A stretch of 64,000 bases of DNA, taken from positions 5,831 to 69,830 of the IMG/VR virus record IMGVR_UViG_3300036985_004421; one strand, given 5' to 3'. Source of the stretch: a virus. Positions within the stretch are counted from its first letter, which is position 1. Every line of letters begins with the position of its first letter. Below are positions 1-64,000 of the stretch, piece by piece. Made by a program: the position numbers and the translations under genes. Under the pieces are notes generated by a model, which made no database searches, had not been told where the DNA came from, and was given only the letters and a program-made list of their open reading frames with translations.

Positions 1-186
1 AGTGCCGACCTTATGAGGGGGCACAGGAATGAGCAGGTGAGGGTATTCTAAAGAATCAAAGTAGTGGTGCATTTCGGTACGAAAGAACTCGTAGTCGAAT
101 TGTGAACCATCTTTGAAGTTCAATAGCATACGCCTGATGTGATTAGGCTTAGAGCTAAAAGCGGTATGTAGGCTATCTATGTGCAT
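1..186 (-). CDS. hypothetical protein, partial (runs off the window edge)
   Basis: ATG at 186 just after the stop of 189..791; frame open to position 1 (MHIDSLHTAF...). Confidence 0.6.
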   Translation of the reverse strand, partial: MHIDSLHTAFSSKPNHIRRMLLNFKDGSQFDYEFFRTEMHHYFDSLEYPHLLIPVPPHKVGT

Positions 187-188
187 GT

Positions 189-791
189 TTAGAATGGTAA
201 GTCGTCCTCGGTGGATGGTATATAGCCTTTGTAATCAGAAGCCAAAACAGAATCAGCACAGTTGGGTTCAAAAACATCCAATGGCTTCAAGGCATACATG
301 AGTTTGAATACCTCTTGTTGAGAAGGTTCTAATCGGTGTACTAAGTCGAAGAGCACATGGCCTTGATTAAGCTTGGAAAGACTGCGTTGGTACTCGTAAC
401 GGTGTTTCAGGGCAAGATTATCAGCTTCACGTTCGTATTTACAGCGAGTGATGTAAAGGTCGTTTACTTGCGTTTGTAAGGATTCAATGTGAGCTTTAGA
501 GCACAGAGCGTGGTAGTTAATGAATAAGGATAGCGCATTAGCCTTATTGTCGATGAACTTAAATTCATGCACGTCAAGTTTGGCAAAGCGAATAGCTTTA
601 CGGTATTCAGTCGGTGCCATTGACCATACAATCATGTGTTCTTCGCGAATGACGTAAATATCAGTATCAGGAAGTAAGCCAAGCAGCTTGTCGTCTTTGC
701 TGTATGTGTCTTTAGAGGCACGTAAAACAGCTTGTAATTCATCAGTAACGCCTGACAATACAATAGTTGGTATGAAAATATCCGTACTCAT
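189..791 (-). CDS. hypothetical phage protein with acidic DDLPF tail
   Basis: 200-aa ORF; C-terminal EDDLPF resembles an SSB-type interaction tail. Confidence 0.7.
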   Translation of the reverse strand: MSTDIFIPTIVLSGVTDELQAVLRASKDTYSKDDKLLGLLPDTDIYVIREEHMIVWSMAPTEYRKAIRFAKLDVHEFKFIDNKANALSLFINYHALCSKAHIESLQTQVNDLYITRCKYEREADNLALKHRYEYQRSLSKLNQGHVLFDLVHRLEPSQQEVFKLMYALKPLDVFEPNCADSVLASDYKGYIPSTEDDLPF

Positions 792-799
792 AATACTTT

Positions 800-845
800 G
801 CAGCGTTGTGAACCCGTTAGGGCAAGGCCATTACGCTGCGGCCTT
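800..845 (-). ncRNA. putative H-type pseudoknot RNA element upstream of the 189..791 start codon
   Basis: RNA: AAGGCC/GGCCUU stem; loop GCAGCGU pairs with downstream ACGCUGC; intervening CCC-UAAC-GGG hairpin. Confidence 0.55.
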
Positions 846-866
846 TGGTTGTTAAGGTGATAGTGA

Positions 867-1226
867 TTAACGTAAACCGTAATCGCATATGAGTACAGTA
901 CCGCGCTCACGTGCCATACGCTCCTCGTATTCTTGAACAAATTGTTCAGAGAGTTGAACTAGCTGTACGGTCACGAAATTGCATGGTATGTGCTCAATTA
1001 CATGAGTTACGATGCCAGCTTTAATGAGAGCTTGGAGTATGCCCTCGTTTTCGGAGTAGTCCTTGATGATGGCGCGGTCTATTGGAACGAATCTATCAAT
1101 GACAACGGTGGCAGTCATAAAGGGCTCGCCTGTTTCCTCTTCGTAAAGAGTGATGTCTGTCAAGTGCCTGTTGGTATCACGGTACATGACCGCGATACAA
1201 TCTGTGTTAAAGAAATTGATTTTCAT
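867..1226 (-). CDS. DUF4313-like hypothetical protein
   Basis: AIIKDYSENEGILQALIKAGI motif; probable start MKINFF at 1226. Confidence 0.6.
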   Translation of the reverse strand: MKINFFNTDCIAVMYRDTNRHLTDITLYEEETGEPFMTATVVIDRFVPIDRAIIKDYSENEGILQALIKAGIVTHVIEHIPCNFVTVQLVQLSEQFVQEYEERMARERGTVLICDYGLR

Positions 1227-1300
1227 TGTAGTTACCTGATTCCCATCCTTGGTGGGTGATACTTGGCCATGCACAGGCACATGGTTGCGGTGAAATAGAA

Positions 1301-1567
1301 TTATTTGTGGTTAGGAAAAAGAACCATGAGGGTGTTCCAACATTCAATTTGGTAAGCATTATCATATCGAATTTGCCAATCCTCGTAGTCGTAATAGATG
1401 CCACAGTAAAGTGAGTCTAGTTCCTGTAATATCATCTCGTTTGATAGACCTCGTGAAATAAGGTCGTCAAATGTGAGGTCACCGAATGTGGTTGTCCAGA
1501 TATGTATGGGCGGTGGTACATCGGTGATGGTAAGCTTTGTGCGGAAACGCTTGTGTAGTGATGCCAT
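1301..1567 (-). CDS. hypothetical protein
   Basis: ORF; probable ATG at 1567 preceded by TCACTATC. Confidence 0.55.
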   Translation of the reverse strand: MASLHKRFRTKLTITDVPPPIHIWTTTFGDLTFDDLISRGLSNEMILQELDSLYCGIYYDYEDWQIRYDNAYQIECWNTLMVLFPNHK

Positions 1568-1580
1568 GATAGTGACTGGA

Positions 1581-2006
1581 TTAGAAAGTGGAATCGTGTA
1601 AATGGTCAACGCGTTTTATGTATTGTTTGCTGAAATCCTCAAAGTCTTTACGGCATTCAGCCATTTTGTCTTCAAGGCGTTTACGCATAGCGTTGTTGGT
1701 CAAAATAATGTTGATGTAGTATTCTTCGCTTTTCCAAACAGGGTTAGTTTGGAGAGAAGGGCGAGATATGCCCACGCAAAAAGTATCACGAGCTTCGAGA
1801 GATTTAGGATTTATGCAAGCAGCATCAATAACATGTTGTCTGTGGAACCGTTGTATGCGTTCTATTTCGAAGTTACCGTTGGAGTAGTGGCGGAATAGGT
1901 AGACAGTGCCGTTATACAATACAACATGGAGAAAAACATCGTAGTTAGTGCCAGTGACAGAAGAGTGGTACTGACATAGAAGAGTTAATGAATGTGAAGT
2001 TGTCAT
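1581..2006 (-). CDS. hypothetical protein
   Basis: 141-aa ORF in a tightly packed - strand operon. Confidence 0.6.
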   Translation of the reverse strand: MTTSHSLTLLCQYHSSVTGTNYDVFLHVVLYNGTVYLFRHYSNGNFEIERIQRFHRQHVIDAACINPKSLEARDTFCVGISRPSLQTNPVWKSEEYYINIILTNNAMRKRLEDKMAECRKDFEDFSKQYIKRVDHLHDSTF

Positions 2007-2020
2007 TCGTTACGTTGTTG

Positions 2021-2133
2021 CTCTGAAACCTACATTGTAGTAGGAACGCCAGCATCTAAGTTTTTGGTTAGCGGCAAAATTGCCTTGTTCCCATGCACAT
2101 ATCGCTATGTGTTACACTCTCAGAGTCATGGGA
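2021..2133 (-). ncRNA. putative structured intergenic RNA (three-way junction or pseudoknot)
   Basis: UCCCAUG/CAUGGGA enclosing CACAUA-GCGA-UAUGUG; further hairpins GGCA/UGCC and CCUAC/GUAGG; CUCUGA can pair with distal UCAGAG. Confidence 0.45.
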
Positions 2134-2142
2134 TTTATTATA

Positions 2143-2550
2143 CTATCTACAAAGTAGGCGGTCTAAATCTTCATCATTAGGTATGAGTTTGGTAAAAGCC
2201 CGAACAGCAAATTCCCATGCAAATACAGTGGGATAGGTTAGGTGCTGATTGGTTGGTGCTATTTTGTGTGAAATAGCAATGATGCGATATGCAGCAGCAT
2301 CAGCATCTTTACCTTCAATCTCAACGCCAATCATAAGTTGTGCAATTTGATTGCAGTATTGTTTTTCAACATCTGACAAGCAATTTTCGTTGATGGCATA
2401 GTTAGCGTATGCTTCATCGTATGAATGAGCGTGTAGTTGTGATAAATTAGGTACTTGTTGCATTGTAATGGGTATTAGGTACGAGGAATGATAGTGAGGT
2501 TCCAACACTACATTGGATTGCTCACTGGTGGCTACTGTCACAGCAGTCAT
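2143..2550 (-). CDS. hypothetical protein
   Basis: 135-aa ORF with ATG start. Confidence 0.6.
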   Translation of the reverse strand: MTAVTVATSEQSNVVLEPHYHSSYLIPITMQQVPNLSQLHAHSYDEAYANYAINENCLSDVEKQYCNQIAQLMIGVEIEGKDADAAAYRIIAISHKIAPTNQHLTYPTVFAWEFAVRAFTKLIPNDEDLDRLLCR

Positions 2551-2590
2551 AGCTCCCTATGCTTTGTTTCCGTAGCGTAGGGATAAGGCG

Positions 2591-2914
2591 TTAGCCTTGG
2601 TATTTATCAGTTTTAATCAGCAAAGAAATGAGCCAAGTTTTACTATCGTGTTGATACACGAAGTATGTCTTGGTTTCCCATAGTTTGGACACTTCAAGTA
2701 CAGGGATTGCGTACTTGTTAGAAATGTGATTCGGAGTGAACACATTACCAACGGTATTAGCAGCCTGTTTGAAAAAGTCAGACAAAGTTTCGGGTGACAC
2801 ATAACCTTCGAATACAAACTCCTTGTTGTCCATAGGATATACAAGGCTTGATTCGATACTGGTGAGTCCGAAGCGTACTTGGTAAGCATCGAACAATTGA
2901 GTGAGGTTTCTCAT
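2591..2914 (-). CDS. hypothetical protein
   Basis: 107-aa ORF; ATGA overlap with the upstream gene. Confidence 0.6.
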   Translation of the reverse strand: MRNLTQLFDAYQVRFGLTSIESSLVYPMDNKEFVFEGYVSPETLSDFFKQAANTVGNVFTPNHISNKYAIPVLEVSKLWETKTYFVYQHDSKTWLISLLIKTDKYQG

Positions 2915-3123
2915 ATCGCTGTGCTATTAAAGAGGATTCGGTCAAGTCTTGCGAATCTTTCCTCTTTGGTTAGTAATTCCGTGTTGATCACACGGTCAAT
3001 GCTCAAACCTGCTGCTTTAGCATCAGCCATAATAGCTGCATGCGTTCTGGGCTTTGCAGGTGGAGTTGTGAGTGTTCTCCCGTAAAGGATAACTGGCTCA
3101 GATATTCTTTGGCGCTTTGCCAT
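2911..3123 (-). CDS. hypothetical protein
   Basis: 70-aa ORF immediately downstream of the hammerhead ribozyme. Confidence 0.55.
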   Translation of the reverse strand: MAKRQRISEPVILYGRTLTTPPAKPRTHAAIMADAKAAGLSIDRVINTELLTKEERFARLDRILFNSTAI

Positions 3124-3152
3124 CTGAATTGGTATTTGGTTAAATGGTGTCT

Positions 3153-3219
3153 GCCATCATCAGTAATCAGGAAACACCCTGACTAGACCCACAATGCTTC
3201 ACAGCAGGTGGATTTCGGC
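3153..3219 (-). ncRNA. hammerhead ribozyme, type II topology
   Basis: RNA: GCC-GAAA-UCCAC...GUGGG-UC|UAGUCAGG...CCUGAUUA-CUGAUGA-U-GGC; complete CUGAUGA/GAAA/GUC core with all three stems; predicted cut between 3186 and 3185. Confidence 0.9.
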
Positions 3220-3221
3220 TA

Positions 3222-3647
3222 TTAGTAAGAGTTTAATTCATCAGCGTATTCAGCATGCCCTATGCAAATAGGACAGTAGTAGAACCCATTGGTATGTGTG
3301 TACAAAGGGGTATGGTTACCATTGCGGTTGCAAGCATAGCAGCGTAGCGGTGCTGGCGTTGTGGGTATGTGGATATACCCTACCACTCTTGGCATAGGCT
3401 TTGGCATAACAACAATAGGCTTTGGTTTAGCCACAGGTGTGTCAAGCTGCCCATCTGCAATGTAGAAAGCAGATACAGCTGCTACGAAAAGAGCAAGGAA
3501 ACAGGCAATTCCTAAGCATACTGTTGATTGCACCATAGGTATTAGCTGGAACGAACCAAGTGTTGTTATCCAAACTAAGGTTAGTGAGAATGTTGGTGCG
3601 ATAGCTGCGGCTATCACGTTGCGAACAAAGAAATATGTTGCTTTCAT
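3222..3647 (-). CDS. membrane protein with C-terminal Zn-finger-like domain
   Basis: two hydrophobic segments, Pro/Lys linker, CYAC...CPIC. Confidence 0.6.
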   Translation of the reverse strand: MKATYFFVRNVIAAAIAPTFSLTLVWITTLGSFQLIPMVQSTVCLGIACFLALFVAAVSAFYIADGQLDTPVAKPKPIVVMPKPMPRVVGYIHIPTTPAPLRCYACNRNGNHTPLYTHTNGFYYCPICIGHAEYADELNSY

Positions 3648-3735
3648 GCGTACTGTTGACGGTGTTTAGGCAGTTGTCGGCTGAGAGTGATAGTGAGTGT
3701 GCTATGACTACGCACTATCGGGTTATGGTCTGAAT

Positions 3736-3805
3736 CACGGACTTGGAACCGTGTCACTCTGAATAGAGTGAGGCCTTACAAGGGATATTCTCCCCTGTCC
3801 TCGGT
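3736..3805 (-). ncRNA. twister-like ribozyme candidate, circularly permuted, copy 1
   Basis: ACC-GAGGA-[CAGGGGA/UCCCUUG]-UAA-GGCC-[UCACUCU/AGAGUGA]-[CACGG-UUCCAAGU-CCGUG]; resembles twister L1 (UAA/GAG) and L4 loop. Confidence 0.65.
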
Positions 3806-3807
3806 CG

Positions 3808-4122
3808 TTACCAAGGGTGTTTACCCGAGGTAACAATAGACTGTACGGATTCGGCTGGCACATAGAATGTGTCACCAATCCATTTACCTTCAAGCATGCC
3901 AACGCACTTTTGCATTGCGGCTACACGTAGCTCGTGCGAAGGAAGCAAGTAGAAATGTTCGTACTGTTTCCACGTGCCATCCAACAAGCCTTGCTTCATA
4001 TCATCTGTGTCATAGAAGTCAGGACCAGTGATAGCAGTCGAATCAGGCGTTGTCATATCCAAGTACCACTTCTTTGGGTCAAGGACTACTTCGCTTGCTT
4101 TGATATTTGGTTCGTAATTCAC
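3808..4122 (-). CDS. hypothetical protein
   Basis: 104-aa ORF, GTG start preceded by TCACTATC; lies between the two twister-like motifs. Confidence 0.6.
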   Translation of the reverse strand: MNYEPNIKASEVVLDPKKWYLDMTTPDSTAITGPDFYDTDDMKQGLLDGTWKQYEHFYLLPSHELRVAAMQKCVGMLEGKWIGDTFYVPAESVQSIVTSGKHPW

Positions 4123-4203
4123 GATAGTGATTGCCTATTCTCGGCTCTTAAGGACTTCAAAGAGTTGCATACTGAGTAGTGAAAGCCTCACCATCGGTTG
4201 ATT

Positions 4204-4271
4204 ACTGGACTTGGAACCAGTCTGCAAATGCAGGGCCTTACAACCCACCACTAAGGTGGGCTGTCCTCGGT
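4204..4271 (-). ncRNA. twister-like ribozyme candidate, circularly permuted, copy 2
   Basis: ACC-GAGGA-[CAGCCCACC/GGUGGGUUG]-UAA-GGCC-[CUGC/GCAG]-[ACUGG-UUCCAAGU-CCAGU]; stems differ from copy 1 but pairing is kept. Confidence 0.65.
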
Positions 4272-4280
4272 ATGAAGCAA

Positions 4281-4652
4281 TTAGCAATAGACAGAGCACA
4301 AAGCTTCGTCCATTAACCTTAGCTGCTCGGCAATGTTGGGTGTGCTGGCCTTGATAGCCTCACACTTTTCGCGGAATAACTCTGCTGCTGTTTTGCGCTC
4401 TGGTATCATGCCATCTTGGTAGGCAGCTAATACCTCGTTGCTCAAAGCAAGAGCACGATTCTTACGCTGTATCAACGTGTATAACCTGCGTGCTGCTTGT
4501 ATCGTGTAATTAGCACTAGCTGTGCTGTTCGGCACACCTGACTTATACGACAATACCTTCACTTGGCTGTAGCGTGGCGTGAACTTGTAAACAAGGGTTT
4601 GACCATCTAATGCTACTACTCTCAACTCATGGGTAACTGATGCGTTTGCCAT
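4281..4652 (-). CDS. hypothetical protein (first gene of the leftward early operon)
   Basis: 123-aa ORF with ATG start. Confidence 0.6.
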   Translation of the reverse strand: MANASVTHELRVVALDGQTLVYKFTPRYSQVKVLSYKSGVPNSTASANYTIQAARRLYTLIQRKNRALALSNEVLAAYQDGMIPERKTAAELFREKCEAIKASTPNIAEQLRLMDEALCSVYC

Positions 4653-4779
4653 GTCTTACTGGGATGCCGTAAAAACTCTTGCGAGAGGTCAAGCATCGAA
4701 ACCTTTTGGGTAAATAGCACAGCCAGACGGTTACTCCACTACAGAGCATTACGCACAAACCATGCAATTAAATTTGTTT

Positions 4780-5160
4780 TATCGAAAGGAAAGCTTTAGC
4801 TTTCGCACACGCGGATATTTACCACATAAGTAATGATACAACCAACATCAGATTGGTGAATCACCACTATGCAAGACATTAACAGCATCAGCATTATCCC
4901 CGATTGGTGATAGTGACCCATCGGAAACCCGCGCTATACCTAGGAATAATACAATCAAATGTAATATACCTAGATACAATTGATAGAATAATAACTACTA
5001 ATATCTATCTATATATATATATGTGCGCGAGAAAAATAGTTTGAGTTGGATGTGTAAACTATATGCTGACTATATATGCAAAAAGATGGGATGGGGGGGA
5101 TAGACGAGAAGTGCAAAGGGTACGGGGGTTAAGGGGATGTGTCCCTCCACAGGTGATACT
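4780..5160. other. non-coding AT-rich then G-rich region; candidate genome terminus, packaging site or origin
   Basis: TATACCTAG x2 (4935, 4965), GATTGGTGA x2 (4851, 4902), (TA)n tract near 5010-5022, G-runs at 5088-5136, no ORF. Confidence 0.4.
4956..4963 (-). promoter_or_regulatory. possible Bacteroidota -7 promoter element (TACATTTG) for the leftward early operon
   Basis: matches TAnnTTTG upstream of 4652. Confidence 0.35.
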
Positions 5161-5202
5161 CTTATGCCTACGGATGATGGTATGGTATCCTTTGTAATGA
5201 TG

Positions 5203-5526
5203 TCACTCTAATAGGAAATCTTTGAACTCTTCATCAGATATGAGTCCATGTTTGTGCTTGATGAACATTTCTTTGATGCGATGTTCTTCTGCGATTGCAT
5301 TTGTTTCTCTTTGCTTGGTACGTTCGTTGAGGTCGTGGATGTAGTCATTGAGTTGAAGTTCTCTATTGGACCAATCAACGCATTGGGATGGTATGTCGAA
5401 GTGTTTGTAGTGTACCGGTGTAATTTTAGGTTCTGCTTGTTTATGGAAGCGGAGAGCCTTTAGGAATTTAATCATATTCTTTAGCTTCTTGGTATGCATC
5501 GAATGGGGATAGTCCTCTGGTTTCAT
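5203..5526 (-). CDS. hypothetical protein
   Basis: 107-aa ORF, overlapping-codon junction. Confidence 0.6.
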   Translation of the reverse strand: MKPEDYPHSMHTKKLKNMIKFLKALRFHKQAEPKITPVHYKHFDIPSQCVDWSNRELQLNDYIHDLNERTKQRETNAIAEEHRIKEMFIKHKHGLISDEEFKDFLLE

Positions 5527-5900
5527 TTGGATAGTTTTACTTTACTCATGTCCAGTAGGACAAATGAAGCTGATACGGATGCAGGTGTGCTTGGCTCGTC
5601 AAAGAGTGGGTGAGGTACTAAGGAGATTTCCATTTCATACTCTTCTGTATATCGTCCTGCGGCTTTGAGTCTTTTGATGTATTCTGCGTTTGTTTTTTTG
5701 CGATTGGCAGATTCCTCTTGGATGGCTTTATCGGTTAGGGCGCATGGGAATATGAATGACAGCCAGCCGTTGGAGTTTTTGAAAGCTTCGATGGAGTTGG
5801 TGTGAGTTTCGTCACCTTGGGAATTTCCACAGAATGCGTATTCCGGTAAGAGGTCATCGACCCCACGTTGTCTTTTGATTGTGTAGGTTTTCATTTGCAT
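5523..5900 (-). CDS. hypothetical protein
   Basis: 125-aa ORF. Confidence 0.6.
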   Translation of the reverse strand: MQMKTYTIKRQRGVDDLLPEYAFCGNSQGDETHTNSIEAFKNSNGWLSFIFPCALTDKAIQEESANRKKTNAEYIKRLKAAGRYTEEYEMEISLVPHPLFDEPSTPASVSASFVLLDMSKVKLSK

Positions 5901-6319
5901 TGTTTTGTGAGTGCATCTTCCAAGTTCCTACATGTTTTGCAGTTTGGGTTATTGCACAGGTTAAATTCTACGGACGATTGAGTAACGATACCTTTCTCTA
6001 TGCAGCCAGTTAGCATGACCATAAGTTTGGGTGCATCGGGGCTGGCCATGATGTCTTGGAGGAATGACATCAGCTTGTCTACGGTTAGTTCACCAATGGC
6101 TGAACCGTATGGTGCTTCTTTATCCTCAATCTGAGGAATGATGCCTTTCCCTAAAAATGGATTCTCTATGGGATCAGGCATTGGGCCGAACATGTGTAGG
6201 AACTGTTCTTTTTCTTTTTCGAGAAAGGCTTGCTCTTGCTCTAAATTGTAAATGTGCTGCTTGAGCGTCATTCCATCGGGAACGTCATTAAGGTCGATTA
6301 CCTTTTTCTTATCTACCAT
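5891..6319 (-). CDS. hypothetical protein with C-terminal Cys cluster
   Basis: 142-aa ORF; CNNPNCKTC. Confidence 0.6.
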   Translation of the reverse strand: MVDKKKVIDLNDVPDGMTLKQHIYNLEQEQAFLEKEKEQFLHMFGPMPDPIENPFLGKGIIPQIEDKEAPYGSAIGELTVDKLMSFLQDIMASPDAPKLMVMLTGCIEKGIVTQSSVEFNLCNNPNCKTCRNLEDALTKQCK

Positions 6320-6324
6320 GATTT

Positions 6325-6804
6325 CTATTTGTTTCTGCTTCTATACTTTAGTTTGTATTTACGGTAGTGCTTATTCCAGATACGTTCAAGTTCTGCTTCG
6401 CGCTCTTCGCGTTGCTTACGTCTGTCAATCTCGCGTTGAATGAACTCCGTCCAGACCTTCTCATATTCCACTTCACCTTGGATTGGCACATATGGCACGA
6501 CTTTGTTTGACTCGTTGACTAGCTGCTGCATTAGCCCAACACCGGGTTCTATGTCCTTGCCAGCTTCAATCCATTGGAATGTATCTGAGTAAGCTTCATC
6601 ATTGAATGCTTTGTGTACTTCATCAGGAATAGAATCGTACTTGTGTTCCCATGGAAAGTACATGGGATTGGCCTTAACGATGTTATTCATTTTTTGGTAC
6701 ATGGCAGAGCCAACGTGTGTGCACATAGCTTCTACTGACCACACCCATATAACGTCTGCAGGTACGTCACTCAGGTCAAATTTGATTGGATATTCTGTTT
6801 TCAT
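6325..6804 (-). CDS. hypothetical protein
   Basis: 159-aa ORF. Confidence 0.65.
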   Translation of the reverse strand: MKTEYPIKFDLSDVPADVIWVWSVEAMCTHVGSAMYQKMNNIVKANPMYFPWEHKYDSIPDEVHKAFNDEAYSDTFQWIEAGKDIEPGVGLMQQLVNESNKVVPYVPIQGEVEYEKVWTEFIQREIDRRKQREEREAELERIWNKHYRKYKLKYRSRNK

Positions 6805-7001
6805 GGCTTTTCTAGTTTAACGATGGCTGTATTGATTTCAGCAGCTAAGTACAAATACTTTTCTTGGTCTGATAGGACGTACACCCCTCTTCGTCCTTCC
6901 ATTGATGAACGCACTCGCACCTCAATGTTTGTGTGCCCTTTTTCTTTGAGAGCTTTAATCAGCTTGTGATTTGGGTGAGTAGATTCTTTGAGGACTTTCA
7001 T
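6801..7001 (-). CDS. hypothetical protein
   Basis: probable start MKVLKES at 7001. Confidence 0.5.
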   Translation of the reverse strand: MKVLKESTHPNHKLIKALKEKGHTNIEVRVRSSMEGRRGVYVLSDQEKYLYLAAEINTAIVKLEKP

Positions 7002-7055
7002 AGCTATTTGGTTTTGTGAATGCGGAGCAGCCAATCTGACCGCTCCGCTATCGGG

Positions 7056-7334
7056 TTAAATAATTCTGTTTAACAATTCAACTACTAAATCAAGTCTGTC
7101 CAGAAGGTACCTGAAATCGTCCTGTTGTGATTCAAACTGAACCAGTGCTCCATCGCGCTTCTCTTCACGGTCAGGTCGTGCACCTTGCTTGATGCTATTA
7201 GAACCTTCGAGGACTAGTATTTTTGACTCTAAGCTTCCTACGTTCTCCTGTAATCGCATCAACAATTCAGCGTTCATCTTGTGGATCCTTTCAAGTTTTG
7301 GAACTTCCTGTGATAATAATTTCGATCCTTCCAT
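7056..7334 (-). CDS. hypothetical coiled-coil protein
   Basis: 92-aa helical ORF. Confidence 0.6.
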   Translation of the reverse strand: MEGSKLLSQEVPKLERIHKMNAELLMRLQENVGSLESKILVLEGSNSIKQGARPDREEKRDGALVQFESQQDDFRYLLDRLDLVVELLNRII

Positions 7335-7684
7335 TTGTTTACGGGTTCATTAAGCCGCCCAAGGCTGTTAATTGTGTATGTGTATAAGCATCCCTTCCCT
7401 GTCATGTTAGACAGAGTTGCCAGAAGCTTGATTCGAAAGCCGATGGCGCGCCACATGTATCTCTTGACCTCCCTGTTGGGGCTTGACTAACTTCTCTTAA
7501 ACTATCCTTTCGGTAGCATGACGTGACCAAGTTGACGGATGCTAAGTCAGAGCTTGGATTTGTGAGAAAGCGTGAGAACTGTAACTGGTAACTACTCCGA
7601 GGTGGTTTGGACATCTATCGTTTCAGTCCAGGGGTCAGAGTTTTAGAGCCACCCCTATTGTGTCATAGAAACTGGTGGAAATGA

Positions 7685-7790
7685 GAATCCCCCTTAGAAG
7701 CTACTACTCTTCTTCGGGGGATTTCTTTTCGCTTGGGTCTTGTGAACCCGTTGCTAAAGGTCTTTGGTGAGCAGGTAGTAGTTGACTGCG
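7685..7790 (-). promoter_or_regulatory. leader attenuator-like RNA: terminator-type hairpin whose loop is complementary to the 5' end
   Basis: hairpin 7685-7724 (GAATCCCCC/GGGGGATTT on +); its loop GUAGUAG can pair with 5' CUACUAC (7775-7781). Confidence 0.55.
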
Positions 7791-7795
7791 TGGTG

Positions 7796-7803
7796 CAAAT
7801 GTA
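7796..7803 (-). promoter_or_regulatory. Bacteroidota -7 promoter element TACATTTG (leftward)
   Basis: TAnnTTTG followed by CA at the divergence point. Confidence 0.65.
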
Positions 7804-7877
7804 ATAATCTTTTTGTTCGTGAATTGCTATCCGCTAAAAAGTCACTTCGCGTGTAATTCTGTTCGTGAATGGTGGGC

Positions 7878-7885
7878 TATGTTTG
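7878..7885 (+). promoter_or_regulatory. Bacteroidota -7 promoter element TATGTTTG (rightward)
   Basis: TAnnTTTG followed by CG, about 25 nt upstream of ATG 7909. Confidence 0.65.
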
Positions 7886-7908
7886 CGGCCTAACCAATTC
7901 AGAACTAA

Positions 7909-8508
7909 ATGGAAGTAGTTAAGGGTGCGGATAAACTGAAAGAGGACTCCGAAAGAAAAATGTTTGAGGACAGCCAGCCTGTGCTAAGTCCATCAGAGGT
8001 TGAAGCAAAGCAATCTCACGAAGCAGCGAAGCTTGCTATGGAGAAGTACAGGGCTAACCTGATTGAAGTAGCCAAGGAGTACGGCCAGCTTTATGTCATA
8101 GCTAGCAAGTATGGCGAGGAATCCTTGCTAGAGCATGCCTATGGTGTATGGCAGATTCTCCTGTACGTAGAATGTGTTACTGGTGAAATGACAGCCAAGA
8201 CTCAAGCCGAAGCGCATGAGCACATTGGAAAGTATATCTCCGACAAGTTTGTGGCGCTATGGCCCGTTGACCCAAAAACTAAAAAGCCGATAGCTTCTTT
8301 CATCAATGCGGTACGCGGTGACTTGATGGCTTACGAAATGCGGTCAGGCAAAGCCACTGTAACGCTTATGGAAGTGTACCATAATAGCCCAAAGGTGTTT
8401 ACTCAGGATGTGGTATTTGCTATTAGCCTTGCTAATCGCTTGACCATAACTGCTGGCAGATTGCACAGAGAGCGAATGTTAGAGATTAACCCTGAAATTC
8501 AAAACTGA
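7909..8508 (+). CDS. hypothetical protein
   Basis: 199-aa ORF after the promoter. Confidence 0.7.
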   Translation: MEVVKGADKLKEDSERKMFEDSQPVLSPSEVEAKQSHEAAKLAMEKYRANLIEVAKEYGQLYVIASKYGEESLLEHAYGVWQILLYVECVTGEMTAKTQAEAHEHIGKYISDKFVALWPVDPKTKKPIASFINAVRGDLMAYEMRSGKATVTLMEVYHNSPKVFTQDVVFAISLANRLTITAGRLHRERMLEINPEIQN

Positions 8509-9146
8509 TGTTTGACGTAATTCTATCTGGAATACCGCACGACAGCTCTAGTGAGCAAGGTGGTGCGTTGGTAATTGATACATCCTTGTTGCGCAAGGTT
8601 GTGTTGAATAAAAAAGGTGGCCTTGATTTAGAGTACGCAATTGATGTCTACGATGCAGAGCGTCAGGAAACCATGACCACCAAGTTTGCATTGGATAGTC
8701 CTATACCGGTGCATGAGGATTTGACCAAGGTGTTTGTATTGCTTGGTGCCCACCTTGCGTATGTGACCGATCAGGTTACTGACAAGACCAAAGGCTTGAG
8801 TAACCGTATTGTAAAGCAAGAGTGCATGGAGTCAGATGATGAAATCTTTGGCGCCATCTATTGCAAGCAAGTGGTATTAAAAGGCAAGCCTGATGAAGAT
8901 GCTGCGGTAATGCTCTTTGGTGGCCGTAGGCTTAAAAACAAGCAGCATTTGGCATTGAATGGCAGCTTGGTTAAGCTTAATGAAGAGGATTCCACGTATT
9001 CAGAGGTAGGTCAATTGGAAAATCTGATTGAGGACTTACGCTATGAGATTAGCCTGTATCTAGGAGGTAAGCGGAAACCGTTTACTCAAATGGAGATAGG
9101 CTTTACTTCTGCAGACCAAGGGAAGAGATTGAAGAGATTGATGTAG
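8508..9146 (+). CDS. hypothetical phage protein
   Basis: 212-aa ORF, TGATG coupling, PVHEDL...AHLA motif. Confidence 0.7.
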   Translation: MFDVILSGIPHDSSSEQGGALVIDTSLLRKVVLNKKGGLDLEYAIDVYDAERQETMTTKFALDSPIPVHEDLTKVFVLLGAHLAYVTDQVTDKTKGLSNRIVKQECMESDDEIFGAIYCKQVVLKGKPDEDAAVMLFGGRRLKNKQHLALNGSLVKLNEEDSTYSEVGQLENLIEDLRYEISLYLGGKRKPFTQMEIGFTSADQGKRLKRLM

Positions 9147-9174
9147 AGTAATTGGCACGTTGCTAAGAGATAGA

Positions 9175-9208
9175 ATCCCTTGTGGCTTAATTGCTGCAAG
9201 GGATTTTT
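9175..9208 (+). terminator. intrinsic terminator
   Basis: AATCCCTTG...CAAGGGATT followed by a T-run. Confidence 0.65.
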
Positions 9209-9213
9209 ATTTC

Positions 9214-9221
9214 TATGTTTG
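9214..9221 (+). promoter_or_regulatory. -7 promoter element TATGTTTG
   Basis: directly after the terminator, upstream of ATG 9239. Confidence 0.55.
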
Positions 9222-9238
9222 TCGTTCACGAACAGCAC

Positions 9239-9517
9239 ATGATTCTATTACAGGTTGATTCTATTGCTACTGCAGAACGCATCAGTCAACTTACGGTAAA
9301 TGGTCTTTTGGCGCTGGCCGTAGTTATGCTTGGAGTCACATGTACTTACCTCTATAAACAACTTCGGGATATGCAGAAGGATGAAGTTAGTCGGGCTGAG
9401 GAGCGAACTGAAAAAATGATTGCTATTTCTACCGAAACAAAAAACGCCTTTCAGAACTTAACTGTAACAGCCACAGAGATTGTGGAAATTGTACGGGAAT
9501 TGAAATATAAACCATAG
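9239..9517 (+). CDS. single-TM coiled-coil protein (holin-like candidate)
   Basis: TM segment GLLALAVVMLGVTCTYLY followed by a charged coiled coil; start reassigned to 9239. Confidence 0.5.
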   Translation: MILLQVDSIATAERISQLTVNGLLALAVVMLGVTCTYLYKQLRDMQKDEVSRAEERTEKMIAISTETKNAFQNLTVTATEIVEIVRELKYKP

Positions 9518-9521
9518 TATC

Positions 9522-9773
9522 ATGAAATCAAACGTCAAAGAAATTTATGCTAAGTGCGACCAAGAGTTAGACGGGTTGCTCTGTACCATAAAAGATTTTA
9601 ATCAAAGCTTTCCATCATCAGAACTGAATACTAATAAAAAGCATGAGGTTCACAAAGAGGAACACGATAAAGCTTACTCAGAATACGTAAGCACACTGCA
9701 GCGATTCACGGTTCCAAGATTCATTATCGACTTGATTACCCTTGGGTTATTCTCCAAATACATCTACAGCTAA
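9522..9773 (+). CDS. hypothetical protein
   Basis: 83-aa ORF. Confidence 0.55.
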   Translation: MKSNVKEIYAKCDQELDGLLCTIKDFNQSFPSSELNTNKKHEVHKEEHDKAYSEYVSTLQRFTVPRFIIDLITLGLFSKYIYS

Positions 9774-10327
9774 TGCGTACAGCGATAGTCCTATCTTCAA
9801 CCAACACGAAACACATACCTGTAGCCCAAGAGGACGTACAGATATTTTTATTGTCAGAGTCCTATGAAACATTTGAGAAAGCGTATAGCGACATTCATGA
9901 AACTGGTAATGCGGTTGTGCCCTGTAGTTCTGAGTGGGGTGGTCTTACTACAGTTTTAACTCATGCGTATCAGAATCGGTATCAGTTTCTGAAATGGATT
10001 GGCCCAAGTGGGCAGCAAACATTCATTAAAAAAAACGTAGCCATCACCATCTTGATTGATGGGTCGTTTGGAATTTCATTGTATCAGTTACGCAGACTCA
10101 TTCAGTTGGCCTACAAACGAACGCTGACCGAAGAGGAAGTGGTCAACTACATTTTTGATTTGAACTACACATCGAACGGCATTATCTACGATATTGCTAA
10201 GTGGTCAGGAATAACAGTACCAGAGCACATTGCTCCATTGTCATTGAATGATGCACAGGTGTATATCGCTCGTTGGGGTGGAGTACCTGGGGCGGAACGA
10301 TTCAAAACTTCATACGCCATAAAATGA
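9773..10327 (+). CDS. hypothetical protein (response-regulator-like N-terminus uncertain)
   Basis: 184-aa ORF, TAATG coupling. Confidence 0.6.
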   Translation: MRTAIVLSSTNTKHIPVAQEDVQIFLLSESYETFEKAYSDIHETGNAVVPCSSEWGGLTTVLTHAYQNRYQFLKWIGPSGQQTFIKKNVAITILIDGSFGISLYQLRRLIQLAYKRTLTEEEVVNYIFDLNYTSNGIIYDIAKWSGITVPEHIAPLSLNDAQVYIARWGGVPGAERFKTSYAIK

Positions 10328-10704
10328 TAATCTACACTTCCTTGTTTGCGTTGATATGCGCTATGGTGGTAGTGCCAATGTGGTGTCTTGGGCTTCGACT
10401 TATTACTGACTATCCTTCGGGTGGTAATTTTGAGTTTCTAAATCAATTTGAGATAGAACAGCGCAGTAAGTTGTTTTGGAAAGTCAGGAAGTACTTTCTT
10501 GAGAACCATCCATTTTGGGGAAAGCCTATCATTACTTGCGTAAGCTGCATGCCATCAATCCATACGTTGTACGTGATGATGATACTGTATGTCGGCCTAG
10601 AGGTATCATTCACACTTTGGTTTATTCCAAGCTATATCTTTGTGGCTGTATCTTCCAGTTTCGTTACAGGGTACTGGTGGTCTAAATTCAAGCACAATGG
10701 GTGA
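10324..10704 (+). CDS. membrane protein with CxxC motif (DUF1360-like)
   Basis: several TM segments and PIITCVSCMPSIH. Confidence 0.55.
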   Translation: MIIYTSLFALICAMVVVPMWCLGLRLITDYPSGGNFEFLNQFEIEQRSKLFWKVRKYFLENHPFWGKPIITCVSCMPSIHTLYVMMILYVGLEVSFTLWFIPSYIFVAVSSSFVTGYWWSKFKHNG

Positions 10705-10984
10705 TAAATCGAAACGTAATCGACTGGCAGGAACCACTAAGGGTAAAAGTGACTCTGCAAAATTTTACCATGACAATCCGGACGCGCGGAAAAAGAAGCA
10801 AGAGTATGATAAAGCCTACCACAGCACACCAGAACGAAAGAAGTACAGAACCGAACTCAACAAGGAGAATCGAAAGGCGGCACATAAAGTTGGGGACGGA
10901 AAAGATGCGAGCCATACCAAATCAGGAAAGATGGTCGTTGAAAGTCAATCTGCAAACAGAGCTAGAAACAGAGGAAAGAAGTAG
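10697..10984 (+). CDS. small basic HNH-like protein
   Basis: GDGKDASH...ANRARN motif of small phage HNH-like proteins; located near the terminase. Confidence 0.55.
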   Translation: MGDKSKRNRLAGTTKGKSDSAKFYHDNPDARKKKQEYDKAYHSTPERKKYRTELNKENRKAAHKVGDGKDASHTKSGKMVVESQSANRARNRGKK

Positions 10985-10997
10985 GTTCTTTCTCATT

Positions 10998-11225
10998 CTG
11001 CTATCTGACGTTTACATCACCTATCGCCCGTATCAAAGTCGGGAAATCAAGAAAGTACGAGTAAAAGATTTTATCAGTAATTGGTGGTGCGGCCAGCTGC
11101 TCTTGGATATTCCAAAAAAGCAATTCATAGAGCAGGTTGTACGTAGAGCAGGGTTGAAAACCACAGGCTCGAAACCTATTGATTTGAATCATGTAACACT
11201 AGAGTTCAAAAACCTCGTAGGATGA
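10998..11225 (+). CDS. hypothetical protein, probable non-ATG start
   Basis: frame fills the gap to 11222 with an ATGA overlap; candidate CTG start at 10998. Confidence 0.35.
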   Translation: MLSDVYITYRPYQSREIKKVRVKDFISNWWCGQLLLDIPKKQFIEQVVRRAGLKTTGSKPIDLNHVTLEFKNLVG

Positions 11226-11779
11226 TAGGGCCCATATTTAGTATCAATGCTCAAGGTGACTTTGGAATCATAGATGATCGTCTATATCTAGTTCCAGAGT
11301 TTCGTGAAATGCTTGCAAAGCCGAATGGCATTAAGCTTATGCAGTACACGTATTGTATCTGTGACTACTACTCCCCTTACATACGCATTAGCGACCCTGA
11401 CGATAGGGTACTGAAAGTATCGAACGACATTCTCAAGGGTACGCTGACGGAGGATGAAAAGGAATTGGTGCGCAAAGCCACCAAAGCGTATAAGGATCTG
11501 CAGGAGCATCCTCTCATGGAGCAGTACGATGTAATGAAGCGTATGCGTACCTTGATGCAGAATAAAATCGACACGCTTGGTCAAAATGATGGGTCAAAAG
11601 CATCTGACATCATGGCCTTGTCACAGCAACTTGTAAAGTACACGATGGACATGGAGAAGGTGGAAGAGCAAATTCGCGTTAAGAACAACAAGATTGGTGG
11701 TCTATCGAATATCAAGCGTTCCTTATCAATCTATGAGGAACGGGTATTCAAGAAACAAAGGTCAAATGAATCTGAATGA
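11222..11779 (+). CDS. putative terminase small subunit
   Basis: 185-aa helical protein directly upstream of and coupled to TerL. Confidence 0.5.
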   Translation: MIGPIFSINAQGDFGIIDDRLYLVPEFREMLAKPNGIKLMQYTYCICDYYSPYIRISDPDDRVLKVSNDILKGTLTEDEKELVRKATKAYKDLQEHPLMEQYDVMKRMRTLMQNKIDTLGQNDGSKASDIMALSQQLVKYTMDMEKVEEQIRVKNNKIGGLSNIKRSLSIYEERVFKKQRSNESE

Positions 11780-13719
11780 TTTACGGAATAGACTATGCTC
11801 CTGTTGTTCGCTATGGCATTCCAAATAGAAGGGATGGCGAAGGAGCGTATGAGTTGTTCTGGGATGAAGAAACCAATCGCATAGAGAACGGCTACAAGCC
11901 ACCATTAGGAACATGGATTCCTGGGAATTATTATTTCTATCTAAACTACGGAACCATACGTGGATTTCCAGAAGGGCCGAACGGCAAACGTGCCGCCAAG
12001 CCAATACCAATGAAACCCATTTACCGTGATGGCGACCATCATGTGTTTCAGCATCTGCATCAGTGCAAGGTAGATGGGTGGGGTGCTATCTTGCCCAAAG
12101 GCCGTAGACGGGGGTACTCATGGATGATTGACCATGTGGTGCTACATGAGTTCATCACATCGGAATCTGCACAGATGGCCGTAGGTTCTCAAGGAGAGCC
12201 AAACAAGGGGTACGTCAAAGAATTTAGAAACAAGTTCGACCTATCGTTATCACGCCTACCAGACGAGTTGCGCCCAAGCTTGGGCCTAGAGGACAATATG
12301 GAGTTGCTTCGCACAGGATGGTCCGACACGGTGAATGGCGAGAAACGAGAGTATGGCCTGATGAATATCATTCATTGGGTGAACTTTGCAAACCCTGACA
12401 AGCTTCGTGGTCTGCAGTTATCGTTATGCGTATGGGAAGAAGCAGGTGAGATTGACCACTTACTTTCATCATTCCTTGCTACTCTGGAATGTTTTAAGGA
12501 AGGTGACTGGATGTTTGGCCTACCAATTATCGGTGGTACATCGAATAAGATTCGCCATGATTCCATGGACTTCCAAGAAATGTGTGAAAACGCAGAGGAC
12601 AAGTACCATCTACGTCCGTTGTTTTTGGATGCCACTACATGCTACTTTCCAATGTACGACACCAAGACGGGTATTAGTGACCGCGAAGGAGCGAAAGCTT
12701 TGCATGAGGCCAATCTAAAACGATTGAAAAAGACGGACGGAAACGGCAACAATACTGCGTACTGGACATACCGCCAAGAATATCCACAAGAATGGTCCGA
12801 CCTATGGCTGACCTATGGCTCTACAACATTTGACTTAGAGATAATCAACAATCAGATTGCTTACCTCTCCACAAGTGAATCTTCAATGCAAGGGGTGGAG
12901 TATGGAGAGCTTGAGTGGCCAAAGGATAAAGACGGTAATGAGATAGAGGGTGGTATGCCTATTTGGGTGCCGAAATTGGATGGCAAGCTTCTCAAGTGTG
13001 CCGACAATCTACCTCACTTGCAGAACGCGCACAGCGCGGGATATGACCCGTACTTCATTGATGATTCGGTAAACGGTGGTAACCGTAATGCTGACCCCGA
13101 CAATTCAAAAGCAGCATGTGTGGTGCGCAGAAGATACATTGATGGCAATACGCTAGGAGATATGCCATCTATGCTCTACTTTGACAGGCCGTATCTAAAA
13201 GAGGAAAGCTACATGTACACATGGAAAATGTGTGTGTACTACAACACGCAGGTCTTGGCTGAAACTGGTGACGACATGTTCTTTAAGTTCTTCATCGATC
13301 GCAAAATTGCACGATTCCTAAAGCCAAGGCCAATAGCTGCAGAAAGCCCAAACAGCGAAGCGCAGAACCGGTATGGTGTAAACATGAAAGGCTATCAAAA
13401 AGCATTGGCCGAAGGATTAGCTGATAATGATTTGAAACGCAATATTTCTAACCACAGGATGATACCATTGCTCAAGCAATTGGCGGTGTACGGAACTAAG
13501 AATACGGACATTGCAATGGCCTATATGATTGCGCTTATCCATGACTATGACATGAGTAGAATCATGGTCACTGACCAAGCTGATGAAGTAGAGAAATTGA
13601 AGCTGCCATCATTCAGTGAAGTGAATGGTAGAATTGTATCTAATTTTGGAGCAACCAGTAGAGAGAGGTTAAGCAGTACAGGCAATTCATTTTCAGAACG
13701 TTTTAACTACGGATACTAA
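11776..13719 (+). CDS. terL: terminase large subunit
   Basis: Walker A-like KGRRRGYS, Walker B CVWEEAGE, nuclease AGYDPY; N-terminal YFYLNY typical of crAss-like TerL. Confidence 0.9.
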   Translation: MIYGIDYAPVVRYGIPNRRDGEGAYELFWDEETNRIENGYKPPLGTWIPGNYYFYLNYGTIRGFPEGPNGKRAAKPIPMKPIYRDGDHHVFQHLHQCKVDGWGAILPKGRRRGYSWMIDHVVLHEFITSESAQMAVGSQGEPNKGYVKEFRNKFDLSLSRLPDELRPSLGLEDNMELLRTGWSDTVNGEKREYGLMNIIHWVNFANPDKLRGLQLSLCVWEEAGEIDHLLSSFLATLECFKEGDWMFGLPIIGGTSNKIRHDSMDFQEMCENAEDKYHLRPLFLDATTCYFPMYDTKTGISDREGAKALHEANLKRLKKTDGNGNNTAYWTYRQEYPQEWSDLWLTYGSTTFDLEIINNQIAYLSTSESSMQGVEYGELEWPKDKDGNEIEGGMPIWVPKLDGKLLKCADNLPHLQNAHSAGYDPYFIDDSVNGGNRNADPDNSKAACVVRRRYIDGNTLGDMPSMLYFDRPYLKEESYMYTWKMCVYYNTQVLAETGDDMFFKFFIDRKIARFLKPRPIAAESPNSEAQNRYGVNMKGYQKALAEGLADNDLKRNISNHRMIPLLKQLAVYGTKNTDIAMAYMIALIHDYDMSRIMVTDQADEVEKLKLPSFSEVNGRIVSNFGATSRERLSSTGNSFSERFNYGY

Positions 13720-15947
13720 TGTTTCCATCTACACTTGTACCACGCAACAAAGCCGCTAAGGAAGAGTGGCTAACCAATTGGGGCAATGCCATCAGCAATG
13801 CTACCGGATCCAATTATACAAGACGTTTACATAGACTGCACTCCAATTGGCAGCATTACTATGGAAATACAAACACCGAGGATTTCAGATACATGACTGA
13901 AATGTATGGCCTAAGAACGCCAGCTCGTTTTGTTGGATATCCATTCCTCTACAAATTGGTAGAAGCGTTGGTCGGAGAGTCAAGCGGAGATACATTGGAG
14001 TTCTCTGTAGAGTGCGTAGATAGCGACATCATATCCTCAAAACTTGAGAAACGAATAGAAGCCGGCACCAATGTTCTAACTGCAGGACTACGAAAAATAC
14101 TAGGCAATGTGAGTAAGCAAGACTTATTCCAACAGGAAGGTGTAGTAGATGAATTACCCGACAACATTGCTGCACTGGACGAAATGAGTTTTCATGATAA
14201 TGTGGAAGTGGGTATGATGTATGTCATGCGCCACCTGCAGCAGAAGTATGACCTGGATCTCATCTTTGAGGAAGGTATGCGCGAAATGGCCATCAGCTAT
14301 TCGCCTACCTATCGTGTGTATGTAAAGAACGGTGACCCATTTGCCGAAGTAGTCAGCCCGTCAAGAATAACCTATGGCGCTCACGAAAGTTTGAAATGGT
14401 TACAGTACGCTCCATGGGTACGTGACGAACAGGAGATACCATTGGCTCATGTCATAGACGAATACCGCCACGTATTAACGCCAGAGGATATTCGAAAGTT
14501 TGAAGGATGGATGTCAGGTGGTGAAATTAAATCTTCTGATGGTGCTATTCCTTGGGCCAAGTGGGGGCGTTACGATACAGAGAACAAACAGATACTGCTT
14601 CGTGTAGTGCGGTGGGAGTTCATGGCTATAGAGGAAATTGCGATGCGCCAAAGCGCGAATAAGTATGCTCCTAATATGCCATTCCTAAAAATAGTTGCAG
14701 GTGATACAGACTCTAAGGATGTGAAGCGCAAGCCTATCAATATGGTGTATCAGGGTGTGATGATAGCTGGAAAGCATTATGACAAGCGATTACGCAATGA
14801 CCAAGTACGTCACAATGAAGATTACGCTCAAACACATTTGAGCTACTTCGGCTGCGTAAAGAATGGCATCAGCATTATTGATGCTACCAAGGAACTATCG
14901 AACATGATGTGTATCGTGATGTTCCACATAGAATCGATGCTGAATAGGGCAGGTGGTCGTGCGGTGGTATATGACCTTGCACAGAAGCCAAAGAACATAC
15001 CGTTGGAAGATATTTTCTACCATGCCAAGGAAGGGGGTATCATCTTCATCAATACCAAAGAAGAGGGTAGTCAGCTTTCGCGAGGATTCAATCAGTTCCA
15101 ACAAATTGACTTCACCTTATCCAGTTCTATTGAACAACTGTTTCGTTTGAAAGCAATGTTGGAAGACACCATGTCTAGCATTACCGGCATCAATCCAAAC
15201 AGAACTGGTGAAGGTCACCATGACGAAACGGCCAAGAACAATAGCAGCAAAATTCAGCAGTCTACTTACATCACCCAAGCGATGTATGACGACCACTACA
15301 AGGTAGTACAGGATGTGTTTAATGAGTTGTTGAACTTGGTGAAAATTGCATGGAATGACGACAACGAAAGGCTCGTCACAGTATTTGGAGATAGAGGACG
15401 GGAAATAATCAAATTGATGAAAGACTGGTTGGGTCACCATTACGGTCTGTATATCAAGAACTCTCAAAAGGAGAAAGCCAAAAAGCAAAACATTATGGAC
15501 CTTGGGCGCCAAGCCCTTGCTTCGGGCCAAATAGGGTTTGAGCAAATCCTAATGATGGGCAATAAATCGAACTCTAAAGAAATAGAGCGCGTATTCAAAA
15601 AGTCCATGGCAATTATGAAAAAGGAATCTGCAGCAAGTCAAAATGCTAAGATGCAATCAGAGGAAGCTGATAGGCAGTTAAAGCGCGAAGAGATACAGTC
15701 ACGCATTGTAGCTGCACGTATTGAAGCTGGTGCCTACGTGGAAACGAAACGTCTGGAAATATCTGCGCAGTACGGATTAGCCGACAGTCAGAACATGACC
15801 AAGCTTGCACAAGTAGCCGCTGAGAGCACGAACTCACTTGATAAGATAGTCGAAGAGGCTAAGGTAAAATCAGGCGAGGAAATGGCTGCTATGCAACCAC
15901 AACAACTACAAAATACAAATCCGCAACAGCCTGTTGCAACTGAATAA
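13719..15947 (+). CDS. portal protein
   Basis: 742 aa following TerL; ITGINPNRTG motif and C-terminal coiled coil as in crAss-like portals. Confidence 0.85.
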   Translation: MFPSTLVPRNKAAKEEWLTNWGNAISNATGSNYTRRLHRLHSNWQHYYGNTNTEDFRYMTEMYGLRTPARFVGYPFLYKLVEALVGESSGDTLEFSVECVDSDIISSKLEKRIEAGTNVLTAGLRKILGNVSKQDLFQQEGVVDELPDNIAALDEMSFHDNVEVGMMYVMRHLQQKYDLDLIFEEGMREMAISYSPTYRVYVKNGDPFAEVVSPSRITYGAHESLKWLQYAPWVRDEQEIPLAHVIDEYRHVLTPEDIRKFEGWMSGGEIKSSDGAIPWAKWGRYDTENKQILLRVVRWEFMAIEEIAMRQSANKYAPNMPFLKIVAGDTDSKDVKRKPINMVYQGVMIAGKHYDKRLRNDQVRHNEDYAQTHLSYFGCVKNGISIIDATKELSNMMCIVMFHIESMLNRAGGRAVVYDLAQKPKNIPLEDIFYHAKEGGIIFINTKEEGSQLSRGFNQFQQIDFTLSSSIEQLFRLKAMLEDTMSSITGINPNRTGEGHHDETAKNNSSKIQQSTYITQAMYDDHYKVVQDVFNELLNLVKIAWNDDNERLVTVFGDRGREIIKLMKDWLGHHYGLYIKNSQKEKAKKQNIMDLGRQALASGQIGFEQILMMGNKSNSKEIERVFKKSMAIMKKESAASQNAKMQSEEADRQLKREEIQSRIVAARIEAGAYVETKRLEISAQYGLADSQNMTKLAQVAAESTNSLDKIVEEAKVKSGEEMAAMQPQQLQNTNPQQPVATE

Positions 15948-15957
15948 GGTTTCTCTC

Positions 15958-15965
15958 TATATTTG
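15958..15965 (+). promoter_or_regulatory. -7 promoter element TATATTTG
   Basis: TAnnTTTG upstream of the scaffold/capsid operon. Confidence 0.55.
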
Positions 15966-15986
15966 AGCGCACCTAAAACTAATGAT

Positions 15987-17012
15987 ATGGTAGTTGACGC
16001 ACAAGGTAATGTAGTGGCCGCAGAACCCCAAGGGTTCGATGCAAATGCTTTCTTGACAGGAAGGAATACAGAGGTACTTGGAGGTAAGCCAGAAGGGGCT
16101 GCTGCTCCGATTGTACAACAACAAGTTCAAGTAGATACGCCAGCGCCAGTATCGGCTGCTAGTGTAGCTCAAGCAGAAGCAGAAGCCGCTTTCAACCTTA
16201 CGCTCTCTCAACATGCGGCAAGTCGTTTGACTGAACGCTTAGGTGTTACGGACGAAAATCCATTAACAGAGGATCGATTACTCGAATACTTTGACAACAT
16301 AGAGCGTAATGAATCAACCCTACGCGCTCAATTGGTGGAGAGTGGAGTGTACGATAGCGAAGTTATCAAGGACATTGAAAAAACTAAGGCGCTATCAAAA
16401 GAGGATGCTGTAAAGCAGCACCTAATTGCTTTAGGTTTGGATGAAGAGGATGCAGCCACTCGCGTGGAAATCCTAGAGAGCACTGGTGGAATTGACAGCA
16501 TTTACAACAAGTATGTCGCTTCATTGGATGCTAAAAAACAAGTAGAAATTGACCGCCTTAAAGCAGAAAATGCACAGGCGATAGATAAACGTTCCCGTGG
16601 TTTGAACGGCTCAATGAGTCAGGAAGAAGCGGGAAAGCTCACCACTCTGCTCAATGAGCAACTACAGGACGTGAGCACGATTGCTGGTGTGAGTTTTGGC
16701 TCTACACCAGAAGAAGCCCAAGCAAACAAAGCTGCTCATGTGGAGTACTTAGTTTCTGGCAAGTTTGAAAAAGACCTTAGAGAAAACCCGACTGTGTATG
16801 CACAGATGGCGTTTGTCTTTAAGAACCTCAAGACCATTCAGAGCGTTGCTATTAGCAAGGGCGCTGAGTTGGGTAAGGCTGCGATTCTAAGCAAGATTCA
16901 AAATCCAACGACACCAAAATCAGGGCAACCCCCTGTGCCGATGGGTAATGGAGCTGCTTTTGATCCAGTAGCATTTAATCAAGGACGACAAGCGGCTCAA
17001 TCTCAAAAATAA
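15987..17012 (+). CDS. putative capsid scaffolding protein
   Basis: acidic helical protein between portal and MCP; ATG at 15987. Confidence 0.65.
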   Translation: MVVDAQGNVVAAEPQGFDANAFLTGRNTEVLGGKPEGAAAPIVQQQVQVDTPAPVSAASVAQAEAEAAFNLTLSQHAASRLTERLGVTDENPLTEDRLLEYFDNIERNESTLRAQLVESGVYDSEVIKDIEKTKALSKEDAVKQHLIALGLDEEDAATRVEILESTGGIDSIYNKYVASLDAKKQVEIDRLKAENAQAIDKRSRGLNGSMSQEEAGKLTTLLNEQLQDVSTIAGVSFGSTPEEAQANKAAHVEYLVSGKFEKDLRENPTVYAQMAFVFKNLKTIQSVAISKGAELGKAAILSKIQNPTTPKSGQPPVPMGNGAAFDPVAFNQGRQAAQSQK

Positions 17013-17042
17013 AGCCTACTTCGTCCTTAAATCCCATTTGTT

Positions 17043-18425
17043 ATGATTGTAAATACAGGTAATTCTAGCACTTCGGCTACAGAAGCCAATTCGCTGATCA
17101 CCAATTTGCTCAAGTACCCAGAAATCAGTCCAGTAGTAACGGACTTGTTTCCTCAGTATTCTTTGAACTACTTTATGGAGAACACCAAAAAGTATGCGAA
17201 GGAAGTTGAGTACGGGTCAAACAGCGTAAGTTGGTTCCTAAAAGGACGTAGGTCACGTCCAAGTATCATTGACCCTGCCTACACTGGTTCGGCTACTGCA
17301 GGTGCTGGTAACACAGCTTTTGTGGTTGACTTTGCCCCAGGTGAATTGCATCTTTACCCTAAAGCGGTTGTTCGCTTTCCGGGCGAAGTGAATGCATGGG
17401 TAGAAAGTATCTCTGGCCTACAGGTTACTTTCCGTTTACAGGACAATAGCTCAACGCCTGCCACTGTAGACTTGTCTGCACCGGGCGGTATGACTGTTGG
17501 TATTATCGGCAACATGAACGAAGAAGGTTCTGCTCGTGGTTACGGCAACCAAACGTTCCCCGATCAATACACCAACTACATGGGCATTTACCGCCAAGAA
17601 ATGGAGATCACAGGCGATGCCTTGACCGACAAGCTTTGGATTGAGTACAATGGTCAAGCGTTATGGTATCACCGTCAGTTCGCTGAATGGATGGAAGAGA
17701 TTGAGTACGAGCGCGAGCTTGCACGTATCTACATGCACGCTACTATGAACAATGCTGGTGTTGCGTTCCAATACGAGCCTGTGAGTGGCAAGCCGTTGAT
17801 TCATGGTGATGGTCTGTTGAAGCAGATTGGTTTGAACAACGTTGACACCTACTCAGGTGCTTCTTTGAGCGAATCGCAAATCACTACGTTCCTTGCTGCT
17901 TTGTCTATGAATACAGGACAAGGTCAAGAGTACTTGGTACTTGGAGGAACTGCAGGTATCTTGGCATTCGAGAATGCGATGAAAGCTTACGCTCCATCAT
18001 TCGGTGCTCAGTTCGCAATGTCAGGTGGTGGTAATGTGACCCTTGGTGCAAACTATCGTTCATTCGTAGGTTTCAATACCAAGTTGACTATCGCTCACAA
18101 CCCATGTTTTGACGATGTGAACATTCACGGTAACGATATGGTGACTAACGCTTTTGGTGTATATCCAAGAGAGAGCTACCGTTTGTTGTTCTTGAATGTG
18201 GGCAAGCAAGGAGTGAGCAACTTCAACTTGGAAATGGCTGTGAAGTCTGCAGGAGGAATCAATCGTGGACGTGTTATCAAATACGTGAACGGTATGATTG
18301 ACCCAATGAACCCAAGCAGCATGTATGCCGCAAGCGGTGATGACAAATTCAAAATTGAATACTTGTCACACACTGCATTGGTATTGCGCAACCCATGGAG
18401 TTGCGGTATGTTAGTACACGCCTAG
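17043..18425 (+). CDS. major capsid protein
   Basis: 460 aa; EEGS, NYMGIYRQEMEITGDA and GDGLLKQI motifs; synteny; biased codon use. Confidence 0.85.
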   Translation: MIVNTGNSSTSATEANSLITNLLKYPEISPVVTDLFPQYSLNYFMENTKKYAKEVEYGSNSVSWFLKGRRSRPSIIDPAYTGSATAGAGNTAFVVDFAPGELHLYPKAVVRFPGEVNAWVESISGLQVTFRLQDNSSTPATVDLSAPGGMTVGIIGNMNEEGSARGYGNQTFPDQYTNYMGIYRQEMEITGDALTDKLWIEYNGQALWYHRQFAEWMEEIEYERELARIYMHATMNNAGVAFQYEPVSGKPLIHGDGLLKQIGLNNVDTYSGASLSESQITTFLAALSMNTGQGQEYLVLGGTAGILAFENAMKAYAPSFGAQFAMSGGGNVTLGANYRSFVGFNTKLTIAHNPCFDDVNIHGNDMVTNAFGVYPRESYRLLFLNVGKQGVSNFNLEMAVKSAGGINRGRVIKYVNGMIDPMNPSSMYAASGDDKFKIEYLSHTALVLRNPWSCGMLVHA

Positions 18426-18460
18426 ATTTTAATTATTAACCATTCTAAAACCATAGCACC

Positions 18461-19105
18461 ATGAGTACTGCAGTGCAAGCAAAAAACCTAGTAACTATCA
18501 GCTTTAAGGATAAGCCGGGTAAGATTACTTTACGTGACCACACCAACATTAAGGGTGATGACTTCTTTCTAAAAAATAAACGTGGAGAATCTACGTCATA
18601 TACCTTAGACAGAACTCAACAATTCAACTTGGAAGATGCTTTCGACAAGCAGATAGTTGAAGGGTTCCGTAATCATCCTGTATTTGGTAAGGCTCTGATA
18701 ATTAAATCAAGAACCGAGGAAGCCAAGAAGGTGGTAGTAACCTATGACTTGATGGAAGCCGCTGGCACATTCATTAAGAAAATGGGTGCAGGTGTAGGAA
18801 GTTTCGCACGAGTACTTGGGGTGCATGTGAATGGTTTGGATGCTATTGAAATCAAGGCTCGCTTGTTGGAGATTGCCATGAAAGACCCACAAAGAATCTT
18901 AGATTTGAAGGAGGATCCGAACTTCTCTCTAAGAGTGCTTTTAATTGAAGGTTTGTCTGTGAATGTGTTTACCCGAAGAGAAGGTATCTACATGTATGGA
19001 ACGACATCATTAGGTTCAACGGAACCATTGGCTATTGAGTGGTTAAGCAAAAACACAGACCTTACGCCAGCTCTCCGAAAGGAAGTTGACGGTAAACTCA
19101 AATAG
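18461..19105 (+). CDS. conserved crAss-like structural-module protein
   Basis: position directly after the MCP; 214 aa. Confidence 0.6.
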   Translation: MSTAVQAKNLVTISFKDKPGKITLRDHTNIKGDDFFLKNKRGESTSYTLDRTQQFNLEDAFDKQIVEGFRNHPVFGKALIIKSRTEEAKKVVVTYDLMEAAGTFIKKMGAGVGSFARVLGVHVNGLDAIEIKARLLEIAMKDPQRILDLKEDPNFSLRVLLIEGLSVNVFTRREGIYMYGTTSLGSTEPLAIEWLSKNTDLTPALRKEVDGKLK

Positions 19106-19107
19106 GA

Positions 19108-19803
19108 ATGACTATTGCCCAAATGCACGACCAGTTTGACTTGGGTGTAGACGAGAGAAACAACGCTCGTTTTACGCCACCTGAGAAAGACGAAATATTG
19201 AATCGTGCATGTTGGGCATTAGCCAGAGAGTACTCTAAAGAGTTTGAGAGCAATGAAGAGTTCAGGCAGTCCTTGGCTAAATTAGTCGAGGTACTGCCTG
19301 TGACTTTTACACAAACCTTGAATACTGCAGTTGCAGACCTTGACAGTTTGGTAGTTCCATTTGCATCGACAGGTAGTGAAATAATGTTCATCTTATCGCT
19401 GAACGTACAGATTACTGATAACTGTGGTAGAATCAATCGGAGAGCAGTGCGGCCTCACATGAGCAATGATGAAGTGCACGTTACTAATGACCCATTCAAT
19501 CAACCAAGTGCCAGAGAGCCTAAGCTTCACATGGAACATAATGGCACGCAATTTCGTAGAAGAATGAGGTTGTATGTAGATGGGGATAATGGTACAGCAC
19601 CGTTTCCTGTTGTTGGTCCAGCCACAGTAAGAGTACTCCGTACACCACGTTTGATGAATATTTCATCGTCACCTGCGATTGATTGCGAATTACCCGCATA
19701 TTTGCATCAGGAAATTGTGAATAAGGCAGTAAGCTTTGCCTTAGAAAATGTAAGCTCAGACCGCTTGGCGGAACATTCACTTCTCAGCAATGAGAAACCC
19801 TAA
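19108..19803 (+). CDS. tail ring / head-tail connector protein
   Basis: FTPPEKDEILNRA and CELPAYLHQEIVNKAV motifs typical of crAss ring proteins. Confidence 0.7.
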   Translation: MTIAQMHDQFDLGVDERNNARFTPPEKDEILNRACWALAREYSKEFESNEEFRQSLAKLVEVLPVTFTQTLNTAVADLDSLVVPFASTGSEIMFILSLNVQITDNCGRINRRAVRPHMSNDEVHVTNDPFNQPSAREPKLHMEHNGTQFRRRMRLYVDGDNGTAPFPVVGPATVRVLRTPRLMNISSSPAIDCELPAYLHQEIVNKAVSFALENVSSDRLAEHSLLSNEKP

Positions 19804-19815
19804 TACCTTATTATC

Positions 19816-20562
19816 ATGGCTATTGTAAAATATCCTCACGAAGAAGTAAACATGCTTGTAGATGCTGCTGCTGTACCTGCTGCTGCAGCTGGTGTGTTTG
19901 CCGTATCCTCTACCATCAGCTTTCCAATGAAAAGCATTGATTCGGTAGAAGCATTTACGAATAGTGCTGGTGTGGCTCGCGTGGTTACGCTTACTCCGTC
20001 TGCAGGTGCTTGGACTGCCGGCAGCACTATTAAAATTGGCGTTCATGGTTTTAATGATGGCACCAATGGATTTGGACCACAGTACTGCACCGTAATTGTG
20101 CCTGTTGGTGGATTTGCGAATGCTACTGCATGGTGTAATGCTGTTCGTTCTGCGGTTGCTGCAAAATTCCCATTCCTAACTGGTTCGGGAACTGCTACTG
20201 TAATTCTTACAGGAGCATCTACAGGTTCCGACATTGGTAAGCCTTTCAAGATTACCACGTACACTGACGACCCTGCACGTACCATTGCCACAGTAGTTAC
20301 TACTGCAGGTACAGCGCCATTGGGAACTGTTGCTCAAGTAGCAGCATTGCTTCCTGCGGAAACCATCAGTGTAGCGCACAACTTGGTAAAAGTGAAGCGC
20401 ACATTGACTGGTGATGATGGAACATCACGCAAGCAGTTGGTTAACCTTTGGGTTGACTTTTCAACTACTGCTACGTTGGCCGCTGACATCGTTGCTGCAT
20501 TGACAATCGTTACTACTCAGACTACAGACGAGAGCGGCCCTGCTCAAATCATCGCAGTCTAG
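19816..20562 (+). CDS. putative auxiliary capsid/structural protein
   Basis: Ala/Thr/Val/Gly-rich beta protein followed by a terminator. Confidence 0.55.
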   Translation: MAIVKYPHEEVNMLVDAAAVPAAAAGVFAVSSTISFPMKSIDSVEAFTNSAGVARVVTLTPSAGAWTAGSTIKIGVHGFNDGTNGFGPQYCTVIVPVGGFANATAWCNAVRSAVAAKFPFLTGSGTATVILTGASTGSDIGKPFKITTYTDDPARTIATVVTTAGTAPLGTVAQVAALLPAETISVAHNLVKVKRTLTGDDGTSRKQLVNLWVDFSTTATLAADIVAALTIVTTQTTDESGPAQIIAV

Positions 20563-20585
20563 TACTTCGAATTGGTTTAGAATTG

Positions 20586-20620
20586 GAAAGGGGGGTACGC
20601 AAGTATCTCCCTTTCTTTTT
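20586..20620 (+). terminator. intrinsic terminator
   Basis: GAAAGGGGGG-TAC-GCAA-GTA-TCTCCCTTTC followed by a T-run. Confidence 0.8.
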
Positions 20621-20623
20621 GTT

Positions 20624-20631
20624 TAGATTTG
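20624..20631 (+). promoter_or_regulatory. -7 promoter element TAGATTTG
   Basis: between the terminator and ATG 20639. Confidence 0.55.
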
Positions 20632-20638
20632 AACCATC

Positions 20639-21439
20639 ATGGCAACACTACTTCAAGACATCTACAACATCAAGAATATCGCGGTACATGGCAAAACATC
20701 CACGACAGATGCATTGCGTGAATCGCAGGTAAAGCATTGGATTCAATACTATCGTCCTTTGGCTATTGAACAGTTATTCAAAACTGTAGACAGGACTACT
20801 CACATGCTATGGCAAAAGACAGGATGCCTAGAGCTTACTGCTGTAGATATGGCTGAGTGCCCGTGTGAGGATATTATGTGGGGGTGTAGCATCTTCAAAG
20901 TTGACATTCCTAAAGCGATAGACTTAGGCAGTCGTCCTGCAGTATCGGTTACAGCAGTTGATGGACTTCATCACATTGACCTAGTGAATCCATCGGCAAT
21001 GCTTATTGCAAGTCACGCTAAATGGACGGGGGTAAAGGACAGAGCCTATTTGGATAGGTCAACCACCGAAGGAATGATGTCGCTCTACATCGGTAGTGCC
21101 AATGAGGATTTACAATACATTAAAGTGCGTTTAATCGCAGACGACCCCACTCTAGTTACTACAATGATTGGCTCCCCTGGGTCGTGTACTGAGCGTTGCT
21201 TTGACATCGATAAAGATGATTATCCAATGACTGGCCAAGTGAGGGCATTGGTTTACGATATGATTTTCAAGAAGGAATTAGCCTTGACGAATCAGGCCAT
21301 TGAGGATATTTTGAATAACAACAATGAGGATAGGCAGTACCTATCTGTCAAACAAGTTTTAGAATCCCTTGGCGAAAATGGAAGAAGGAGCAACAACCAA
21401 GTGGGTACATCCACTGGGGGTAGAAGAAGTAGAGGTTAA
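20639..21439 (+). CDS. tail ring protein
   Basis: QVKHWIQYYR, CLEL..VD...CPC and DYPMT motifs like crAss ring proteins. Confidence 0.65.
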   Translation: MATLLQDIYNIKNIAVHGKTSTTDALRESQVKHWIQYYRPLAIEQLFKTVDRTTHMLWQKTGCLELTAVDMAECPCEDIMWGCSIFKVDIPKAIDLGSRPAVSVTAVDGLHHIDLVNPSAMLIASHAKWTGVKDRAYLDRSTTEGMMSLYIGSANEDLQYIKVRLIADDPTLVTTMIGSPGSCTERCFDIDKDDYPMTGQVRALVYDMIFKKELALTNQAIEDILNNNNEDRQYLSVKQVLESLGENGRRSNNQVGTSTGGRRSRG

Positions 21440-21788
21440 CCATAAGGCATTTGCACAACTTGTAGCAGATGAATGTGGGTACTCAGCCAGTACGTGTGAG
21501 CGCGTAATGGACTGTTACTGGAAAAACGTATTGGACGTTTTAGAGGAAAGCAAAATGGTCAGTGTATACAACATTGGCATACAATTGATTTTAGCGGTGA
21601 TTCCAGCACCTATAGAGCAACGCTTAAGATATCCTCGTGAAGAGAACTTGGCCGTCATTAAAACCAAGCCTAAAAAGAAGTATCTAAGGTATCAGGTACG
21701 TGTGGCTAAGTATCGATATTACAAATGGCTCTGGATGAAAAACCAAGGGCATCAATTCATTAAACTTAAAGGCGATGATTCAGAATAA
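21378..21788 (+). CDS. IHF/HU-like DNA-binding protein
   Basis: HU-like helix pattern (LVADECGYS...VLDVLEESKMVSVYNIG); crAss synteny; probable ATG at 21378. Confidence 0.55.
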   Translation: MEEGATTKWVHPLGVEEVEVNHKAFAQLVADECGYSASTCERVMDCYWKNVLDVLEESKMVSVYNIGIQLILAVIPAPIEQRLRYPREENLAVIKTKPKKKYLRYQVRVAKYRYYKWLWMKNQGHQFIKLKGDDSE

Positions 21789-22494
21789 AGCTTCAATTTA
21801 TCAAGCCATTGACATGGCCAGACGTTTACTAGAAATAGAGCAGATGGGTTCTATCATGTCCGACTTCATAGAGTGGGCATGGGATGGTGAAAAGAAAATA
21901 GGTTCGTCCGTTACGTTCACCCGTAAGGAATGCTTTGTCGATATAGATGAAAATGGTGTGGGATGCTTGGAAAAAGATACGCTCTATATCCTAGGCATTG
22001 GCAAGACAGGCATGAAGATGGAGCAGTCTACTGCAGACTTTCAATTGTTCAATAAGAAATTGGTGAACAACAATACTGGCTTTGCAATGGCCTCTACTGC
22101 ATCAGCAAGTCAATACCTAGATGCATTGTATGGGTTCTACAACAACAGCCCAATGAAGTTCTCTGTGCACAATGGACACATTTACATGGCTGGATATAAA
22201 TCAGGTCAGGTGGCTATTGCATACAAAGGGGTATGCCTTGACGAAGAGGGTTATCCATTGGTAAATGAACTGCATGTGGAAGCGTTAGCAGCGTTCCTAA
22301 TCTATATGTACATACAGCGTGAATATCTGCGTGGCAGAGCGCCTAAATACCTGCATGACGATATGAAGCTTCGCTGGCTAGAGTTATGCGTACAGGCACG
22401 CTCTGAGGACGAAATGCCAAACCCACTAGACTTACGCATACTTAATGGCATCTGGAACAATATGCTACCATTGGCCGACCTAAATAATTTCTGA
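21775..22494 (+). CDS. tail ring/tubular protein
   Basis: YKGVCLDEEGYPLV motif; upstream of the muzzle. Confidence 0.7.
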   Translation: MIQNKASIYQAIDMARRLLEIEQMGSIMSDFIEWAWDGEKKIGSSVTFTRKECFVDIDENGVGCLEKDTLYILGIGKTGMKMEQSTADFQLFNKKLVNNNTGFAMASTASASQYLDALYGFYNNSPMKFSVHNGHIYMAGYKSGQVAIAYKGVCLDEEGYPLVNELHVEALAAFLIYMYIQREYLRGRAPKYLHDDMKLRWLELCVQARSEDEMPNPLDLRILNGIWNNMLPLADLNNF

Positions 22495-22496
22495 TT

Positions 22497-25400
22497 ATGG
22501 AACATCAAAACGAATTTTCTGGCGGCTTAGACCGTGGAACGAATGAGCGCACACAGATGGAGAAAACCATCTTTGACAGCGTAAACGGTCAGTTGTACTT
22601 TGATTCTACGGGCAATGTGATATGGCGACCATACAATGGAAATACCCAAATGTTGGTATTCGATTGTGAGCAAGACGATCCGGTAACGCTGGCTGCTGTC
22701 GATACAGGCATGAGCGCATTGCATACTCCCATAGGGGGATGTGCATTTGCTGATTGCTTCATCGTGATAACAGTACGCCAAACAGCAGGTGTGTATGATC
22801 CGATGATTATTTGGTTGTTCCAAGAAAACATTGATGGAGAAGTTTATGGTCAGGTGCTTTTATCTGACGTTGCTTCCACAGATAAATTCAATCAGAAGAT
22901 ATCGAACAACATTCGAATGCGACCTGTTTACGAAAACGATGAACTGTATCGTATCAAGTGGGTGGATGGTGTGGAAACCAACAGCAATCCACCGAGGTCA
23001 CTGACTTTTAGCAAGACAGGAACAGTAACAGGCCCAACATACAACGGAGCGACTGTCACAGGTCGCTTTTCTGTTTTTACAGTTTTGGGTGTTGTGACAC
23101 CTACATTGACCAATCTGATGGCTCCATTCAAGATGGGAGTTATCCATTTTCTAAAGCGTGTAAAAGGTCAATTAGCTTCGGGCCGATTCATATATCTCTA
23201 CAGGGAAATTTTGGAAGATGGATATCGTAGTCCATGGAGTCACCATAGCAATCCTGTTTTCGTAACTACGGACATACAGGATGGCACCAACATGCACTTG
23301 TTTGAAATGGAAGGTAGTAATGAAACTACTGTACATGGTAACCGTGTAGGTATATGGGGTGTGGATATAGCGTATGAAACGTTGGAAGTAGCCTATGTGT
23401 ATATCCCTGATGATACGAATATACCTACAGTGGCCGCTTCATTTGCATTCGTAGAAATCAATGGTAATGGCTACATCGAAGTTGACCATACTACGATGTC
23501 AGGAGAGCTGTTGAACGTAGCTGAGATTATCGCATTACGATTGAATCTGACAGCTGCTCAAACTGTAGAAGTAAAAGACGAACACTTGTGGCATGGCAAC
23601 TATAAGGTTGGTAATTTATTGCTTACTGATAATGAGATAGAAGATGCTTTGGCTGGATTGAAAGTCATTCACATTTTCCGTGATATGCCTATTGATAGAA
23701 AAGGTAAAACCGACAAGTTCACAACTGCAGACCCTATAAATTTATTCAATCTACTATTAGAAACTAGAGATACTAAGTTTGCACTAAATGATGTGCAAGA
23801 GTTCACATTTCCAATTGATGATGATTACTGTGGGTATCGTGGTCAGCAAATCGATCACACGTATGTAGGTTATCCTCGTGATGAAACAGAACGCTTTGGT
23901 ATAGTGTTCTATGACCTAGTGGGTAACCCAACCAATGTAGAGCACCTTGGTGATTACTATTTTCCTAAAATGTTTTTAGGTGGTGATGGAACTAGCGACC
24001 CTGCAGGTACACCAGTAGCCGTAGCTGATGCTGCTCTCATAGCAAAAGCTTTCAGAATCCGTAGAGATGATACCACTACAGGTACAGGTGCATTAGACCT
24101 TGATAATATCCTAGACTTAACTGCACTGTCGTTGCATAAGCGTTCATGGCTTACTACTGGTGGAGCTGATGTGCACAGCATAAGCGACCCAACACTTGAG
24201 CGTGCTGTGGCAGATGGTGACGACCCATTGACAGACACAATGCAGCTGTATACAAATATGCCACAGTCTTATGCGCGTATACAGGGCATTAAGTTTTCTG
24301 GTATTGACATAACCGATATTCGCGATAAAATCAGTGGGTATGCTATTGTGCGTTGCCCTATTGAGTACTCAACTATTGCTCAAGGATTAGTTTCTCCTAC
24401 TTCAATAACAGACGACCAAGGTGACCAAGAAAGATTAGGCCCTTGGCCAAGACCTAATTTGGCATTCAGAGATTATGGTGTAGGTTCATTTGGTGCAGCA
24501 CCATCAGATAATGATGGAGAGTTTCGAGCAACAGGATGGGCGCCAATACGCTTATGGGATAGGCAAAATGGGTTTGGTGTATATTTGAATGGTACATCGG
24601 ACTTTTTCTCTATGTATATTCCAGAGATAATGTTTGGCTCACCTATGCCTACTTACAACCAAGGACAAAAATTTGAGTTGGTGCAAGTGTGTTGGGAAGA
24701 GTATAACTGTGGTCAGGAAGATGCAGATACGCTTTATCCAACTGGTATATTAGCTCCACTTGGTCCATGGCTATCGAACAACTTTGACCTTTCTAAGCAC
24801 TCATGGCATTTGCTTGTGAATACTCGAATACATCATTTCAATATTCCGCCATTACCTGCATCACAACCTTATTCATGGAATTTCCATTCTGAGGATCAAG
24901 GAATACCATTTGATGCTACGAATATAATGCCAGCAGCTTTATATGCCTCATCTTATGGCGTGTCATGGGGAACGTTAGGACAAGCAGAAGCTTTGTTCCC
25001 AACATACGGCACCACATTTACTCCTGATTGGTTGCGAAAAATAGGAATGAATGAAAAAGAGTATGGCATTGACCCGTCATATCCATCTCGTTTCTTTCAC
25101 AATATGAAATGGTATTATCATCCAGAAAATTACGACCCATTTACAACAACTCCGGATCAAGATAGGCATGATGATTATTATGGAGGAACACGAGATACCG
25201 CCAATTTATTAGCATACTATTTTGACGAATCAAAACGTCAAGCTGTAGGCCACGATAATACGATTCTATTTCGCAATACAATTGCTATGAAATATTGGAA
25301 TGACACTCCTTCTCCATGCACACACTTTATGGCATTTCCTATGCCTACATGGGCGCATGAAACATTAGGTGGTTCTGCAGTTCCAGCCGCTAATGCTTAT

Positions 25401-27686
25401 GCGCATGATGCTAAGAGAGGTGCTACTGCTCGGTGGATGGTAAACTGGAAGCGTGAGCTTGGCTCACCTTATGGCGGTAATACGCAAAACACATTGCAGT
25501 TCAATATCTTCATTGGCACTGGTCACTTTCAACCTGTAGGGAATGATGAATTTGACACATTGATGGGTGCTGCTACTCCTGACATAATTGATGATGCAGA
25601 AGTATGGGGCGGTGAATGCTGGCTCGACTTACATGCAGGAACGTTTATGTACCCTAGCTATTCGCATGATACAATCGCTGACCAAGATGGTACCGGCTAC
25701 AAGATTGATTCATTTGGATTCATACTTGCATTTCCACACGAAGCAAAACTCAATCTTGCTTTAAGGAATGCACCATCACCTGGGAATCCTATGTCGCCAA
25801 ACGCAGGGTTGCGCTCATGGAAAATGTACAACAACTTTGCTGGTGCAGGTTCCTCACCTTGGACAGACAAAGGCCTGTTCCATTATAGTGGATTAAATGG
25901 TGATGCAGAAGATGCTTCCAAGCACTTGATTGAAGAGTTCTTCATCAATGAGGTAATGGGCTATCGGGATAAATTCAAGGGCTTCACAACGCTTCCTAGA
26001 GGATTTAGAGCGATTAAACATTGGCCGCAACGGTGGGCGTATAGCAATCGTAAAATCTACGGTGAATTGGTTGATGTGTTCAGAGAGTTTCTTGTCGCCA
26101 ATTACCGCGACCTCGATGGTTCGTTTGGTGCAATCATGGCCAGTGCAAATCATTCGGACAAAATCATTTCATTCCAAGAATTGGCCTATGGTCAATTGAG
26201 AATCTATGAGCGCACGATTATCCCATCAACCGAAGGTCAGATTACTACAGGCGATGCAAGCGTAATTGATGGCATCAAGTATTCCACAGACCAAATTGGT
26301 TGTCAGCACCCCGAATCTGTGGTGATTACACCAGAGGGTGTATATTGGGTTGACTGCTTTGCATACTCCATTTTTATGTCGCAAGGAGAGAATGCTGTCA
26401 ATCTTTCCGACAAAGCTGGAATGAATCAATACCTCCGCGAATTACTATGGAGATACATTGGCGGCCGTAGCATTTATGGTGAAAAAGGTGTGGCCATTGT
26501 CGGTGGGTACGACCAACGCACTAAGCGTGTGACCATGAGCTTTCCTTCGATTATGAAGTATCAGGTTCACAGTCGTGGTACTGCTCCATACGACAGCAAT
26601 CGTTACAATTGGTTTGGGCCCGTGTATACTACAGTGACTATTAGCGGTAACTCACATCAACGAGCTCGATTAAAGCCGTTGGATAAAGGAAGTGATGTCG
26701 CACAGGACGTTACGGCTGGATATGTGCATATCAGCAATCAGGATATCCTTGTGATACATACATTGGGTTATGGTGCGGTGCCAGCTTATCTGTATATCGA
26801 CTTGTATCAAGGAATTTATGGCAGCGATACGGTTACGCCATTAAGCAATACTGTGACTGAATTTTATTTGGTGTTGCCGGGCAAGACGGGAACGGCACCA
26901 AATCAAGGATGGGTGGTAGAGTTTGCGAATTACCGTGAAGGAAGCCCTGACTTGGTAACCCCTGCTATTGTAACTCCATTGGCTACATCAGTAACCGAAA
27001 AGGAAGGGTATATCTATCACAATGCGATATATCCGCACACACCACCAAGTCAGTCTATAGCAACTGATTCTGATGCAGCTGTGTTCCACTTGTACCGCGC
27101 AGAAAAGGATAGTCCTTTTCAAGTTCGATTGGTACAATCTAGCAGTTCCTTTGAGGATGTAGGACTAGGAATACAGATGCGTAATCGCATGGTGTACAAC
27201 GAAGAGTTCAAAGCTTTCGAACCATTTATATCTGCAGGAGATATCTTCAACATCAATTTCAGAAAGAAGCGATATGCTGCTGTAGAAACTAGCGTAACTG
27301 ATGGGATGTTCGTAGATGATTTAAGAAGTCCAGAGGTTCCGCGTTTGTATGGAAAGGAGTACGAAGCTTTCCTAGAGTTCATTGCAAATACAGGGTCAGC
27401 ATTAGATAAGATATTCGATGCATTACGCCTTGACTCAAGCGACTTGGGCGATGTTAAGAGCGTGCGTTACTCCAACGAGAACAATTCAGTATTGATTATC
27501 ATTGCAACTGATTCTAGCGTTCGGTACATTCGTAGAATAGGGCGAATACCAATTAGAAGGAAATGGCAATTGAGTAGGGTTACGGGTCATTACCTTCGCG
27601 TTATGGTTGAGATAAATGGTAAGCGAAACAAATTAGCGTACGTGAGTACTGCTAGAACTCTTTTTAGATTAAGCAATAAAAACTAA
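22497..27686 (+). CDS. tail muzzle / stabilization protein (P22 gp10-like)
   Basis: 1729 aa; NEFSGGL N-terminus, GYPRDETERFGIVFY, YSNRK...FREF, GCQHPES motifs. Confidence 0.75.
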   Translation: MEHQNEFSGGLDRGTNERTQMEKTIFDSVNGQLYFDSTGNVIWRPYNGNTQMLVFDCEQDDPVTLAAVDTGMSALHTPIGGCAFADCFIVITVRQTAGVYDPMIIWLFQENIDGEVYGQVLLSDVASTDKFNQKISNNIRMRPVYENDELYRIKWVDGVETNSNPPRSLTFSKTGTVTGPTYNGATVTGRFSVFTVLGVVTPTLTNLMAPFKMGVIHFLKRVKGQLASGRFIYLYREILEDGYRSPWSHHSNPVFVTTDIQDGTNMHLFEMEGSNETTVHGNRVGIWGVDIAYETLEVAYVYIPDDTNIPTVAASFAFVEINGNGYIEVDHTTMSGELLNVAEIIALRLNLTAAQTVEVKDEHLWHGNYKVGNLLLTDNEIEDALAGLKVIHIFRDMPIDRKGKTDKFTTADPINLFNLLLETRDTKFALNDVQEFTFPIDDDYCGYRGQQIDHTYVGYPRDETERFGIVFYDLVGNPTNVEHLGDYYFPKMFLGGDGTSDPAGTPVAVADAALIAKAFRIRRDDTTTGTGALDLDNILDLTALSLHKRSWLTTGGADVHSISDPTLERAVADGDDPLTDTMQLYTNMPQSYARIQGIKFSGIDITDIRDKISGYAIVRCPIEYSTIAQGLVSPTSITDDQGDQERLGPWPRPNLAFRDYGVGSFGAAPSDNDGEFRATGWAPIRLWDRQNGFGVYLNGTSDFFSMYIPEIMFGSPMPTYNQGQKFELVQVCWEEYNCGQEDADTLYPTGILAPLGPWLSNNFDLSKHSWHLLVNTRIHHFNIPPLPASQPYSWNFHSEDQGIPFDATNIMPAALYASSYGVSWGTLGQAEALFPTYGTTFTPDWLRKIGMNEKEYGIDPSYPSRFFHNMKWYYHPENYDPFTTTPDQDRHDDYYGGTRDTANLLAYYFDESKRQAVGHDNTILFRNTIAMKYWNDTPSPCTHFMAFPMPTWAHETLGGSAVPAANAYAHDAKRGATARWMVNWKRELGSPYGGNTQNTLQFNIFIGTGHFQPVGNDEFDTLMGAATPDIIDDAEVWGGECWLDLHAGTFMYPSYSHDTIADQDGTGYKIDSFGFILAFPHEAKLNLALRNAPSPGNPMSPNAGLRSWKMYNNFAGAGSSPWTDKGLFHYSGLNGDAEDASKHLIEEFFINEVMGYRDKFKGFTTLPRGFRAIKHWPQRWAYSNRKIYGELVDVFREFLVANYRDLDGSFGAIMASANHSDKIISFQELAYGQLRIYERTIIPSTEGQITTGDASVIDGIKYSTDQIGCQHPESVVITPEGVYWVDCFAYSIFMSQGENAVNLSDKAGMNQYLRELLWRYIGGRSIYGEKGVAIVGGYDQRTKRVTMSFPSIMKYQVHSRGTAPYDSNRYNWFGPVYTTVTISGNSHQRARLKPLDKGSDVAQDVTAGYVHISNQDILVIHTLGYGAVPAYLYIDLYQGIYGSDTVTPLSNTVTEFYLVLPGKTGTAPNQGWVVEFANYREGSPDLVTPAIVTPLATSVTEKEGYIYHNAIYPHTPPSQSIATDSDAAVFHLYRAEKDSPFQVRLVQSSSSFEDVGLGIQMRNRMVYNEEFKAFEPFISAGDIFNINFRKKRYAAVETSVTDGMFVDDLRSPEVPRLYGKEYEAFLEFIANTGSALDKIFDALRLDSSDLGDVKSVRYSNENNSVLIIIATDSSVRYIRRIGRIPIRRKWQLSRVTGHYLRVMVEINGKRNKLAYVSTARTLFRLSNKN

Positions 27687-27691
27687 ATCAG

Positions 27692-28594
27692 ATGGCATAC
27701 GGAGGTAAGTTTTCATCAAAAGAAGATCTGAGCGGTAACCGTCAGGCATTACAAGTAGGGCGTGATTTCAAGCCATTGTCGGGAACTGATAAGGTATGGG
27801 CCGACCTAGCAGGGATGAATGAAGATGGCTCATGGAATGATTGGGGAAAAGCTAGAACCCAAATCATGAGTTGGTTTACAGGTGGAGCTCCTGTCGATAC
27901 ATTTCATAATATGCAAGCTGCACAAATCATGCGTAATCGCAATGATGATTATGGCAGGGCGTATGACCAACATGGAGAAACGCTTGAGAGCAATCGGCAG
28001 TCTGCATTATGGAATAGAGATATTCAAGGTGGATTGGCAACTGCAGAGATTGTCAGCATGGGTAGCTCTAGTCCTATCACAACCACCGTAGCTAAAGGTT
28101 TGAGTGAAGGTGATGTATTTACCGACGCACTAGGTACAGAGGGTAAAGTCACAGCTGACGACATGACGCAAAAAGCCGATGAACTAGAGGGCTACACCAC
28201 GCATGACGATATAAACGTAGTAGATGCTACTGGCTATGGTTTGAGTGAACAGGATAGGAAAGCATTGTCGGAGCGTACTCAAGCAGATAAGATTTTGAAT
28301 AAAGCAGGTGGCTCACTTGTGAATAAAGTTGACCCTGTAAATCTAGCGTTGCAACAAAACCAACGTAATACACAGAATAGCTTTGCGAATAATCAATCAT
28401 CTGCTACTATGGCAGAGATAGAAGCAAAACAACAGGCAGGAGATTTTGCAGATAAAATTCCTGTGGTTGGAGAATTTGCAGCTTCAATTTACAATCAGGA
28501 CATTCAGAACGATGTATGGTCGGCTACCATGAATGATGCAATCAATAGACTAGATAGAAGTTTCATGCTCGATTCGGGCGAATACATGTCATAA
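27692..28594 (+). CDS. putative ejected cargo protein
   Basis: 300 aa, Gly/Ala/Gln-rich, after the muzzle. Confidence 0.55.
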   Translation: MAYGGKFSSKEDLSGNRQALQVGRDFKPLSGTDKVWADLAGMNEDGSWNDWGKARTQIMSWFTGGAPVDTFHNMQAAQIMRNRNDDYGRAYDQHGETLESNRQSALWNRDIQGGLATAEIVSMGSSSPITTTVAKGLSEGDVFTDALGTEGKVTADDMTQKADELEGYTTHDDINVVDATGYGLSEQDRKALSERTQADKILNKAGGSLVNKVDPVNLALQQNQRNTQNSFANNQSSATMAEIEAKQQAGDFADKIPVVGEFAASIYNQDIQNDVWSATMNDAINRLDRSFMLDSGEYMS

Positions 28595-30711
28595 TGATAC
28601 AAGGACCTACCCCCAAAGAACGCTATGCTACATTACTAGCCAAGGCTAGAAATGGTCAACTACCATTTAACCAACAGCAGTTAGTTGATATTTTCCAAAA
28701 GCTGATTATTAAAGCCGATAATACACCTGCTCAAGCAGTAGCTAGTGTAGACCTTGGCTTTAATCATTTGGATAAGATGCTTGAGAATTATCAGGGGTCT
28801 ATCGACAAGCTTGGCACTAGTGTAGGCTCTAATCATTCTGCAGATGCTATTAAAAACAGCTATCAACTGAACGATAAATGGGCCAAGTATTTTGATGAAA
28901 ATGACATCAACTCGGAAGCGTTTACTACTGACGTTCTTAGAGAACTAACGATAGGCAAGCTAGAAGCGTATGTTAATCACGCAAGTGACCTCAATGCTTA
29001 TGGTAAATCAAAAGGTGTTACTGCTCAATTTGAGATAGGCAAAGGGCAAGTAATTGCGAAGTCTGTACCTAGCATGCCACAGGTAGAACGATTGGCTGCT
29101 GTATCTGATTTTAAGTTGATAGAAGCTGAAAGAAAGGATGCAGCACGCAAAGCATTGAAACCCGGCATTATTTCAGATGCAAGAGCGTGGTTAAGCGACA
29201 ACTACAATGTTGCTCAATCAATAGAGGAAGCTAAAGAGTCTGGCTTTAAGGCTTTGAATATTCAAAAGCAATCAAAGGTTATTACAGCGAATCAGGCTGC
29301 AGACCAATATCATGAACTCAATGCACTCAAAATTGGTGAAGATGGTTCACTTGATGCTGTTAAAGCGTACAGAGAAAAGCCCGTAACGCAGCGTATTAAG
29401 AGTGGTGGTCAGAAGCTTGCGGAAGCTGTCGCACAAGAAGAGGAAGCACAAGCGCAATCACCTTTAACTATTAAGCCAAGACCTGCCGCGGCATCTACGC
29501 AGACAGCTACTGCGCCAGTAGCCAAACCAAGTGCACCAGTAGCTAGTGCACCAGTTATTGACCCATTGCCAAAAGGAGTTCCTACAGGGCCATACGATGC
29601 TCAAGCCCCAACGGGTGCTACTGACCAACAGGGTTTGCCAAGTGCCCCACAAGTACAAGGCTCATTAAAACCAACTGACCCCAGTGCTCCGTTAATTCCA
29701 AAGCAACCACTTACCTCAGGAGTGGCTTCTCGTCAAGCGGCAATAGCAGAAGCTAAGAATGCTGCAGGTCAAGTACAGGATAAAGTCACAGGACAATGGC
29801 ATGATAAAAACTCTCCCGAAGGGCAGAAAATTATGGCTGCATACAATACTGCTATAGCGGCTAATACTGCACAGACAGCAGCGCAAACAGCAGCACAGAC
29901 TCCATCGCCACAAGGGAGTGGGCAACCACAACCTGATCCAGAAAAAATGACTGGACAATTCCAAGAGGTACTGGATGCGATGAAGCGTGGTGATACCAAA
30001 GGAAGTATTCTGAATGCTGCATCATTCCTACAGGACTTTACAGGCATGGTAGCAGGGCTGAATCAGATGGGCGACTCACAGCTTGAGGACTATGCTCCAT
30101 CGAAGTATCTGAATGAAATGGTGCGTGTCACGCGCAACATGGCTGAAACAGGTACACCAGAAATTGTAGAGGAACAGCAAAGAGCTGATGTAAGAAGAGG
30201 GCTGGATGTTGATTTGGGCGTTGTTAAACAAGCTGCAGGTGGAAGTGGTGGTGCAGTTCTCGGAACAAGGTTTCAATCTATCAGAGATTACAATGATGCA
30301 TTGGCTAAAGTGTCAGTACAGGATATGGAAGCTAAGTTTCGTGCTATGCCTATGTACATGGATGCCTTGGGTCAAATGGAAGCCGCACACAAAGAGCGTT
30401 ATGCCAAGCGTTACGAAATGGAATTGGCTAGGCAGAATGCTGCTGCAGACTTGGTAAGTGGTAGTATCAAGAATATGCATAACGCAGCGCAGATGGAACA
30501 GTACTATGGTGCTGGTAGTGTCAACGCAGTTCTAAAATGGGCAGATGCTACCAAAATAGCCAAAGAGCGTGACAATATGGTAGTAGGTGGTAACGCATTG
30601 GCAGAAAATTTAGATACAACTAGCGGTGTAGGTCAAGGAGTAATGCCCACTTACACAGGAGGGTCAGGTGTAGGTCAAAGTCCTATTGTGAATAAAGTCG
30701 GAGGTAAATAA
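28594..30711 (+). CDS. putative ejected cargo protein
   Basis: 705 aa, Ala/Gln/Pro-rich low-complexity middle, helical C-terminus. Confidence 0.6.
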   Translation: MIQGPTPKERYATLLAKARNGQLPFNQQQLVDIFQKLIIKADNTPAQAVASVDLGFNHLDKMLENYQGSIDKLGTSVGSNHSADAIKNSYQLNDKWAKYFDENDINSEAFTTDVLRELTIGKLEAYVNHASDLNAYGKSKGVTAQFEIGKGQVIAKSVPSMPQVERLAAVSDFKLIEAERKDAARKALKPGIISDARAWLSDNYNVAQSIEEAKESGFKALNIQKQSKVITANQAADQYHELNALKIGEDGSLDAVKAYREKPVTQRIKSGGQKLAEAVAQEEEAQAQSPLTIKPRPAAASTQTATAPVAKPSAPVASAPVIDPLPKGVPTGPYDAQAPTGATDQQGLPSAPQVQGSLKPTDPSAPLIPKQPLTSGVASRQAAIAEAKNAAGQVQDKVTGQWHDKNSPEGQKIMAAYNTAIAANTAQTAAQTAAQTPSPQGSGQPQPDPEKMTGQFQEVLDAMKRGDTKGSILNAASFLQDFTGMVAGLNQMGDSQLEDYAPSKYLNEMVRVTRNMAETGTPEIVEEQQRADVRRGLDVDLGVVKQAAGGSGGAVLGTRFQSIRDYNDALAKVSVQDMEAKFRAMPMYMDALGQMEAAHKERYAKRYEMELARQNAAADLVSGSIKNMHNAAQMEQYYGAGSVNAVLKWADATKIAKERDNMVVGGNALAENLDTTSGVGQGVMPTYTGGSGVGQSPIVNKVGGK

Positions 30712-30725
30712 TAAATCAAGCAGTC

Positions 30726-32201
30726 ATGATAAATCAAGGAGCTAGAACTCGTGCAATGAATGTGGAAAAGGATTTCTCCATTGCACTACAAGGTCAACGT
30801 GACCAACGTGAAGCACTCAATCGTGCTCAAGATGAAACCAGAAAAGACAATTTGGAATACGATGCTTTCTCCAAAGAGATAGCTGACCAAATGGGTCAAT
30901 TCGGTAAGCTTGATATGCTTGAAAATGATGTGGCCGCGATACGTGGCGTAGAGCAAAGTGCTAGAAGTAAAGTTGCTGAATTGCTCCGTAAGCATGGTGG
31001 TGATGTACGTGCATTTATGCGTGCAGGTGGAGGTAAAAGTGCATTGGCCAATTATGCCAATACAATCAAGAACAGTAAAGAATACGGTAGTGGTGTATTC
31101 AATGCGCAAACATTTGACCTGATAAACAAGGCTGTAGAAAAAGGAGAAATACCTAATTATGTGGACATAGGCACACCCGATATGCCAAACCTAATTCCCA
31201 TGCAAGAAGCTGTGAAACTCAAGGCGATGGGCAAGATAGATAGGGTGGCATGGAATGGTTCGTTTAAGCCTATGCAAATTTCCGACATCGCAGACATGAC
31301 TAGGAACATTGTAAATCAAAGTGCTGATGCTAGAGAAGCTACTCCAAATGAAGTAAGAGCGATGTTCCGCGCTAAGAACCTACCTGATTGGTTTGTGGAG
31401 CAACAAGTAAACCAATATGAAAAAGAGTTTTTTGGAAAAGGTGGAGCCAAAAATCCTCTATGGATAGATGGCAATCAGGGCTTACGTCAGATACGTGAGA
31501 ACAAATTGAATCGTGATGCTAGTGCTGATGCATTAGATAAAAAGTATGCAAATCAAACTATGCCAATAGCTCCAAGTGCTGAGGCATTACGCAATCCAAA
31601 TAATTGGATGCAGCATCCAGTAGAACGTAAAGTTGCAGCACCTACAACGATGGGTCTGTATCAAACAAAATTTTATGAAGAAGAAGATCCTCAAATGGCT
31701 ACTGGCATTATGGTAGGTGGTAGGCCAAACAACGTATTGATAGAAGCTAAAAATGGTTCATTGACTGGCGTAAACATATCTGGTGACCCACAAATATTAC
31801 CTGGGCGAATAGGTGGAACTGTAGCATCAATAGAGCAAACTTCTAATAACGCTTTTAAACGTAAAGACATGATGCATAAAGCCACAAATACAATTGATAG
31901 ATATACTGGCGATGTAATGAAAGCTATTGTTCCTATTGGTAGTGGAGGAACACCAACGGCTGATGGTAAAAACGAAGAGGTTTATTACGCAAAAGCAATT
32001 ATGAAAACTCCATTAGATGAATTAGAGGATGATGTATGGTTTAAGCATACAGGAAGCACTGGACATACAGAATCTACCAAAGGTGTATTTGAGGAATACG
32101 AAGCGTGGATTCCTTGCACTGGCAATGTGATTGAACGTTTAACGCAATCCAACCAATTAGGTAAGAAGCAAGACGAGGCTGCTGGACGGCAAATACAGTG
32201 A
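30726..32201 (+). CDS. putative ejected cargo protein
   Basis: 491 aa, upstream of the vRNAP. Confidence 0.6.
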   Translation: MINQGARTRAMNVEKDFSIALQGQRDQREALNRAQDETRKDNLEYDAFSKEIADQMGQFGKLDMLENDVAAIRGVEQSARSKVAELLRKHGGDVRAFMRAGGGKSALANYANTIKNSKEYGSGVFNAQTFDLINKAVEKGEIPNYVDIGTPDMPNLIPMQEAVKLKAMGKIDRVAWNGSFKPMQISDIADMTRNIVNQSADAREATPNEVRAMFRAKNLPDWFVEQQVNQYEKEFFGKGGAKNPLWIDGNQGLRQIRENKLNRDASADALDKKYANQTMPIAPSAEALRNPNNWMQHPVERKVAAPTTMGLYQTKFYEEEDPQMATGIMVGGRPNNVLIEAKNGSLTGVNISGDPQILPGRIGGTVASIEQTSNNAFKRKDMMHKATNTIDRYTGDVMKAIVPIGSGGTPTADGKNEEVYYAKAIMKTPLDELEDDVWFKHTGSTGHTESTKGVFEEYEAWIPCTGNVIERLTQSNQLGKKQDEAAGRQIQ

Positions 32202-32213
32202 TAATTTTCATCT

Positions 32214-32221
32214 TAGCTTTG
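32214..32221 (+). promoter_or_regulatory. -7 promoter element TAGCTTTG
   Basis: upstream of the giant gene start at 32245. Confidence 0.55.
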
Positions 32222-32244
32222 GGGCACACTAAGACCTTAAAGCT

Positions 32245-35200
32245 ATGGATGAAGAATTGTTGCAACAGTTACTTGACGAGCAAGCTGCTCAAGAAGGACA
32301 AGTACAAACTCAAACGGCAACCGCACCTGTGCAAGCCGAAGTTCCCACCCAACAAGTAGGAACTCAAATTAGCCCTATGAGAAACCCATTCATTACGCAA
32401 CAGCGTAGGGATAGGGTTCCAACCAATAGCTGGATGGATGTAGTGATAGATGATCCAGTATCATCTGTGAAAGATTCCCCTGATGCCAAACATGTAGAAA
32501 CGTTGAGTGATGAAGAAATCGCTCAGCGTTTGGAGTTTTTCGCCAACCCATCTAGCAATCCACAATGGATGAAAGAAATGGAGCAAGACTCTGCAGGGTT
32601 TTTCAATGCGCGTAATGCCACCATTGAAGAAGCTGCAAAGCGTGAGAAAGAAATTAGTGGCAAGGAAAAAGACCCTAATGACTTCTGGAAGGAATACAAT
32701 GGCCAGTTTGATGATGGCTCTGTTGGTAAAAAAGAACAGGACAAACGCAAGCTTGATACCTACTCTGCCAAAATGAAAGAGCAAGGTTCCTCTGATGAAG
32801 AAGTCGGAAACTTGGAATCTATTTGGAATGAATTGAAGAAAGCGAAAACAGGCGTGGAGTTAATACCACACGCTTTGGTCAATGCTGTAACTGGTGTGCA
32901 AGAAACCATACACGACATGTCTATGGATGTAGTGTCGATAATGTATGGTTTAACTCCAAAAGAAACATTGACGTTCAAGGCTGTGATGATGGACGGTGCT
33001 ACGGCAAAGTTCATGGCTACAGGAGAGCGCAAAGATTTGAAAGCAGACATATATGACCGTTTCAGAGCAGGCTTGACGGAATATATGAATCAAGAAAATG
33101 ATACTGTAGGAGCATTACCTACTAAGACATTCAATAAATCATGGGGTGAGGGTGATTATGTTGGGTCTTTAGTTGCAGGTTTTGGTGGTACAATGGGCCT
33201 TGTTCCTTCGGCTGTTGTGGGTGTAGGTACAATGGGATATGGTATGGTGCCATACATGGCAGGTATGGCGGAATCTGATAAGGCTGTCAATTCTCGTTTA
33301 GCTACTGGAAAAGAATTAGCTGACGCTTATCGCGATGGCGATAATGACCAACTAATGTCCTGGACGACCAGCTCTATTGTTGGTTATATTGAAAAACTAG
33401 GGTTAAAAAAGTTAGGCAAAGGAATCGAAGAAGCATTTAATGGTAAAGCATTAAAGGATAAAGCAGTTCGATTCTTAAGCGACTCTGGCATTCAAGGTGC
33501 AACTGAAACATTCCAAGGTGGTATAGAGCACGTTGGTACTGCGTACAATAAAATCAAATTAGCCAATCCCGAAATGAGTGATGCCGAAGCTATGGCCAAG
33601 GCTGTCAAGGAAGGTGTATTATGGTATGGTTCTGGTGAAGCGTTCGAAACATTTGCTACTACAGCTCTAGGTGTGTCATACATGACGGGTGCTTCTCATG
33701 CTGCAGGTAAAGTATGGAGAAAGGCTACTGAAACTCAAGAGCAAAAGCTGGCCGCTAAACTGGATGACCCAAATGTTTCAGAAGCTAGTAAGACTATTCT
33801 CCGTGACAAGTTCAATCAGTTAAGGCAACAAGCATCTGCTGAGTACCAACAAGAGCGTACAATCTTCAAATCGTTATCAGAAGAAGAGCAGTCAGAGTTA
33901 GGTTCTTTGGCTAGAAAAGTAAAAGATGCGGGTCTAACATTAGCTGTACTTGACCCAGAGGTTGACCAAGATGCTATTCAAATTGCAGAACAAACCAAAG
34001 GAGAGTTATTGGCTCGTATTGATGCAATTAAAGCGCCTGTAAAAAAACAACTGTTAGAGAAGGATAAGGAGAAGCTTCGTAGTATGGGAGTTTATACTGT
34101 ACCAATGGTTGATGGTGTTGTAAATCTTAATGCTAAAACGCAGCTTCATACAGAAGAGGAACAGAAGATTGCTGCAAAAGCTATTGACGAGATTATACAG
34201 ACGGGGGTTAAAGAGAAGTTGCCTATACCTCAAATTGCAGCAAACATAGAGGCCTCTGGTCACATGGTAGGCGATGGGATATTGTTCACTACTCAAGAGT
34301 ATGTGGAAATGGCTACTACTAAAGCATTGCCATCACTGATAGAAGCATTTGGAGATAAGACCAGTGCTAAGAATGTAGCAGTAGCAACTACAGAACTGCC
34401 TATTGAAGTGTCAACTGAAACTGCACCAGTAGAAGAAGTTGCTTCAACTACAGCTGTAACTGAACCAATTTCAAATGAAGCTGTAATTGCTGATATCGAA
34501 CAAAGGAGAAGTGAGGAATTGGAATCAAATGGTTTGAATCGATTACTACCACTGAATATAGATGATGATCCTGTTTTGCAAAAAAAAATTGACCTTCAAA
34601 AAGAAATTGAAACTAAGTATGCTACTGAACTTTCTCAAGTTAAAGTACAAGCAGTAAAAACTCCAAGTACTAATGCACTAGTACCGCCCACAACATCCAA
34701 AGCTGATGAAGTAATGGCTGCTGCTAAAGCTGCTATCGAAGGAGAGCGTGAAGTAGATGATTTACCCTTTGGCGTGAGTTCCGAAGCAAATAAAGAAAAT
34801 GAGGCTGTGGCTACTGCCAGTGAGGAAATACAGGCTGAATCCGAATCTGAGTTAAATAAAGAAGAGGAACCCGTTGCTGTAAAAAAAGCACCTGCTAAAA
34901 AGATTTCCAAACCTAAAGCACCTGCCAAACCAAAAGCCACCAAGAAACCAAAGGCCACTACTAAAAAGCCTGTAGCCAAGGAAAAGGAAAGTGCCCCAAC
35001 TGTAACAAAGGAAGTTGCACCAGTAGCCGAATTACCAACCGACCCCGAAGCACGTAAAGAAGCAATTAAAGCGCGGAAAGCGGAGCTTATGAAGGGTATA
35101 GCAGAGCGATGGACAAGCAACAAATCTGGCATTGCTTCCTTGCCTGAGAACCAATCAGATGAAATGCGTCAGGACGTTGATGCTATTATTGAATTGGCCA

Positions 35201-38200
35201 AGTTGAGCATAGAGGAAATGGGCCAGTCACTCCAAGAGTTCGTGGACGAAATGGTAGTTGCCTTTGGAAAGAAGCACCCAAACATTACACAGCTCGCTAC
35301 TGATGTTTACAATAGTGTAAGTCTAGGTGCTGATACAGCTACCAATGAAGTAAACGTATGGGTGAATGAATTTTTGAATGCTGAACCTACTATTGAAAGT
35401 AGTCAAGCAATGCCTGTAGCAGAAAATGAAGAGCAACGGAAATTACGTAACTCTATTCTAGCTGTAGTCGATAAAGCAATGCTTGCCGGTGGTGAATGGC
35501 TGCGTGAAAAAGACTTTAAGACTATCGGAGTAAACAGCCGTATGCGCAACTTTTTCAATAACCCTCATGCGTATATCATGATGAATGCGATTGATGGTTA
35601 TTCAAGGAATTTGAAAGGCTACTCATTCATGAAAACTCTTCTGACCAAAGACGAAGCAATGAACATCATGCAGAATTTCGTTGAGGAAATTGACAAGATG
35701 GAAGAGCGTACTGGATTTAAGCTAGATAGTAAACGCATTAAAGCTCCATCGCACAATGATGTCAATGCAATAGTAGAAGGGTTCTTTAAGCAATTCCAAG
35801 ATGCATGGATAAATAAAGACCCTGAGAGTTATGCCATCTTTGACCAGTATGCACAATTAGTTAGGGGTATTCCATCCATTAAGCCATCATTCCAAATGGC
35901 AGGACCAAATGAATGGTCAGACATAGGATTGAAGAGATTGGTTACAGGCCTATTCACAGAGTCAGGATTGATGCTAGATCCAGAGGACATTACTCAAACC
36001 TTACAAAGCATAGCTGCTAGTGTGCCGAGAGAAGGTGGTAATAAAGAATGGATCAAGCTCATGCGCTCTATAGCCAACGGTAAAAAAAGCCTAGAGCAAG
36101 ATATAGCTGAACGTATGCTTAATCGTATTTCTGCACTGGTTGACCTTAATGCACAGAATGTAAACGATAGCGGAGAGCTTAAAGCTATCATCAACACATT
36201 GGCTAATATGGGTACTGACCAAGTAGTGGCCAGTGTCATAGGCACAGACGGAGTAGTACGCAGAGAAGTAATGAATGTATCTATGGCGCCAAAGGAGATT
36301 GCTTCTAATGTGCTAGGTATGATTGAGAAGTACATGAGCCAATCACGGGCTATAAGCGCATTCAATTCGCTCATTACTGAATACAAAAATATCAGTATGG
36401 AAATTACAGCACAGATTAAAGCTGGTCGTCCATTAACCGTAGCGCAAGACGTTGCTTATTCACGAAGATTGCTTGAACTGTACCATCAGCGTATCATCCA
36501 ACCTTACGGTGGTAAGATGGATATTAAGGGTGACTATGTAGGCGAAGTGATTAAGTCTATACAAGAAAAAGAATCAACCACACCTACGTGGATTCGCGTA
36601 GCTGGCATGCTTCAAATTTTGGATAATGCACAAGCGAAACAGAGAATCAATAGCAACAATACAATTGATGTACTGGAAAGCACTCGCCCGTATTATGAGT
36701 TGCTAGGCAAGGTAATGGTAGAAGCAGAGCCTAATGCTACATCATGGAGAAATGCAGATGGCGAAAACGTCACAGCACAAGGCCCTAGAACCCACGTAGA
36801 CTTGGTATCTGATAGCATGAACATCCCTACGGAAAAGGGTGGTACTACACCTGCAGAGAAGATGCTCAAAGTGGGCTTCTTTCAAAACAATCCAATACTC
36901 AAGTTTTGGAATAAGACTAAAGCTGTAGGTCGCCAAAAATGGAACGAAGGAAGTTTCAAGAAGGAGTTTGGTATGTCCATAGATAAAATGCGATCGGATG
37001 GAATACTTGCGGATAACCTAGTTGCATTCTTTGAAGGAACTAAAGACGGATATCAGCACATGTATATGCTGAATGGTGACCGTGACACGCGCTATATGTT
37101 CAATGCACCACTAATGAATGTGGACCAACTTGCGGAGCAATATGGCATAATCAACGGAAAATTCGATTCTAACTCACCCATAGTAAAGGCATTTGAAAAG
37201 CGTGCTGCAGATGCCGTGGCTCTAGGTGTAAGTAAAAAAGACGGATTGCTATTGAATGAGGAAGGGCTAAAGAGATTGAATGCAACATACTACATTCAAT
37301 TCAAAATAGCAGATGGCAAATTTGTGGCTGATGGCGATTTGACTTTGAAGCATAGGTTAAATGCGACCAATACGTTGCTAAAAAAATTCGAAGAGTTGAA
37401 TAAACAATGGGTGCAATATGATGGTATGTCATTGCGCTATGTGGATGCTGTTCAAGTTATGGCACGTAAAAATCCAGAGCTGGCTGAATTATTCAATCAA
37501 AACGTAGATGCCAATACACGTATGCGAAGATTAGCTGCGTTGTATGAGGGTAATAATACCATCAATGAGTTGGCGCTAACTGATGTGTTTGTAGGTGACC
37601 CAATCTATTTGCGCCCAGGGGCAAAAGCTTTGAAGGATGCAAAGAGTCAATCTACACGAGGTATGAACGTAGCATCTACAGTCGGTCCAGTTTATGTAGT
37701 TACGTTGAATGAATTACCTGCTACTGATTCTGGCGGATTCATGAACTCGTATATGAGTGAGCGTGCAAGCAATGGTGTAATCAATGGACTTGGGCCTAAT
37801 ATGAAGATAGGGTTCTTTGGAGTAGAACGCCATGGTAAAAATGCTGGACATGGCATGTCATTAAAAATGGCTACCATGAATGCGGTGCGAGGTAAAGATG
37901 GTAAGAACAAAATGGAATACGACCACGGAACTTCTGACCAGTACGCAAAGATGGCAGAGCTGATGGATAAACTCGAAGCTCACATTATGGCCACTACTAA
38001 AAGTGATGTACGTCCGAATATATTGATTATTCCACCTTCATCACAAAAGGTTTCCTCGCTTAGATTAAAGCCAATCAATTTGAATGAGCTTAGTTCTTTG
38101 AGTTTCAATGAAAGCAACTTCAAAAAGATTACACCGGAAACAGCTACGGTGAACTTTAACATCAACCATGATATGACTGATGGCGCTTATGCTAAACGCC

Positions 38201-41200
38201 AATTGGTACAGATGCTTTCCATTATACAGGAAGCGGTAGAAGGTAAAGAGCTACCTGACCGTAAGCAATTCATTGACAAGTTTCAAAACTTGATGGTGGA
38301 TGTAATGAAGGAGCAAATGCGTAAGGAGTTTGGTAGCACTACCAATATCGGCCAAGTAGATGCACTAGCTAAAAAGTTAATTGAGCAAGTGTTTGGAAAT
38401 GATATGTCATTCAGTACGAAAGCTGCACTACAGCATCTAAAGAACTTGTATGAGAATGAGAACGTTGACCACCACATAGAGGACGAGAATATCTATGGTA
38501 CAGCATTAGGTAAGCTAACTCAAACGTTTAATCAAGTAGCCACTACAATGCAGCTTGACGGTGGCTCACTTCAAACATTTGCCGACCTTGAAACCGACCC
38601 TGATAAAAAATTGAAATGGGATGGCCTGACTACACCAGAGGTAATGGTTCCACCTGCAATGGGTAATGTCGGTGATACGATTATTCTTGCGCGTGTACCA
38701 TCATCAGGTTCTGAATCGATGTTTGTTGGTAAGATAGTAGGACACTTACCTGCTAATATGAATGGAGCTAAAGTACCTGCAGAGTTTTTGCTGTACTCTA
38801 ACTCTGACCACGATGGAGATATGCTTCATGGCTTCCTAAAAAATCAATCAGGACCAGCCAAGCAAGCATTTGTAGACTTCATGATGTCAGATGAAGCAAT
38901 GCTTTCACAGACCTTCTTACGCAAGCGCGACCACCCATTGACCCTAGATGCATTGGGAACAGCCTTGAAGCAGGCAGGGTTAGCAGAAGTGCCCGTAAAT
39001 CTGAATAGTGTAACAGGAAGGATGGCAGTTCTGGACAGCATGAATGCATCTACTTCTGCTATTGGGGTGTTTGCCAATGCTAAAAAGATATTCACCAACT
39101 TAACTGCTTCGGGCAAGAGTACTGTGGAGGAAACGCACATTCTCCTAAATGGAGTAATGGTTCCAGCGAGAAAGTACAGCCATAAAAACCTGACCATGAT
39201 GGGTGAATTGCTACAGGCTGCACTAGATAAGTTTGACAAGCTTCTTCTCTCTCGAATGGGAATTGATATGTCAAACATCAATGAAATATCATTGCTTGCC
39301 AATTTGGAAACGATAGATGGGGATGTAATGTCGTATGCTGATGTCATTCAGTTACTGCAGACACCCGAAATGAAAGCCTATGTAGCTGGCATCAATGAAT
39401 TGATTGGTCCATTTGAAGGAAAAGATACTGCATGGCCAGGTGATAAGACCACAATACTAGACGAGTTAATTGCTAGTGCTCAAGCTAAAGGCAATGATTT
39501 GAATGTGGATATCCTCAGCTTGATTCGCACAGCAGTAGTTGAGGGCGCTGCATTAACCTCTGTGGCATCTATGACTAGCATGGATAAGGGCATCAAATAT
39601 GGCATGGGCCATGTGCTTCATTTGATGGATATGTATAACTCATTGAAAGCAGGTGGTAAGGGTTACCTTGAGTTATTTGATAACCCATTAGGAGAACACC
39701 ATCACAAGGCTCTTGATATGTTTATCAAGACTATGCAAAAGCTTACGCTATCGTATGGTGAAGTAGCTATTGGTACTGCAAAAAATCTTTGGAACGCAAT
39801 CGGGTTTCAAGAAAGAAGCCCAAGGCATTGGGATAAGCTTCTGACCATTAACAATAAGATGCTGAATGCCTCTGTGACGTTGGGTAAGTACGACAATCCA
39901 TCAGCGTTTGTTAATTCATTTGGAGAGTTTCTGTATGGGTTAAAGCATGGTAGCGATGTGATGTACCCAATTAACTCAACTACAGCAGAAGAGATTGACA
40001 GCAGGGCTACTCTACAAGCTATGGAAATTGATGCTATCAATGCGCGTGAATCGTTGAAAGACAATCCAGTTCCTGTAATGCGTGAAGCTTATTTGAAAAA
40101 GATTCAAGACTATGTGATAGCACAGAACATGGTCAATAAGCTCACGAACAATCCTTTCATACGCAACATGTCCGTGTACAAGGATAAGGCAACAGGTAAA
40201 ATCAATGTCGGCTTAAACAAAACAGCTAGAGGAATGAATGGCATTGATAAGCAAACCTTGCTTGATTCCTTTTCAGAGTTACCTACGGAATTTCAAGATA
40301 GGCTGCATGACTACTTGCTACTAAACTCAAACTCTAAGATTACCCCATCTTCCTTATGGTCACTATTGCCTAACAGTTCTGTAGAGCGATACAATACTGC
40401 AAGTAGATTGATGGAACAAAACAAAGGTCAGGTTACACCTACTGTTCGTCAAAACGTAGCTGCGTTCATCGAAGCTGTAATGTTGGATAGCCTGGACATG
40501 ATAAAGGCTATTCGTATCAGAGCAGGTAGAGCATTTGAAAACACTTTCGTTTATGAAAAACCTCAATTATCAGAGGACGAAAAAACTTCTTTGCTCAACC
40601 GATTGGAAACATACTTCCCATTGTCAGCTCAATCTATACTCGATCAGTCGGGTGCAGTGTTTAAGGTAACACATCCTTCCACAAGCTTTGGAACAAAATT
40701 ACTTGGAAAGATGATGTTTAATGGAACTCCATTGATACGTGTAGCGAATGCTAATGGTGATGGACATCGCTATTTTGTACTGGCTAAATCAGATGGAGCA
40801 TTGACTACTGCAGGTGGAGTATTCACGAAAGGTGTTGCTCAAACGTATGTGGAAATCACGGCAGGCGTAAATGCTGCTGCAGCAAAAGGTACCAATGGAT
40901 TTGTCATGGACGGAGATACCCGTTCACAGTACAATGCAGATGCTGTTTCAGAGGATATGCGTACACTATTCAAAGACCGTTTCAAAAATGTAAATGCAGA
41001 TTTGAAAGAAGGAGTGCGCATGGAAACAGGAAATCACATGGGCACGATGAATGCGCCAGCTTCTGCTACACGAACTATCGCAAGTGACCCTAAGCTATAC
41101 AATAAAATACTTAAGCGATTACAGGAGAAGTTTCCGAACATTCAAGTCATGGAGTGGGAAGCCTATCAAGCAAAGTATGGTGCTGCTCCGGGTATTGGTC

Positions 41201-44200
41201 AAGCGCGTCAAGCTACTATGCTAGATGGTATCGAACGTGCCGTTGCTTGGTCAATGTCAGAAGGACATATTGATACACCACCACACGAGTTTGCTCACCA
41301 TTATGTATGGATGTTTAAGAATCACCCATTGATACAAAGGGGTATTGAATTGTATGGTTCAGAAGAAGCTTTGGTAGACGCGATTGGCAAAGACTATGTA
41401 CGTCAGATAAACGGTAATGCAGTACAGCAAGCCTACTCTAAATTAGTAGCTGGCATGAAGGGCTTTGTTGAAAACCAAGCGGCTAAAGAAGGGTATGCGC
41501 AAGCGTTCTGGACATACATCAGGTCAATCTTTGGTTCTAATGACATTGCTCAGGTACTGGCATCAAATATGCTTGAGGGTAAAGAGCTAGAAGGTGGAGG
41601 TACATTAGCTAATGAAGTAGGCAACATGGTTGGTCGTACACAGCTACGTTCTAATGCTCGGCAGTTTATGGATAGCGATGTAATTCCTCATAAGGTCAAC
41701 AGGGCTGATGCTGATGTGAATAATTCTACTCTTCAATTTCGAATTGCATCATTAAACATTCTAGGTAAGTTGATTCAAAACGACATCCAAGCTCAACGAT
41801 TACAGCAGGGTATTGGTAGCAGTTTCTTATTCGATGTAATTCAGAATGTTCCTGGGGTGAGTTCTACAGATATGTGGAACACAGAGCAATTCTCAAAAGA
41901 GATAACAGCTGCTTTAAAACAGATGGTTTTCAAACCTGCAGACGAGTATTGTAAATCATCAATACTTTCTGGTGACATCAAAAACATTGACCCGTTGTTT
42001 ATGGCAAATAGCTTTGAAGCTGACGTAGCCAAGTTGCTAAACTTGAATACTAACATGGGTGCTAATTCTGGTATGGTAAACGGATTGATCGCTTTGATGT
42101 ACAATCCTAGCGACCCATTGAATAGTGCATCTATGATGGGCAAAGGTCTAAGTGCAATGGAGCAAGCAGAAGTACGTCAAGCTTACAATGCCATTATTCG
42201 CACGCATGCCATGATTGAGCATCAAAAAGTTGCATCTACTCAATTGAACATTGCCGAAGGGGAAGTAGCGGAAACCTCTAAGGTGCTAACTACAATCAAT
42301 GATTCTATTGCAAGCAAAGCGTCCATACTCAAAAAGATATGGTTGGCCAGCTCTACTGGCGATGGATTTGTAAGCAGCATTGGTAAAGGATTCAGAGAAG
42401 CTTACAAGTTTTATCAGGATAAGTTTGACCGACTTGATGTGAAGGTTTTTGCGATCACAGGCGATGAAAGTGCTCCGTTGTATCAAGTGCTTGTGCAATC
42501 ATTCAAAACAGCACAGAATAGGTACAACATGCTTTATCTAGGCACTACTTCTAACAAAGGAGCAGGGTTCATGTGGCAAGATGGTATCAAGAACATCAAA
42601 GGACTAGGTGATATTACGTATGACACAGCAGGTCAAGGTGTGGTATGGAAATTAAAAGATACCACTCCTGTGGAAATGATGGTAGCTGATGTCACTAATG
42701 GCATTACTACTTACGTTCCGGTTACACAACCAATGAGTGTAGGTGAGAAAGTGTGGTTGTCCGTAATGGCCCAACAAGTAGATGCTAAAACAGGCACCAG
42801 TTTCCGTGATGTATTGAAAGATGGTGGCATAGGGTTTGGCACTAAGCGTAATGCTACAGACACCATGGAAACTAAGTATCGTTTTACCGAAGCACAGATT
42901 GTGGCCATAGAAAACGAAGTCGCAGCTTATCAAGGCGGTGTACTTAATAGAGAGCTAGTTCCTGCAATACGTCAAGTGTTTGATAAGATGGTACCGTACA
43001 TCAACCAAACTTACAAGGAACTGACAGGACTAGATATGGAAATCGACCCTGACTACTTCCCAAAAACCATGTTTAATTCAGAAAAACTATTAGGGTCGGG
43101 TGAGCACGTGACTGGTGAGTGGGATAGAGTTATTTCTCCATTGGGTATTATTGGTTCATCAGTAACGCTACAAGCTCAAGATATCTTTAGCATGATGCAT
43201 GACTACACTAAAAAAGGTGCGGAGTTTCATGCCTACGCTATTCCTATTCGTAATGCTGGAAAACTATTGAAAGGCAAAGATGCCGAAGGAGTTTCCTTGC
43301 ACAATGCATTGATGAAAGTAGGAATGGGAGAGCACTTGACTGATGTTACCAAACACTTGATGGGAGTAGTCAATCATGCACATACGTTAGGTAGTGGTGA
43401 CCGCAAGTTAAATGAGCAAAATGAAATTGAGTTTCAACACAAAATGCTTCATAAACTCCATGCACGCTTGACCACATTTGCATTAGGTCACAATATGGTG
43501 GTAAACGCTACTCAGTTACTAGGTGGACCTATGGCCAGTCAACGCATTCCATGGAAGTACTTACAGTCGGATGTATTAAGGCTTGACAAAACAATCATGT
43601 CACTAGGCGAAACCTTAAACATGAATAAGCTATTTACGATGGATAGCGTATTTGATTATGCGAACACTACCATGCCAGAGTATCATGAAATGTTAGCGCA
43701 TAGTGCCGACTTGTACGCTCGATTCAAAACCAAGTTGATTGACAGCTCACAGGAAGCCACCATGCAATCCGTATCAGGTGGTAAGGAAGATAAGATTCTA
43801 TGGATGATAAAACCTTCAACGTTATTGGCAGGTATTACCTACATGGACTTACAAGTTCAAAGAACCATCTGGAATGCAGCTAAGAAAATGACAGCAGATT
43901 TGCAGCCACAATTAGCTGTAGGTAGCACAGAGTATTGGGAACACGTAGCTGCTGTAGCAGAGGATGTAACTCGTGAAACTCAAGCTTCGTTTGATAATGT
44001 GAATCGAACTAGAGCACAGAACAATCCAGGATATAACTTCTGGTCATACTTCCAACGGTTCTCTTCTCAATCTGTAGCTATGGCATCACAGATGAAAAAG
44101 GCACATTACCAATCGGTTCACAATCCTACTCCCGCAAATAGAATGCATGAGTATAGAGCTGCCGCTGCATTTCTTTTAGTAAACTCAGCTGGTTATGCTG

Positions 44201-44661
44201 CTATACGAATGCTAAAAGATGAAGCAATGTTCCATGCAGCTCTTGAATTGTTTGGCTATGCTACTTTAGATTATCCAGAAGCAGACGACCCTGATATGAC
44301 GGACGATGAAAAGAAAGCTTTATTTTTCATAATGAAAACCATCAATTCAGCTTTGAATATAGCGCCAATAGTAGGTGAGCTTGGAGCTGCTGCATCAACA
44401 TTCTTTTTTAATTACTTGATAACCAAAGATGCAGCACAAGCAGGTAGTAAAGTTGTAAGTCATGCAGCTATAACCTTTCCTCAACTAGAAGTACCTGGCT
44501 TAGTTGCTTCTGGTGTAAAGAAAATATCAGAAGATGATTTGGTGCATGGCTATTGGGATTTATGGAAAGCTGGTGTTACTGGTTCAGGTCTGTCGGGTTC
44601 TTATTTTAGGGAAGCCGATGCTTTTAACAAAATTGCTGTGCCACAAAAATTCGATAAATAA
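32245..44661 (+). CDS. giant virion protein containing a two-barrel (crAss-type) RNA polymerase and a zincin-like domain
   Basis: 4138 aa; IILARVP followed by catalytic-loop-like NSDHDGD (38806-38820); DTPPHEFAHHY (HExxH at 41284-41298). Confidence 0.8.
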   Translation: MDEELLQQLLDEQAAQEGQVQTQTATAPVQAEVPTQQVGTQISPMRNPFITQQRRDRVPTNSWMDVVIDDPVSSVKDSPDAKHVETLSDEEIAQRLEFFANPSSNPQWMKEMEQDSAGFFNARNATIEEAAKREKEISGKEKDPNDFWKEYNGQFDDGSVGKKEQDKRKLDTYSAKMKEQGSSDEEVGNLESIWNELKKAKTGVELIPHALVNAVTGVQETIHDMSMDVVSIMYGLTPKETLTFKAVMMDGATAKFMATGERKDLKADIYDRFRAGLTEYMNQENDTVGALPTKTFNKSWGEGDYVGSLVAGFGGTMGLVPSAVVGVGTMGYGMVPYMAGMAESDKAVNSRLATGKELADAYRDGDNDQLMSWTTSSIVGYIEKLGLKKLGKGIEEAFNGKALKDKAVRFLSDSGIQGATETFQGGIEHVGTAYNKIKLANPEMSDAEAMAKAVKEGVLWYGSGEAFETFATTALGVSYMTGASHAAGKVWRKATETQEQKLAAKLDDPNVSEASKTILRDKFNQLRQQASAEYQQERTIFKSLSEEEQSELGSLARKVKDAGLTLAVLDPEVDQDAIQIAEQTKGELLARIDAIKAPVKKQLLEKDKEKLRSMGVYTVPMVDGVVNLNAKTQLHTEEEQKIAAKAIDEIIQTGVKEKLPIPQIAANIEASGHMVGDGILFTTQEYVEMATTKALPSLIEAFGDKTSAKNVAVATTELPIEVSTETAPVEEVASTTAVTEPISNEAVIADIEQRRSEELESNGLNRLLPLNIDDDPVLQKKIDLQKEIETKYATELSQVKVQAVKTPSTNALVPPTTSKADEVMAAAKAAIEGEREVDDLPFGVSSEANKENEAVATASEEIQAESESELNKEEEPVAVKKAPAKKISKPKAPAKPKATKKPKATTKKPVAKEKESAPTVTKEVAPVAELPTDPEARKEAIKARKAELMKGIAERWTSNKSGIASLPENQSDEMRQDVDAIIELAKLSIEEMGQSLQEFVDEMVVAFGKKHPNITQLATDVYNSVSLGADTATNEVNVWVNEFLNAEPTIESSQAMPVAENEEQRKLRNSILAVVDKAMLAGGEWLREKDFKTIGVNSRMRNFFNNPHAYIMMNAIDGYSRNLKGYSFMKTLLTKDEAMNIMQNFVEEIDKMEERTGFKLDSKRIKAPSHNDVNAIVEGFFKQFQDAWINKDPESYAIFDQYAQLVRGIPSIKPSFQMAGPNEWSDIGLKRLVTGLFTESGLMLDPEDITQTLQSIAASVPREGGNKEWIKLMRSIANGKKSLEQDIAERMLNRISALVDLNAQNVNDSGELKAIINTLANMGTDQVVASVIGTDGVVRREVMNVSMAPKEIASNVLGMIEKYMSQSRAISAFNSLITEYKNISMEITAQIKAGRPLTVAQDVAYSRRLLELYHQRIIQPYGGKMDIKGDYVGEVIKSIQEKESTTPTWIRVAGMLQILDNAQAKQRINSNNTIDVLESTRPYYELLGKVMVEAEPNATSWRNADGENVTAQGPRTHVDLVSDSMNIPTEKGGTTPAEKMLKVGFFQNNPILKFWNKTKAVGRQKWNEGSFKKEFGMSIDKMRSDGILADNLVAFFEGTKDGYQHMYMLNGDRDTRYMFNAPLMNVDQLAEQYGIINGKFDSNSPIVKAFEKRAADAVALGVSKKDGLLLNEEGLKRLNATYYIQFKIADGKFVADGDLTLKHRLNATNTLLKKFEELNKQWVQYDGMSLRYVDAVQVMARKNPELAELFNQNVDANTRMRRLAALYEGNNTINELALTDVFVGDPIYLRPGAKALKDAKSQSTRGMNVASTVGPVYVVTLNELPATDSGGFMNSYMSERASNGVINGLGPNMKIGFFGVERHGKNAGHGMSLKMATMNAVRGKDGKNKMEYDHGTSDQYAKMAELMDKLEAHIMATTKSDVRPNILIIPPSSQKVSSLRLKPINLNELSSLSFNESNFKKITPETATVNFNINHDMTDGAYAKRQLVQMLSIIQEAVEGKELPDRKQFIDKFQNLMVDVMKEQMRKEFGSTTNIGQVDALAKKLIEQVFGNDMSFSTKAALQHLKNLYENENVDHHIEDENIYGTALGKLTQTFNQVATTMQLDGGSLQTFADLETDPDKKLKWDGLTTPEVMVPPAMGNVGDTIILARVPSSGSESMFVGKIVGHLPANMNGAKVPAEFLLYSNSDHDGDMLHGFLKNQSGPAKQAFVDFMMSDEAMLSQTFLRKRDHPLTLDALGTALKQAGLAEVPVNLNSVTGRMAVLDSMNASTSAIGVFANAKKIFTNLTASGKSTVEETHILLNGVMVPARKYSHKNLTMMGELLQAALDKFDKLLLSRMGIDMSNINEISLLANLETIDGDVMSYADVIQLLQTPEMKAYVAGINELIGPFEGKDTAWPGDKTTILDELIASAQAKGNDLNVDILSLIRTAVVEGAALTSVASMTSMDKGIKYGMGHVLHLMDMYNSLKAGGKGYLELFDNPLGEHHHKALDMFIKTMQKLTLSYGEVAIGTAKNLWNAIGFQERSPRHWDKLLTINNKMLNASVTLGKYDNPSAFVNSFGEFLYGLKHGSDVMYPINSTTAEEIDSRATLQAMEIDAINARESLKDNPVPVMREAYLKKIQDYVIAQNMVNKLTNNPFIRNMSVYKDKATGKINVGLNKTARGMNGIDKQTLLDSFSELPTEFQDRLHDYLLLNSNSKITPSSLWSLLPNSSVERYNTASRLMEQNKGQVTPTVRQNVAAFIEAVMLDSLDMIKAIRIRAGRAFENTFVYEKPQLSEDEKTSLLNRLETYFPLSAQSILDQSGAVFKVTHPSTSFGTKLLGKMMFNGTPLIRVANANGDGHRYFVLAKSDGALTTAGGVFTKGVAQTYVEITAGVNAAAAKGTNGFVMDGDTRSQYNADAVSEDMRTLFKDRFKNVNADLKEGVRMETGNHMGTMNAPASATRTIASDPKLYNKILKRLQEKFPNIQVMEWEAYQAKYGAAPGIGQARQATMLDGIERAVAWSMSEGHIDTPPHEFAHHYVWMFKNHPLIQRGIELYGSEEALVDAIGKDYVRQINGNAVQQAYSKLVAGMKGFVENQAAKEGYAQAFWTYIRSIFGSNDIAQVLASNMLEGKELEGGGTLANEVGNMVGRTQLRSNARQFMDSDVIPHKVNRADADVNNSTLQFRIASLNILGKLIQNDIQAQRLQQGIGSSFLFDVIQNVPGVSSTDMWNTEQFSKEITAALKQMVFKPADEYCKSSILSGDIKNIDPLFMANSFEADVAKLLNLNTNMGANSGMVNGLIALMYNPSDPLNSASMMGKGLSAMEQAEVRQAYNAIIRTHAMIEHQKVASTQLNIAEGEVAETSKVLTTINDSIASKASILKKIWLASSTGDGFVSSIGKGFREAYKFYQDKFDRLDVKVFAITGDESAPLYQVLVQSFKTAQNRYNMLYLGTTSNKGAGFMWQDGIKNIKGLGDITYDTAGQGVVWKLKDTTPVEMMVADVTNGITTYVPVTQPMSVGEKVWLSVMAQQVDAKTGTSFRDVLKDGGIGFGTKRNATDTMETKYRFTEAQIVAIENEVAAYQGGVLNRELVPAIRQVFDKMVPYINQTYKELTGLDMEIDPDYFPKTMFNSEKLLGSGEHVTGEWDRVISPLGIIGSSVTLQAQDIFSMMHDYTKKGAEFHAYAIPIRNAGKLLKGKDAEGVSLHNALMKVGMGEHLTDVTKHLMGVVNHAHTLGSGDRKLNEQNEIEFQHKMLHKLHARLTTFALGHNMVVNATQLLGGPMASQRIPWKYLQSDVLRLDKTIMSLGETLNMNKLFTMDSVFDYANTTMPEYHEMLAHSADLYARFKTKLIDSSQEATMQSVSGGKEDKILWMIKPSTLLAGITYMDLQVQRTIWNAAKKMTADLQPQLAVGSTEYWEHVAAVAEDVTRETQASFDNVNRTRAQNNPGYNFWSYFQRFSSQSVAMASQMKKAHYQSVHNPTPANRMHEYRAAAAFLLVNSAGYAAIRMLKDEAMFHAALELFGYATLDYPEADDPDMTDDEKKALFFIMKTINSALNIAPIVGELGAAASTFFFNYLITKDAAQAGSKVVSHAAITFPQLEVPGLVASGVKKISEDDLVHGYWDLWKAGVTGSGLSGSYFREADAFNKIAVPQKFDK

Positions 44662-44663
44662 TT

Positions 44664-44671
44664 TACTTTTG
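44664..44671 (+). promoter_or_regulatory. -7 promoter element TACTTTTG
   Basis: only 4 nt separate it from ATG 44676. Confidence 0.5.
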
Positions 44672-44675
44672 AGCC

Positions 44676-45245
44676 ATGGCAACAATCCTTATCCCTCAAT
44701 TAGACACTACCTCACAGTGCGGTAGCTTGATATTCACAGATGCAACTGCAGTAGGTACTGGCACAGGCTACGATGTAGCAGGTGGCATAGACCTGTCTAC
44801 CGTGACAGATGCTTCGCTGTCCTACACAAACCTAGCAGGTACATCATCAGGTTACTTGTGGGCTACGGGTGATTGGATTCCAGCAACGGGTGACATGTCG
44901 TACACGATTGATTATCCATCATTGCTTGGGGTATATGAATTGACCTATAAGGTAACGGGTCTAATTGACGGAGTAGGTGAACCCGTGACTATTGAAACAT
45001 CGTTTATGGTGTTGTTTGACTGTGCTGTAATCGCTTGTCTAAAGTCTAAGGTACTTGCACTTGCTAAGCAGGGTTGTGGATGCTGTGGAGGCTGTGGAAA
45101 TGGCCTTGACCAAGCTAAAGTGAATTGGATGTACGCTCAATTGTCTGCTGTGCAGATAGCATTTGCAGAAGGGTACTACGATTGCCTTGATGGAATACTT
45201 CAATCAGTACTTGCTAAATGCGATAATGCCTGTAGCTCATGCTAG
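44676..45245 (+). CDS. Cys-rich structural protein (tail fibre hub-like)
   Basis: LIFTDAT N-terminal motif; GCGCCGGCG and CDNACSSC. Confidence 0.55.
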   Translation: MATILIPQLDTTSQCGSLIFTDATAVGTGTGYDVAGGIDLSTVTDASLSYTNLAGTSSGYLWATGDWIPATGDMSYTIDYPSLLGVYELTYKVTGLIDGVGEPVTIETSFMVLFDCAVIACLKSKVLALAKQGCGCCGGCGNGLDQAKVNWMYAQLSAVQIAFAEGYYDCLDGILQSVLAKCDNACSSC

Positions 45246-46747
45246 ACTTCACTATTGTTCGTGACCAGAATGCTAAGAAAACCAACATGGAATTGTTGGC
45301 TACTACCAAAGAAGCTATTGGTAAATGCTTGAATGCACACCTATGTCGGCACATGAAGTATGCGCGTATGGGTCGCATCAATAAGAACGAACAATGCAGC
45401 GTTTATGAGTTGACCAATTTGTACAATGCACTTAGCTCTCCGTTATCATTTGCCGATGGAGTAGGTATGCAAGGTGTATGGGATCTAGTCAGCTATAGTG
45501 AGGATGGTATAGTTACTACCGACATTCCAGACGGTTGGGTAACGCTTGTAATTGGTGAAACTCAAATGCTTCCAAATCTTGGAAGTGATGGTTTGTGGGC
45601 CAATTACACACAAGTAGATTTCAATACCATTACACAGGACAATCTAGTGGATGGTTACACGATTACTATTGTGTATAATGCTGATGGTTCTCTTACAGCC
45701 ACATGGACTAATCCAAATACTGGATATGCATACATACTGATTTTTGAGAGAGTAATTGAGGAAGCCAAGGACTGCTGTGTTACCCGTGAGGACATCATTG
45801 CTGCTTACTGCCATGTGATAAACTACTGTGGTTGCACTCCCGTAGCACATGGCGAGTTCCCTGACCTTCCAGACTTACCTCAAGAGTGTACTTGTGCTGA
45901 TGGAATTACTTTTTGGATGCCCTACGATTGGGATGTAGTGCCTACGATATACTTGGGTTTGTTTTTTGCTTACAGCAGCACTGTACGTAATCACTGTGTG
46001 TTTACTGCTTTGATTAACGGAGCGATAATTACTTTAAGCTATAATGAAACATTGTTGCAATGGGAAATTACACATCCTGAATTGGGATTGCTTGCCGCGT
46101 CACCAGACTTGATTGGTTCTGCATGGACTGTAAATAATTGGGGTGGTGAGGCACCAACGGATTTAGGTATCTCCGAATGTGGAAGTACTGTAGCAAATCT
46201 ATGTGTGAGTGTAATTACTGTGGATGGAAGTGTTCAACATACGTTTTATCCAACTCGATATGCTGATACGCTATTGATAGCAGGGTATGGCGCATTTAGT
46301 GGTGGCACATTAGTTCCTACTGTAGCTGGCCCTGACTACTGGTTGCTAACAGTATTGGATATCAATGGCGATTATTGCTTAGCTGCTAATGATAAAATTT
46401 ATATGACATTAGATGCGGCTCCATTAGGAACGCACGTAGATGCTTGCCATAGAAGTATCATCATAGCAACTGGCGTGTGTACTGAACTCACAGCTTGTCA
46501 ATTGCTTTATGTGCAGTCAGCACAGAAGCTAGGGGTAGAAGATGGACTTCATGAAATAGAGCTTGCTGTAACAGGTGGAACTGCACCATATACCTATGAG
46601 TGGTTTAGCGATGTGTTAATGACGGTTCCTGTTGGAACGGGTACTGATACGCTGTCAAATCTTAGTTGTGGTAATCAAAGATGGTTTAGAGTGACTGACT
46701 CATTAGGTTGTACTTTTGAGGACTCACGAACCATTATATGCACATGA
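45239..46747 (+). CDS. putative tail fibre/adhesin with lipocalin-like and SprB-like repeat segments
   Basis: GVWDLVSY (lipocalin-like start); C-terminal VTGGTAPYTYEW...VTDSLGC. Confidence 0.55.
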   Translation: MLDFTIVRDQNAKKTNMELLATTKEAIGKCLNAHLCRHMKYARMGRINKNEQCSVYELTNLYNALSSPLSFADGVGMQGVWDLVSYSEDGIVTTDIPDGWVTLVIGETQMLPNLGSDGLWANYTQVDFNTITQDNLVDGYTITIVYNADGSLTATWTNPNTGYAYILIFERVIEEAKDCCVTREDIIAAYCHVINYCGCTPVAHGEFPDLPDLPQECTCADGITFWMPYDWDVVPTIYLGLFFAYSSTVRNHCVFTALINGAIITLSYNETLLQWEITHPELGLLAASPDLIGSAWTVNNWGGEAPTDLGISECGSTVANLCVSVITVDGSVQHTFYPTRYADTLLIAGYGAFSGGTLVPTVAGPDYWLLTVLDINGDYCLAANDKIYMTLDAAPLGTHVDACHRSIIIATGVCTELTACQLLYVQSAQKLGVEDGLHEIELAVTGGTAPYTYEWFSDVLMTVPVGTGTDTLSNLSCGNQRWFRVTDSLGCTFEDSRTIICT

Positions 46748-47310
46748 CATTTGACATAGCTTACTCGAAGGTATTAGGCCACGAAGGTGAATACAGTAAC
46801 GATACTGATGATCGAGGTGGAGAAACGTACAAAGGAATCTCTAGGAAGTATTGGCCTGTATGGAATGGCTGGCCAATCATTGATACCCTAAAATCGGATG
46901 TGTCCTTTCCTAAGAACATCAAGAACGATATGCGCGTACAAGCTTATGTAAAAGACTTTTATCGCATAGAGTTCTGGAACAAGCTTCTGTGTGATGACAT
47001 GCCTGATGAAATCAAGTTTGAGTTATTCGATACTGCCGTCAATCAAGGACACAAGGCAGCAGGGGAACACTTACAGAATGCACTCAATTTACTCAATGTT
47101 AACGGCACTAAATGGCCTGACCTTGTAGTTGATGGTGGCATAGGTCAAAAGACCTTGGCTATTGCTCGTGGCTGCTTGTATAAAAAAGAGTTGGCCAATA
47201 CCATGAACATTTTGCAGGGTGCATATTATATTGAACTTTGCAAGCGAGATAAGTCACAAGAAAAATTCTTCAGAGGATGGTTAATCAACCGAGTAACTTG
47301 GATAGTCTAA
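46744..47310 (+). CDS. endolysin, glycoside hydrolase family 108 with C-terminal peptidoglycan-binding region
   Basis: HEGEYSNDTDDRGGETYKGIS, FDTAVNQG, VDGGIGQKT, FFRGWL motifs. Confidence 0.9.
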   Translation: MTFDIAYSKVLGHEGEYSNDTDDRGGETYKGISRKYWPVWNGWPIIDTLKSDVSFPKNIKNDMRVQAYVKDFYRIEFWNKLLCDDMPDEIKFELFDTAVNQGHKAAGEHLQNALNLLNVNGTKWPDLVVDGGIGQKTLAIARGCLYKKELANTMNILQGAYYIELCKRDKSQEKFFRGWLINRVTWIV

Positions 47311-47696
47311 GGAGTAAAGAACCTGATCCAGTCAAAGAAATCGCTACGATTCTAATTGTCTTTGTGGTGTTGGTATTGTTCATTTGCGGAATAGTTTACG
47401 CAATAATCAAGAGGGATGAACTTGTAGTGGTTCACAAGCCAGTGGTGGTGGACCTTACAATTCCTAATGCTAAAATCGCAGACTTGGAAGTTGCTATTCA
47501 AGAAAAGGATGTTATCATTGAGCAATTAACCAAAGCCATCAAATACCTACGAGAAAATGAAAGCAGTGATATTATTGATTATGTTGATGTGCAGTACTTG
47601 GATAGCACAGGCATCGACAATAGAGCCAGAGAAATCATCTTGCTTGCTGACAGCCTTAGAAGGGCCGGACACTCTTGGTACGAGCCTATCCCTTGA
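47277..47696 (+). CDS. putative inner-membrane spanin-like protein
   Basis: N-terminal TM plus coiled coil, directly after the endolysin; start uncertain. Confidence 0.5.
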   Translation: MVNQPSNLDSLRSKEPDPVKEIATILIVFVVLVLFICGIVYAIIKRDELVVVHKPVVVDLTIPNAKIADLEVAIQEKDVIIEQLTKAIKYLRENESSDIIDYVDVQYLDSTGIDNRAREIILLADSLRRAGHSWYEPIP

Positions 47697-48054
47697 TGGT
47701 GATAGCTTAATTTGCTTCACTCCATTTGAGTGGGAAGCAATCAAGTATGGATTGGTAGGATGGGTGGCTATGTCTAGGATGGCTACCATTCGAATGAATG
47801 TTATTCTCCATCAAGACAGTTTGATTCAAGCACAAGTTGAGCAACGAGCAAAATGCGATAGCGTTATAGAACAGGAACGATTCAAGGCTGATGAATTGAC
47901 TTTCGGATTGAGGCGTTCTAATGCACGATTAGCTGTGAGTGAAAGCAAACTAGCCAAGACGGAGAAACGTAGGAACACATGGCGTCTAGTGGCCGTTATG
48001 AGTATTGCTTTTAATCTCATTGGAATTGCTTTAGGAGCAGCTTTGATTAAATAG
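47557..48054 (+). CDS. putative spanin with signal peptide and C-terminal TM
   Basis: MKAVILLIMLMC signal, coiled coil, C-terminal TM; overlaps the previous gene by 140 nt. Confidence 0.5.
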   Translation: MKAVILLIMLMCSTWIAQASTIEPEKSSCLLTALEGPDTLGTSLSLDGDSLICFTPFEWEAIKYGLVGWVAMSRMATIRMNVILHQDSLIQAQVEQRAKCDSVIEQERFKADELTFGLRRSNARLAVSESKLAKTEKRRNTWRLVAVMSIAFNLIGIALGAALIK

Positions 48055-48077
48055 TATTTCTCGATTTTCTTTTTCTA

Positions 48078-48085
48078 TACATTTG
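48078..48085 (+). promoter_or_regulatory. -7 promoter element TACATTTG
   Basis: upstream of ATG 48102. Confidence 0.55.
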
Positions 48086-48101
48086 TGAAAACAATAAACC
48101 A

Positions 48102-48392
48102 ATGACAACACAAGAAGATTTACTGTTAAAAATTGAGCGCCATCTTGCTAACACACGTGGTATAGCTGGAAGTCAAATCATTGTAGGTGGTGGTACTCCT
48201 GATGTAGCTACTGGAAACATAGTTGCTATTGAGTGTATTGGAACTACGTATGAATTAGGAGCTGTGACAGGGAATTGTGACGGTCTAAGTGGATATACAT
48301 TTCTTGTTCCTAAATCAGTATACGGCATGTTTACTTCCGTAGAAGCAGGACCAAATGCAACAGATGTATTTTTAGTTTATTACGCAAGATAA
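48102..48392 (+). CDS. small beta-rich structural protein
   Basis: 96-aa ORF. Confidence 0.6.
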   Translation: MTTQEDLLLKIERHLANTRGIAGSQIIVGGGTPDVATGNIVAIECIGTTYELGAVTGNCDGLSGYTFLVPKSVYGMFTSVEAGPNATDVFLVYYAR

Positions 48393-49027
48393 TGCTACAC
48401 ATTGGAGATAGTAATCTAGCTCAAATACCTGCACCAGTAGTGGTCATTCGCTCTAGTGCTTTATGGATAAAGTCGGGCGAGACAACGGATACTCATGGTC
48501 AGGGTTCTGATGGTTTCCATGAGATAGGTCGTGGTGGTGGATGGGGCATATTGTCGGAGCTTAATGTGTTTGGCACTTATGACAGATTTACAAACACCAC
48601 AGGGGGCACCTCATTTGCTACAGATAAAATCATGCTAGACCATGAGTGCCGTGACCAGATAACCAAACTTATACCCGGGTATGATATTGCAGATGTATTA
48701 ACAGCTCGAACATGGGACGCTCATAGAACCTATGGTAACTCTAAAGTGAAAGATGGATTTACTGGATGGATGGGATTGACTGACCCTGTAATCAATTCAT
48801 TAAGAAAGCAAGGTTCTACTTATTCTTTGAATTGGTTTCCATTAAATTGGGCAGGTGGTACTATGGATTATTTCTATTCGTTCAGCACGAATAATGGAGC
48901 GCCAGCAGAGGCATGGTTGTTTTACAACTATTCTACTGTGCCAGTGCAATCCCGCGCTAAAGTGGGGTCTTATTTTGCGATGTTCTATCGCATGTTCACA
49001 TTAACCGATGATGGTGTTTTAAGCTAA
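48392..49027 (+). CDS. putative C-type-lectin-fold (DUF1566-like) receptor-binding protein
   Basis: GFTGW...INSL followed by YSFST...AW...K...YR at the C-terminus. Confidence 0.45.
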   Translation: MLHIGDSNLAQIPAPVVVIRSSALWIKSGETTDTHGQGSDGFHEIGRGGGWGILSELNVFGTYDRFTNTTGGTSFATDKIMLDHECRDQITKLIPGYDIADVLTARTWDAHRTYGNSKVKDGFTGWMGLTDPVINSLRKQGSTYSLNWFPLNWAGGTMDYFYSFSTNNGAPAEAWLFYNYSTVPVQSRAKVGSYFAMFYRMFTLTDDGVLS

Positions 49028-49032
49028 TCAAG

Positions 49033-49239
49033 ATGGACTATATAATTCAAGGAGTACAGATAACCAATCCAACATTTGATGTATACACCGATGGTGATAT
49101 CGGAGAGTTCACTACAGTAAAAACCAATATTATTTTTAGTGGTGGTCGTATTGATGCTTATTTGATAGGTGCGATGCCTAAGAATGAGAATGTAAATGCT
49201 TGGGCGACCATTCAATTAGCTACGTATGAAGTACCATAG
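49033..49239 (+). CDS. hypothetical protein (possible fibre chaperone)
   Basis: 68-aa ORF. Confidence 0.55.
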   Translation: MDYIIQGVQITNPTFDVYTDGDIGEFTTVKTNIIFSGGRIDAYLIGAMPKNENVNAWATIQLATYEVP

Positions 49240-49241
49240 CC

Positions 49242-49460
49242 ATGACAAAGCAGAACTTTAAGAACGCTGTAGGTGGATTCATTCTTGGGTCAGGACTACT
49301 GTACTTGTTTACTTGCACATTTGTTAAAATCCCGAAGGAGAATCAAAGGAATGCAGATACAGGCTTGATTGCTGTGATACAGTTAATCACAATGGTAGCA
49401 GCAGCTTCGTATAGAACGAACAATACAGAAGTTGATAAGGGTAAGTCTGGTGAGAGTTAA
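49242..49460 (+). CDS. putative holin (2 TM)
   Basis: two hydrophobic helices with an IPKEN loop and a charged C-terminus. Confidence 0.55.
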   Translation: MTKQNFKNAVGGFILGSGLLYLFTCTFVKIPKENQRNADTGLIAVIQLITMVAAASYRTNNTEVDKGKSGES

Positions 49461-49511
49461 ATTAAAACATACATTTACAACCTCATTTAACCAATCCTAA
49501 AAACTATTGTC

Positions 49512-49622
49512 ATGGCTGCTTCCAAGAAACCAACAACATCAAAAAAACCTGCAACCAAAAAAGGTGCTGCAGAAAAAGACTCTAAGAAACCTGCTTGGAT
49601 GGACAAGTTCAAGAAGAAGTAA
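49512..49622 (+). CDS. 36-aa Lys-rich histone-like peptide
   Basis: MAASKKPTTSKKPATKKGAAEKDSKKPAWMDKFKKK; below the ORF-track cutoff. Confidence 0.6.
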   Translation: MAASKKPTTSKKPATKKGAAEKDSKKPAWMDKFKKK

Positions 49623-49663
49623 AGTTCTGGCTCCCGCCTGTTATTGAATTTATTCAATGACTT

Positions 49664-49695
49664 AACCCTGATGCAGCAATGTGTCAGGGTTTTTT
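49664..49695 (+). terminator. intrinsic terminator
   Basis: AACCCTGATGCA-GCAA-TGTGTCAGGGTT followed by a T-run. Confidence 0.75.
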
Positions 49696-49710
49696 ATGTA
49701 GTATTGTGAC

Positions 49711-50094
49711 ATGAAAAACATCTTGTTTCTCGGTGCTTGTCTGGCCATGAGCCTTTCAGCATCCGCTTGTGTCACTACAAGTGTTAGCGCCAAAGTGACA
49801 ATCGTTGATGATGTGGGTATTGAACTTGCGGTATTTGAGCGACAGTTTGAAACCATTGTGATTTCAAATCCATTTGTGCTTGAAGAAGGTCACACCTTCA
49901 TTGAAGCTGCTGGAATAGGCAGTGGATATGAGTTTGAAGACACAAGCATCATGTGTGCGTATTGCGATGTGAATTGGCTAGATTTTCGAATAAAGCGTTG
50001 GAGTTACTACTTACCACTAACTATAGGGAAAGCTGACTCAATTGCCAAGCTCACCATCTGTAAGAGGGCTAGAGACGGATTGACAAATAGTTGA
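49711..50094 (+). CDS. secreted hypothetical protein (moron-like)
   Basis: signal peptide MKNILFLGACLAMSLSASA; flanked by terminators. Confidence 0.6.
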   Translation: MKNILFLGACLAMSLSASACVTTSVSAKVTIVDDVGIELAVFERQFETIVISNPFVLEEGHTFIEAAGIGSGYEFEDTSIMCAYCDVNWLDFRIKRWSYYLPLTIGKADSIAKLTICKRARDGLTNS

Positions 50095-50116
50095 GCAACG
50101 TTTAGGGCTAAGCGAT

Positions 50117-50164
50117 AAAAAGAACCCACCCTGTATCTTCGGACGCAGGGTGGGTTTCTGTTTT
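50117..50164. terminator. bidirectional intrinsic terminator between the convergent gene blocks
   Basis: A-run, AACCCACCCTG...TTCG...CAGGGTGGGTT, T-rich tail. Confidence 0.8.
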
Positions 50165-50172
50165 ATAGCACA

Positions 50173-50463
50173 TTAGTAGTGCTCATTATGCCATTTAATA
50201 AATTCTATGCAGTGAGCGAAGATTTGCTCCATGTCATAGGTGTACGGGTTAAGGTGGAACTGCAGACCTTTCCTCAATTCCTCTTTTTCGGTTACTACGG
50301 TTTTGATTTTACGGATTACAGGTATCAGCCAATCCCATGATTCACGGTATAGCATACAATCTACTGTGCCAGCTTTCTTGAGGTCGTGCATAAGCACTTC
50401 TGGTTCCTCTGACATGAACATAGCTATCAGTATGTTCCCTTCACGGATTTGTTTCTCAGTCAT
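50173..50463 (-). CDS. phage protein (ABA-sandwich-like)
   Basis: NILIAMFM...YRESWDWLIPVIRKI motif. Confidence 0.5.
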   Translation of the reverse strand: MTEKQIREGNILIAMFMSEEPEVLMHDLKKAGTVDCMLYRESWDWLIPVIRKIKTVVTEKEELRKGLQFHLNPYTYDMEQIFAHCIEFIKWHNEHY

Positions 50464-50468
50464 GTTTT

Positions 50469-50687
50469 CTAGAGTTCGCTTACAATATCTAATCGGTGGT
50501 CTATGTCATTGTGTAAGTATCGACCATTAACTTTCCAACTACAACCAGTACGTGATTCGTATTCGGGTTCTTTAACCCATCCGTAAAATTTGTAGTTGGT
50601 GCCATTTGTCGAATCTTCAAGTGGTTCTGTTACAAGTCCTGAACGGGTAACGTATTGTATTCCTTTTTTGAGAATTATTGGGTCCAT
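50469..50687 (-). CDS. hypothetical protein
   Basis: 72 aa; YVTRSG...W...G...DIV motif. Confidence 0.6.
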   Translation of the reverse strand: MDPIILKKGIQYVTRSGLVTEPLEDSTNGTNYKFYGWVKEPEYESRTGCSWKVNGRYLHNDIDHRLDIVSEL

Positions 50688-50692
50688 GATTT

Positions 50693-51184
50693 CTAAGTAT
50701 TGGATTTAAGTAATTGTTGTACGGTGATTTCGGCAGCTTGTAACTCGTTTTTGAGCCTTGATGTTTTTATTATCACTTTGGGCCAAAGAACTGTGTCCTC
50801 TATTGAGGTTAACCCCATAGGGTCGCTAATACGCCATTGCTCACGTGCCTTGTCTACTTTGTTCAAATGCTTAGTAAGAGTACTCCGACAGGCAGTTAAG
50901 CGATTCTGTGCGATGTTTAACGCTGTACGGGTGTCAGCTTCGATCTTGAGAATGGTCATTCGAACTTGCGCTCTAGGATATTGCACTTGAATCAAGCAAG
51001 CGCGATAGTCAAAGTACCAACGCCATTTGGTTAGTTGTTTCAAGGATAGCCCTGTCCATTCTAAATGTGCGGCTGATTGTTCGTCACGGTCAGACATTCT
51101 GTGCTTGGCTCTGATGCGAACAGCATACATAGCCATCATGTCTGGACCATGTTTAAACGACCCGTAATCATAGTCTATTTCCAT
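50693..51184 (-). CDS. hypothetical protein
   Basis: 163 aa; KWRWYFDYRA motif. Confidence 0.65.
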   Translation of the reverse strand: MEIDYDYGSFKHGPDMMAMYAVRIRAKHRMSDRDEQSAAHLEWTGLSLKQLTKWRWYFDYRACLIQVQYPRAQVRMTILKIEADTRTALNIAQNRLTACRSTLTKHLNKVDKAREQWRISDPMGLTSIEDTVLWPKVIIKTSRLKNELQAAEITVQQLLKSNT

Positions 51185-51188
51185 GTGA

Positions 51189-51491
51189 TTAAAGATTATC
51201 TCTAGCTGTTTTTACCAATTGCTTGACTTCATCAAGGTCGATGTAGTCAAGGTGGAGGTCAGCTAAATGGTGTACGATTTTACGGAGTACTGGTGCATTA
51301 GCTATCAGCTCAGCATATCGCTTAACCTCGTCAGGGTCTTGCTTAAAGTACGGTTGTACGGATGCGATACAGGTTAAGCCACCTTTATTTTCACAGATAA
51401 CAAATCCAGGGGCATCGCCATGAGAAGCTTTGTGATTTTCTCCCCAACTGGAATTTGGAACTGCTGTCCATGCACTATTGATTTTAGCCAT
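51189..51491 (-). CDS. hypothetical phage protein
   Basis: 100 aa; AELIANAP motif. Confidence 0.6.
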   Translation of the reverse strand: MAKINSAWTAVPNSSWGENHKASHGDAPGFVICENKGGLTCIASVQPYFKQDPDEVKRYAELIANAPVLRKIVHHLADLHLDYIDLDEVKQLVKTARDNL

Positions 51492-51955
51492 TACGCTTCG
51501 AATGTATAAATATTGAACATTACGTCATACGCATTGGGGTACTTGGTCTGTCTACGGGAGCCTTTCATGTAGTAAGAGCCACAAGTAATTATACCTGTGA
51601 TGGCGTTCACATCATGAATAATATCCATCGTGCCTATTCGAGCAAAACGGAATGGAGTAGGTTTGTCAAACTCCAATGTGCATATCTCTTCGTTTGGCTT
51701 CCAGTGCAAGGTAAATCCATCGCCTTTATACTCGCGATTGAATACGCTGGTCTTTACGGTAGCCCACTTGAGCCATGCAGTTGCACCATCGTTCTCAATA
51801 GCTTTAGCAAGCTTCTGGAAGCTCATTACGTTTGGGAACGTAGCACCTTCATCATCGCTAAAAGTATCAAGCGATAGCAAATCATCATTGGGGTCCATTA
51901 CCATGTCCTCGGTGCATTGCCATAATAGGCTGGTGTATTCTTTAGATTCACTCAT
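51491..51955 (-). CDS. hypothetical protein
   Basis: 154-aa ORF, TAATG coupling. Confidence 0.6.
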   Translation of the reverse strand: MSESKEYTSLLWQCTEDMVMDPNDDLLSLDTFSDDEGATFPNVMSFQKLAKAIENDGATAWLKWATVKTSVFNREYKGDGFTLHWKPNEEICTLEFDKPTPFRFARIGTMDIIHDVNAITGIITCGSYYMKGSRRQTKYPNAYDVMFNIYTFEA

Positions 51956-51958
51956 GGT

Positions 51959-52237
51959 CTAAGTATTTGGAGTTGGTTCACAGATAGCTACACGGTAGCC
52001 AGCTTTTACGAGTTTAGGTAAGTACGTATCTAATCGGTGCGAAGGAAACCCTGCCAAATTCTGCAGGGTTCCATTTTTGTCAGCTCTCTTAGTAAGCACT
52101 ATACCAAGTACGGATGATGTAGTCACAGCATCTACATCAAAGGTTTCGTAGAAATCTTCTACACGAAACCAAAGTACAGCATCAGGGTATTTTTCCTTGA
52201 TTTTACGATACTGAACTATCAAAGGTGTATTAGTCAT
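51959..52237 (-). CDS. stand-alone MutS domain I (mismatch-recognition domain)
   Basis: TPLIVQYRKIKEKYPDAVLWFRVEDFYETF...AGFP...YLPKLVKAGYRVAICE. Confidence 0.9.
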   Translation of the reverse strand: MTNTPLIVQYRKIKEKYPDAVLWFRVEDFYETFDVDAVTTSSVLGIVLTKRADKNGTLQNLAGFPSHRLDTYLPKLVKAGYRVAICEPTPNT

Positions 52238-52662
52238 TAGGATGCAGCTTTAAGTAATTGTAAGTGCTCTCCTTTATCAAGGTCTAAGCTTTCAAAGTAC
52301 TCAGTCGCAATTCTTGCTGACAAGTCTTGATTATCAAAATCAAACCCTTCACACGCATTGGCCCATTCCCAGAAAGCAATATGCTTATCCATGTCATAGG
52401 CTTCATCATCTTCATCATTCCATGTTTCTACAAGGTCGCGGTCATAGATGATAACTATTTCGCGATACCTTCCAAAGTCATGGTCAAACGATTTAGAAGT
52501 GATCCAGGCAATTCCATTAAACGCTTCTGGTACGGGGTGAGCTTTCTCAATGAACTCTTCACATACTCTCATTTCAACTGATGCTTTAGCAGAGTAATCA
52601 GGTTTGCCTAATTGAGCAAAGCCAGCACAGCCAATGTTTAGGTAATCGTAACGGCTATTCAT
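52237..52662 (-). CDS. hypothetical protein
   Basis: 141 aa; FDHDFGRYREI motif. Confidence 0.65.
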   Translation of the reverse strand: MNSRYDYLNIGCAGFAQLGKPDYSAKASVEMRVCEEFIEKAHPVPEAFNGIAWITSKSFDHDFGRYREIVIIYDRDLVETWNDEDDEAYDMDKHIAFWEWANACEGFDFDNQDLSARIATEYFESLDLDKGEHLQLLKAAS

Positions 52663-52664
52663 GA

Positions 52665-53018
52665 TTAGTGTGTATAATCGAATGAGAACTGTTTGTTCTT
52701 AAGAATTACGGAGAAAGGCTCGCTTTCAATTTGCACAGATGAATCATACTTGGACTGTGCATAATAGTAGCATCTGTTACCGCTGATGCGAATATCCTCT
52801 ACGTCACTTCTGAAATCAGATTCAATTGTTTCGTCATCAAAGTATTCGATGTCACCATGTGGCATAGATACTTCCACTCCATGACGAATAGAGTATTGCA
52901 CATGCTTACGAATGCGGTGTAATTGTTCATCCGTAAATTCAATGCTTACGTACTGTGGAGTGTCAACGGAATCGTTGCTATTCGATGCAATGTTCAAAGA
53001 GATTTGATGTGTCGCCAT
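52665..53018 (-). CDS. hypothetical acidic protein
   Basis: 117-aa ORF. Confidence 0.6.
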   Translation of the reverse strand: MATHQISLNIASNSNDSVDTPQYVSIEFTDEQLHRIRKHVQYSIRHGVEVSMPHGDIEYFDDETIESDFRSDVEDIRISGNRCYYYAQSKYDSSVQIESEPFSVILKNKQFSFDYTH

Positions 53019-53029
53019 AATGTTTCAGA

Positions 53030-53179
53030 TTAAAAATTATATTCTCCTGATTCATCTTCGGACCAGTATTCGAATGGCATGTTACCGAAGATTGATTGTA
53101 CGTGGTCAATAAGCTGTGGCAGATTCTCACATCCACAGTTATTGTCAATAATGCTAGAGCCAATTATCCTAAAGGACAT
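53030..53179 (-). CDS. small hypothetical protein (49 aa)
   Basis: MSFRIIGSSII...EYNF; fills the gap between genes. Confidence 0.4.
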   Translation of the reverse strand: MSFRIIGSSIIDNNCGCENLPQLIDHVQSIFGNMPFEYWSEDESGEYNF

Positions 53180-54683
53180 TGTGTAGTATTGGATATTTAC
53201 CAGTAGGCTTGTACTTATTGGAATACCTATCAGGCAACCAATTACGCTTAGATGCTACATGCATATTGAATTGCTCCCATACCCACGGGTCACGAAACGT
53301 CATGTGCAATGTTCCTTTCTTCCAGAATTTGAAATCAAAGAAGTGAGAGCTGCATGTATTGTCGAATGAATCACCTAGGCGAATGGTTCCAAGTCTTTCG
53401 AATTTGGTTTCAAGTACTTCTATGGATGTGTAAATGGATTCATGTCTATCACCTGTAATTAAGCATAGTGCTTTGTCAATATCTTCAAATTGAGATTTGC
53501 GATGATAGCCTATGCGAAACTTACCGGACTTGTCTTGATTGTATTTGTTATCGAACTCAATAAACCATGGAACGATAACCTTACGGTTGACTTTGAATGC
53601 ATCGTTTGTTTTCCATCCCTCTACATGCACACGATTATCATCATGGTACTTAGTCATGGTTTCGAACACATCAAGCAAGGCTGTTTCCAAAATACTGATA
53701 CGATTAACGAATAGCATTTCAAACACGGCCTTGATATTATCTTCCGTGAATGCCATCTGCCCTTGAGAGGAAGTGTAATTGTGGAAGTTAGCACGTACAG
53801 TACTGGTCATGTACTTCTCAAGCTTAGTCTTACTAAAGATGTTGTTCCATGCGCGAGCACTAAGCTTTTTTGATACGCTATTGAACATCTTTTTAGGATT
53901 GCTAGATATTTCATCTTTGAGAAAGTGTTCAAGATGAAACGAATCAGATAGCAATGGCTTGGTAAGCATGTCAAGCTTGGCCAATGATTTGCACAGAACA
54001 ATAAGCTCTGCTCTGGAACGTTGATACATAGCCACGTAATCACGGATAGCATCAGGTATCATCAATCCCGTTTCAATGGAGTTTTCATCGAAGTCAGTGA
54101 ATGCTTCTTCCTTATCTAAACCGATAAAGAATGGGTCCTCATTAGCAGCCAGTTTTTTCTTAAGCCGTACAATAGCTATCTCAACGCCTGTCTTGCGCTC
54201 TGCTTGCGTAAAAGTATCTGAGTGATACTCTACTGTGCCATGCTCACAGATAATCGAATACAGAAGCTGTCTGCGCTTAGTGTTTGCATTGCGGATTGTA
54301 TTCGCATTTAATATGCAAACGATGTCCGTGTTCCCTGCAATATCCCATGCGTGTAGTAAATGCTCGTCACCATTGGAAAAAGGTGGATTCATTAGAATCA
54401 AATCGTAATTAGCATCAGGAACAAACTTGAGAAAGTCGGTGCCTACAACAGATAGTCTTTTCCCACGAAGTACATTCTGTAAGTCAGGGTCAATCTCTAT
54501 GCAGTCAATTTGAACACGACTTTCCTTGTCTGTAATGAATTCAGCTATGTCACCTTTGCCAGCAGAAGGCTCAAGGATAGTTAGGTCGCGCAAACCGTAG
54601 TCATTATAGCGGCCTGTTCTATAGGGCGCAAGCATAAGCTCAATCACCCCTTCGGGCGTTGGGTAAAACTGTTCTCCAAACAT
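53169..54683 (-). CDS. DUF4942-type amino-methyltransferase (likely N6-adenine DNA MTase)
   Basis: QFYPTP, ILEPSAGKGDI (SAM binding), ILMNPPF (catalytic), C-terminal FWKKGTLH. Confidence 0.85.
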   Translation of the reverse strand: MFGEQFYPTPEGVIELMLAPYRTGRYNDYGLRDLTILEPSAGKGDIAEFITDKESRVQIDCIEIDPDLQNVLRGKRLSVVGTDFLKFVPDANYDLILMNPPFSNGDEHLLHAWDIAGNTDIVCILNANTIRNANTKRRQLLYSIICEHGTVEYHSDTFTQAERKTGVEIAIVRLKKKLAANEDPFFIGLDKEEAFTDFDENSIETGLMIPDAIRDYVAMYQRSRAELIVLCKSLAKLDMLTKPLLSDSFHLEHFLKDEISSNPKKMFNSVSKKLSARAWNNIFSKTKLEKYMTSTVRANFHNYTSSQGQMAFTEDNIKAVFEMLFVNRISILETALLDVFETMTKYHDDNRVHVEGWKTNDAFKVNRKVIVPWFIEFDNKYNQDKSGKFRIGYHRKSQFEDIDKALCLITGDRHESIYTSIEVLETKFERLGTIRLGDSFDNTCSSHFFDFKFWKKGTLHMTFRDPWVWEQFNMHVASKRNWLPDRYSNKYKPTGKYPILHNVL

Positions 54684-54688
54684 GGTCG

Positions 54689-54940
54689 TTAGGATAAAGG
54701 TTTAAATGGTTGACAGATAAAAATGTAATTACTGTCTGTATCAGCGCGAGCAATAGGATTGTGGCCACGTAGCGTAAGCCACTCAAGTATTTGCTCGTTG
54801 GGCGTGGTACTGGTATCAACATCAAGTCGAACTTTCTGTTGATAACGTTCGGAAGTAATTTCAAGAAAGCAGTCGCCAAGTTTGCCAGCAATATGCTTTC
54901 CCGTAATTATGTGACCTTCGGGAATAGATTGTATGTCCAT
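54689..54940 (-). CDS. hypothetical protein
   Basis: 83-aa ORF. Confidence 0.55.
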   Translation of the reverse strand: MDIQSIPEGHIITGKHIAGKLGDCFLEITSERYQQKVRLDVDTSTTPNEQILEWLTLRGHNPIARADTDSNYIFICQPFKPLS

Positions 54941-54942
54941 CG

Positions 54943-55188
54943 TTATTTAACTATGAAGTTCTGAACGATTTTACTGTGGGTTTTGGTCAAAGGAATGCGC
55001 TTCGCGACACTCTTAGAACTCTGTGGAATGACTAGATACTTAGCATCCCAATCAGTACCACTCAGATTACCCGATTTAGCCATACGCTGTAACGCATGGT
55101 CGGTATCTCTTCCTACGTAATTACCCATAGGCGATAGGTCGCCAGAGGATAATAATTTATATACACAGTATTTGCGGTCTTTACTCAC
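54943..55188 (-). CDS. hypothetical protein
   Basis: 81-aa ORF, GTG start. Confidence 0.5.
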   Translation of the reverse strand: MSKDRKYCVYKLLSSGDLSPMGNYVGRDTDHALQRMAKSGNLSGTDWDAKYLVIPQSSKSVAKRIPLTKTHSKIVQNFIVK

Positions 55189-55433
55189 GATTTAGGCAGT
55201 ATGGAAACAGAAACTACTTCTTCTTTACTTGGATGCATATCAACAGAGTAGTCGAATACAGCATCATCATCATCAGTCATAGGGTCACGAAGCATGCCCA
55301 TACGACAATTCTTGTCGAAGATGGTGCGTGCTTCTTCCTCACTATTGGCATCAATAATGAATGTGCCCTCGAATGTGGCGAGGGTCTTTAACTCAAATCG
55401 TTTCAAGTCAGTACAGTTCTGGCCACGTAGCAC
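55185..55433 (-). CDS. hypothetical protein
   Basis: 82 aa; IDANSEEEA motif. Confidence 0.5.
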   Translation of the reverse strand: MLRGQNCTDLKRFELKTLATFEGTFIIDANSEEEARTIFDKNCRMGMLRDPMTDDDDAVFDYSVDMHPSKEEVVSVSILPKS

Positions 55434-55803
55434 GAGCTTTAATTACGCTGTGGTCACGGGCTAATTCACGTTGCTTGTAATTGGTACTGGAACCTCTACC
55501 GAAAAATTCTTCTCTGGTGGTGGTTGCTCCACGCTTCTCACCTGCAATGAAGCCTTCACGGTAACGGTCTTTGACCATTTCGTTCAACTCTTCAGTGCTG
55601 TCAAGTAACGCATTAAGCGTCTGCTCCAACGTATCGAAGTCAGCTTCCTTGATAAGATACTGCTTGTGAGCATTACTGAACTCAAGTGAGTTAGCCCCAT
55701 ACTTGGTACGCTGCCTATTGTCATAAGCAAGGTTACGCGAACGCATGGCGCTGATGATTGCTAAGGATTGCTTAACATGGACTTCAAGTGATGTGCTTTG
55801 CAT
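55408..55803 (-). CDS. hypothetical protein
   Basis: 131 aa; start preceded by TCACTATC. Confidence 0.6.
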   Translation of the reverse strand: MQSTSLEVHVKQSLAIISAMRSRNLAYDNRQRTKYGANSLEFSNAHKQYLIKEADFDTLEQTLNALLDSTEELNEMVKDRYREGFIAGEKRGATTTREEFFGRGSSTNYKQRELARDHSVIKARATWPELY

Positions 55804-55856
55804 GATAGTGACTAACCTTAGTTATTCGTTTAGGTGTGTTGTTATTGGTACTGTGG

Positions 55857-55976
55857 TCAGAGGCAAGGGTCAGCATCGCTGTAGCATATATCGCCATGAC
55901 CTGTTGGGCTGTCGTCTATTTCGTCATACTCTTCCCAACCATCATCTTCATCAGGGTCAAATTGATTGTTGTGCAT
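55857..55976 (-). CDS. 39-aa acidic peptide
   Basis: MHNNQFDPDEDDGWEEYDEIDDSPTGHGDICYSDADPCL. Confidence 0.5.
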   Translation of the reverse strand: MHNNQFDPDEDDGWEEYDEIDDSPTGHGDICYSDADPCL

Positions 55977-55978
55977 GG

Positions 55979-56434
55979 CTATGGCATAGTACCGTTGTCT
56001 CCGAAAGAGTAGTAGTTATCTTCGGTAAGGATGATGTGGTCTAATACTGATATGTCAAACAGAGCAAGGCCGTGTTTGATTTTTCGTGTAAGGTCGATGT
56101 CGTCCTGACTTGGGTGTATGTTTCCACTAGGGTGATTGTGACATAGCACCACAGCAGATGCAAGCGATTCGATTGCATACTTGGCTACTATGCTTGCATC
56201 ACATACAGTACTAGCTACACCACCCTGTGAAATCTTCACGTAGCCTATGGTGTTATTAGCGCGATTCAGCAGTATAAGAAAGAAACTTTCGTAGATACTG
56301 ATGTCGTCATAAAAGAACTGTCTACAAAATTCAGAAGCAATTATGCTCGACTGAATCTTCACTTTTTTGAATTCGGAATCTCCTTTTTCAGATACAATGG
56401 TCAACTTACGTGATACTGTTTTGTAGGTAGTCAT
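55979..56434 (-). CDS. radC: RadC-family JAB/MPN domain protein
   Basis: ESFFLILLNRAN, HNHPSGNIHPSQDD, VLDHII. Confidence 0.9.
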   Translation of the reverse strand: MTTYKTVSRKLTIVSEKGDSEFKKVKIQSSIIASEFCRQFFYDDISIYESFFLILLNRANNTIGYVKISQGGVASTVCDASIVAKYAIESLASAVVLCHNHPSGNIHPSQDDIDLTRKIKHGLALFDISVLDHIILTEDNYYSFGDNGTMP

Positions 56435-56533
56435 GTGGTCGTTGTATTAGTAATTGATTAGTACGGTACGGTGATAACGTTGGCTTGGCGCAATGCGGGA
56501 TAATAAATTCTCGCACTAGCGCAAAGCAGGGCG

Positions 56534-56716
56534 TTATGCTCTGTGGTCAATGAGTTTGTATTCTGATACGGTCATAGCTTGGCATGAACCTGCTTGCCAG
56601 CCTATGTGGTCAGGGTCAATGGCTAGATACTCTTCGACATCATCGTAGATGGTATCATCATAGCTGCATACGTGCACAATCGCTGTGCTAAAATCTAAAA
56701 CAATAATCGTTTTCAT
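56534..56716 (-). CDS. hypothetical protein
   Basis: 60-aa ORF. Confidence 0.5.
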   Translation of the reverse strand: MKTIIVLDFSTAIVHVCSYDDTIYDDVEEYLAIDPDHIGWQAGSCQAMTVSEYKLIDHRA

Positions 56717-56958
56717 CTCTTGGTATAGTCTTTAACTAATTCGATATATACGGATTGGCGTATTACGGTAAGCTGTGTACCGTCTTTGTCAGCACTAAAC
56801 TTGCATGAGAGCACTTCATTCGTCAGGGTGTTGTAGACTTGGGTGACGTATGCTATACGTCTACCCCAAGCTACTTCATATACCTTTACTCCTATTACGC
56901 CAACGGTAACAGAACTGATTTCTTTATGCTCTATTGGAATACCTGAGTTAGACATCAT
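56713..56958 (-). CDS. hypothetical protein
   Basis: 81-aa ORF. Confidence 0.5.
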   Translation of the reverse strand: MMSNSGIPIEHKEISSVTVGVIGVKVYEVAWGRRIAYVTQVYNTLTNEVLSCKFSADKDGTQLTVIRQSVYIELVKDYTKR

Positions 56959-57826
56959 CGATGTCCGAATCTCCGAACACCTTGTCGATTATTTCATTAA
57001 GGTATACGGTAGTCATATCTTTAGCTTCATTGGAGCGTAGAATCTCTACGAGCTTACCAAAGTAGGCTACATCAACTCCAATCAATTGTTCCTCTAGCAC
57101 ATCAGGGTCAGTCAAGTCCAGCAAGGATATCTGGAACATAATCTTTAACTGCTCTCCTGCATTCACATTCCAGTTACGCTTAAGGAATTTCTTTAGGCGT
57201 ATGATGGATGTCAATGGGTATAGGCTACCCTGATACTTAAGTTGCTTGGTAAGGATAGAAGTAAGTGCATCAACGTTGAGCACCAATCCAGCTTTGAATG
57301 TCCAGTAGTTGGTAGCATGGATGAAGTCAAACGTTTTGTGAATCTGCTCCGCATTACCGTGGAAGCGGCAAACTATCTGCACATCATCGGATAGGCTGAT
57401 TGCGTTTGGAGAAAAGAAGTTCACGCGATATGGTACTTGGAGCTGATCTTCTTTGTGCTCCACAGGATAACCCCACCCAACGTATAACTTGATTTGGTCA
57501 GGCTTGAGAGTGCGTACAGCTACGTCATACTCTGCAACTGATAAGCCGCCATATTCTTTGCGGATAAGCTCGTCTTTGTAGCGCCCGTCAAATATTTGTA
57601 CATCGTACTTTTTACAGTAGTATTCACATAGGCGTTTGAGTACGTCCATGTCCATGATGTAAACGTCATAGTCGTTTACCTGTTCATTGGTTAGCATGGA
57701 TGCTATACAGCCGCCAGTCACTAGGATGTTGTCACGTACTGCATCGCGTAGTGAGTCGTCCTTGATAGACTTTAGCCATTCGTTCATCTTGGCCTTGATG
57801 TTTTTGCTGATGGTTTTTGTTTGCAT
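56948..57826 (-). CDS. Pol-beta-superfamily nucleotidyltransferase
   Basis: TGGCIASML...VNDYDVY (GG...DxD) and FDFIH motifs. Confidence 0.7.
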   Translation of the reverse strand: MQTKTISKNIKAKMNEWLKSIKDDSLRDAVRDNILVTGGCIASMLTNEQVNDYDVYIMDMDVLKRLCEYYCKKYDVQIFDGRYKDELIRKEYGGLSVAEYDVAVRTLKPDQIKLYVGWGYPVEHKEDQLQVPYRVNFFSPNAISLSDDVQIVCRFHGNAEQIHKTFDFIHATNYWTFKAGLVLNVDALTSILTKQLKYQGSLYPLTSIIRLKKFLKRNWNVNAGEQLKIMFQISLLDLTDPDVLEEQLIGVDVAYFGKLVEILRSNEAKDMTTVYLNEIIDKVFGDSDIDDV

Positions 57827-57840
57827 GGTATTGATTTAGA

Positions 57841-58131
57841 TTATCTTCCGTAATACTGCCACAATACAGCATTGCAATAGCTATGAACGGCACCTTCGGT
57901 CATACCCGTTTCATGGTCATGCTGTAAGTGAATAGGGTACTGTAGAAAATTAGGTGGAAACAAGTTCCAATTGATTTTCTTTGATGTGATGTGAGTGGGT
58001 GCAGCCTCACTTAAGCTACACCCACAATGGTGACAAAGATTCGATTGCTCTTCAATATACTGCAAACGTACCTCTTTCCTTTCACGCCAATCCAGCTTCG
58101 TGTAATCTACAGGAAGTGTTCGCTTGGTCAT
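57841..58131 (-). CDS. endonuclease VII-like (His-Me finger) protein
   Basis: QSNLCHHCG...HLQHDHETG...VHSYCN; start reassigned to ATG 58131. Confidence 0.7.
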   Translation of the reverse strand: MTKRTLPVDYTKLDWRERKEVRLQYIEEQSNLCHHCGCSLSEAAPTHITSKKINWNLFPPNFLQYPIHLQHDHETGMTEGAVHSYCNAVLWQYYGR

Positions 58132-58310
58132 TAGAATGGAAGTAAGCACTGTATGTTTTCCCACCGTACCCATCGGGTATCGTGTTTCTCATCGTTACGG
58201 AGAAACAAAAGTTGCTCTTGCTTATTGATTGAAATGATTGACCATGCTTTGTATTCATAGCTAACACCGTCATTCAGCTTAAAGCTTCCAAATTTTAGTT
58301 TCCTTGCCAT
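58131..58310 (-). CDS. small hypothetical protein (59 aa)
   Basis: MARKLKFG...LLPF; TAATG-coupled to EndoVII. Confidence 0.5.
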   Translation of the reverse strand: MARKLKFGSFKLNDGVSYEYKAWSIISINKQEQLLFLRNDEKHDTRWVRWENIQCLLPF

Positions 58311-58312
58311 GT

Positions 58313-59269
58313 CTATACAAGTTCAGTTAAGAGTTTCATGCTTCTGTTACGGGTGACAATGCCACTACCAAATAGACTGCCCTCAAAGCTAGTACCCATG
58401 CGATACTCCTTCCAGTGGTCAGCGTAATATGTAATGCCATTGAATATCTCCAATGCTGTACCCTCAAACTGTTCGTTCTGTGGGCACTGACGAGTGGCTT
58501 GCTCCATTTCAAATAGAATGTTGTCAGCCTTGGTGCTCAACTTGATACCATGCGTATAAGCATTGCCCATGATAACGTGCTTGAAGTGCTCTTGCTTGTC
58601 CTCTTCGCTTACCTTGATATGTGCAAGCTTATCGAACATGCTTTCTATCTCTTTGAAATAGTTGTTGGCAATGTTCATAATCTTGGCACCCTCGGCTAAT
58701 TGAGCGTTGGCATTCGCTGAGTGCCGCACTTTATACACGCCTATGGATTTCTTATTCAGCGCAGCATTCATAGTATTCTCACACACTACCCGTACTGGTG
58801 TAAAGCGTACATCAATAGATGATGTTCCGTCATGGCTATTAGAGAACAATAGATACTCATTGTACTGCTCACCATTCACCATAACGTGCTCGGGTAATTT
58901 ACATTGCAACCACATTTTCTCACCATTGCCAAGTACACCTGCACTGGTATAAATTGCTTCATCCCGATTTACGATACCATCAAAGAAGGTGAATGCTTGA
59001 CGGTTCTGTAATACTGAATAGGATTTTCCTACTACTCCAAGGTATTGGTCCGTGTCGGTACGGAGTGTAGCCATCCTATCAGGAACTTGGCGACCATCAG
59101 ATAGAAACAATGGCTGCTTAACTACATCGTAGTCAATGCCAGATAACTGTATTGTTTCCTCTGCTGTCTTAGGGCCTGTTACAATTTGACCTAGCCCATG
59201 CCATGCAGCATCAACGGTCATTACACTGTACTTCTTAGTGTTTGGGTCTTGATATAGATTGTGTGCCAT
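58313..59269 (-). CDS. DUF932 / phage-plasmid-like protein (TIGR03299-like)
   Basis: MAHNL...AWHGLG, YSVLQN, NSHDGTSS, TPVRVVCENT. Confidence 0.85.
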   Translation of the reverse strand: MAHNLYQDPNTKKYSVMTVDAAWHGLGQIVTGPKTAEETIQLSGIDYDVVKQPLFLSDGRQVPDRMATLRTDTDQYLGVVGKSYSVLQNRQAFTFFDGIVNRDEAIYTSAGVLGNGEKMWLQCKLPEHVMVNGEQYNEYLLFSNSHDGTSSIDVRFTPVRVVCENTMNAALNKKSIGVYKVRHSANANAQLAEGAKIMNIANNYFKEIESMFDKLAHIKVSEEDKQEHFKHVIMGNAYTHGIKLSTKADNILFEMEQATRQCPQNEQFEGTALEIFNGITYYADHWKEYRMGTSFEGSLFGSGIVTRNRSMKLLTELV

Positions 59270-59290
59270 GATTGTTAATTGGTTTTGAGA

Positions 59291-59602
59291 TTATTCTCTA
59301 TTGGTAGTATAGGTAACATTCTTTGGTACTGGTGGACTCTTTCTGTATCTGCTCACAGTTTTCTGCAGTTCCTTATTGGTGTCATGCAGCATCTTAACGT
59401 ATGCATCTAAGCGCATAGCTTTTCGTTCTGATGCAGATGATTTCAAGAACTCTTTAAGCTTGCCGCGAAGCATCGCATTCTCGGCCTCAAGTTCTCCAAT
59501 TAGAATGTAGTAGTCCAGTACTTGCTTAGTCAATTTGACCAAGTGTTGTTGTGACATAAGTTCTCTGATGAACTCCATATCAATACGGCTATCATCAGTC
59601 AT
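59291..59602 (-). CDS. hypothetical coiled-coil protein
   Basis: 103-aa ORF. Confidence 0.55.
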   Translation of the reverse strand: MTDDSRIDMEFIRELMSQQHLVKLTKQVLDYYILIGELEAENAMLRGKLKEFLKSSASERKAMRLDAYVKMLHDTNKELQKTVSRYRKSPPVPKNVTYTTNRE

Positions 59603-59886
59603 ACTCGTAATAGTAATTTGTGGATAGATGGAATGCCATACTTATCAGTACCATCAATCTCTACGGTTTCTCCGGTAGGTGTAATTGATGTGCCATTGAG
59701 TAATCTTTCGGGATGATATAAATCATCTTCTGTCAATTGATTCCAATTGTGCAGATACTTATGGGCTGTGCTGTAAGGTAGGGTAAATGATACTGGGCCT
59801 GACCTAATGGTTAGGCGTTGGAAGTTTTTGTGTGACACTTCAACGAGGCTCCCTTGTGGAAGAGAAGCCCCGTTGCGTGTAGTCAC
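59599..59886 (-). CDS. hypothetical protein
   Basis: probable GTG start just after the ParB stop; TPTGETVEIDG motif. Confidence 0.45.
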   Translation of the reverse strand: MTTRNGASLPQGSLVEVSHKNFQRLTIRSGPVSFTLPYSTAHKYLHNWNQLTEDDLYHPERLLNGTSITPTGETVEIDGTDKYGIPSIHKLLLRV

Positions 59887-59887
59887 A

Positions 59888-61591
59888 TCAATCCTCAATA
59901 CTCGAATCAGAGTCGTCATCGTCAAGGAAATCATCTGATTCATCGTCCTCAGAATCTCCTTTGAAATCCCAATCGGTATCGTCAGGTGCTGTGCTTGCGT
60001 ATGCATCAATAGGCTCAGGGATAGGGCGGTTAGCAATCTCTTGCTCTGCCATCTTCATCGCTAGGATGTCACGCTCAAGGATAGCAATGGCATCAACCAT
60101 CTTGTTCTCCTTGGTGGCAATAGCCAATAGGTCTGCATCAACCCATGCTTGCAATTCCCCAGGTGCGATAGTTTCCATGAGTTCCACATACACAGTTTCA
60201 TCGTAAGCAAGGCCATCAAATCCTTTCGAAAGGAATGGAATGAAACCATTGACTGCACGTTCAGCAGCAGTACCTCCACGGTTGGTTTGCCATGGAGCAA
60301 AGGTGGCCAGACTAGCGCGAAGGAATGTCAGCAATACATGGCTGATGTTGAAAGCTAAGTGGTCAAGTTCAAATTCCTGCACAGCAGCAGCAAATTTCTC
60401 TTTCAAGTACTCAGACTTGCGAAGCTTATGCTTGTCCTTGTAGGAATTGAAACGAGCATGCTTACCCTCAATCATCTTGCGGATAGCTTTCACATTTTCT
60501 GATTCCTTTTCCTTCACCACAGCCACAGAATCAGCAGCAACAGGTTCCGCATCACCACCATTGCGAATGATGGCAATGTTCTCAGGTGTGATTAAATACT
60601 CACAGCCCACACCTAGTACAGTCACAGCATCAGGATGTATGGAAAGCAAATTTGCTTTGCATTCCTCTTCTGTTTCAGTAACGATACGTTCTCCTTGCAC
60701 ATACTCATAACCCTCTTCAATCTCATGAGTGAGGTCATTCCTTTGTGGCCATGTAGGACGTAGAACATTCTCATGTTCGATAGCATACGAACGAGCTTCG
60801 TTCTCTGATAGCATTACCAATCCACCAGAAGCAAGGTGATCCTTGAACTTACGCAATTGCTCAGCCTTAGTCTTAGCATCAAAGCATGTGCGATTCATGC
60901 ACGTGTTCTTAGGCTCGTCAAATAGGCTATGCGTAGCACAGTTCAAAGGACATTCCACACAGGCGATATGGTCATAACTATCAAGCAAGCTAAAGGAAGC
61001 TTTGCTCAAATCAGAAGTGCTGGCATACACACTTAGGTGTTTGCCTGCCTTAATGATTTCAACTGCTTCTGCTAGTGACTCATTGGTGTGCTGCAATAGA
61101 AGCAGCAACTTGCTACGTGTCAGCTTGCCCTCTTTGTACGCATCAAGGATAACCTCTGGAAGTCTACCAACTTTCAAGCGTAGGTACACCCAAGATGTTG
61201 GCTTACACAGCATCGATGCGATAACCGGTATGGGATTGTTCTCATTGCTCAAGCGCACAACAATTGCCGCCTCTTCGAGTAGCGTTAAGTTGTGGCGAGT
61301 AATGTTTTCCTGTATCTCTACCTGCAATAAGCTGTTTGCATTAAGGTCAGATACAAAGGCATCAATGTCCTTCCATCCTAATTCTTTGCAAGCTGCAAAT
61401 CTTCTGCGCCCCATCACCACAAGATACTTACCCTTCTTCTTAGGGTCAGGTGCAACGGTGATAGGTTGGAGCAATCCATATTCAGCGATACTGTTACTCA
61501 ATTCGTGCTGAGCTTTAGTATCTGATGTAGTACGTGTTCCACCTTGAGCGATAGAGATAGACTTAACTGGAATGTTCTGTAGGTTTTCCAT
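59888..61591 (-). CDS. parB: ParB/Spo0J-like protein with Cys-rich domain and acidic tail
   Basis: GLLQPITV...YLVVMGRRRFAA...QENITRHNL, HTH, CVECPLNC...CMNRTCF. Confidence 0.85.
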   Translation of the reverse strand: MENLQNIPVKSISIAQGGTRTTSDTKAQHELSNSIAEYGLLQPITVAPDPKKKGKYLVVMGRRRFAACKELGWKDIDAFVSDLNANSLLQVEIQENITRHNLTLLEEAAIVVRLSNENNPIPVIASMLCKPTSWVYLRLKVGRLPEVILDAYKEGKLTRSKLLLLLQHTNESLAEAVEIIKAGKHLSVYASTSDLSKASFSLLDSYDHIACVECPLNCATHSLFDEPKNTCMNRTCFDAKTKAEQLRKFKDHLASGGLVMLSENEARSYAIEHENVLRPTWPQRNDLTHEIEEGYEYVQGERIVTETEEECKANLLSIHPDAVTVLGVGCEYLITPENIAIIRNGGDAEPVAADSVAVVKEKESENVKAIRKMIEGKHARFNSYKDKHKLRKSEYLKEKFAAAVQEFELDHLAFNISHVLLTFLRASLATFAPWQTNRGGTAAERAVNGFIPFLSKGFDGLAYDETVYVELMETIAPGELQAWVDADLLAIATKENKMVDAIAILERDILAMKMAEQEIANRPIPEPIDAYASTAPDDTDWDFKGDSEDDESDDFLDDDDSDSSIED

Positions 61592-61612
61592 AGGAATTAA
61601 AATCAAAATTGA

Positions 61613-62833
61613 TTAAGGTAATTTGTTGGTGTGAGTAATGGCCCACTCCTTATACTTCATGAACTGGCTCATGATGGTTGTTGTTGTTTTGATTTCAGCT
61701 TCGCTAAAGTTTTCAGCACAAGAACCAATCCCATCAATGTGAAATCCATTTACCCAATCAATTATCAATTGCTTGGGTGCAGTAGCAGCTAAACGTGCAG
61801 CTTCGGCTTCATTGGCACGTTGTTCTGCCATCGCAGCTTCATGCTTGGCCTCTAACTCTGCTTGCTCCTTAACAGCAGCATCATCGATTACCTTTTGAGC
61901 AGCAGCATTAGCAGCATCAATCTGTGCTTGTGCTTCTTGCTGTGCTTTATTACGTGCATCAATAGCAATCTGTTCAGCGCGTGCTGCTTCATTTGCTAAG
62001 CGTTGAGCATCTACTCTAGCTTTAACCACACGTAGATTTTCTACACAAGCTTCGAAGTCATCATCAGGTAGAGCCAAGGATTCCTTGTAATGGGTAATGT
62101 GTTCTAGGTATGGAGCAAGCACACGCTCACGGTCAGCTTGCTTACGCTCTAAGATTTCAGCATCACGCCTAGCTAGTTCAGCTTCTCTTCTTGCTATCTC
62201 TGCTTCCTTGGCAGCAATAGCTTCGGCACGCTTACGCTCGCTCTCTTCTGCTTCGGCCTTAAGCTTAGCCGCTAATGCAGCAGCTTTCTCTATCTGTACT
62301 TTGATAGCATCAATGGTCACCAAATGATTGGCAAAGTCCTGTTCATCGCACAGGCGTATACCGGTATCTGTTATCTCAAAGATTTCATCTTCGTGCTGTA
62401 TGGAATACCGCGTACCATCGAACGTAAGACCAAGGTCAAACAGTTTGGCAGTCATAGATTGAATGCGTAACCGTTCACGGTTCTCTGCTTCAATCTTCAA
62501 CTGTTCCTGATGATTGCGATACGCATCACGGATAGTCTTGAGTCGCGCTTCTTCCGTTGCTTGTGGCTCAAGAAGTTCTTTCTCTTTAGCGATGATAGCT
62601 TTCACAGCAGCAGACAAGGGTTCACGTAGAGCCTTGGCTTGTTTCTCAATACGTACACGTAGCTCTACATGCTTCATCAATCCTTTGTGAACCACATCGT
62701 GGCCAGCTTGGTCGTTGAAGTCTACAATCACAAGCTCATGCGTTTCTACAATCAATGCCTTAACCTCTTGCTCAAGTGGTGTAAGCAATTGCAACGCTGT
62801 GTCTGTAGCCGTAGCCAATGTTTCTGTTTTCAT
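61613..62833 (-). CDS. long coiled-coil phage protein
   Basis: 406 aa, Ala/Glu/Lys-rich; LRVRIEK...LREP motif. Confidence 0.7.
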   Translation of the reverse strand: MKTETLATATDTALQLLTPLEQEVKALIVETHELVIVDFNDQAGHDVVHKGLMKHVELRVRIEKQAKALREPLSAAVKAIIAKEKELLEPQATEEARLKTIRDAYRNHQEQLKIEAENRERLRIQSMTAKLFDLGLTFDGTRYSIQHEDEIFEITDTGIRLCDEQDFANHLVTIDAIKVQIEKAAALAAKLKAEAEESERKRAEAIAAKEAEIARREAELARRDAEILERKQADRERVLAPYLEHITHYKESLALPDDDFEACVENLRVVKARVDAQRLANEAARAEQIAIDARNKAQQEAQAQIDAANAAAQKVIDDAAVKEQAELEAKHEAAMAEQRANEAEAARLAATAPKQLIIDWVNGFHIDGIGSCAENFSEAEIKTTTTIMSQFMKYKEWAITHTNKLP

Positions 62834-63708
62834 TAGATAAAAATATTGATAAAGAAAGGGTGGTTCAATGGCTGTCCGTTGCCATCAAGATACTTGGCTA
62901 TGTGTGATAGCATCCATTCAAACTTACGCTTGCCCCGTTGCAATACATCCTCACTCAGTTTCACCAAGCATGGAGTGTATGGGTAAGTGTCCATCTGGAA
63001 TAAAAGATATGCATCCTTTGTACCTATGCCTTGACGATACCACCATTGCTGCATGTCATAGTCCATCAGGTCAATGTACTTATCAAGTTGCTCGTAGTTG
63101 AAACCAACACCGGGCTTGTCAAGATGAATCTTCTTGAGGTCAACGTGATAGTTGTAGCCATCAGTTGCATCAATCAATCCTTTCATCTTAACGCCAAGGT
63201 GTAGCTTCTCAAACGCCAGCTCACGATAGGTATCGTTAAGCAGCAGAGCTATGTCAGGTGTATTAGCCAACCTATCAAGCATGTTCTGATACATCGTGTG
63301 CTGCTGTATGCTGACGATAGTTTGCTTCTTAGCCCTAGCTTCTTCCTCTACCTTTTCCATGAACTCTTTGTACTTGTTTGTACTGCGAGGCTTCGCCCCA
63401 CCAATAGCAAGTAGCTCTCTGGTATCGTCAAGTATCAAGTGTGATGCATTGTATCGCTCAGGCTCAAGCACTGCCATGTGGTACTGAATACCCTCTTGCA
63501 TGGAATCAGTAGAACGATTGTCCTTGTACCCCTGCAGATGCATAGACAGTAACTCAACGTTGCGATACCCCTCTCTCAATAAAGAAGAGGATAGGTGGCC
63601 TGTGTTGCTGTAGTAAACCTCTGGTGTTATATGCAGCAGGTTAAAGGCAAAGGGTAGCATCGCTAACCCTCCCTGATTAGTGCGGAGTGGATTGTTTATT
63701 TGTGGCAT
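62833..63708 (-). CDS. PD-(D/E)XK exonuclease (RecE/ExoVIII, DUF3799-like)
   Basis: YHMAVLEPE, KGLID, VDLK, YDMQ..WY. Confidence 0.75.
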   Translation of the reverse strand: MPQINNPLRTNQGGLAMLPFAFNLLHITPEVYYSNTGHLSSSLLREGYRNVELLSMHLQGYKDNRSTDSMQEGIQYHMAVLEPERYNASHLILDDTRELLAIGGAKPRSTNKYKEFMEKVEEEARAKKQTIVSIQQHTMYQNMLDRLANTPDIALLLNDTYRELAFEKLHLGVKMKGLIDATDGYNYHVDLKKIHLDKPGVGFNYEQLDKYIDLMDYDMQQWWYRQGIGTKDAYLLFQMDTYPYTPCLVKLSEDVLQRGKRKFEWMLSHIAKYLDGNGQPLNHPFFINIFI

Positions 63709-64000
63709 TACGTGTTCATGGATGTCCGAGCATAAGCAGCAAGCAACAAGGCATCGACCACACCAGTGTGCGGCTTAGTTGCCCTAGCTGTAGCCATAGG
63801 GTCGGTGAGTTTAACGTTAGGAAACATGTTCATCACAGCTGCATGGGCCATAGCCTTGGTATCTCTGGCGCCATCAGTACCCCGAATCTCTTTGATGCCA
63901 GAGAATGCCCACTTCTGCCATTCCTTTGGAGGAACTGGCTTGAATGGAATACCAGCCATCACCAAGCCCATGCGTAGCAGTCCTAGTGTTTCTCCAAATT
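63708..64000 (-). CDS. RuvC-like Holliday junction resolvase, partial (5' end outside the window)
   Basis: VPPKEWQK...VDALLLAAY C-terminal motifs. Confidence 0.6.
   Translation of the reverse strand, partial: FGETLGLLRMGLVMAGIPFKPVPPKEWQKWAFSGIKEIRGTDGARDTKAMAHAAVMNMFPNVKLTDPMATARATKPHTGVVDALLLAAYARTSMNT

What the first reader, a model, noticed from the sequence alone, without database searches (positions are those of the whole stretch)
3153..3219. Type II hammerhead ribozyme 2 nt after a stop codon
Seen in sequence: a full catalytic core with an 8-bp stem I, a 3-bp open stem II with one extra U after CUGAUGA, and a stem III carrying a nested UGCU/AGCA hairpin. Cleavage would leave about 62 nt of 5' leader on the 2911..3123 mRNA.
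Basis: partly seen in the sequence, partly recalled or inferred. Interest (0 to 1): 0.7.

Follow-up and report, generated by a model that had tools for sequence, protein, structure and literature searches.

The report
Hammerhead ribozyme between phage genes
A genuine type II hammerhead self-cleaving RNA sits between two small genes of an uncultured crAss-like phage, next to two twister ribozymes; this is an ordinary new example of a known kind whose biological role is still unproven.

Summary
Rfam's Hammerhead_II model (RF02276) matches window 3145-3220 on the minus strand at 41.7 bits (cut-off 37, E 4.2e-5), the only match over a curated cut-off in the 64 kb. It missed a 6-bp pseudoknot between loop I (3177-3172) and the tail after stem II (3152-3147), the hallmark of type II hammerheads.

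The genome is a 69.8-kb crAss-like phage. Its one close relative keeps the ribozyme with one change in 3220-3146, and that change turns a G.U pair into A-U.

The 'extra U' after CUGAUGA is common in phage contigs: at least 117 stretches carry it.

The next two upstream spacers hold Twister-P5 variants. They score below the cut-off but show strong covariation.

Most likely the three ribozymes cut a multi-gene transcript into single-gene mRNAs with hairpins at both ends. Cleavage itself is untested, and no RNA run was listed.

Fifty more distant capsid relatives lack the hammerhead.

Verdict: new member of a known kind, modest interest.

The parts
3145..3220 (-). Type II hammerhead ribozyme (full Rfam RF02276 match)
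   Evidence: 41.7 bits against a cut-off of 37, E 4.2e-5, model positions 1-66 of 66
3217..3219 (-). Stem II, 3' strand in hammerhead numbering (GCC), pairs with 3153-3155
   Evidence: read; invariant in 4 distinct sequences
3213..3216 (-). Core G12 A13 A14 plus A15.1 (GAAA)
   Evidence: sequence; Rfam alignment
3187..3213 (-). Stem III hairpin: 6 bp, then a nested UGCU/AGCA stem with a GUGA loop. After cleavage it becomes the 3' end of the upstream mRNA
   Evidence: MFE fold (-11.2 kcal/mol, 4 of 200 shuffles fold as well). U3212.G3188 becomes U-A in the relative
3185..3186 (-). Predicted scissile bond, between C3186 (H17) and U3185 (N1.1)
   Evidence: position fixed by the core and the Rfam alignment; cleavage not tested
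3164..3185 (-). Stem I hairpin (8 bp, 3185-3178 with 3171-3164) with loop I 3177-3172
   Evidence: 4 of 8 pairs change on both sides between two lineages, 100% of cells paired
3156..3163 (-). Core CUGAUGA (3163-3157) plus the extra U3156 before G10.1
   Evidence: sequence; the same arrangement in at least 117 viral stretches
3153..3155 (-). Stem II, 5' strand in hammerhead numbering (GGC)
   Evidence: sequence
3147..3152 (-). 3' tail AGACAC, pseudoknot partner of loop I GUGUUU (3177-3172)
   Evidence: 6 contiguous pairs; 217 of 5000 shuffled tails reach this. One pair changes on both sides and one on one side in the second lineage
3222..3647 (-). Upstream ORF, 141 aa, no family match; its stop codon ends 1 nt before the Rfam match
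   Evidence: 81% identical in the relative
2911..3123 (-). Downstream ORF, 70 aa, no family match; would receive a 62-nt leader starting at U3185
   Evidence: 75% identical in the relative
3737..3805 (-). Twister-P5 variant (Tw2), predicted cut 3778|3777; starts 2 nt after the stop of ORF 3808..4122
   Evidence: 29.8 bits, below the cut-off of 37.6; covariation
4205..4271 (-). Twister-P5 variant (Tw1), predicted cut 4240|4239; starts 9 nt after the stop of ORF 4281..4652
   Evidence: 32.7 bits, below the cut-off of 37.6; covariation; the same variant passes the cut-off in L128 at 40.1 bits
3808..4122 (-). ORF between the two twisters (104 aa); replaced by an unrelated 84-aa ORF in the relative
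   Evidence: BLASTP E 1.6

Best explanation
Window 3220-3146 (minus strand) encodes a functional type II hammerhead ribozyme in a block of short same-strand genes of unknown function in a crAss-like phage.

Shown:
- the complete core;
- three helices with type II topology;
- a 6-bp pseudoknot between loop I and the 3' tail;
- a score above the Rfam cut-off;
- near-invariance in the one close relative.

Inferred mechanism:
- Once RNA polymerase has transcribed through stem II and the tail, the RNA folds. The 2'-OH of C3186 attacks its 3' phosphate.
- The upstream mRNA (ORF 3222..3647) then keeps its stop codon and ends in the stem III hairpin with a 2',3'-cyclic phosphate.
- The downstream mRNA (ORF 2911..3123 and beyond) starts with a 5'-OH U3185 that is paired inside the stem I hairpin. 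About 21 unstructured A/U-rich nucleotides follow before the AUG.
- Two twister variants sit in the two spacers upstream. Together the three ribozymes would cut a multi-gene transcript into single-gene units capped by hairpins at both ends. That would uncouple the stability and translation of each accessory gene from its neighbours.
For: Membership and structure:
- RF02276 scores 41.7 bits against a cut-off of 37.
- The core and helices can be read directly.
- The pseudoknot has 6 pairs.
- Type II hammerheads typically have a pseudoknot of 4 or more pairs between loop I and the nucleotides just after stem II, and this contact is needed for fast cleavage (PMC3088659 passages).

Selection:
- The relative scores 42.8 bits.
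- It has 1 difference in 3220-3146, G3188 to A, which turns U.G into U-A.
- The surrounding block 2927-3805 is only 78.7% identical.

Covariation with a second lineage (L086, L131, L132):
- 97.7% of cells are paired, against at most 51.2% when the partners are slid.
- 5 pairs change on both sides.
- 0 of 500 shuffles reach the observed covariation score.

The class as a whole:
- Of 107 distinct viral hammerheads with the same stem II and extra U, 101 have a pseudoknot of 4 or more pairs. Shuffled tails give a mean of 19%.
- The 5' end lies within -6 to +9 nt of a same-strand stop codon in 84 of 112, against 118 of 2237 random positions.
- A same-strand start follows within 0-39 nt in 61 of 109, against 275 of 2168.

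Extra U: a U between A9 and G10.1 raised the cleavage rate 3-4 fold in the CChMVd hammerhead (PMC3705267 passage citing De la Pena and Flores 2001).

Hairpin-capped ends are predicted for all three cuts.

Context:
- Two Twister-P5 variants lie in the next two spacers.
- No terminator-like site was found on the minus strand in 2000-8200.
- Processing of polycistronic transcripts has been proposed for such ribozymes (PMC6765202 passage).
- Multi-hammerhead arrays cleaved in vitro and in E. coli (PMC3088659).
Against: - No cleavage assay and no RNA data exist for this sequence.
- Conservation rests on a single close relative, so it is shallow.
- 0 of 50 records of more distant capsid relatives (about 40-44% identity) have a Hammerhead_II match over the cut-off. 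Only 3 of these records are at least 90% complete. The element is therefore not needed by the clade.
- Folding energy is not exceptional: z -1.79, and 12 of 200 shuffles fold as well.
- The pseudoknot alone is only moderately unlikely (217 of 5000).
- A single polycistronic transcript is assumed, not shown. Promoters of this phage type are unknown, and an enriched octamer lies between each twister and the next start codon. If it is a promoter, many transcripts would start downstream of the twisters.
- The benefit of hairpin-capped 5'-OH ends rests on recalled knowledge of bacterial mRNA decay, not on a test here.
Confidence: 0.75

Rival explanations
1. The ribozymes mark the junctions of exchangeable accessory-gene cassettes. 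On this reading their main significance is at the DNA or module level: conserved junction sequences allow genes to be swapped between phages while each incoming gene gets a standard, insulated RNA context. This does not exclude the processing role.
For: - Between the window and its relative, homology blocks begin exactly at the 5' ends of both twisters (4271 and 3805).
- The ORF between the twisters is unrelated in the two phages (E 1.6).
- The ORF upstream of Tw1 shares only its first 67 residues.
- The capsid protein is 97% identical.
- The same twister variant occurs in an unrelated 41.8-kb phage.
Against: - Only one genome pair was compared.
- The hammerhead itself lies inside a continuous homology block (2927-3805) and is not at a junction.
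- Another gene difference, ORF 2591..2914 absent in the relative, has no ribozyme at its edge.
- The identical stretches shared by the two twisters are only about 10-12 nt.
Confidence: 0.12
2. Genes bracketed by two ribozymes are released with a 5'-OH and a 2',3'-cyclic phosphate and are then joined by an RtcB-type ligase into circular mRNAs.
For: - Predicted fragments are 4239-3778 and 3777-3186, each holding one ORF (cut sites derived).
- The end chemistry fits RtcB substrates (recalled).
Against: - No complementarity between the fragment ends was seen that would bring them together.
- No ligase was noted among the window proteins scanned.
- No RNA data are available.
- Translation of a circular mRNA that has a stop codon gains nothing obvious.
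Confidence: 0.06
3. The hammerhead is a translation-coupled switch. It starts 2 nt after the stop codon, so a terminating ribosome covers stem II, GAAA and the 5' half of stem III. Cleavage would then depend on how heavily the upstream ORF is translated.
For: The 5' end lies within -6 to +9 nt of a same-strand stop in 84 of 112 class members, against 118 of 2237 random positions. In the window the gap is 1-2 nt.
Against: - Tight packing in phage genomes explains the adjacency equally well.
- Ribosome occupancy at a stop codon is transient.
- Nothing here measures coupling.
Confidence: 0.08
4. A chance match or decayed relic that no longer cleaves.
For: - Folding energy is unexceptional.
- There is an insertion relative to the Rfam consensus between CUGAUGA and stem II.
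- More distant relatives lack the element.
Against: - The score is above the curated cut-off, E 4.2e-5.
- All core positions are intact.
- The pseudoknot is present.
- There is 1 pair-preserving change in 75 nt, against about 21% divergence around it.
- The insertion is shared by at least 117 viral stretches.
Confidence: 0.04

Closest known systems
Type II hammerhead ribozymes of bacteria, prophages and metagenomes (Rfam RF02276; Perreault et al. 2011, PMC3088659)
   Same: - Core, topology (stems I and III closed, stem II open and short).
- Watson-Crick pseudoknot between loop I and the nucleotides right after stem II.
- Location between small same-strand genes of unknown function in phage DNA, near other self-cleaving ribozymes.
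   Different: - Stem II has 3 bp preceded by an extra U. The Rfam consensus has no such U, and the aligner treats 'UG' as an insertion. This subclass is nevertheless abundant in viral contigs.
- The host genome is a divergent crAss-like phage. My two literature searches listed no paper whose title or abstract reports hammerheads in crAss-like phages.
Multi-ribozyme arrays flanking genes in prophages (three hammerheads around ardA in Agrobacterium tumefaciens; PMC3088659)
   Same: Several self-cleaving ribozymes in successive intergenic spacers of one strand, each bracketing one or two small genes. Those arrays were shown to cleave in vitro and in E. coli.
   Different: Here the array is mixed, with two Twister-P5 variants followed by one hammerhead, and nothing has been tested experimentally.
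Twister ribozymes, type P5 (Rfam RF02684; Roth et al. 2014 as reviewed in PMC5408937)
   Same: - P1, P2 and P4 helices, a U-A cleavage site and the L4 CCAAG core.
- The T1 pseudoknot.
- Commonly found within a few kilobases of hammerheads.
   Different: - The window copies score 32.7 and 29.8 bits, below the cut-off of 37.6.
- P2 has only 2 bp, and there is an inserted P3 hairpin.
- In T1, a G-C pair is replaced by A-U.
- In T2, one of the two pairs is a C.U mismatch.
CChMVd (+) hammerhead with an extra residue between A9 and G10.1 (De la Pena and Flores 2001, as summarised in PMC3705267)
   Same: One extra nucleotide at the same place in the core. U at that place gave the highest rate.
   Different: It is a type III viroid hammerhead with loop-loop contacts, and the natural residue there is A, not U.

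Membership tests
Hammerhead ribozyme, type II (RF02276) | Score at or above the curated Rfam gathering cut-off | tested here: met
   41.7 bits against 37, full-length model match 1-66; 42.8 bits in the relative
Hammerhead ribozyme, type II (RF02276) | Conserved core: C3 U4 G5 A6 N7 G8 A9, G12 A13 A14, A15.1-U16.1 pair, H17 not G | tested here: met
   CUGAUGA at 3163-3157; GAA at 3216-3214; A3213-U3187; C3186. One extra U (3156) lies between A9 and G10.1
Hammerhead ribozyme, type II (RF02276) | Three helices around the core, with stems I and III closed by loops and stem II open (5' and 3' ends) | tested here: met
   Stem I 8 bp, stem III 6 bp plus 4 bp, stem II 3 bp open. 97.7% of cells paired across 4 distinct sequences
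Hammerhead ribozyme, type II (RF02276) | [quoted passage not shown] | tested here: met
   3177-3172 with 3152-3147, 6 pairs; 217 of 5000 shuffled tails reach this. 101 of 107 class members have 4 or more pairs
Hammerhead ribozyme, type II (RF02276) | Site-specific self-cleavage giving 2',3'-cyclic phosphate and 5'-OH ends | not testable with these tools
Twister ribozyme, type P5 (RF02684), for the two neighbouring elements | Score at or above the curated Rfam gathering cut-off | tested here: not met
   32.7 and 29.8 bits against 37.6. The same core variant in L128 scores 40.1 bits
Twister ribozyme, type P5 (RF02684), for the two neighbouring elements | P1, P2 and P4 helices supported by covariation | tested here: met
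   5 sequences: 98.2% of cells paired; 10 of 23 pairs change on both sides; 0 of 500 shuffles reach the score; slid controls at most 53.7% paired. P2 has only 2 invariant pairs
Twister ribozyme, type P5 (RF02684), for the two neighbouring elements | Double pseudoknot T1 (L1 with L4) and T2 (L2 with L4), and the U-A cleavage site | tested here: inconclusive
   T1 is possible, with an A-U pair in place of the consensus G-C. T2 has one C-G pair and one C.U mismatch. All these columns are invariant in the 5 sequences. The mapping of T1 and T2 comes from passages of PMC5408937. UAA is present at the expected place

The most novel reading that the evidence does not exclude
In this phage lineage, self-cleaving ribozymes act as standard junctions of a plug-and-play accessory-gene array. 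Each small gene is flanked by a conserved ribozyme. At the RNA level the ribozyme insulates the gene, giving defined hairpin-capped ends whatever the neighbour. At the DNA level it supplies the conserved boundary at which genes are replaced between phages. The clearest case is the unrelated ORFs found between identical twisters in two phages whose capsid proteins are 97% identical.
Probability: 0.12. Interest if true: 0.7.

Novelty: new member of a known kind. Interest (0 to 1): 0.33.

Why it matters
The biological role of the thousands of hammerhead and twister ribozymes in bacteria and phages is still open (PMC6155905 and PMC5408937, passages).

This locus is a compact natural test case. Three ribozymes of two classes lie in three successive spacers of a short-gene block in a crAss-like phage, and a sister genome has the same ribozymes bracketing different genes.

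If cleavage and its effect on the flanking genes were measured, the result would bear on how phages set the expression of fast-evolving accessory genes, which may include anti-defence genes.

The class-wide observation is a usable rule for annotation and for designing such tests: these hammerheads start at the upstream stop codon in 84 of 112 cases and end shortly before the next start codon.

On its own, the hammerhead is an expected member of a well-described family.

Tried and rejected
- RNA evidence: the look-up of sequencing runs listed no RNA holder. It gave 3 DNA rows, one holding 0.90 of the sampled words.
- More relatives of the flanking genes: the viral scans found one relative only. 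The metagenome scan with the ORF141 alignment found none. ORF70 has 2 homologues in the protein collection.
- A capsid relative at 85% identity on a 72.9-kb contig (P0004) could not be examined for the same reason.
- blastn of window 1-8000 against deposited phages gave no match.
- Flanking ORFs: 0 of 10 have a Pfam or PHROGs match.
- Other ribozymes: no further Rfam match at E <= 1 in the first 6.5 kb of the record. There was none besides the three in window 2400-8000, apart from weak matches I regard as noise: Plastid-psbA-1, SNORD58, engA, ST7-AS2_2, and NsiR1 elsewhere.
- Promoter and terminator scans gave fewer sites than shuffles and decide nothing.
- tblastn of 22 window ORFs against loci L010-L126 gave no hit, so those hammerheads sit in unrelated phages.
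- The crystal structure paper PMC11300833 (passages) concerns a different pseudoknot form, in which the pseudoknot replaces helix II. I did not use it as a model.
- Supplementary files of PMC3088659 (alignments, Figures S1-S7) were not opened. They may show whether the extra-U subclass was already described.

Full report
**What is there**

On the minus strand, ORF 3222..3647 ends with TAA at 3224-3222. One nucleotide later, Rfam's Hammerhead_II model (RF02276) matches 3220-3145 over its full length. The score is 41.7 bits against a curated cut-off of 37, with E 4.2e-5 for the whole window against 4227 families. It is the only match in the window that reaches a gathering score.

- Stem II: G3219-C3153, C3218-G3154, C3217-G3155.
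- GAA at 3216-3214.
- Stem III: A3213-U3187 through C3208-G3192, extended by UGCU/AGCA with a GUGA loop.
- The GUC triplet, with the scissile bond between C3186 and U3185.
- An 8-bp stem I (3185-3178 with 3171-3164).
- CUGAUGA at 3163-3157, then one extra U (3156) before stem II.
- A 62-nt leader from U3185 to the ATG at 3123.

The six loop I nucleotides, GUGUUU (3177-3172), are complementary to AGACAC (3152-3147), which directly follows stem II. According to Perreault et al. [quoted passage not shown] Shortening or mutating it lowers the rate 20- to more than 100-fold.

In the window, shuffled tails reach six contiguous pairs in 217 of 5000 trials. The element therefore ends near 3146, not 3153.

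**Is it more than chance?**

- Folding energy alone is not persuasive: z -1.79, and 12 of 200 shuffles fold as well.
- The covariance-model score is above the cut-off.
- The window's record is a 69,830-base virus record. Its one close relative is a 70,113-base IMG/VR contig with capsid protein 97% identical and the two flanking proteins 81% and 75% identical. That relative has the hammerhead at the same place at 42.8 bits.
- Between 3220 and 3146 the two copies differ at one position, G3188 to A. This turns the U.G pair of stem III into U-A. The block that contains the hammerhead (2927-3805) is only 78.7% identical.
- A second lineage was found with a pattern that fixed the core and the first two pairs of stems I and III: L086, L131 and L132, with L130 cut off. 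It has different inner stem I pairs and a different pseudoknot that still pair.
- On the 5-row alignment (4 distinct rows), 97.7% of cells pair, against at most 51.2% when partners are slid. Five pairs change on both sides (four in stem I, one in the pseudoknot). 0 of 500 shuffles reach the covariation score. The pattern fixed the invariant columns, so only the free columns count as evidence.

**The 'extra U'**

- The Rfam alignment treats the U and the following G as an insertion.
Of 107 distinct sequences that I could parse, 101 have a loop I/tail pseudoknot of at least four pairs. Shuffled tails give a mean of 19%, and tails swapped among members give 51%.
- This is therefore a common phage subclass, not a defect.
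- An extra residue at this place is tolerated. In the CChMVd hammerhead, a U there raised the rate 3-4 fold (PMC3705267, passage citing De la Pena and Flores 2001).
- The relative's AUC triplet is unusual: 1 of 107 in my set. Early work described it as essentially absent from natural hammerheads, although catalytically good (PMC1636495, abstract and passages).

**Context**

- The window encodes a Crassvirus major capsid protein (PF23898, E 1.9e-22), a Crassvirus muzzle protein (PF25731, E 1.6e-73) and a 4138-aa ORF.
- The nearest deposited phages are Flavobacterium phages of the FpV4 group, at only 23% capsid identity. This is a divergent, uncultured crAss-like phage. One DNA run labelled sediment metagenome holds 0.90 of the sampled words.
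- The hammerhead lies in a run of short minus-strand ORFs (about 189-7334). Ten of these were scanned and none has a Pfam or PHROGs match.
- Such blocks of short unknown genes are described as typical of crAss-like genomes and suspected to be defence-related (PMC10136315, passage).

**Neighbouring ribozymes**

- The two spacers upstream on the same strand each hold a match to Twister-P5 (RF02684): 4271-4205 at 32.7 bits and 3805-3737 at 29.8 bits. Both are below the cut-off of 37.6.
- The relative has both, at 32.8 and 32.6 bits.
- A scan for the variant's core found it in only one other place, an unrelated 41.8-kb phage. There it scores 40.1 bits, above the cut-off.
- Across the five copies, 98.2% of cells pair, 10 of 23 pairs change on both sides, and 0 of 500 shuffles reach the score.
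- Using the description of T1 and T2 in PMC5408937 (passages), T1 is kept through an A-U pair in place of G-C. T2 keeps one of its two pairs.
- I regard both elements as probable twisters, but they fail the formal cut-off.
- No other ribozyme match was found in the rest of the record.

**How it most likely works**

In a type II hammerhead the cut falls between the stem III hairpin and the stem I hairpin.
- The upstream RNA would end in the stem III hairpin (-11.2 kcal/mol) one nucleotide before its 2',3'-cyclic phosphate end, and it keeps its stop codon.
- The downstream RNA would begin with a 5'-OH U that is already paired in stem I. It keeps both pseudoknot strands.

The P5-type twisters have the same property: a P1 hairpin at the new 3' end, and P3 and P4 hairpins near the new 5' end. 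Hairpins and a 5'-OH should slow exonucleases and 5'-end-dependent decay. This step is inferred from recalled knowledge.

Across 118 instances of the subclass:
- The 5' end lies within -6 to +9 nt of a same-strand stop in 84 of 112, against 118 of 2237 random positions.
- A same-strand start follows within 0-39 nt of the tail in 61 of 109, against 275 of 2168.

My ORF calling was crude (any ORF of 50 aa or more), so these counts carry noise. Even so, the class is intercistronic by design. That fits the proposal that such ribozymes process polycistronic transcripts (PMC6765202, passage) and the tested prophage arrays (PMC3088659).

**Evidence that limits the claim**

- Cleavage is untested, and no RNA run was listed.
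- The single-transcript assumption is unproven.
- Among 50 records of capsid relatives at about 40-44% identity, none has a Hammerhead_II match over the cut-off. I chose these 50 as the longest of the 79 kept loci other than the known relative; 239 were found in all, and only 3 of the 50 are at least 90% complete.
- 0 of the 5 largest have a twister match.
- The array is therefore a recent, dispensable acquisition of one sublineage.

**A side observation worth following**

- Between the window and its relative, homology resumes exactly at the 5' end of each twister (4271 and 3805).
- The ORF between the twisters is unrelated in the two phages (104 against 84 aa, E 1.6).
- The ORF upstream of Tw1 shares only its first 67 residues.
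- With one genome pair this is an anecdote, but it suggests ribozyme-bounded gene cassettes.

**Verdict**

This is a real type II hammerhead, correctly read by the first stage, and a new member of a well-known kind in a familiar genomic setting. The mixed three-ribozyme array and the cassette-like gene replacement give it some added value as an experimental model.

My two literature searches listed no paper whose title or abstract reports hammerhead or twister ribozymes in crAss-like phages. A preprint states that hatchet ribozymes are largely confined to Crassvirales (10.64898/2026.03.07.710320, passage).

Noticed in passing
window 3737-3805 and 4205-4271, minus strand: Two Twister-P5 variants lie in the two spacers upstream of the hammerhead. 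They score below the Rfam cut-off (29.8 and 32.7 bits against 37.6). They show strong compensatory changes among five copies, and the same core variant passes the cut-off in an unrelated phage (L128, 40.1 bits).
   Followed up: yes
window 3806-4133 and 4272-4450, against L004 2213-2435 and 2574-2842: The gene between the two twisters, and the C-terminal half of the gene before the first twister, are unrelated in the close relative. Homology resumes exactly at each twister's 5' end. ORF 2591..2914 is absent from the relative.
   Followed up: partly
window 859, 1568, 2490, 3689, 4123, 4909, 55804 (minus strand): The octamer TCACTATC occurs 7 times, always on the minus strand, against 2.42 expected (0 of 100 shuffles reach 7). 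Three copies abut a start codon, and two lie between a twister and the next start. No wider consensus was seen around it. It could be a promoter or a translation signal.
   Followed up: partly
window 4653-5202, minus strand: About 550 nt with no ORF of 60 aa or more on the gene strand. It is 82% identical to the relative as part of block 4451-5242 and has no credible Rfam match (one weak + strand hit, SNORD58, E 5.9). It may hold the promoter or leader of the ribozyme-containing unit.
   Followed up: no
L004 3432-3507 (the relative's hammerhead): The triplet before the cleavage site is AUC instead of GUC. This is 1 of 107 in the viral set examined, and an older viroid study described AUC as essentially absent from natural hammerheads.
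   Followed up: partly
loci L010-L126 (viral contigs with the same hammerhead subclass): As a class, these hammerheads start at or overlap the stop codon of the upstream same-strand ORF (84 of 112 within -6 to +9 nt) and end 0-39 nt before the next start (61 of 109). Some contigs carry two copies a few hundred bases apart (L032, L055, L057, L078, L082, L094).
   Followed up: partly
window 32245-44661, plus strand: A 4138-aa ORF with no Pfam match. By size and position it could be the virion RNA polymerase or a cargo protein of a crAss-like phage.
   Followed up: no

What the first reader, a model, noticed from the sequence alone, without database searches (positions are those of the whole stretch)
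3736..4271. Two covarying copies of an atypical twister-like motif (possible new twister variant)
Seen in sequence: both copies keep ACCGAGGACAG, UUGUAAGGCC and GGUUCCAAGUCC invariant, while three hairpins change sequence and length but keep pairing. That is a natural covariation signal. Established twister features match: U|AA in L1, G-A-G-G opposite it, loop CC able to pair with GG (T1), and an AAG(C/U) L4 loop. The strand order (GAGG first, P1 closed by a hairpin) fits a P5-type permutation. Atypical points: only 4 nt (GGCC) lie between UAA and P3, so P2 would be 1-2 bp instead of 3-4, the L4 loop ends in AAGU rather than AAGC, and no P5 is shared by both copies. It may be a minimal twister variant or a new class.
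Basis: partly seen in the sequence, partly recalled or inferred. Interest (0 to 1): 0.85.

Follow-up and report, generated by a model that had tools for sequence, protein, structure and literature searches.

The report
Short-stem twister ribozymes between phage genes
Two short RNA elements between small genes of an uncultured tailed phage are copies of the known twister self-cutting ribozyme, in a rarer form with an unusually short central stem that the standard RNA catalogue mostly misses; they probably cut the phage's multi-gene transcript right after stop codons.

Summary
Both copies lie on the minus strand (4271..4204 and 3805..3736) and share the three stated blocks; three hairpins differ but still pair.

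They are not a new class. Both give full-length matches to Rfam Twister-P5 just below its cut-off: 32.7 and 29.8 bits against 37.6.

Relatives fetched from phage and metagenome contigs give 39 copies of the same sub-form, 30 of them distinct. In these, 94.9% of pair cells are paired, and all three pairs of the T1 pseudoknot, which was not in the search model, show compensatory changes. The catalytic positions are invariant.

The GAGGA and AAGU features are common in phage twisters that do pass Rfam.

What is unusual is that only 4 nt lie between UAA and P3:
- two Watson-Crick P2 pairs plus an A.C position;
- one invariant T2 pair.

Only 2 of the 39 copies reach Rfam's cut-off.

In 26 of 30 distinct copies the ribozyme starts between 1 nt inside the upstream stop codon and 9 nt after it. 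A type II hammerhead follows the next gene.

The most likely role is cutting the polycistronic phage transcript. Cleavage itself is untested.

The scan has noted other Rfam-missed phage twisters on other DNA, but no look-alike of this sequence.

The parts
4204..4271 (-). Twister ribozyme copy 2, type-P5 order with P3. A(-3)CC 4271-4269; L1 GAGGA 4268-4264; P1 4263-4255 with 4249-4241; U(-1) 4240; AA 4239-4238; GG (P2) 4237-4236; CC 4235-4234; P3 4233-4230 with 4225-4222; P4 4221-4217 with 4208-4204; L4 loop 4216-4209.
   Evidence: Rfam Twister-P5 32.7 bits, model positions 1-58 of 58, E 1.5e-4 in the local search; model R1 47.1 bits; fold z -4.11.
3736..3805 (-). Twister ribozyme copy 1, type-P5 order with P3. 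A(-3)CC 3805-3803; L1 GAGGA 3802-3798; P1 3797-3791 with 3785-3779; U(-1) 3778; AA 3777-3776; GG (P2) 3775-3774; CC 3773-3772; P3 3771-3765 with 3760-3754; P4 3753-3749 with 3740-3736; L4 loop 3748-3741.
   Evidence: Rfam Twister-P5 29.8 bits, model positions 1-58 of 58, E 8.3e-4 in the local search; fold z -3.87.
4239..4240 (-). Predicted scissile bond of copy 2, between U4240 and A4239 on the minus strand.
   Evidence: Inferred from the alignment of UAA to the Rfam consensus and from the U-A cleavage site described in the twister review PMC5408937. Not tested.
3777..3778 (-). Predicted scissile bond of copy 1, between U3778 and A3777 on the minus strand.
   Evidence: Same inference as for copy 2. 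Not tested.
4281..4652 (-). ORF A, 123 aa, no family. Its TAA stop ends 9 nt before copy 2.
   Evidence: no PHROG or Pfam match.
3808..4122 (-). ORF B, 104 aa with an uncertain GTG start, no family. It is bracketed by the two twisters and its TAA stop ends 2 nt before copy 1. In the related phage contig L002 an unrelated ORF sits in its place.
   Evidence: no family.
3222..3647 (-). ORF C, 141 aa, with a hydrophobic N-terminal half and Cys pairs near the C-terminus. It starts 88 nt after copy 1. The hammerhead starts 1 nt after its stop.
3145..3220 (-). Type II hammerhead ribozyme in the next intergenic gap of the same transcription unit.
   Evidence: Rfam RF02276, 41.7 bits against a cut-off of 37. 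The syntenic copy in L002 scores 42.8 bits.

Best explanation
Both elements are twister-fold self-cleaving ribozymes. Their strand order is type P5: P2 strand, L1 GAGGA, a closed P1 hairpin, U|AA, P2 strand, L2, P3 hairpin, then the P4/L4 hairpin. No P5 helix is present.

They belong to a phage sub-form in which the strand between UAA and P3 is only 4 nt (G-R-Y-C). This gives two Watson-Crick P2 pairs, a third position that is usually A.C, and a T2 contact reduced to one invariant C-G pair.

Inferred mechanism: as the minus-strand early transcript is made, each ribozyme folds and cuts between U and A (4240|4239 and 3778|3777). The upstream mRNA then ends in the P1 hairpin with a 2',3'-cyclic phosphate, about 30 nt after its stop codon. 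The downstream mRNA begins with a 5'-OH followed by the P3 and P4 hairpins and a leader of about 85 nt. Together with the hammerhead after the next gene, this would split a polycistronic phage transcript into single-gene mRNAs with structured ends.

Shown here: the fold, its conservation and its position. Inferred only: cleavage itself and its effect on expression.
For: (1) Rfam. Both copies give full-length Twister-P5 alignments of 32.7 and 29.8 bits. They are the only non-hammerhead hits with E below 0.1 in the whole window. A copy of the same sub-form in L004 scores 40.1 bits, above the cut-off.

(2) Relatives. Model R1, built from the window's copy 1 and the syntenic L002 copy, found 39 copies (30 distinct) in 16 sources.

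(3) Pairing. On that alignment 94.9% of 749 pair cells are standard pairs, against 68.3% in shuffles and at most 56.5% in slid controls. Of 26 pairs, 21 have double-sided changes.
- T1, which was not part of the model, is 100% paired and compensatory at all three pairs: AU17/GC13, GC27/AU2/GU1 and GC29/UA1.
- The P2 pair at -2/+2 is CG25/UA5 with no exception.

(4) Catalytic and tertiary positions are invariant in 30 of 30: the first G and the A of L1, U(-1), A1, A2, and L4 U1, A5, A6, G7. At least 13 of these 30 were found by the model only, not by a pattern that fixes those letters.

(5) Permutation. L001 carries the same core in type-P1 order with a P5 hairpin.

(6) Position. In 26 of 30 distinct copies an upstream ORF stops from 1 nt inside the ribozyme to 9 nt before its first base. 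Eleven overlap by 1 nt and nine abut. The window's copies are at 2 and 9 nt.

(7) Neighbours. A hammerhead above its cut-off lies in the next gap.

(8) Literature. Ribozymes flanking single prophage genes were shown to cut about 2-kb transcripts in vitro, and processing of polycistronic RNA was proposed (PMC3088659, passages; PMC6765202, passages).
Against: - The window's copies are below Rfam's curated cut-off, and only 2 of the 39 copies of the sub-form reach it.
- The review PMC5408937 (section read) describes P2 as four Watson-Crick pairs and reports a suggestion that adding or deleting P2 pairs might disrupt the active site. Here there are two.
- The first T2 pair is never a standard pair: C.U in 27 and U.C in 3 of 30. 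McKinley et al. 2024 (PMC11662667, section read) found that non-wobble mismatches in that 2-bp pseudoknot lowered cleavage in their type-P1 pools.
- The alignment was fitted to the nested helices, which inflates their pairing. Many copies are orthologues from related contigs (L199, L200, L201, L204, L207), so the counts are not independent events.
- No cleavage or RNA-end data exist for this phage.
Confidence: 0.8

Rival explanations
1. They are crippled or very slow twister relatives. The fold is kept, but the 2-bp P2 and the mismatched T2 make them poor cleavers. They would then serve mainly as structured 3'-end or 5'-end elements, or as conserved linkers for gene-cassette exchange.
For: The review reports the expectation that P2 length matters. 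Mismatches in the 2-bp pseudoknot reduced cleavage in high-throughput tests. The Rfam scores are below the cut-off. Homology blocks between the window and L002 begin exactly at the ribozyme 5' ends (4271 and 3805), while the enclosed ORF B is replaced.
Against: All catalytic and tertiary-contact positions are invariant in 30 of 30 distinct copies, and T1 shows compensatory changes at three pairs. That conservation would not be needed for a plain hairpin or a linker. The same study found P2 imperfections and P2 length well tolerated.
Confidence: 0.12
2. They represent a distinct ribozyme class, or twister-sister, that only resembles twister.
For: Three membership features are not fully met: the Rfam cut-off, the four-pair P2 and the two-pair T2.
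Against: Rfam gave no twister-sister hit at E up to 10 in 3000-4800, whereas Twister-P5 aligned over its full length. The T1 pseudoknot covaries, and twister-sister shows no evidence of pseudoknots (PMC5408937). The fetched loci contain a graded series of L2 lengths (6, 5 and 4 nt) with the same L1 and L4 cores. A copy of the sub-form passes Rfam's twister cut-off.
Confidence: 0.03
3. Chance similarity, or a coding feature of the short overlapping ORFs (3735..3902 and 4135..4299 on the minus strand).
For: Short ORFs of 54-55 aa overlap both elements.
Against: There are 30 distinct relatives with compensatory base-pair changes in four helices and one pseudoknot. The exact motifs occur only at these two sites. 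The elements sit between longer ORFs, directly after their stop codons.
Confidence: 0.01

Closest known systems
Type-P5 twister ribozyme (Rfam RF02684, clan CL00120; class described by Roth et al. 2014, which I could not open and know only through the review PMC5408937)
   Same: Strand order; U|AA facing G-A-G-G-N; T1 pseudoknot; P4/L4 with the U..CCAAG core; optional P3 (reported in 78% of annotated twisters, PMC6154101); full-length model alignment.
   Different: L2 5' strand of 4 nt instead of 6 (the Rfam consensus printed reads UGCg + GC). Two Watson-Crick P2 pairs plus A.C instead of four. Only one Watson-Crick T2 pair. Scores are below the cut-off for 37 of 39 copies.
The common phage Twister-P5 form nGCA-GAGGA ... 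UAA-UGC-AC ... GGUUCCAAGUCC, seen here in IMG/VR contigs
   Same: The same L1 GAGGA and L4 UUCCAAGU. Relative to the Rfam consensus, the outer T1 pair is U-A instead of C-G. Same phage intergenic arrays.
   Different: That form has a 3-bp P2 that covaries (GCA/UGC, GGU/ACC, CGC/GCG, ACA/UGU) and a 2-bp T2, with A or G facing the loop U. It passes Rfam: 27 Twister-P5 hits at or above the cut-off in 12 loci. The window's form lacks that purine and one P2 pair.
Tandem hammerhead ribozymes flanking single genes in prophages (Perreault et al. 2011, PMC3088659)
   Same: Self-cleaving ribozymes bracket individual small phage genes of varying identity. Processing of long phage transcripts is the proposed role. 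A type II hammerhead is part of this very array.
   Different: A different ribozyme class. Those arrays were shown to cut in vitro; this one has not been tested.
Twister-sister ribozyme (RF02681)
   Same: Vaguely similar loops and helices (PMC5408937). One lies about 250 nt upstream of the type-P1 short-P2 twister in L001 (56.5 bits).
   Different: No match to the window's elements at E up to 10. Twister-sister has no pseudoknots and cuts the opposite strand.

Membership tests
Twister ribozyme, type P5 (RF02684) | Covariance-model score at or above Rfam's gathering cut-off (37.6 bits) | tested here: not met
   32.7 and 29.8 bits, both full length (positions 1-58 of 58). E is 1.5e-4 and 8.3e-4 on 1.8 kb, and 0.0054 and 0.03 on the whole window. 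Of 39 copies of the sub-form, 2 reach the cut-off: L004 at 40.1 and L203 at 38.5 bits.
Twister ribozyme, type P5 (RF02684) | Helix order: P2 strand, L1, closed P1, L1 with the cleavage site, P2 strand, L2, optional P3, P4/L4 | tested here: met
   Rfam alignment, folds, covariation in P1, P3 and P4.
Twister ribozyme, type P5 (RF02684) | Conserved L1: N-A-A on the cleaved strand, G-A-G-G-N opposite (catalytic A and G) | tested here: met
   U-A-A and G-A invariant in 30 of 30 distinct relatives and in both window copies. The roles of A and G are taken from PMC5408937, Table 1.
Twister ribozyme, type P5 (RF02684) | T1 pseudoknot: three Watson-Crick pairs between L4 and the L1 3' strand | tested here: met
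   100% paired, with compensatory changes at all three pairs. T1 was not part of the search model.
Twister ribozyme, type P5 (RF02684) | T2 pseudoknot: conserved GC in L2 pairing with two bulged L4 nucleotides | tested here: inconclusive
   C(+4) with the L4 G is C-G in 30 of 30. The other position is C.U in 27 and U.C in 3, never a standard pair. An alternative register (+2,+3) would give standard pairs but leaves a C between T2 and P3.
Twister ribozyme, type P5 (RF02684) | P2 of four Watson-Crick pairs (PMC5408937, section read) | tested here: not met
   Two Watson-Crick pairs: -1/+1 is CG in 30, and -2/+2 is CG in 25 and UA in 5. The third position is A.C in 27 and A-U in 3. It is G-C in 2 of 7 further copies.
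Twister ribozyme, type P5 (RF02684) | Site-specific self-cleavage at the U-A step | not testable with these tools
   No RNA run is listed for this DNA. No assay was possible.
Twister-sister (RF02681) | Match to the family model; no pseudoknots | tested here: not met
   No hit at E up to 10 in 3000-4800. The T1 pseudoknot covaries.
Hammerhead type II (RF02276), the neighbouring element | Covariance-model score at or above the cut-off (37 bits) | tested here: met
   41.7 bits at 3220..3145 on the minus strand.

The most novel reading that the evidence does not exclude
The short-P2 form may be an undescribed natural 'minimal-core' twister. Its central P2-T2 stack has shrunk from six Watson-Crick pairs to three, and it is still under strong selection.

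If it cleaves well, this overturns the structure-based expectation that P2 length is fixed, and it implies a rearranged T2 region: a pyrimidine-pyrimidine or A.C layer.

Its first base is fused to the upstream stop codon. A terminating ribosome would therefore cover P2, L1 and part of P1, which could couple cleavage to translation of the upstream gene.
Probability: 0.25. Interest if true: 0.55.

Novelty: new variant of a known kind. Interest (0 to 1): 0.38.

Why it matters
- **Annotation.** A recurrent phage twister sub-form is almost invisible to Rfam's cut-off (2 of 39 copies). Ribozyme counts in phage genomes are therefore underestimates, and the family model could be widened.
- **RNA structure.** Natural, selected twisters with a 2-bp P2 and a one-pair T2 would test how much of the central stack the active site really needs. 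They would also offer a smaller scaffold for engineered ribozyme switches.
- **Phage biology.** Ribozymes fused to stop codons and bracketing exchangeable gene cassettes give a concrete system for asking what self-cleavage does to early transcripts.

None of this is a new kind of element. The class, its phage association and the proposed processing role are all in print.

Tried and rejected
On inspection only L002 and L004 were real. The pattern was too loose and the scan was wasted.
- **** (20-base pattern on the genomes of 185,579 species): 10 stretches. None has the L1 motif in place, so I read all ten as chance. No copy of this exact core was found in cellular genomes at that stringency.
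- **** (L4 followed by AYCGAGGAC, for the type-P1 and type-P3 orders): 3 stretches. Two lie in coding-looking sequence without UAA. Only L001 is real.
- **L003 and L205** were set aside as probable chance matches. L194 and L195 were mis-parsed by my regular expression and are ordinary 3+2 twisters.
- **** (blastn of 2500-6500 against named phages): no match.
- **** (PHROGs and Pfam on ten small minus-strand ORFs): no family for any.
- ****: no RNA holder listed for this DNA.
- **P5 helix**: tested and not found.
- **Hybrid twister idea**: I considered that the two window copies could reassemble a hybrid twister on the excised ORF-B RNA. I dropped this as a general rule, because the two copies flanking an ORF in L004 have incompatible P2 strands.
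- **Papers I could not open**: Roth et al. 2014 and Eiler et al. 2014. Supplements are closed. The P2-length and mismatch figures of McKinley et al. 2024 (their Supplementary Figures S12 and S14) and the original twister alignments may already contain short-P2 forms. My 'undescribed' is therefore provisional. It rests on searches and on the passages read.
- **Not used**: protein homology, structure and complex tools. They do not bear on an RNA element.

Full report
**What is there**

On the minus strand the window carries two elements of about 70 nt, at 4271..4204 and 3805..3736. Both read ACC-GAGGA, P1 hairpin, U-AA-GGCC, P3 hairpin, then P4 closed by the loop UUCCAAGU.

The whole 69,830-base virus record holds only these two copies.

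The hairpins differ in sequence and length but pair. Folding the minus strand alone recovers P2, P1, P3 and P4, with z = -4.1 and -3.9. The plus strand folds less well, with z = -1.9 and -1.4.

**Identity**

Rfam at its curated cut-offs reports only a type II hammerhead, at 3220..3145 on the minus strand (41.7 bits against 37).

With E-value reporting, both elements align over the full length of Twister-P5 (RF02684). The scores are 32.7 and 29.8 bits against a cut-off of 37.6. P3 is treated as an insertion and two P2 positions as deletions. Nothing else in the window comes close.

So this is a near-threshold match to a known family, not an orphan.

**Relatives**

Several pattern scans contributed:
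- An exact-core scan of IMG/VR found a syntenic phage (L002, two copies), L004, and L001. In L001 the same core appears in type-P1 order with a P5 hairpin.
- A scan requiring only GAGGAC, GTAA and GGTTCCAAGTCC in P5 order gave 46 stretches, from which 54 distinct copies were parsed.
- The P1-order scan gave 14 stretches. About ten look like type-P1 twisters. I did not verify these individually.
- A metagenome scan aimed at the 4-nt form gave 19 stretches.
- A last viral scan with the Rfam-consensus T1 letters gave 7 more copies in 6 stretches.

A covariance model built from the window's copy 1 and its L002 orthologue then found 39 copies, 30 of them distinct, in 16 sources. It included copies that match none of my patterns.

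**Test of the fold**

On those 30 distinct sequences, 94.9% of 749 pair cells are standard pairs. Column shuffles give 68.3%, with 0 of 500 as high. Slid partners give at most 56.5%. Of 26 pairs, 21 show double-sided changes.

The alignment was fitted to the nested helices, so P1, P3 and P4 lean toward the model. T1 was not in the model, and it is the strongest result. Its three pairs are AU17/GC13, GC27/AU2/GU1 and GC29/UA1, with no unpaired cell.

The following positions are invariant in 30 of 30:
- the first G and the A of L1;
- U(-1), A1 and A2;
- the L4 positions that the review assigns to the U.A pair, the A.A pair and T2.

The structural roles are taken from PMC5408937, sections read. 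Many copies come from related contigs, so these are counts of sequences, not of events.

**What is ordinary and what is not**

GAGGA together with UUCCAAGU is the usual state in phage Twister-P5 elements. Relative to the Rfam consensus printed, the outer T1 pair is U-A instead of C-G.

In most copies the last loop U faces an A or a G in L2, as in UGC-AC or UGC-GC. These copies pass Rfam: 27 hits at or above the cut-off in 12 loci. So 'AAGU instead of AAGC' is a compensated T2 variant, not an oddity of this phage.

P3 is also typical. It is reported in 78% of annotated twisters (PMC6154101, passage read).

The length of the strand between UAA and P3 is unusual:
- 6 nt in the Rfam consensus (four P2 pairs plus GC);
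- 5 nt in the common phage form (three covarying P2 pairs plus RC);
- 4 nt here (G-R-Y-C).

In the 4-nt form the positions behave as follows:

| Position | State in 30 distinct copies |
|---|---|
| -1/+1 | C-G in 30 |
| -2/+2 | C-G in 25, U-A in 5, no exception |
| -3/+3 | A.C in 27, A-U in 3 |
| +4 | always C, facing the loop G |

At -3/+3, two of the seven later copies have G-C. One later copy has U.G at -2/+2.

Three registers remain possible:
- (a) A 2-bp P2, plus a T2 made of a pyrimidine-pyrimidine layer and C-G.
- (b) A P2 of 2 bp plus an A.C layer, with a one-pair T2.
- (c) A 1-bp P2 with T2 formed by +2 and +3.

I favour (a) or (b), for two reasons. The C that pairs with the loop G directly abuts P3 in every form I looked at. 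The review describes T2 as stacked between P2 and P3. In addition, -2 changes together with +2. I cannot separate (a) from (b).

Only 2 of the 39 copies of this form reach Rfam's cut-off.

**Context**

The record is a tailed phage, with terminase large subunit, portal and virion proteins.

The minus-strand block from 1 to about 7,600 consists of small ORFs without any PHROG or Pfam family. Ten were tested.

The order along the transcript is:
1. ORF A;
2. a 9-nt gap, then twister 2;
3. an 81-nt leader, then ORF B;
4. a 2-nt gap, then twister 1;
5. an 88-nt leader, then ORF C;
6. a 1-nt gap, then the hammerhead;
7. ORF D.

Across the sub-form, 26 of 30 distinct copies have an upstream ORF whose stop ends from 1 nt inside the ribozyme to 9 nt before it. 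Eleven share the last A of the stop codon with the ribozyme's first base, and nine abut it. For the other 4 copies no such ORF was found. This may partly explain why that A is invariant.

No P5 helix forms from the flanks.

Between the window and L002, similarity blocks begin exactly at the first base of each twister: 4271-4134 at 88% and 3805-2927 at 79%. ORF B is replaced by an unrelated ORF in L002.

**Mechanism**

The steps shown are the twister fold, its selection and its placement. The steps inferred are:
- self-cleavage at U|A by the general acid-base chemistry described for twister;
- as a result, an upstream mRNA ending in the P1 hairpin with a cyclic phosphate, and a downstream mRNA starting with a 5'-OH before P3 and P4.

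Processing of long phage transcripts into single-gene mRNAs is the role proposed for tandem hammerheads in prophages, which did cut in vitro (PMC3088659). The same role is proposed for bacterial twisters and hammerheads generally (PMC6765202).

I put about 0.8 on 'twister-fold ribozyme that cleaves' and about 0.6 on transcript processing as its purpose.

The main rival is a weakened copy. The review relays a suggestion that changing the number of P2 pairs could disturb the active site. High-throughput data show that mismatches in the 2-bp pseudoknot lower cleavage, although P2 imperfections and P2 length were tolerated.

**Novelty and limits**

The class, its permutations, its phage association and the processing idea are known.

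The consistent 4-nt L2 form, and the fact that Rfam misses it, may be new. However, I could not open Roth et al. 2014 or Eiler et al. 2014, and supplements are closed. An earlier description therefore cannot be excluded.

This scan has already reported other phage twister variants missed by Rfam on other DNA. It holds no look-alike of this sequence.

No RNA data exist for this phage. Nothing here shows cleavage.

Noticed in passing
window 4134-4271 and 2927-3805 against L002: Similarity between this phage and the related contig L002 starts exactly at the first base of each twister (88% and 79% identity). The ORF between the twisters (4122..3808) is replaced by an unrelated ORF in L002, and the C-terminal part of ORF A (4450-4272) is also not matched. 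The ribozyme-plus-leader units look like conserved boundaries of exchangeable gene cassettes.
   Followed up: partly
window 859, 1568, 2490, 3689, 4123, 4909, 55804 (minus strand): The octamer TCACTATC occurs 7 times, all on the minus strand, against 2.4 expected; 0 of 100 shuffles reach 7. One copy lies in the leader after twister 1 and one abuts the GTG of ORF B. Twister 2's leader and the L002 leader carry similar TCACTA motifs. It could be a phage promoter or another leader signal.
   Followed up: partly
window 3145-3220 (minus strand): A type II hammerhead starts 1 nt after the stop codon of the 141-aa ORF. It is conserved in L002 at 9505-9580 (42.8 bits).
   Followed up: yes
L001 1779-1856 and 2101-2175: A twister-sister ribozyme (56.5 bits) lies about 250 nt upstream of the only type-P1 copy of the short-P2 twister found. 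That copy carries a P5 hairpin.
   Followed up: partly
L158, L203, L199/L200, and L148+L159+L173 (one 98-kb contig): Dense ribozyme arrays. L158 has 5 Twister-P5 and 4 hammerhead hits at or above the cut-off within about 6 kb. L203 has 6 twisters in 2.8 kb, of which 4 pass Rfam and 3 were found by R1, with one counted in both. L199 has 5 short-P2 copies in about 2 kb. One 98-kb phage contig has at least 8 pattern matches.
   Followed up: no
L004 8245-8331 (minus strand): A second twister flanks the same small ORF as L004's short-P2 copy. It has a 3-bp P2 (GGU/ACC), a 17-nt insertion between L1 and P1, and pyrimidines only (CUCC) where the T2 purine-C is expected.
   Followed up: partly
window 3222-3647 (minus strand): The 141-aa ORF downstream of twister 1 has a hydrophobic N-terminal half and two Cys-x-x-Cys-like pairs near its C-terminus. 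It has no PHROG or Pfam match.
   Followed up: no
window 32245-44661 (plus strand): A 4138-aa ORF in the structural block has no PHROG match at E up to 1e-5. Not examined here.
   Followed up: no
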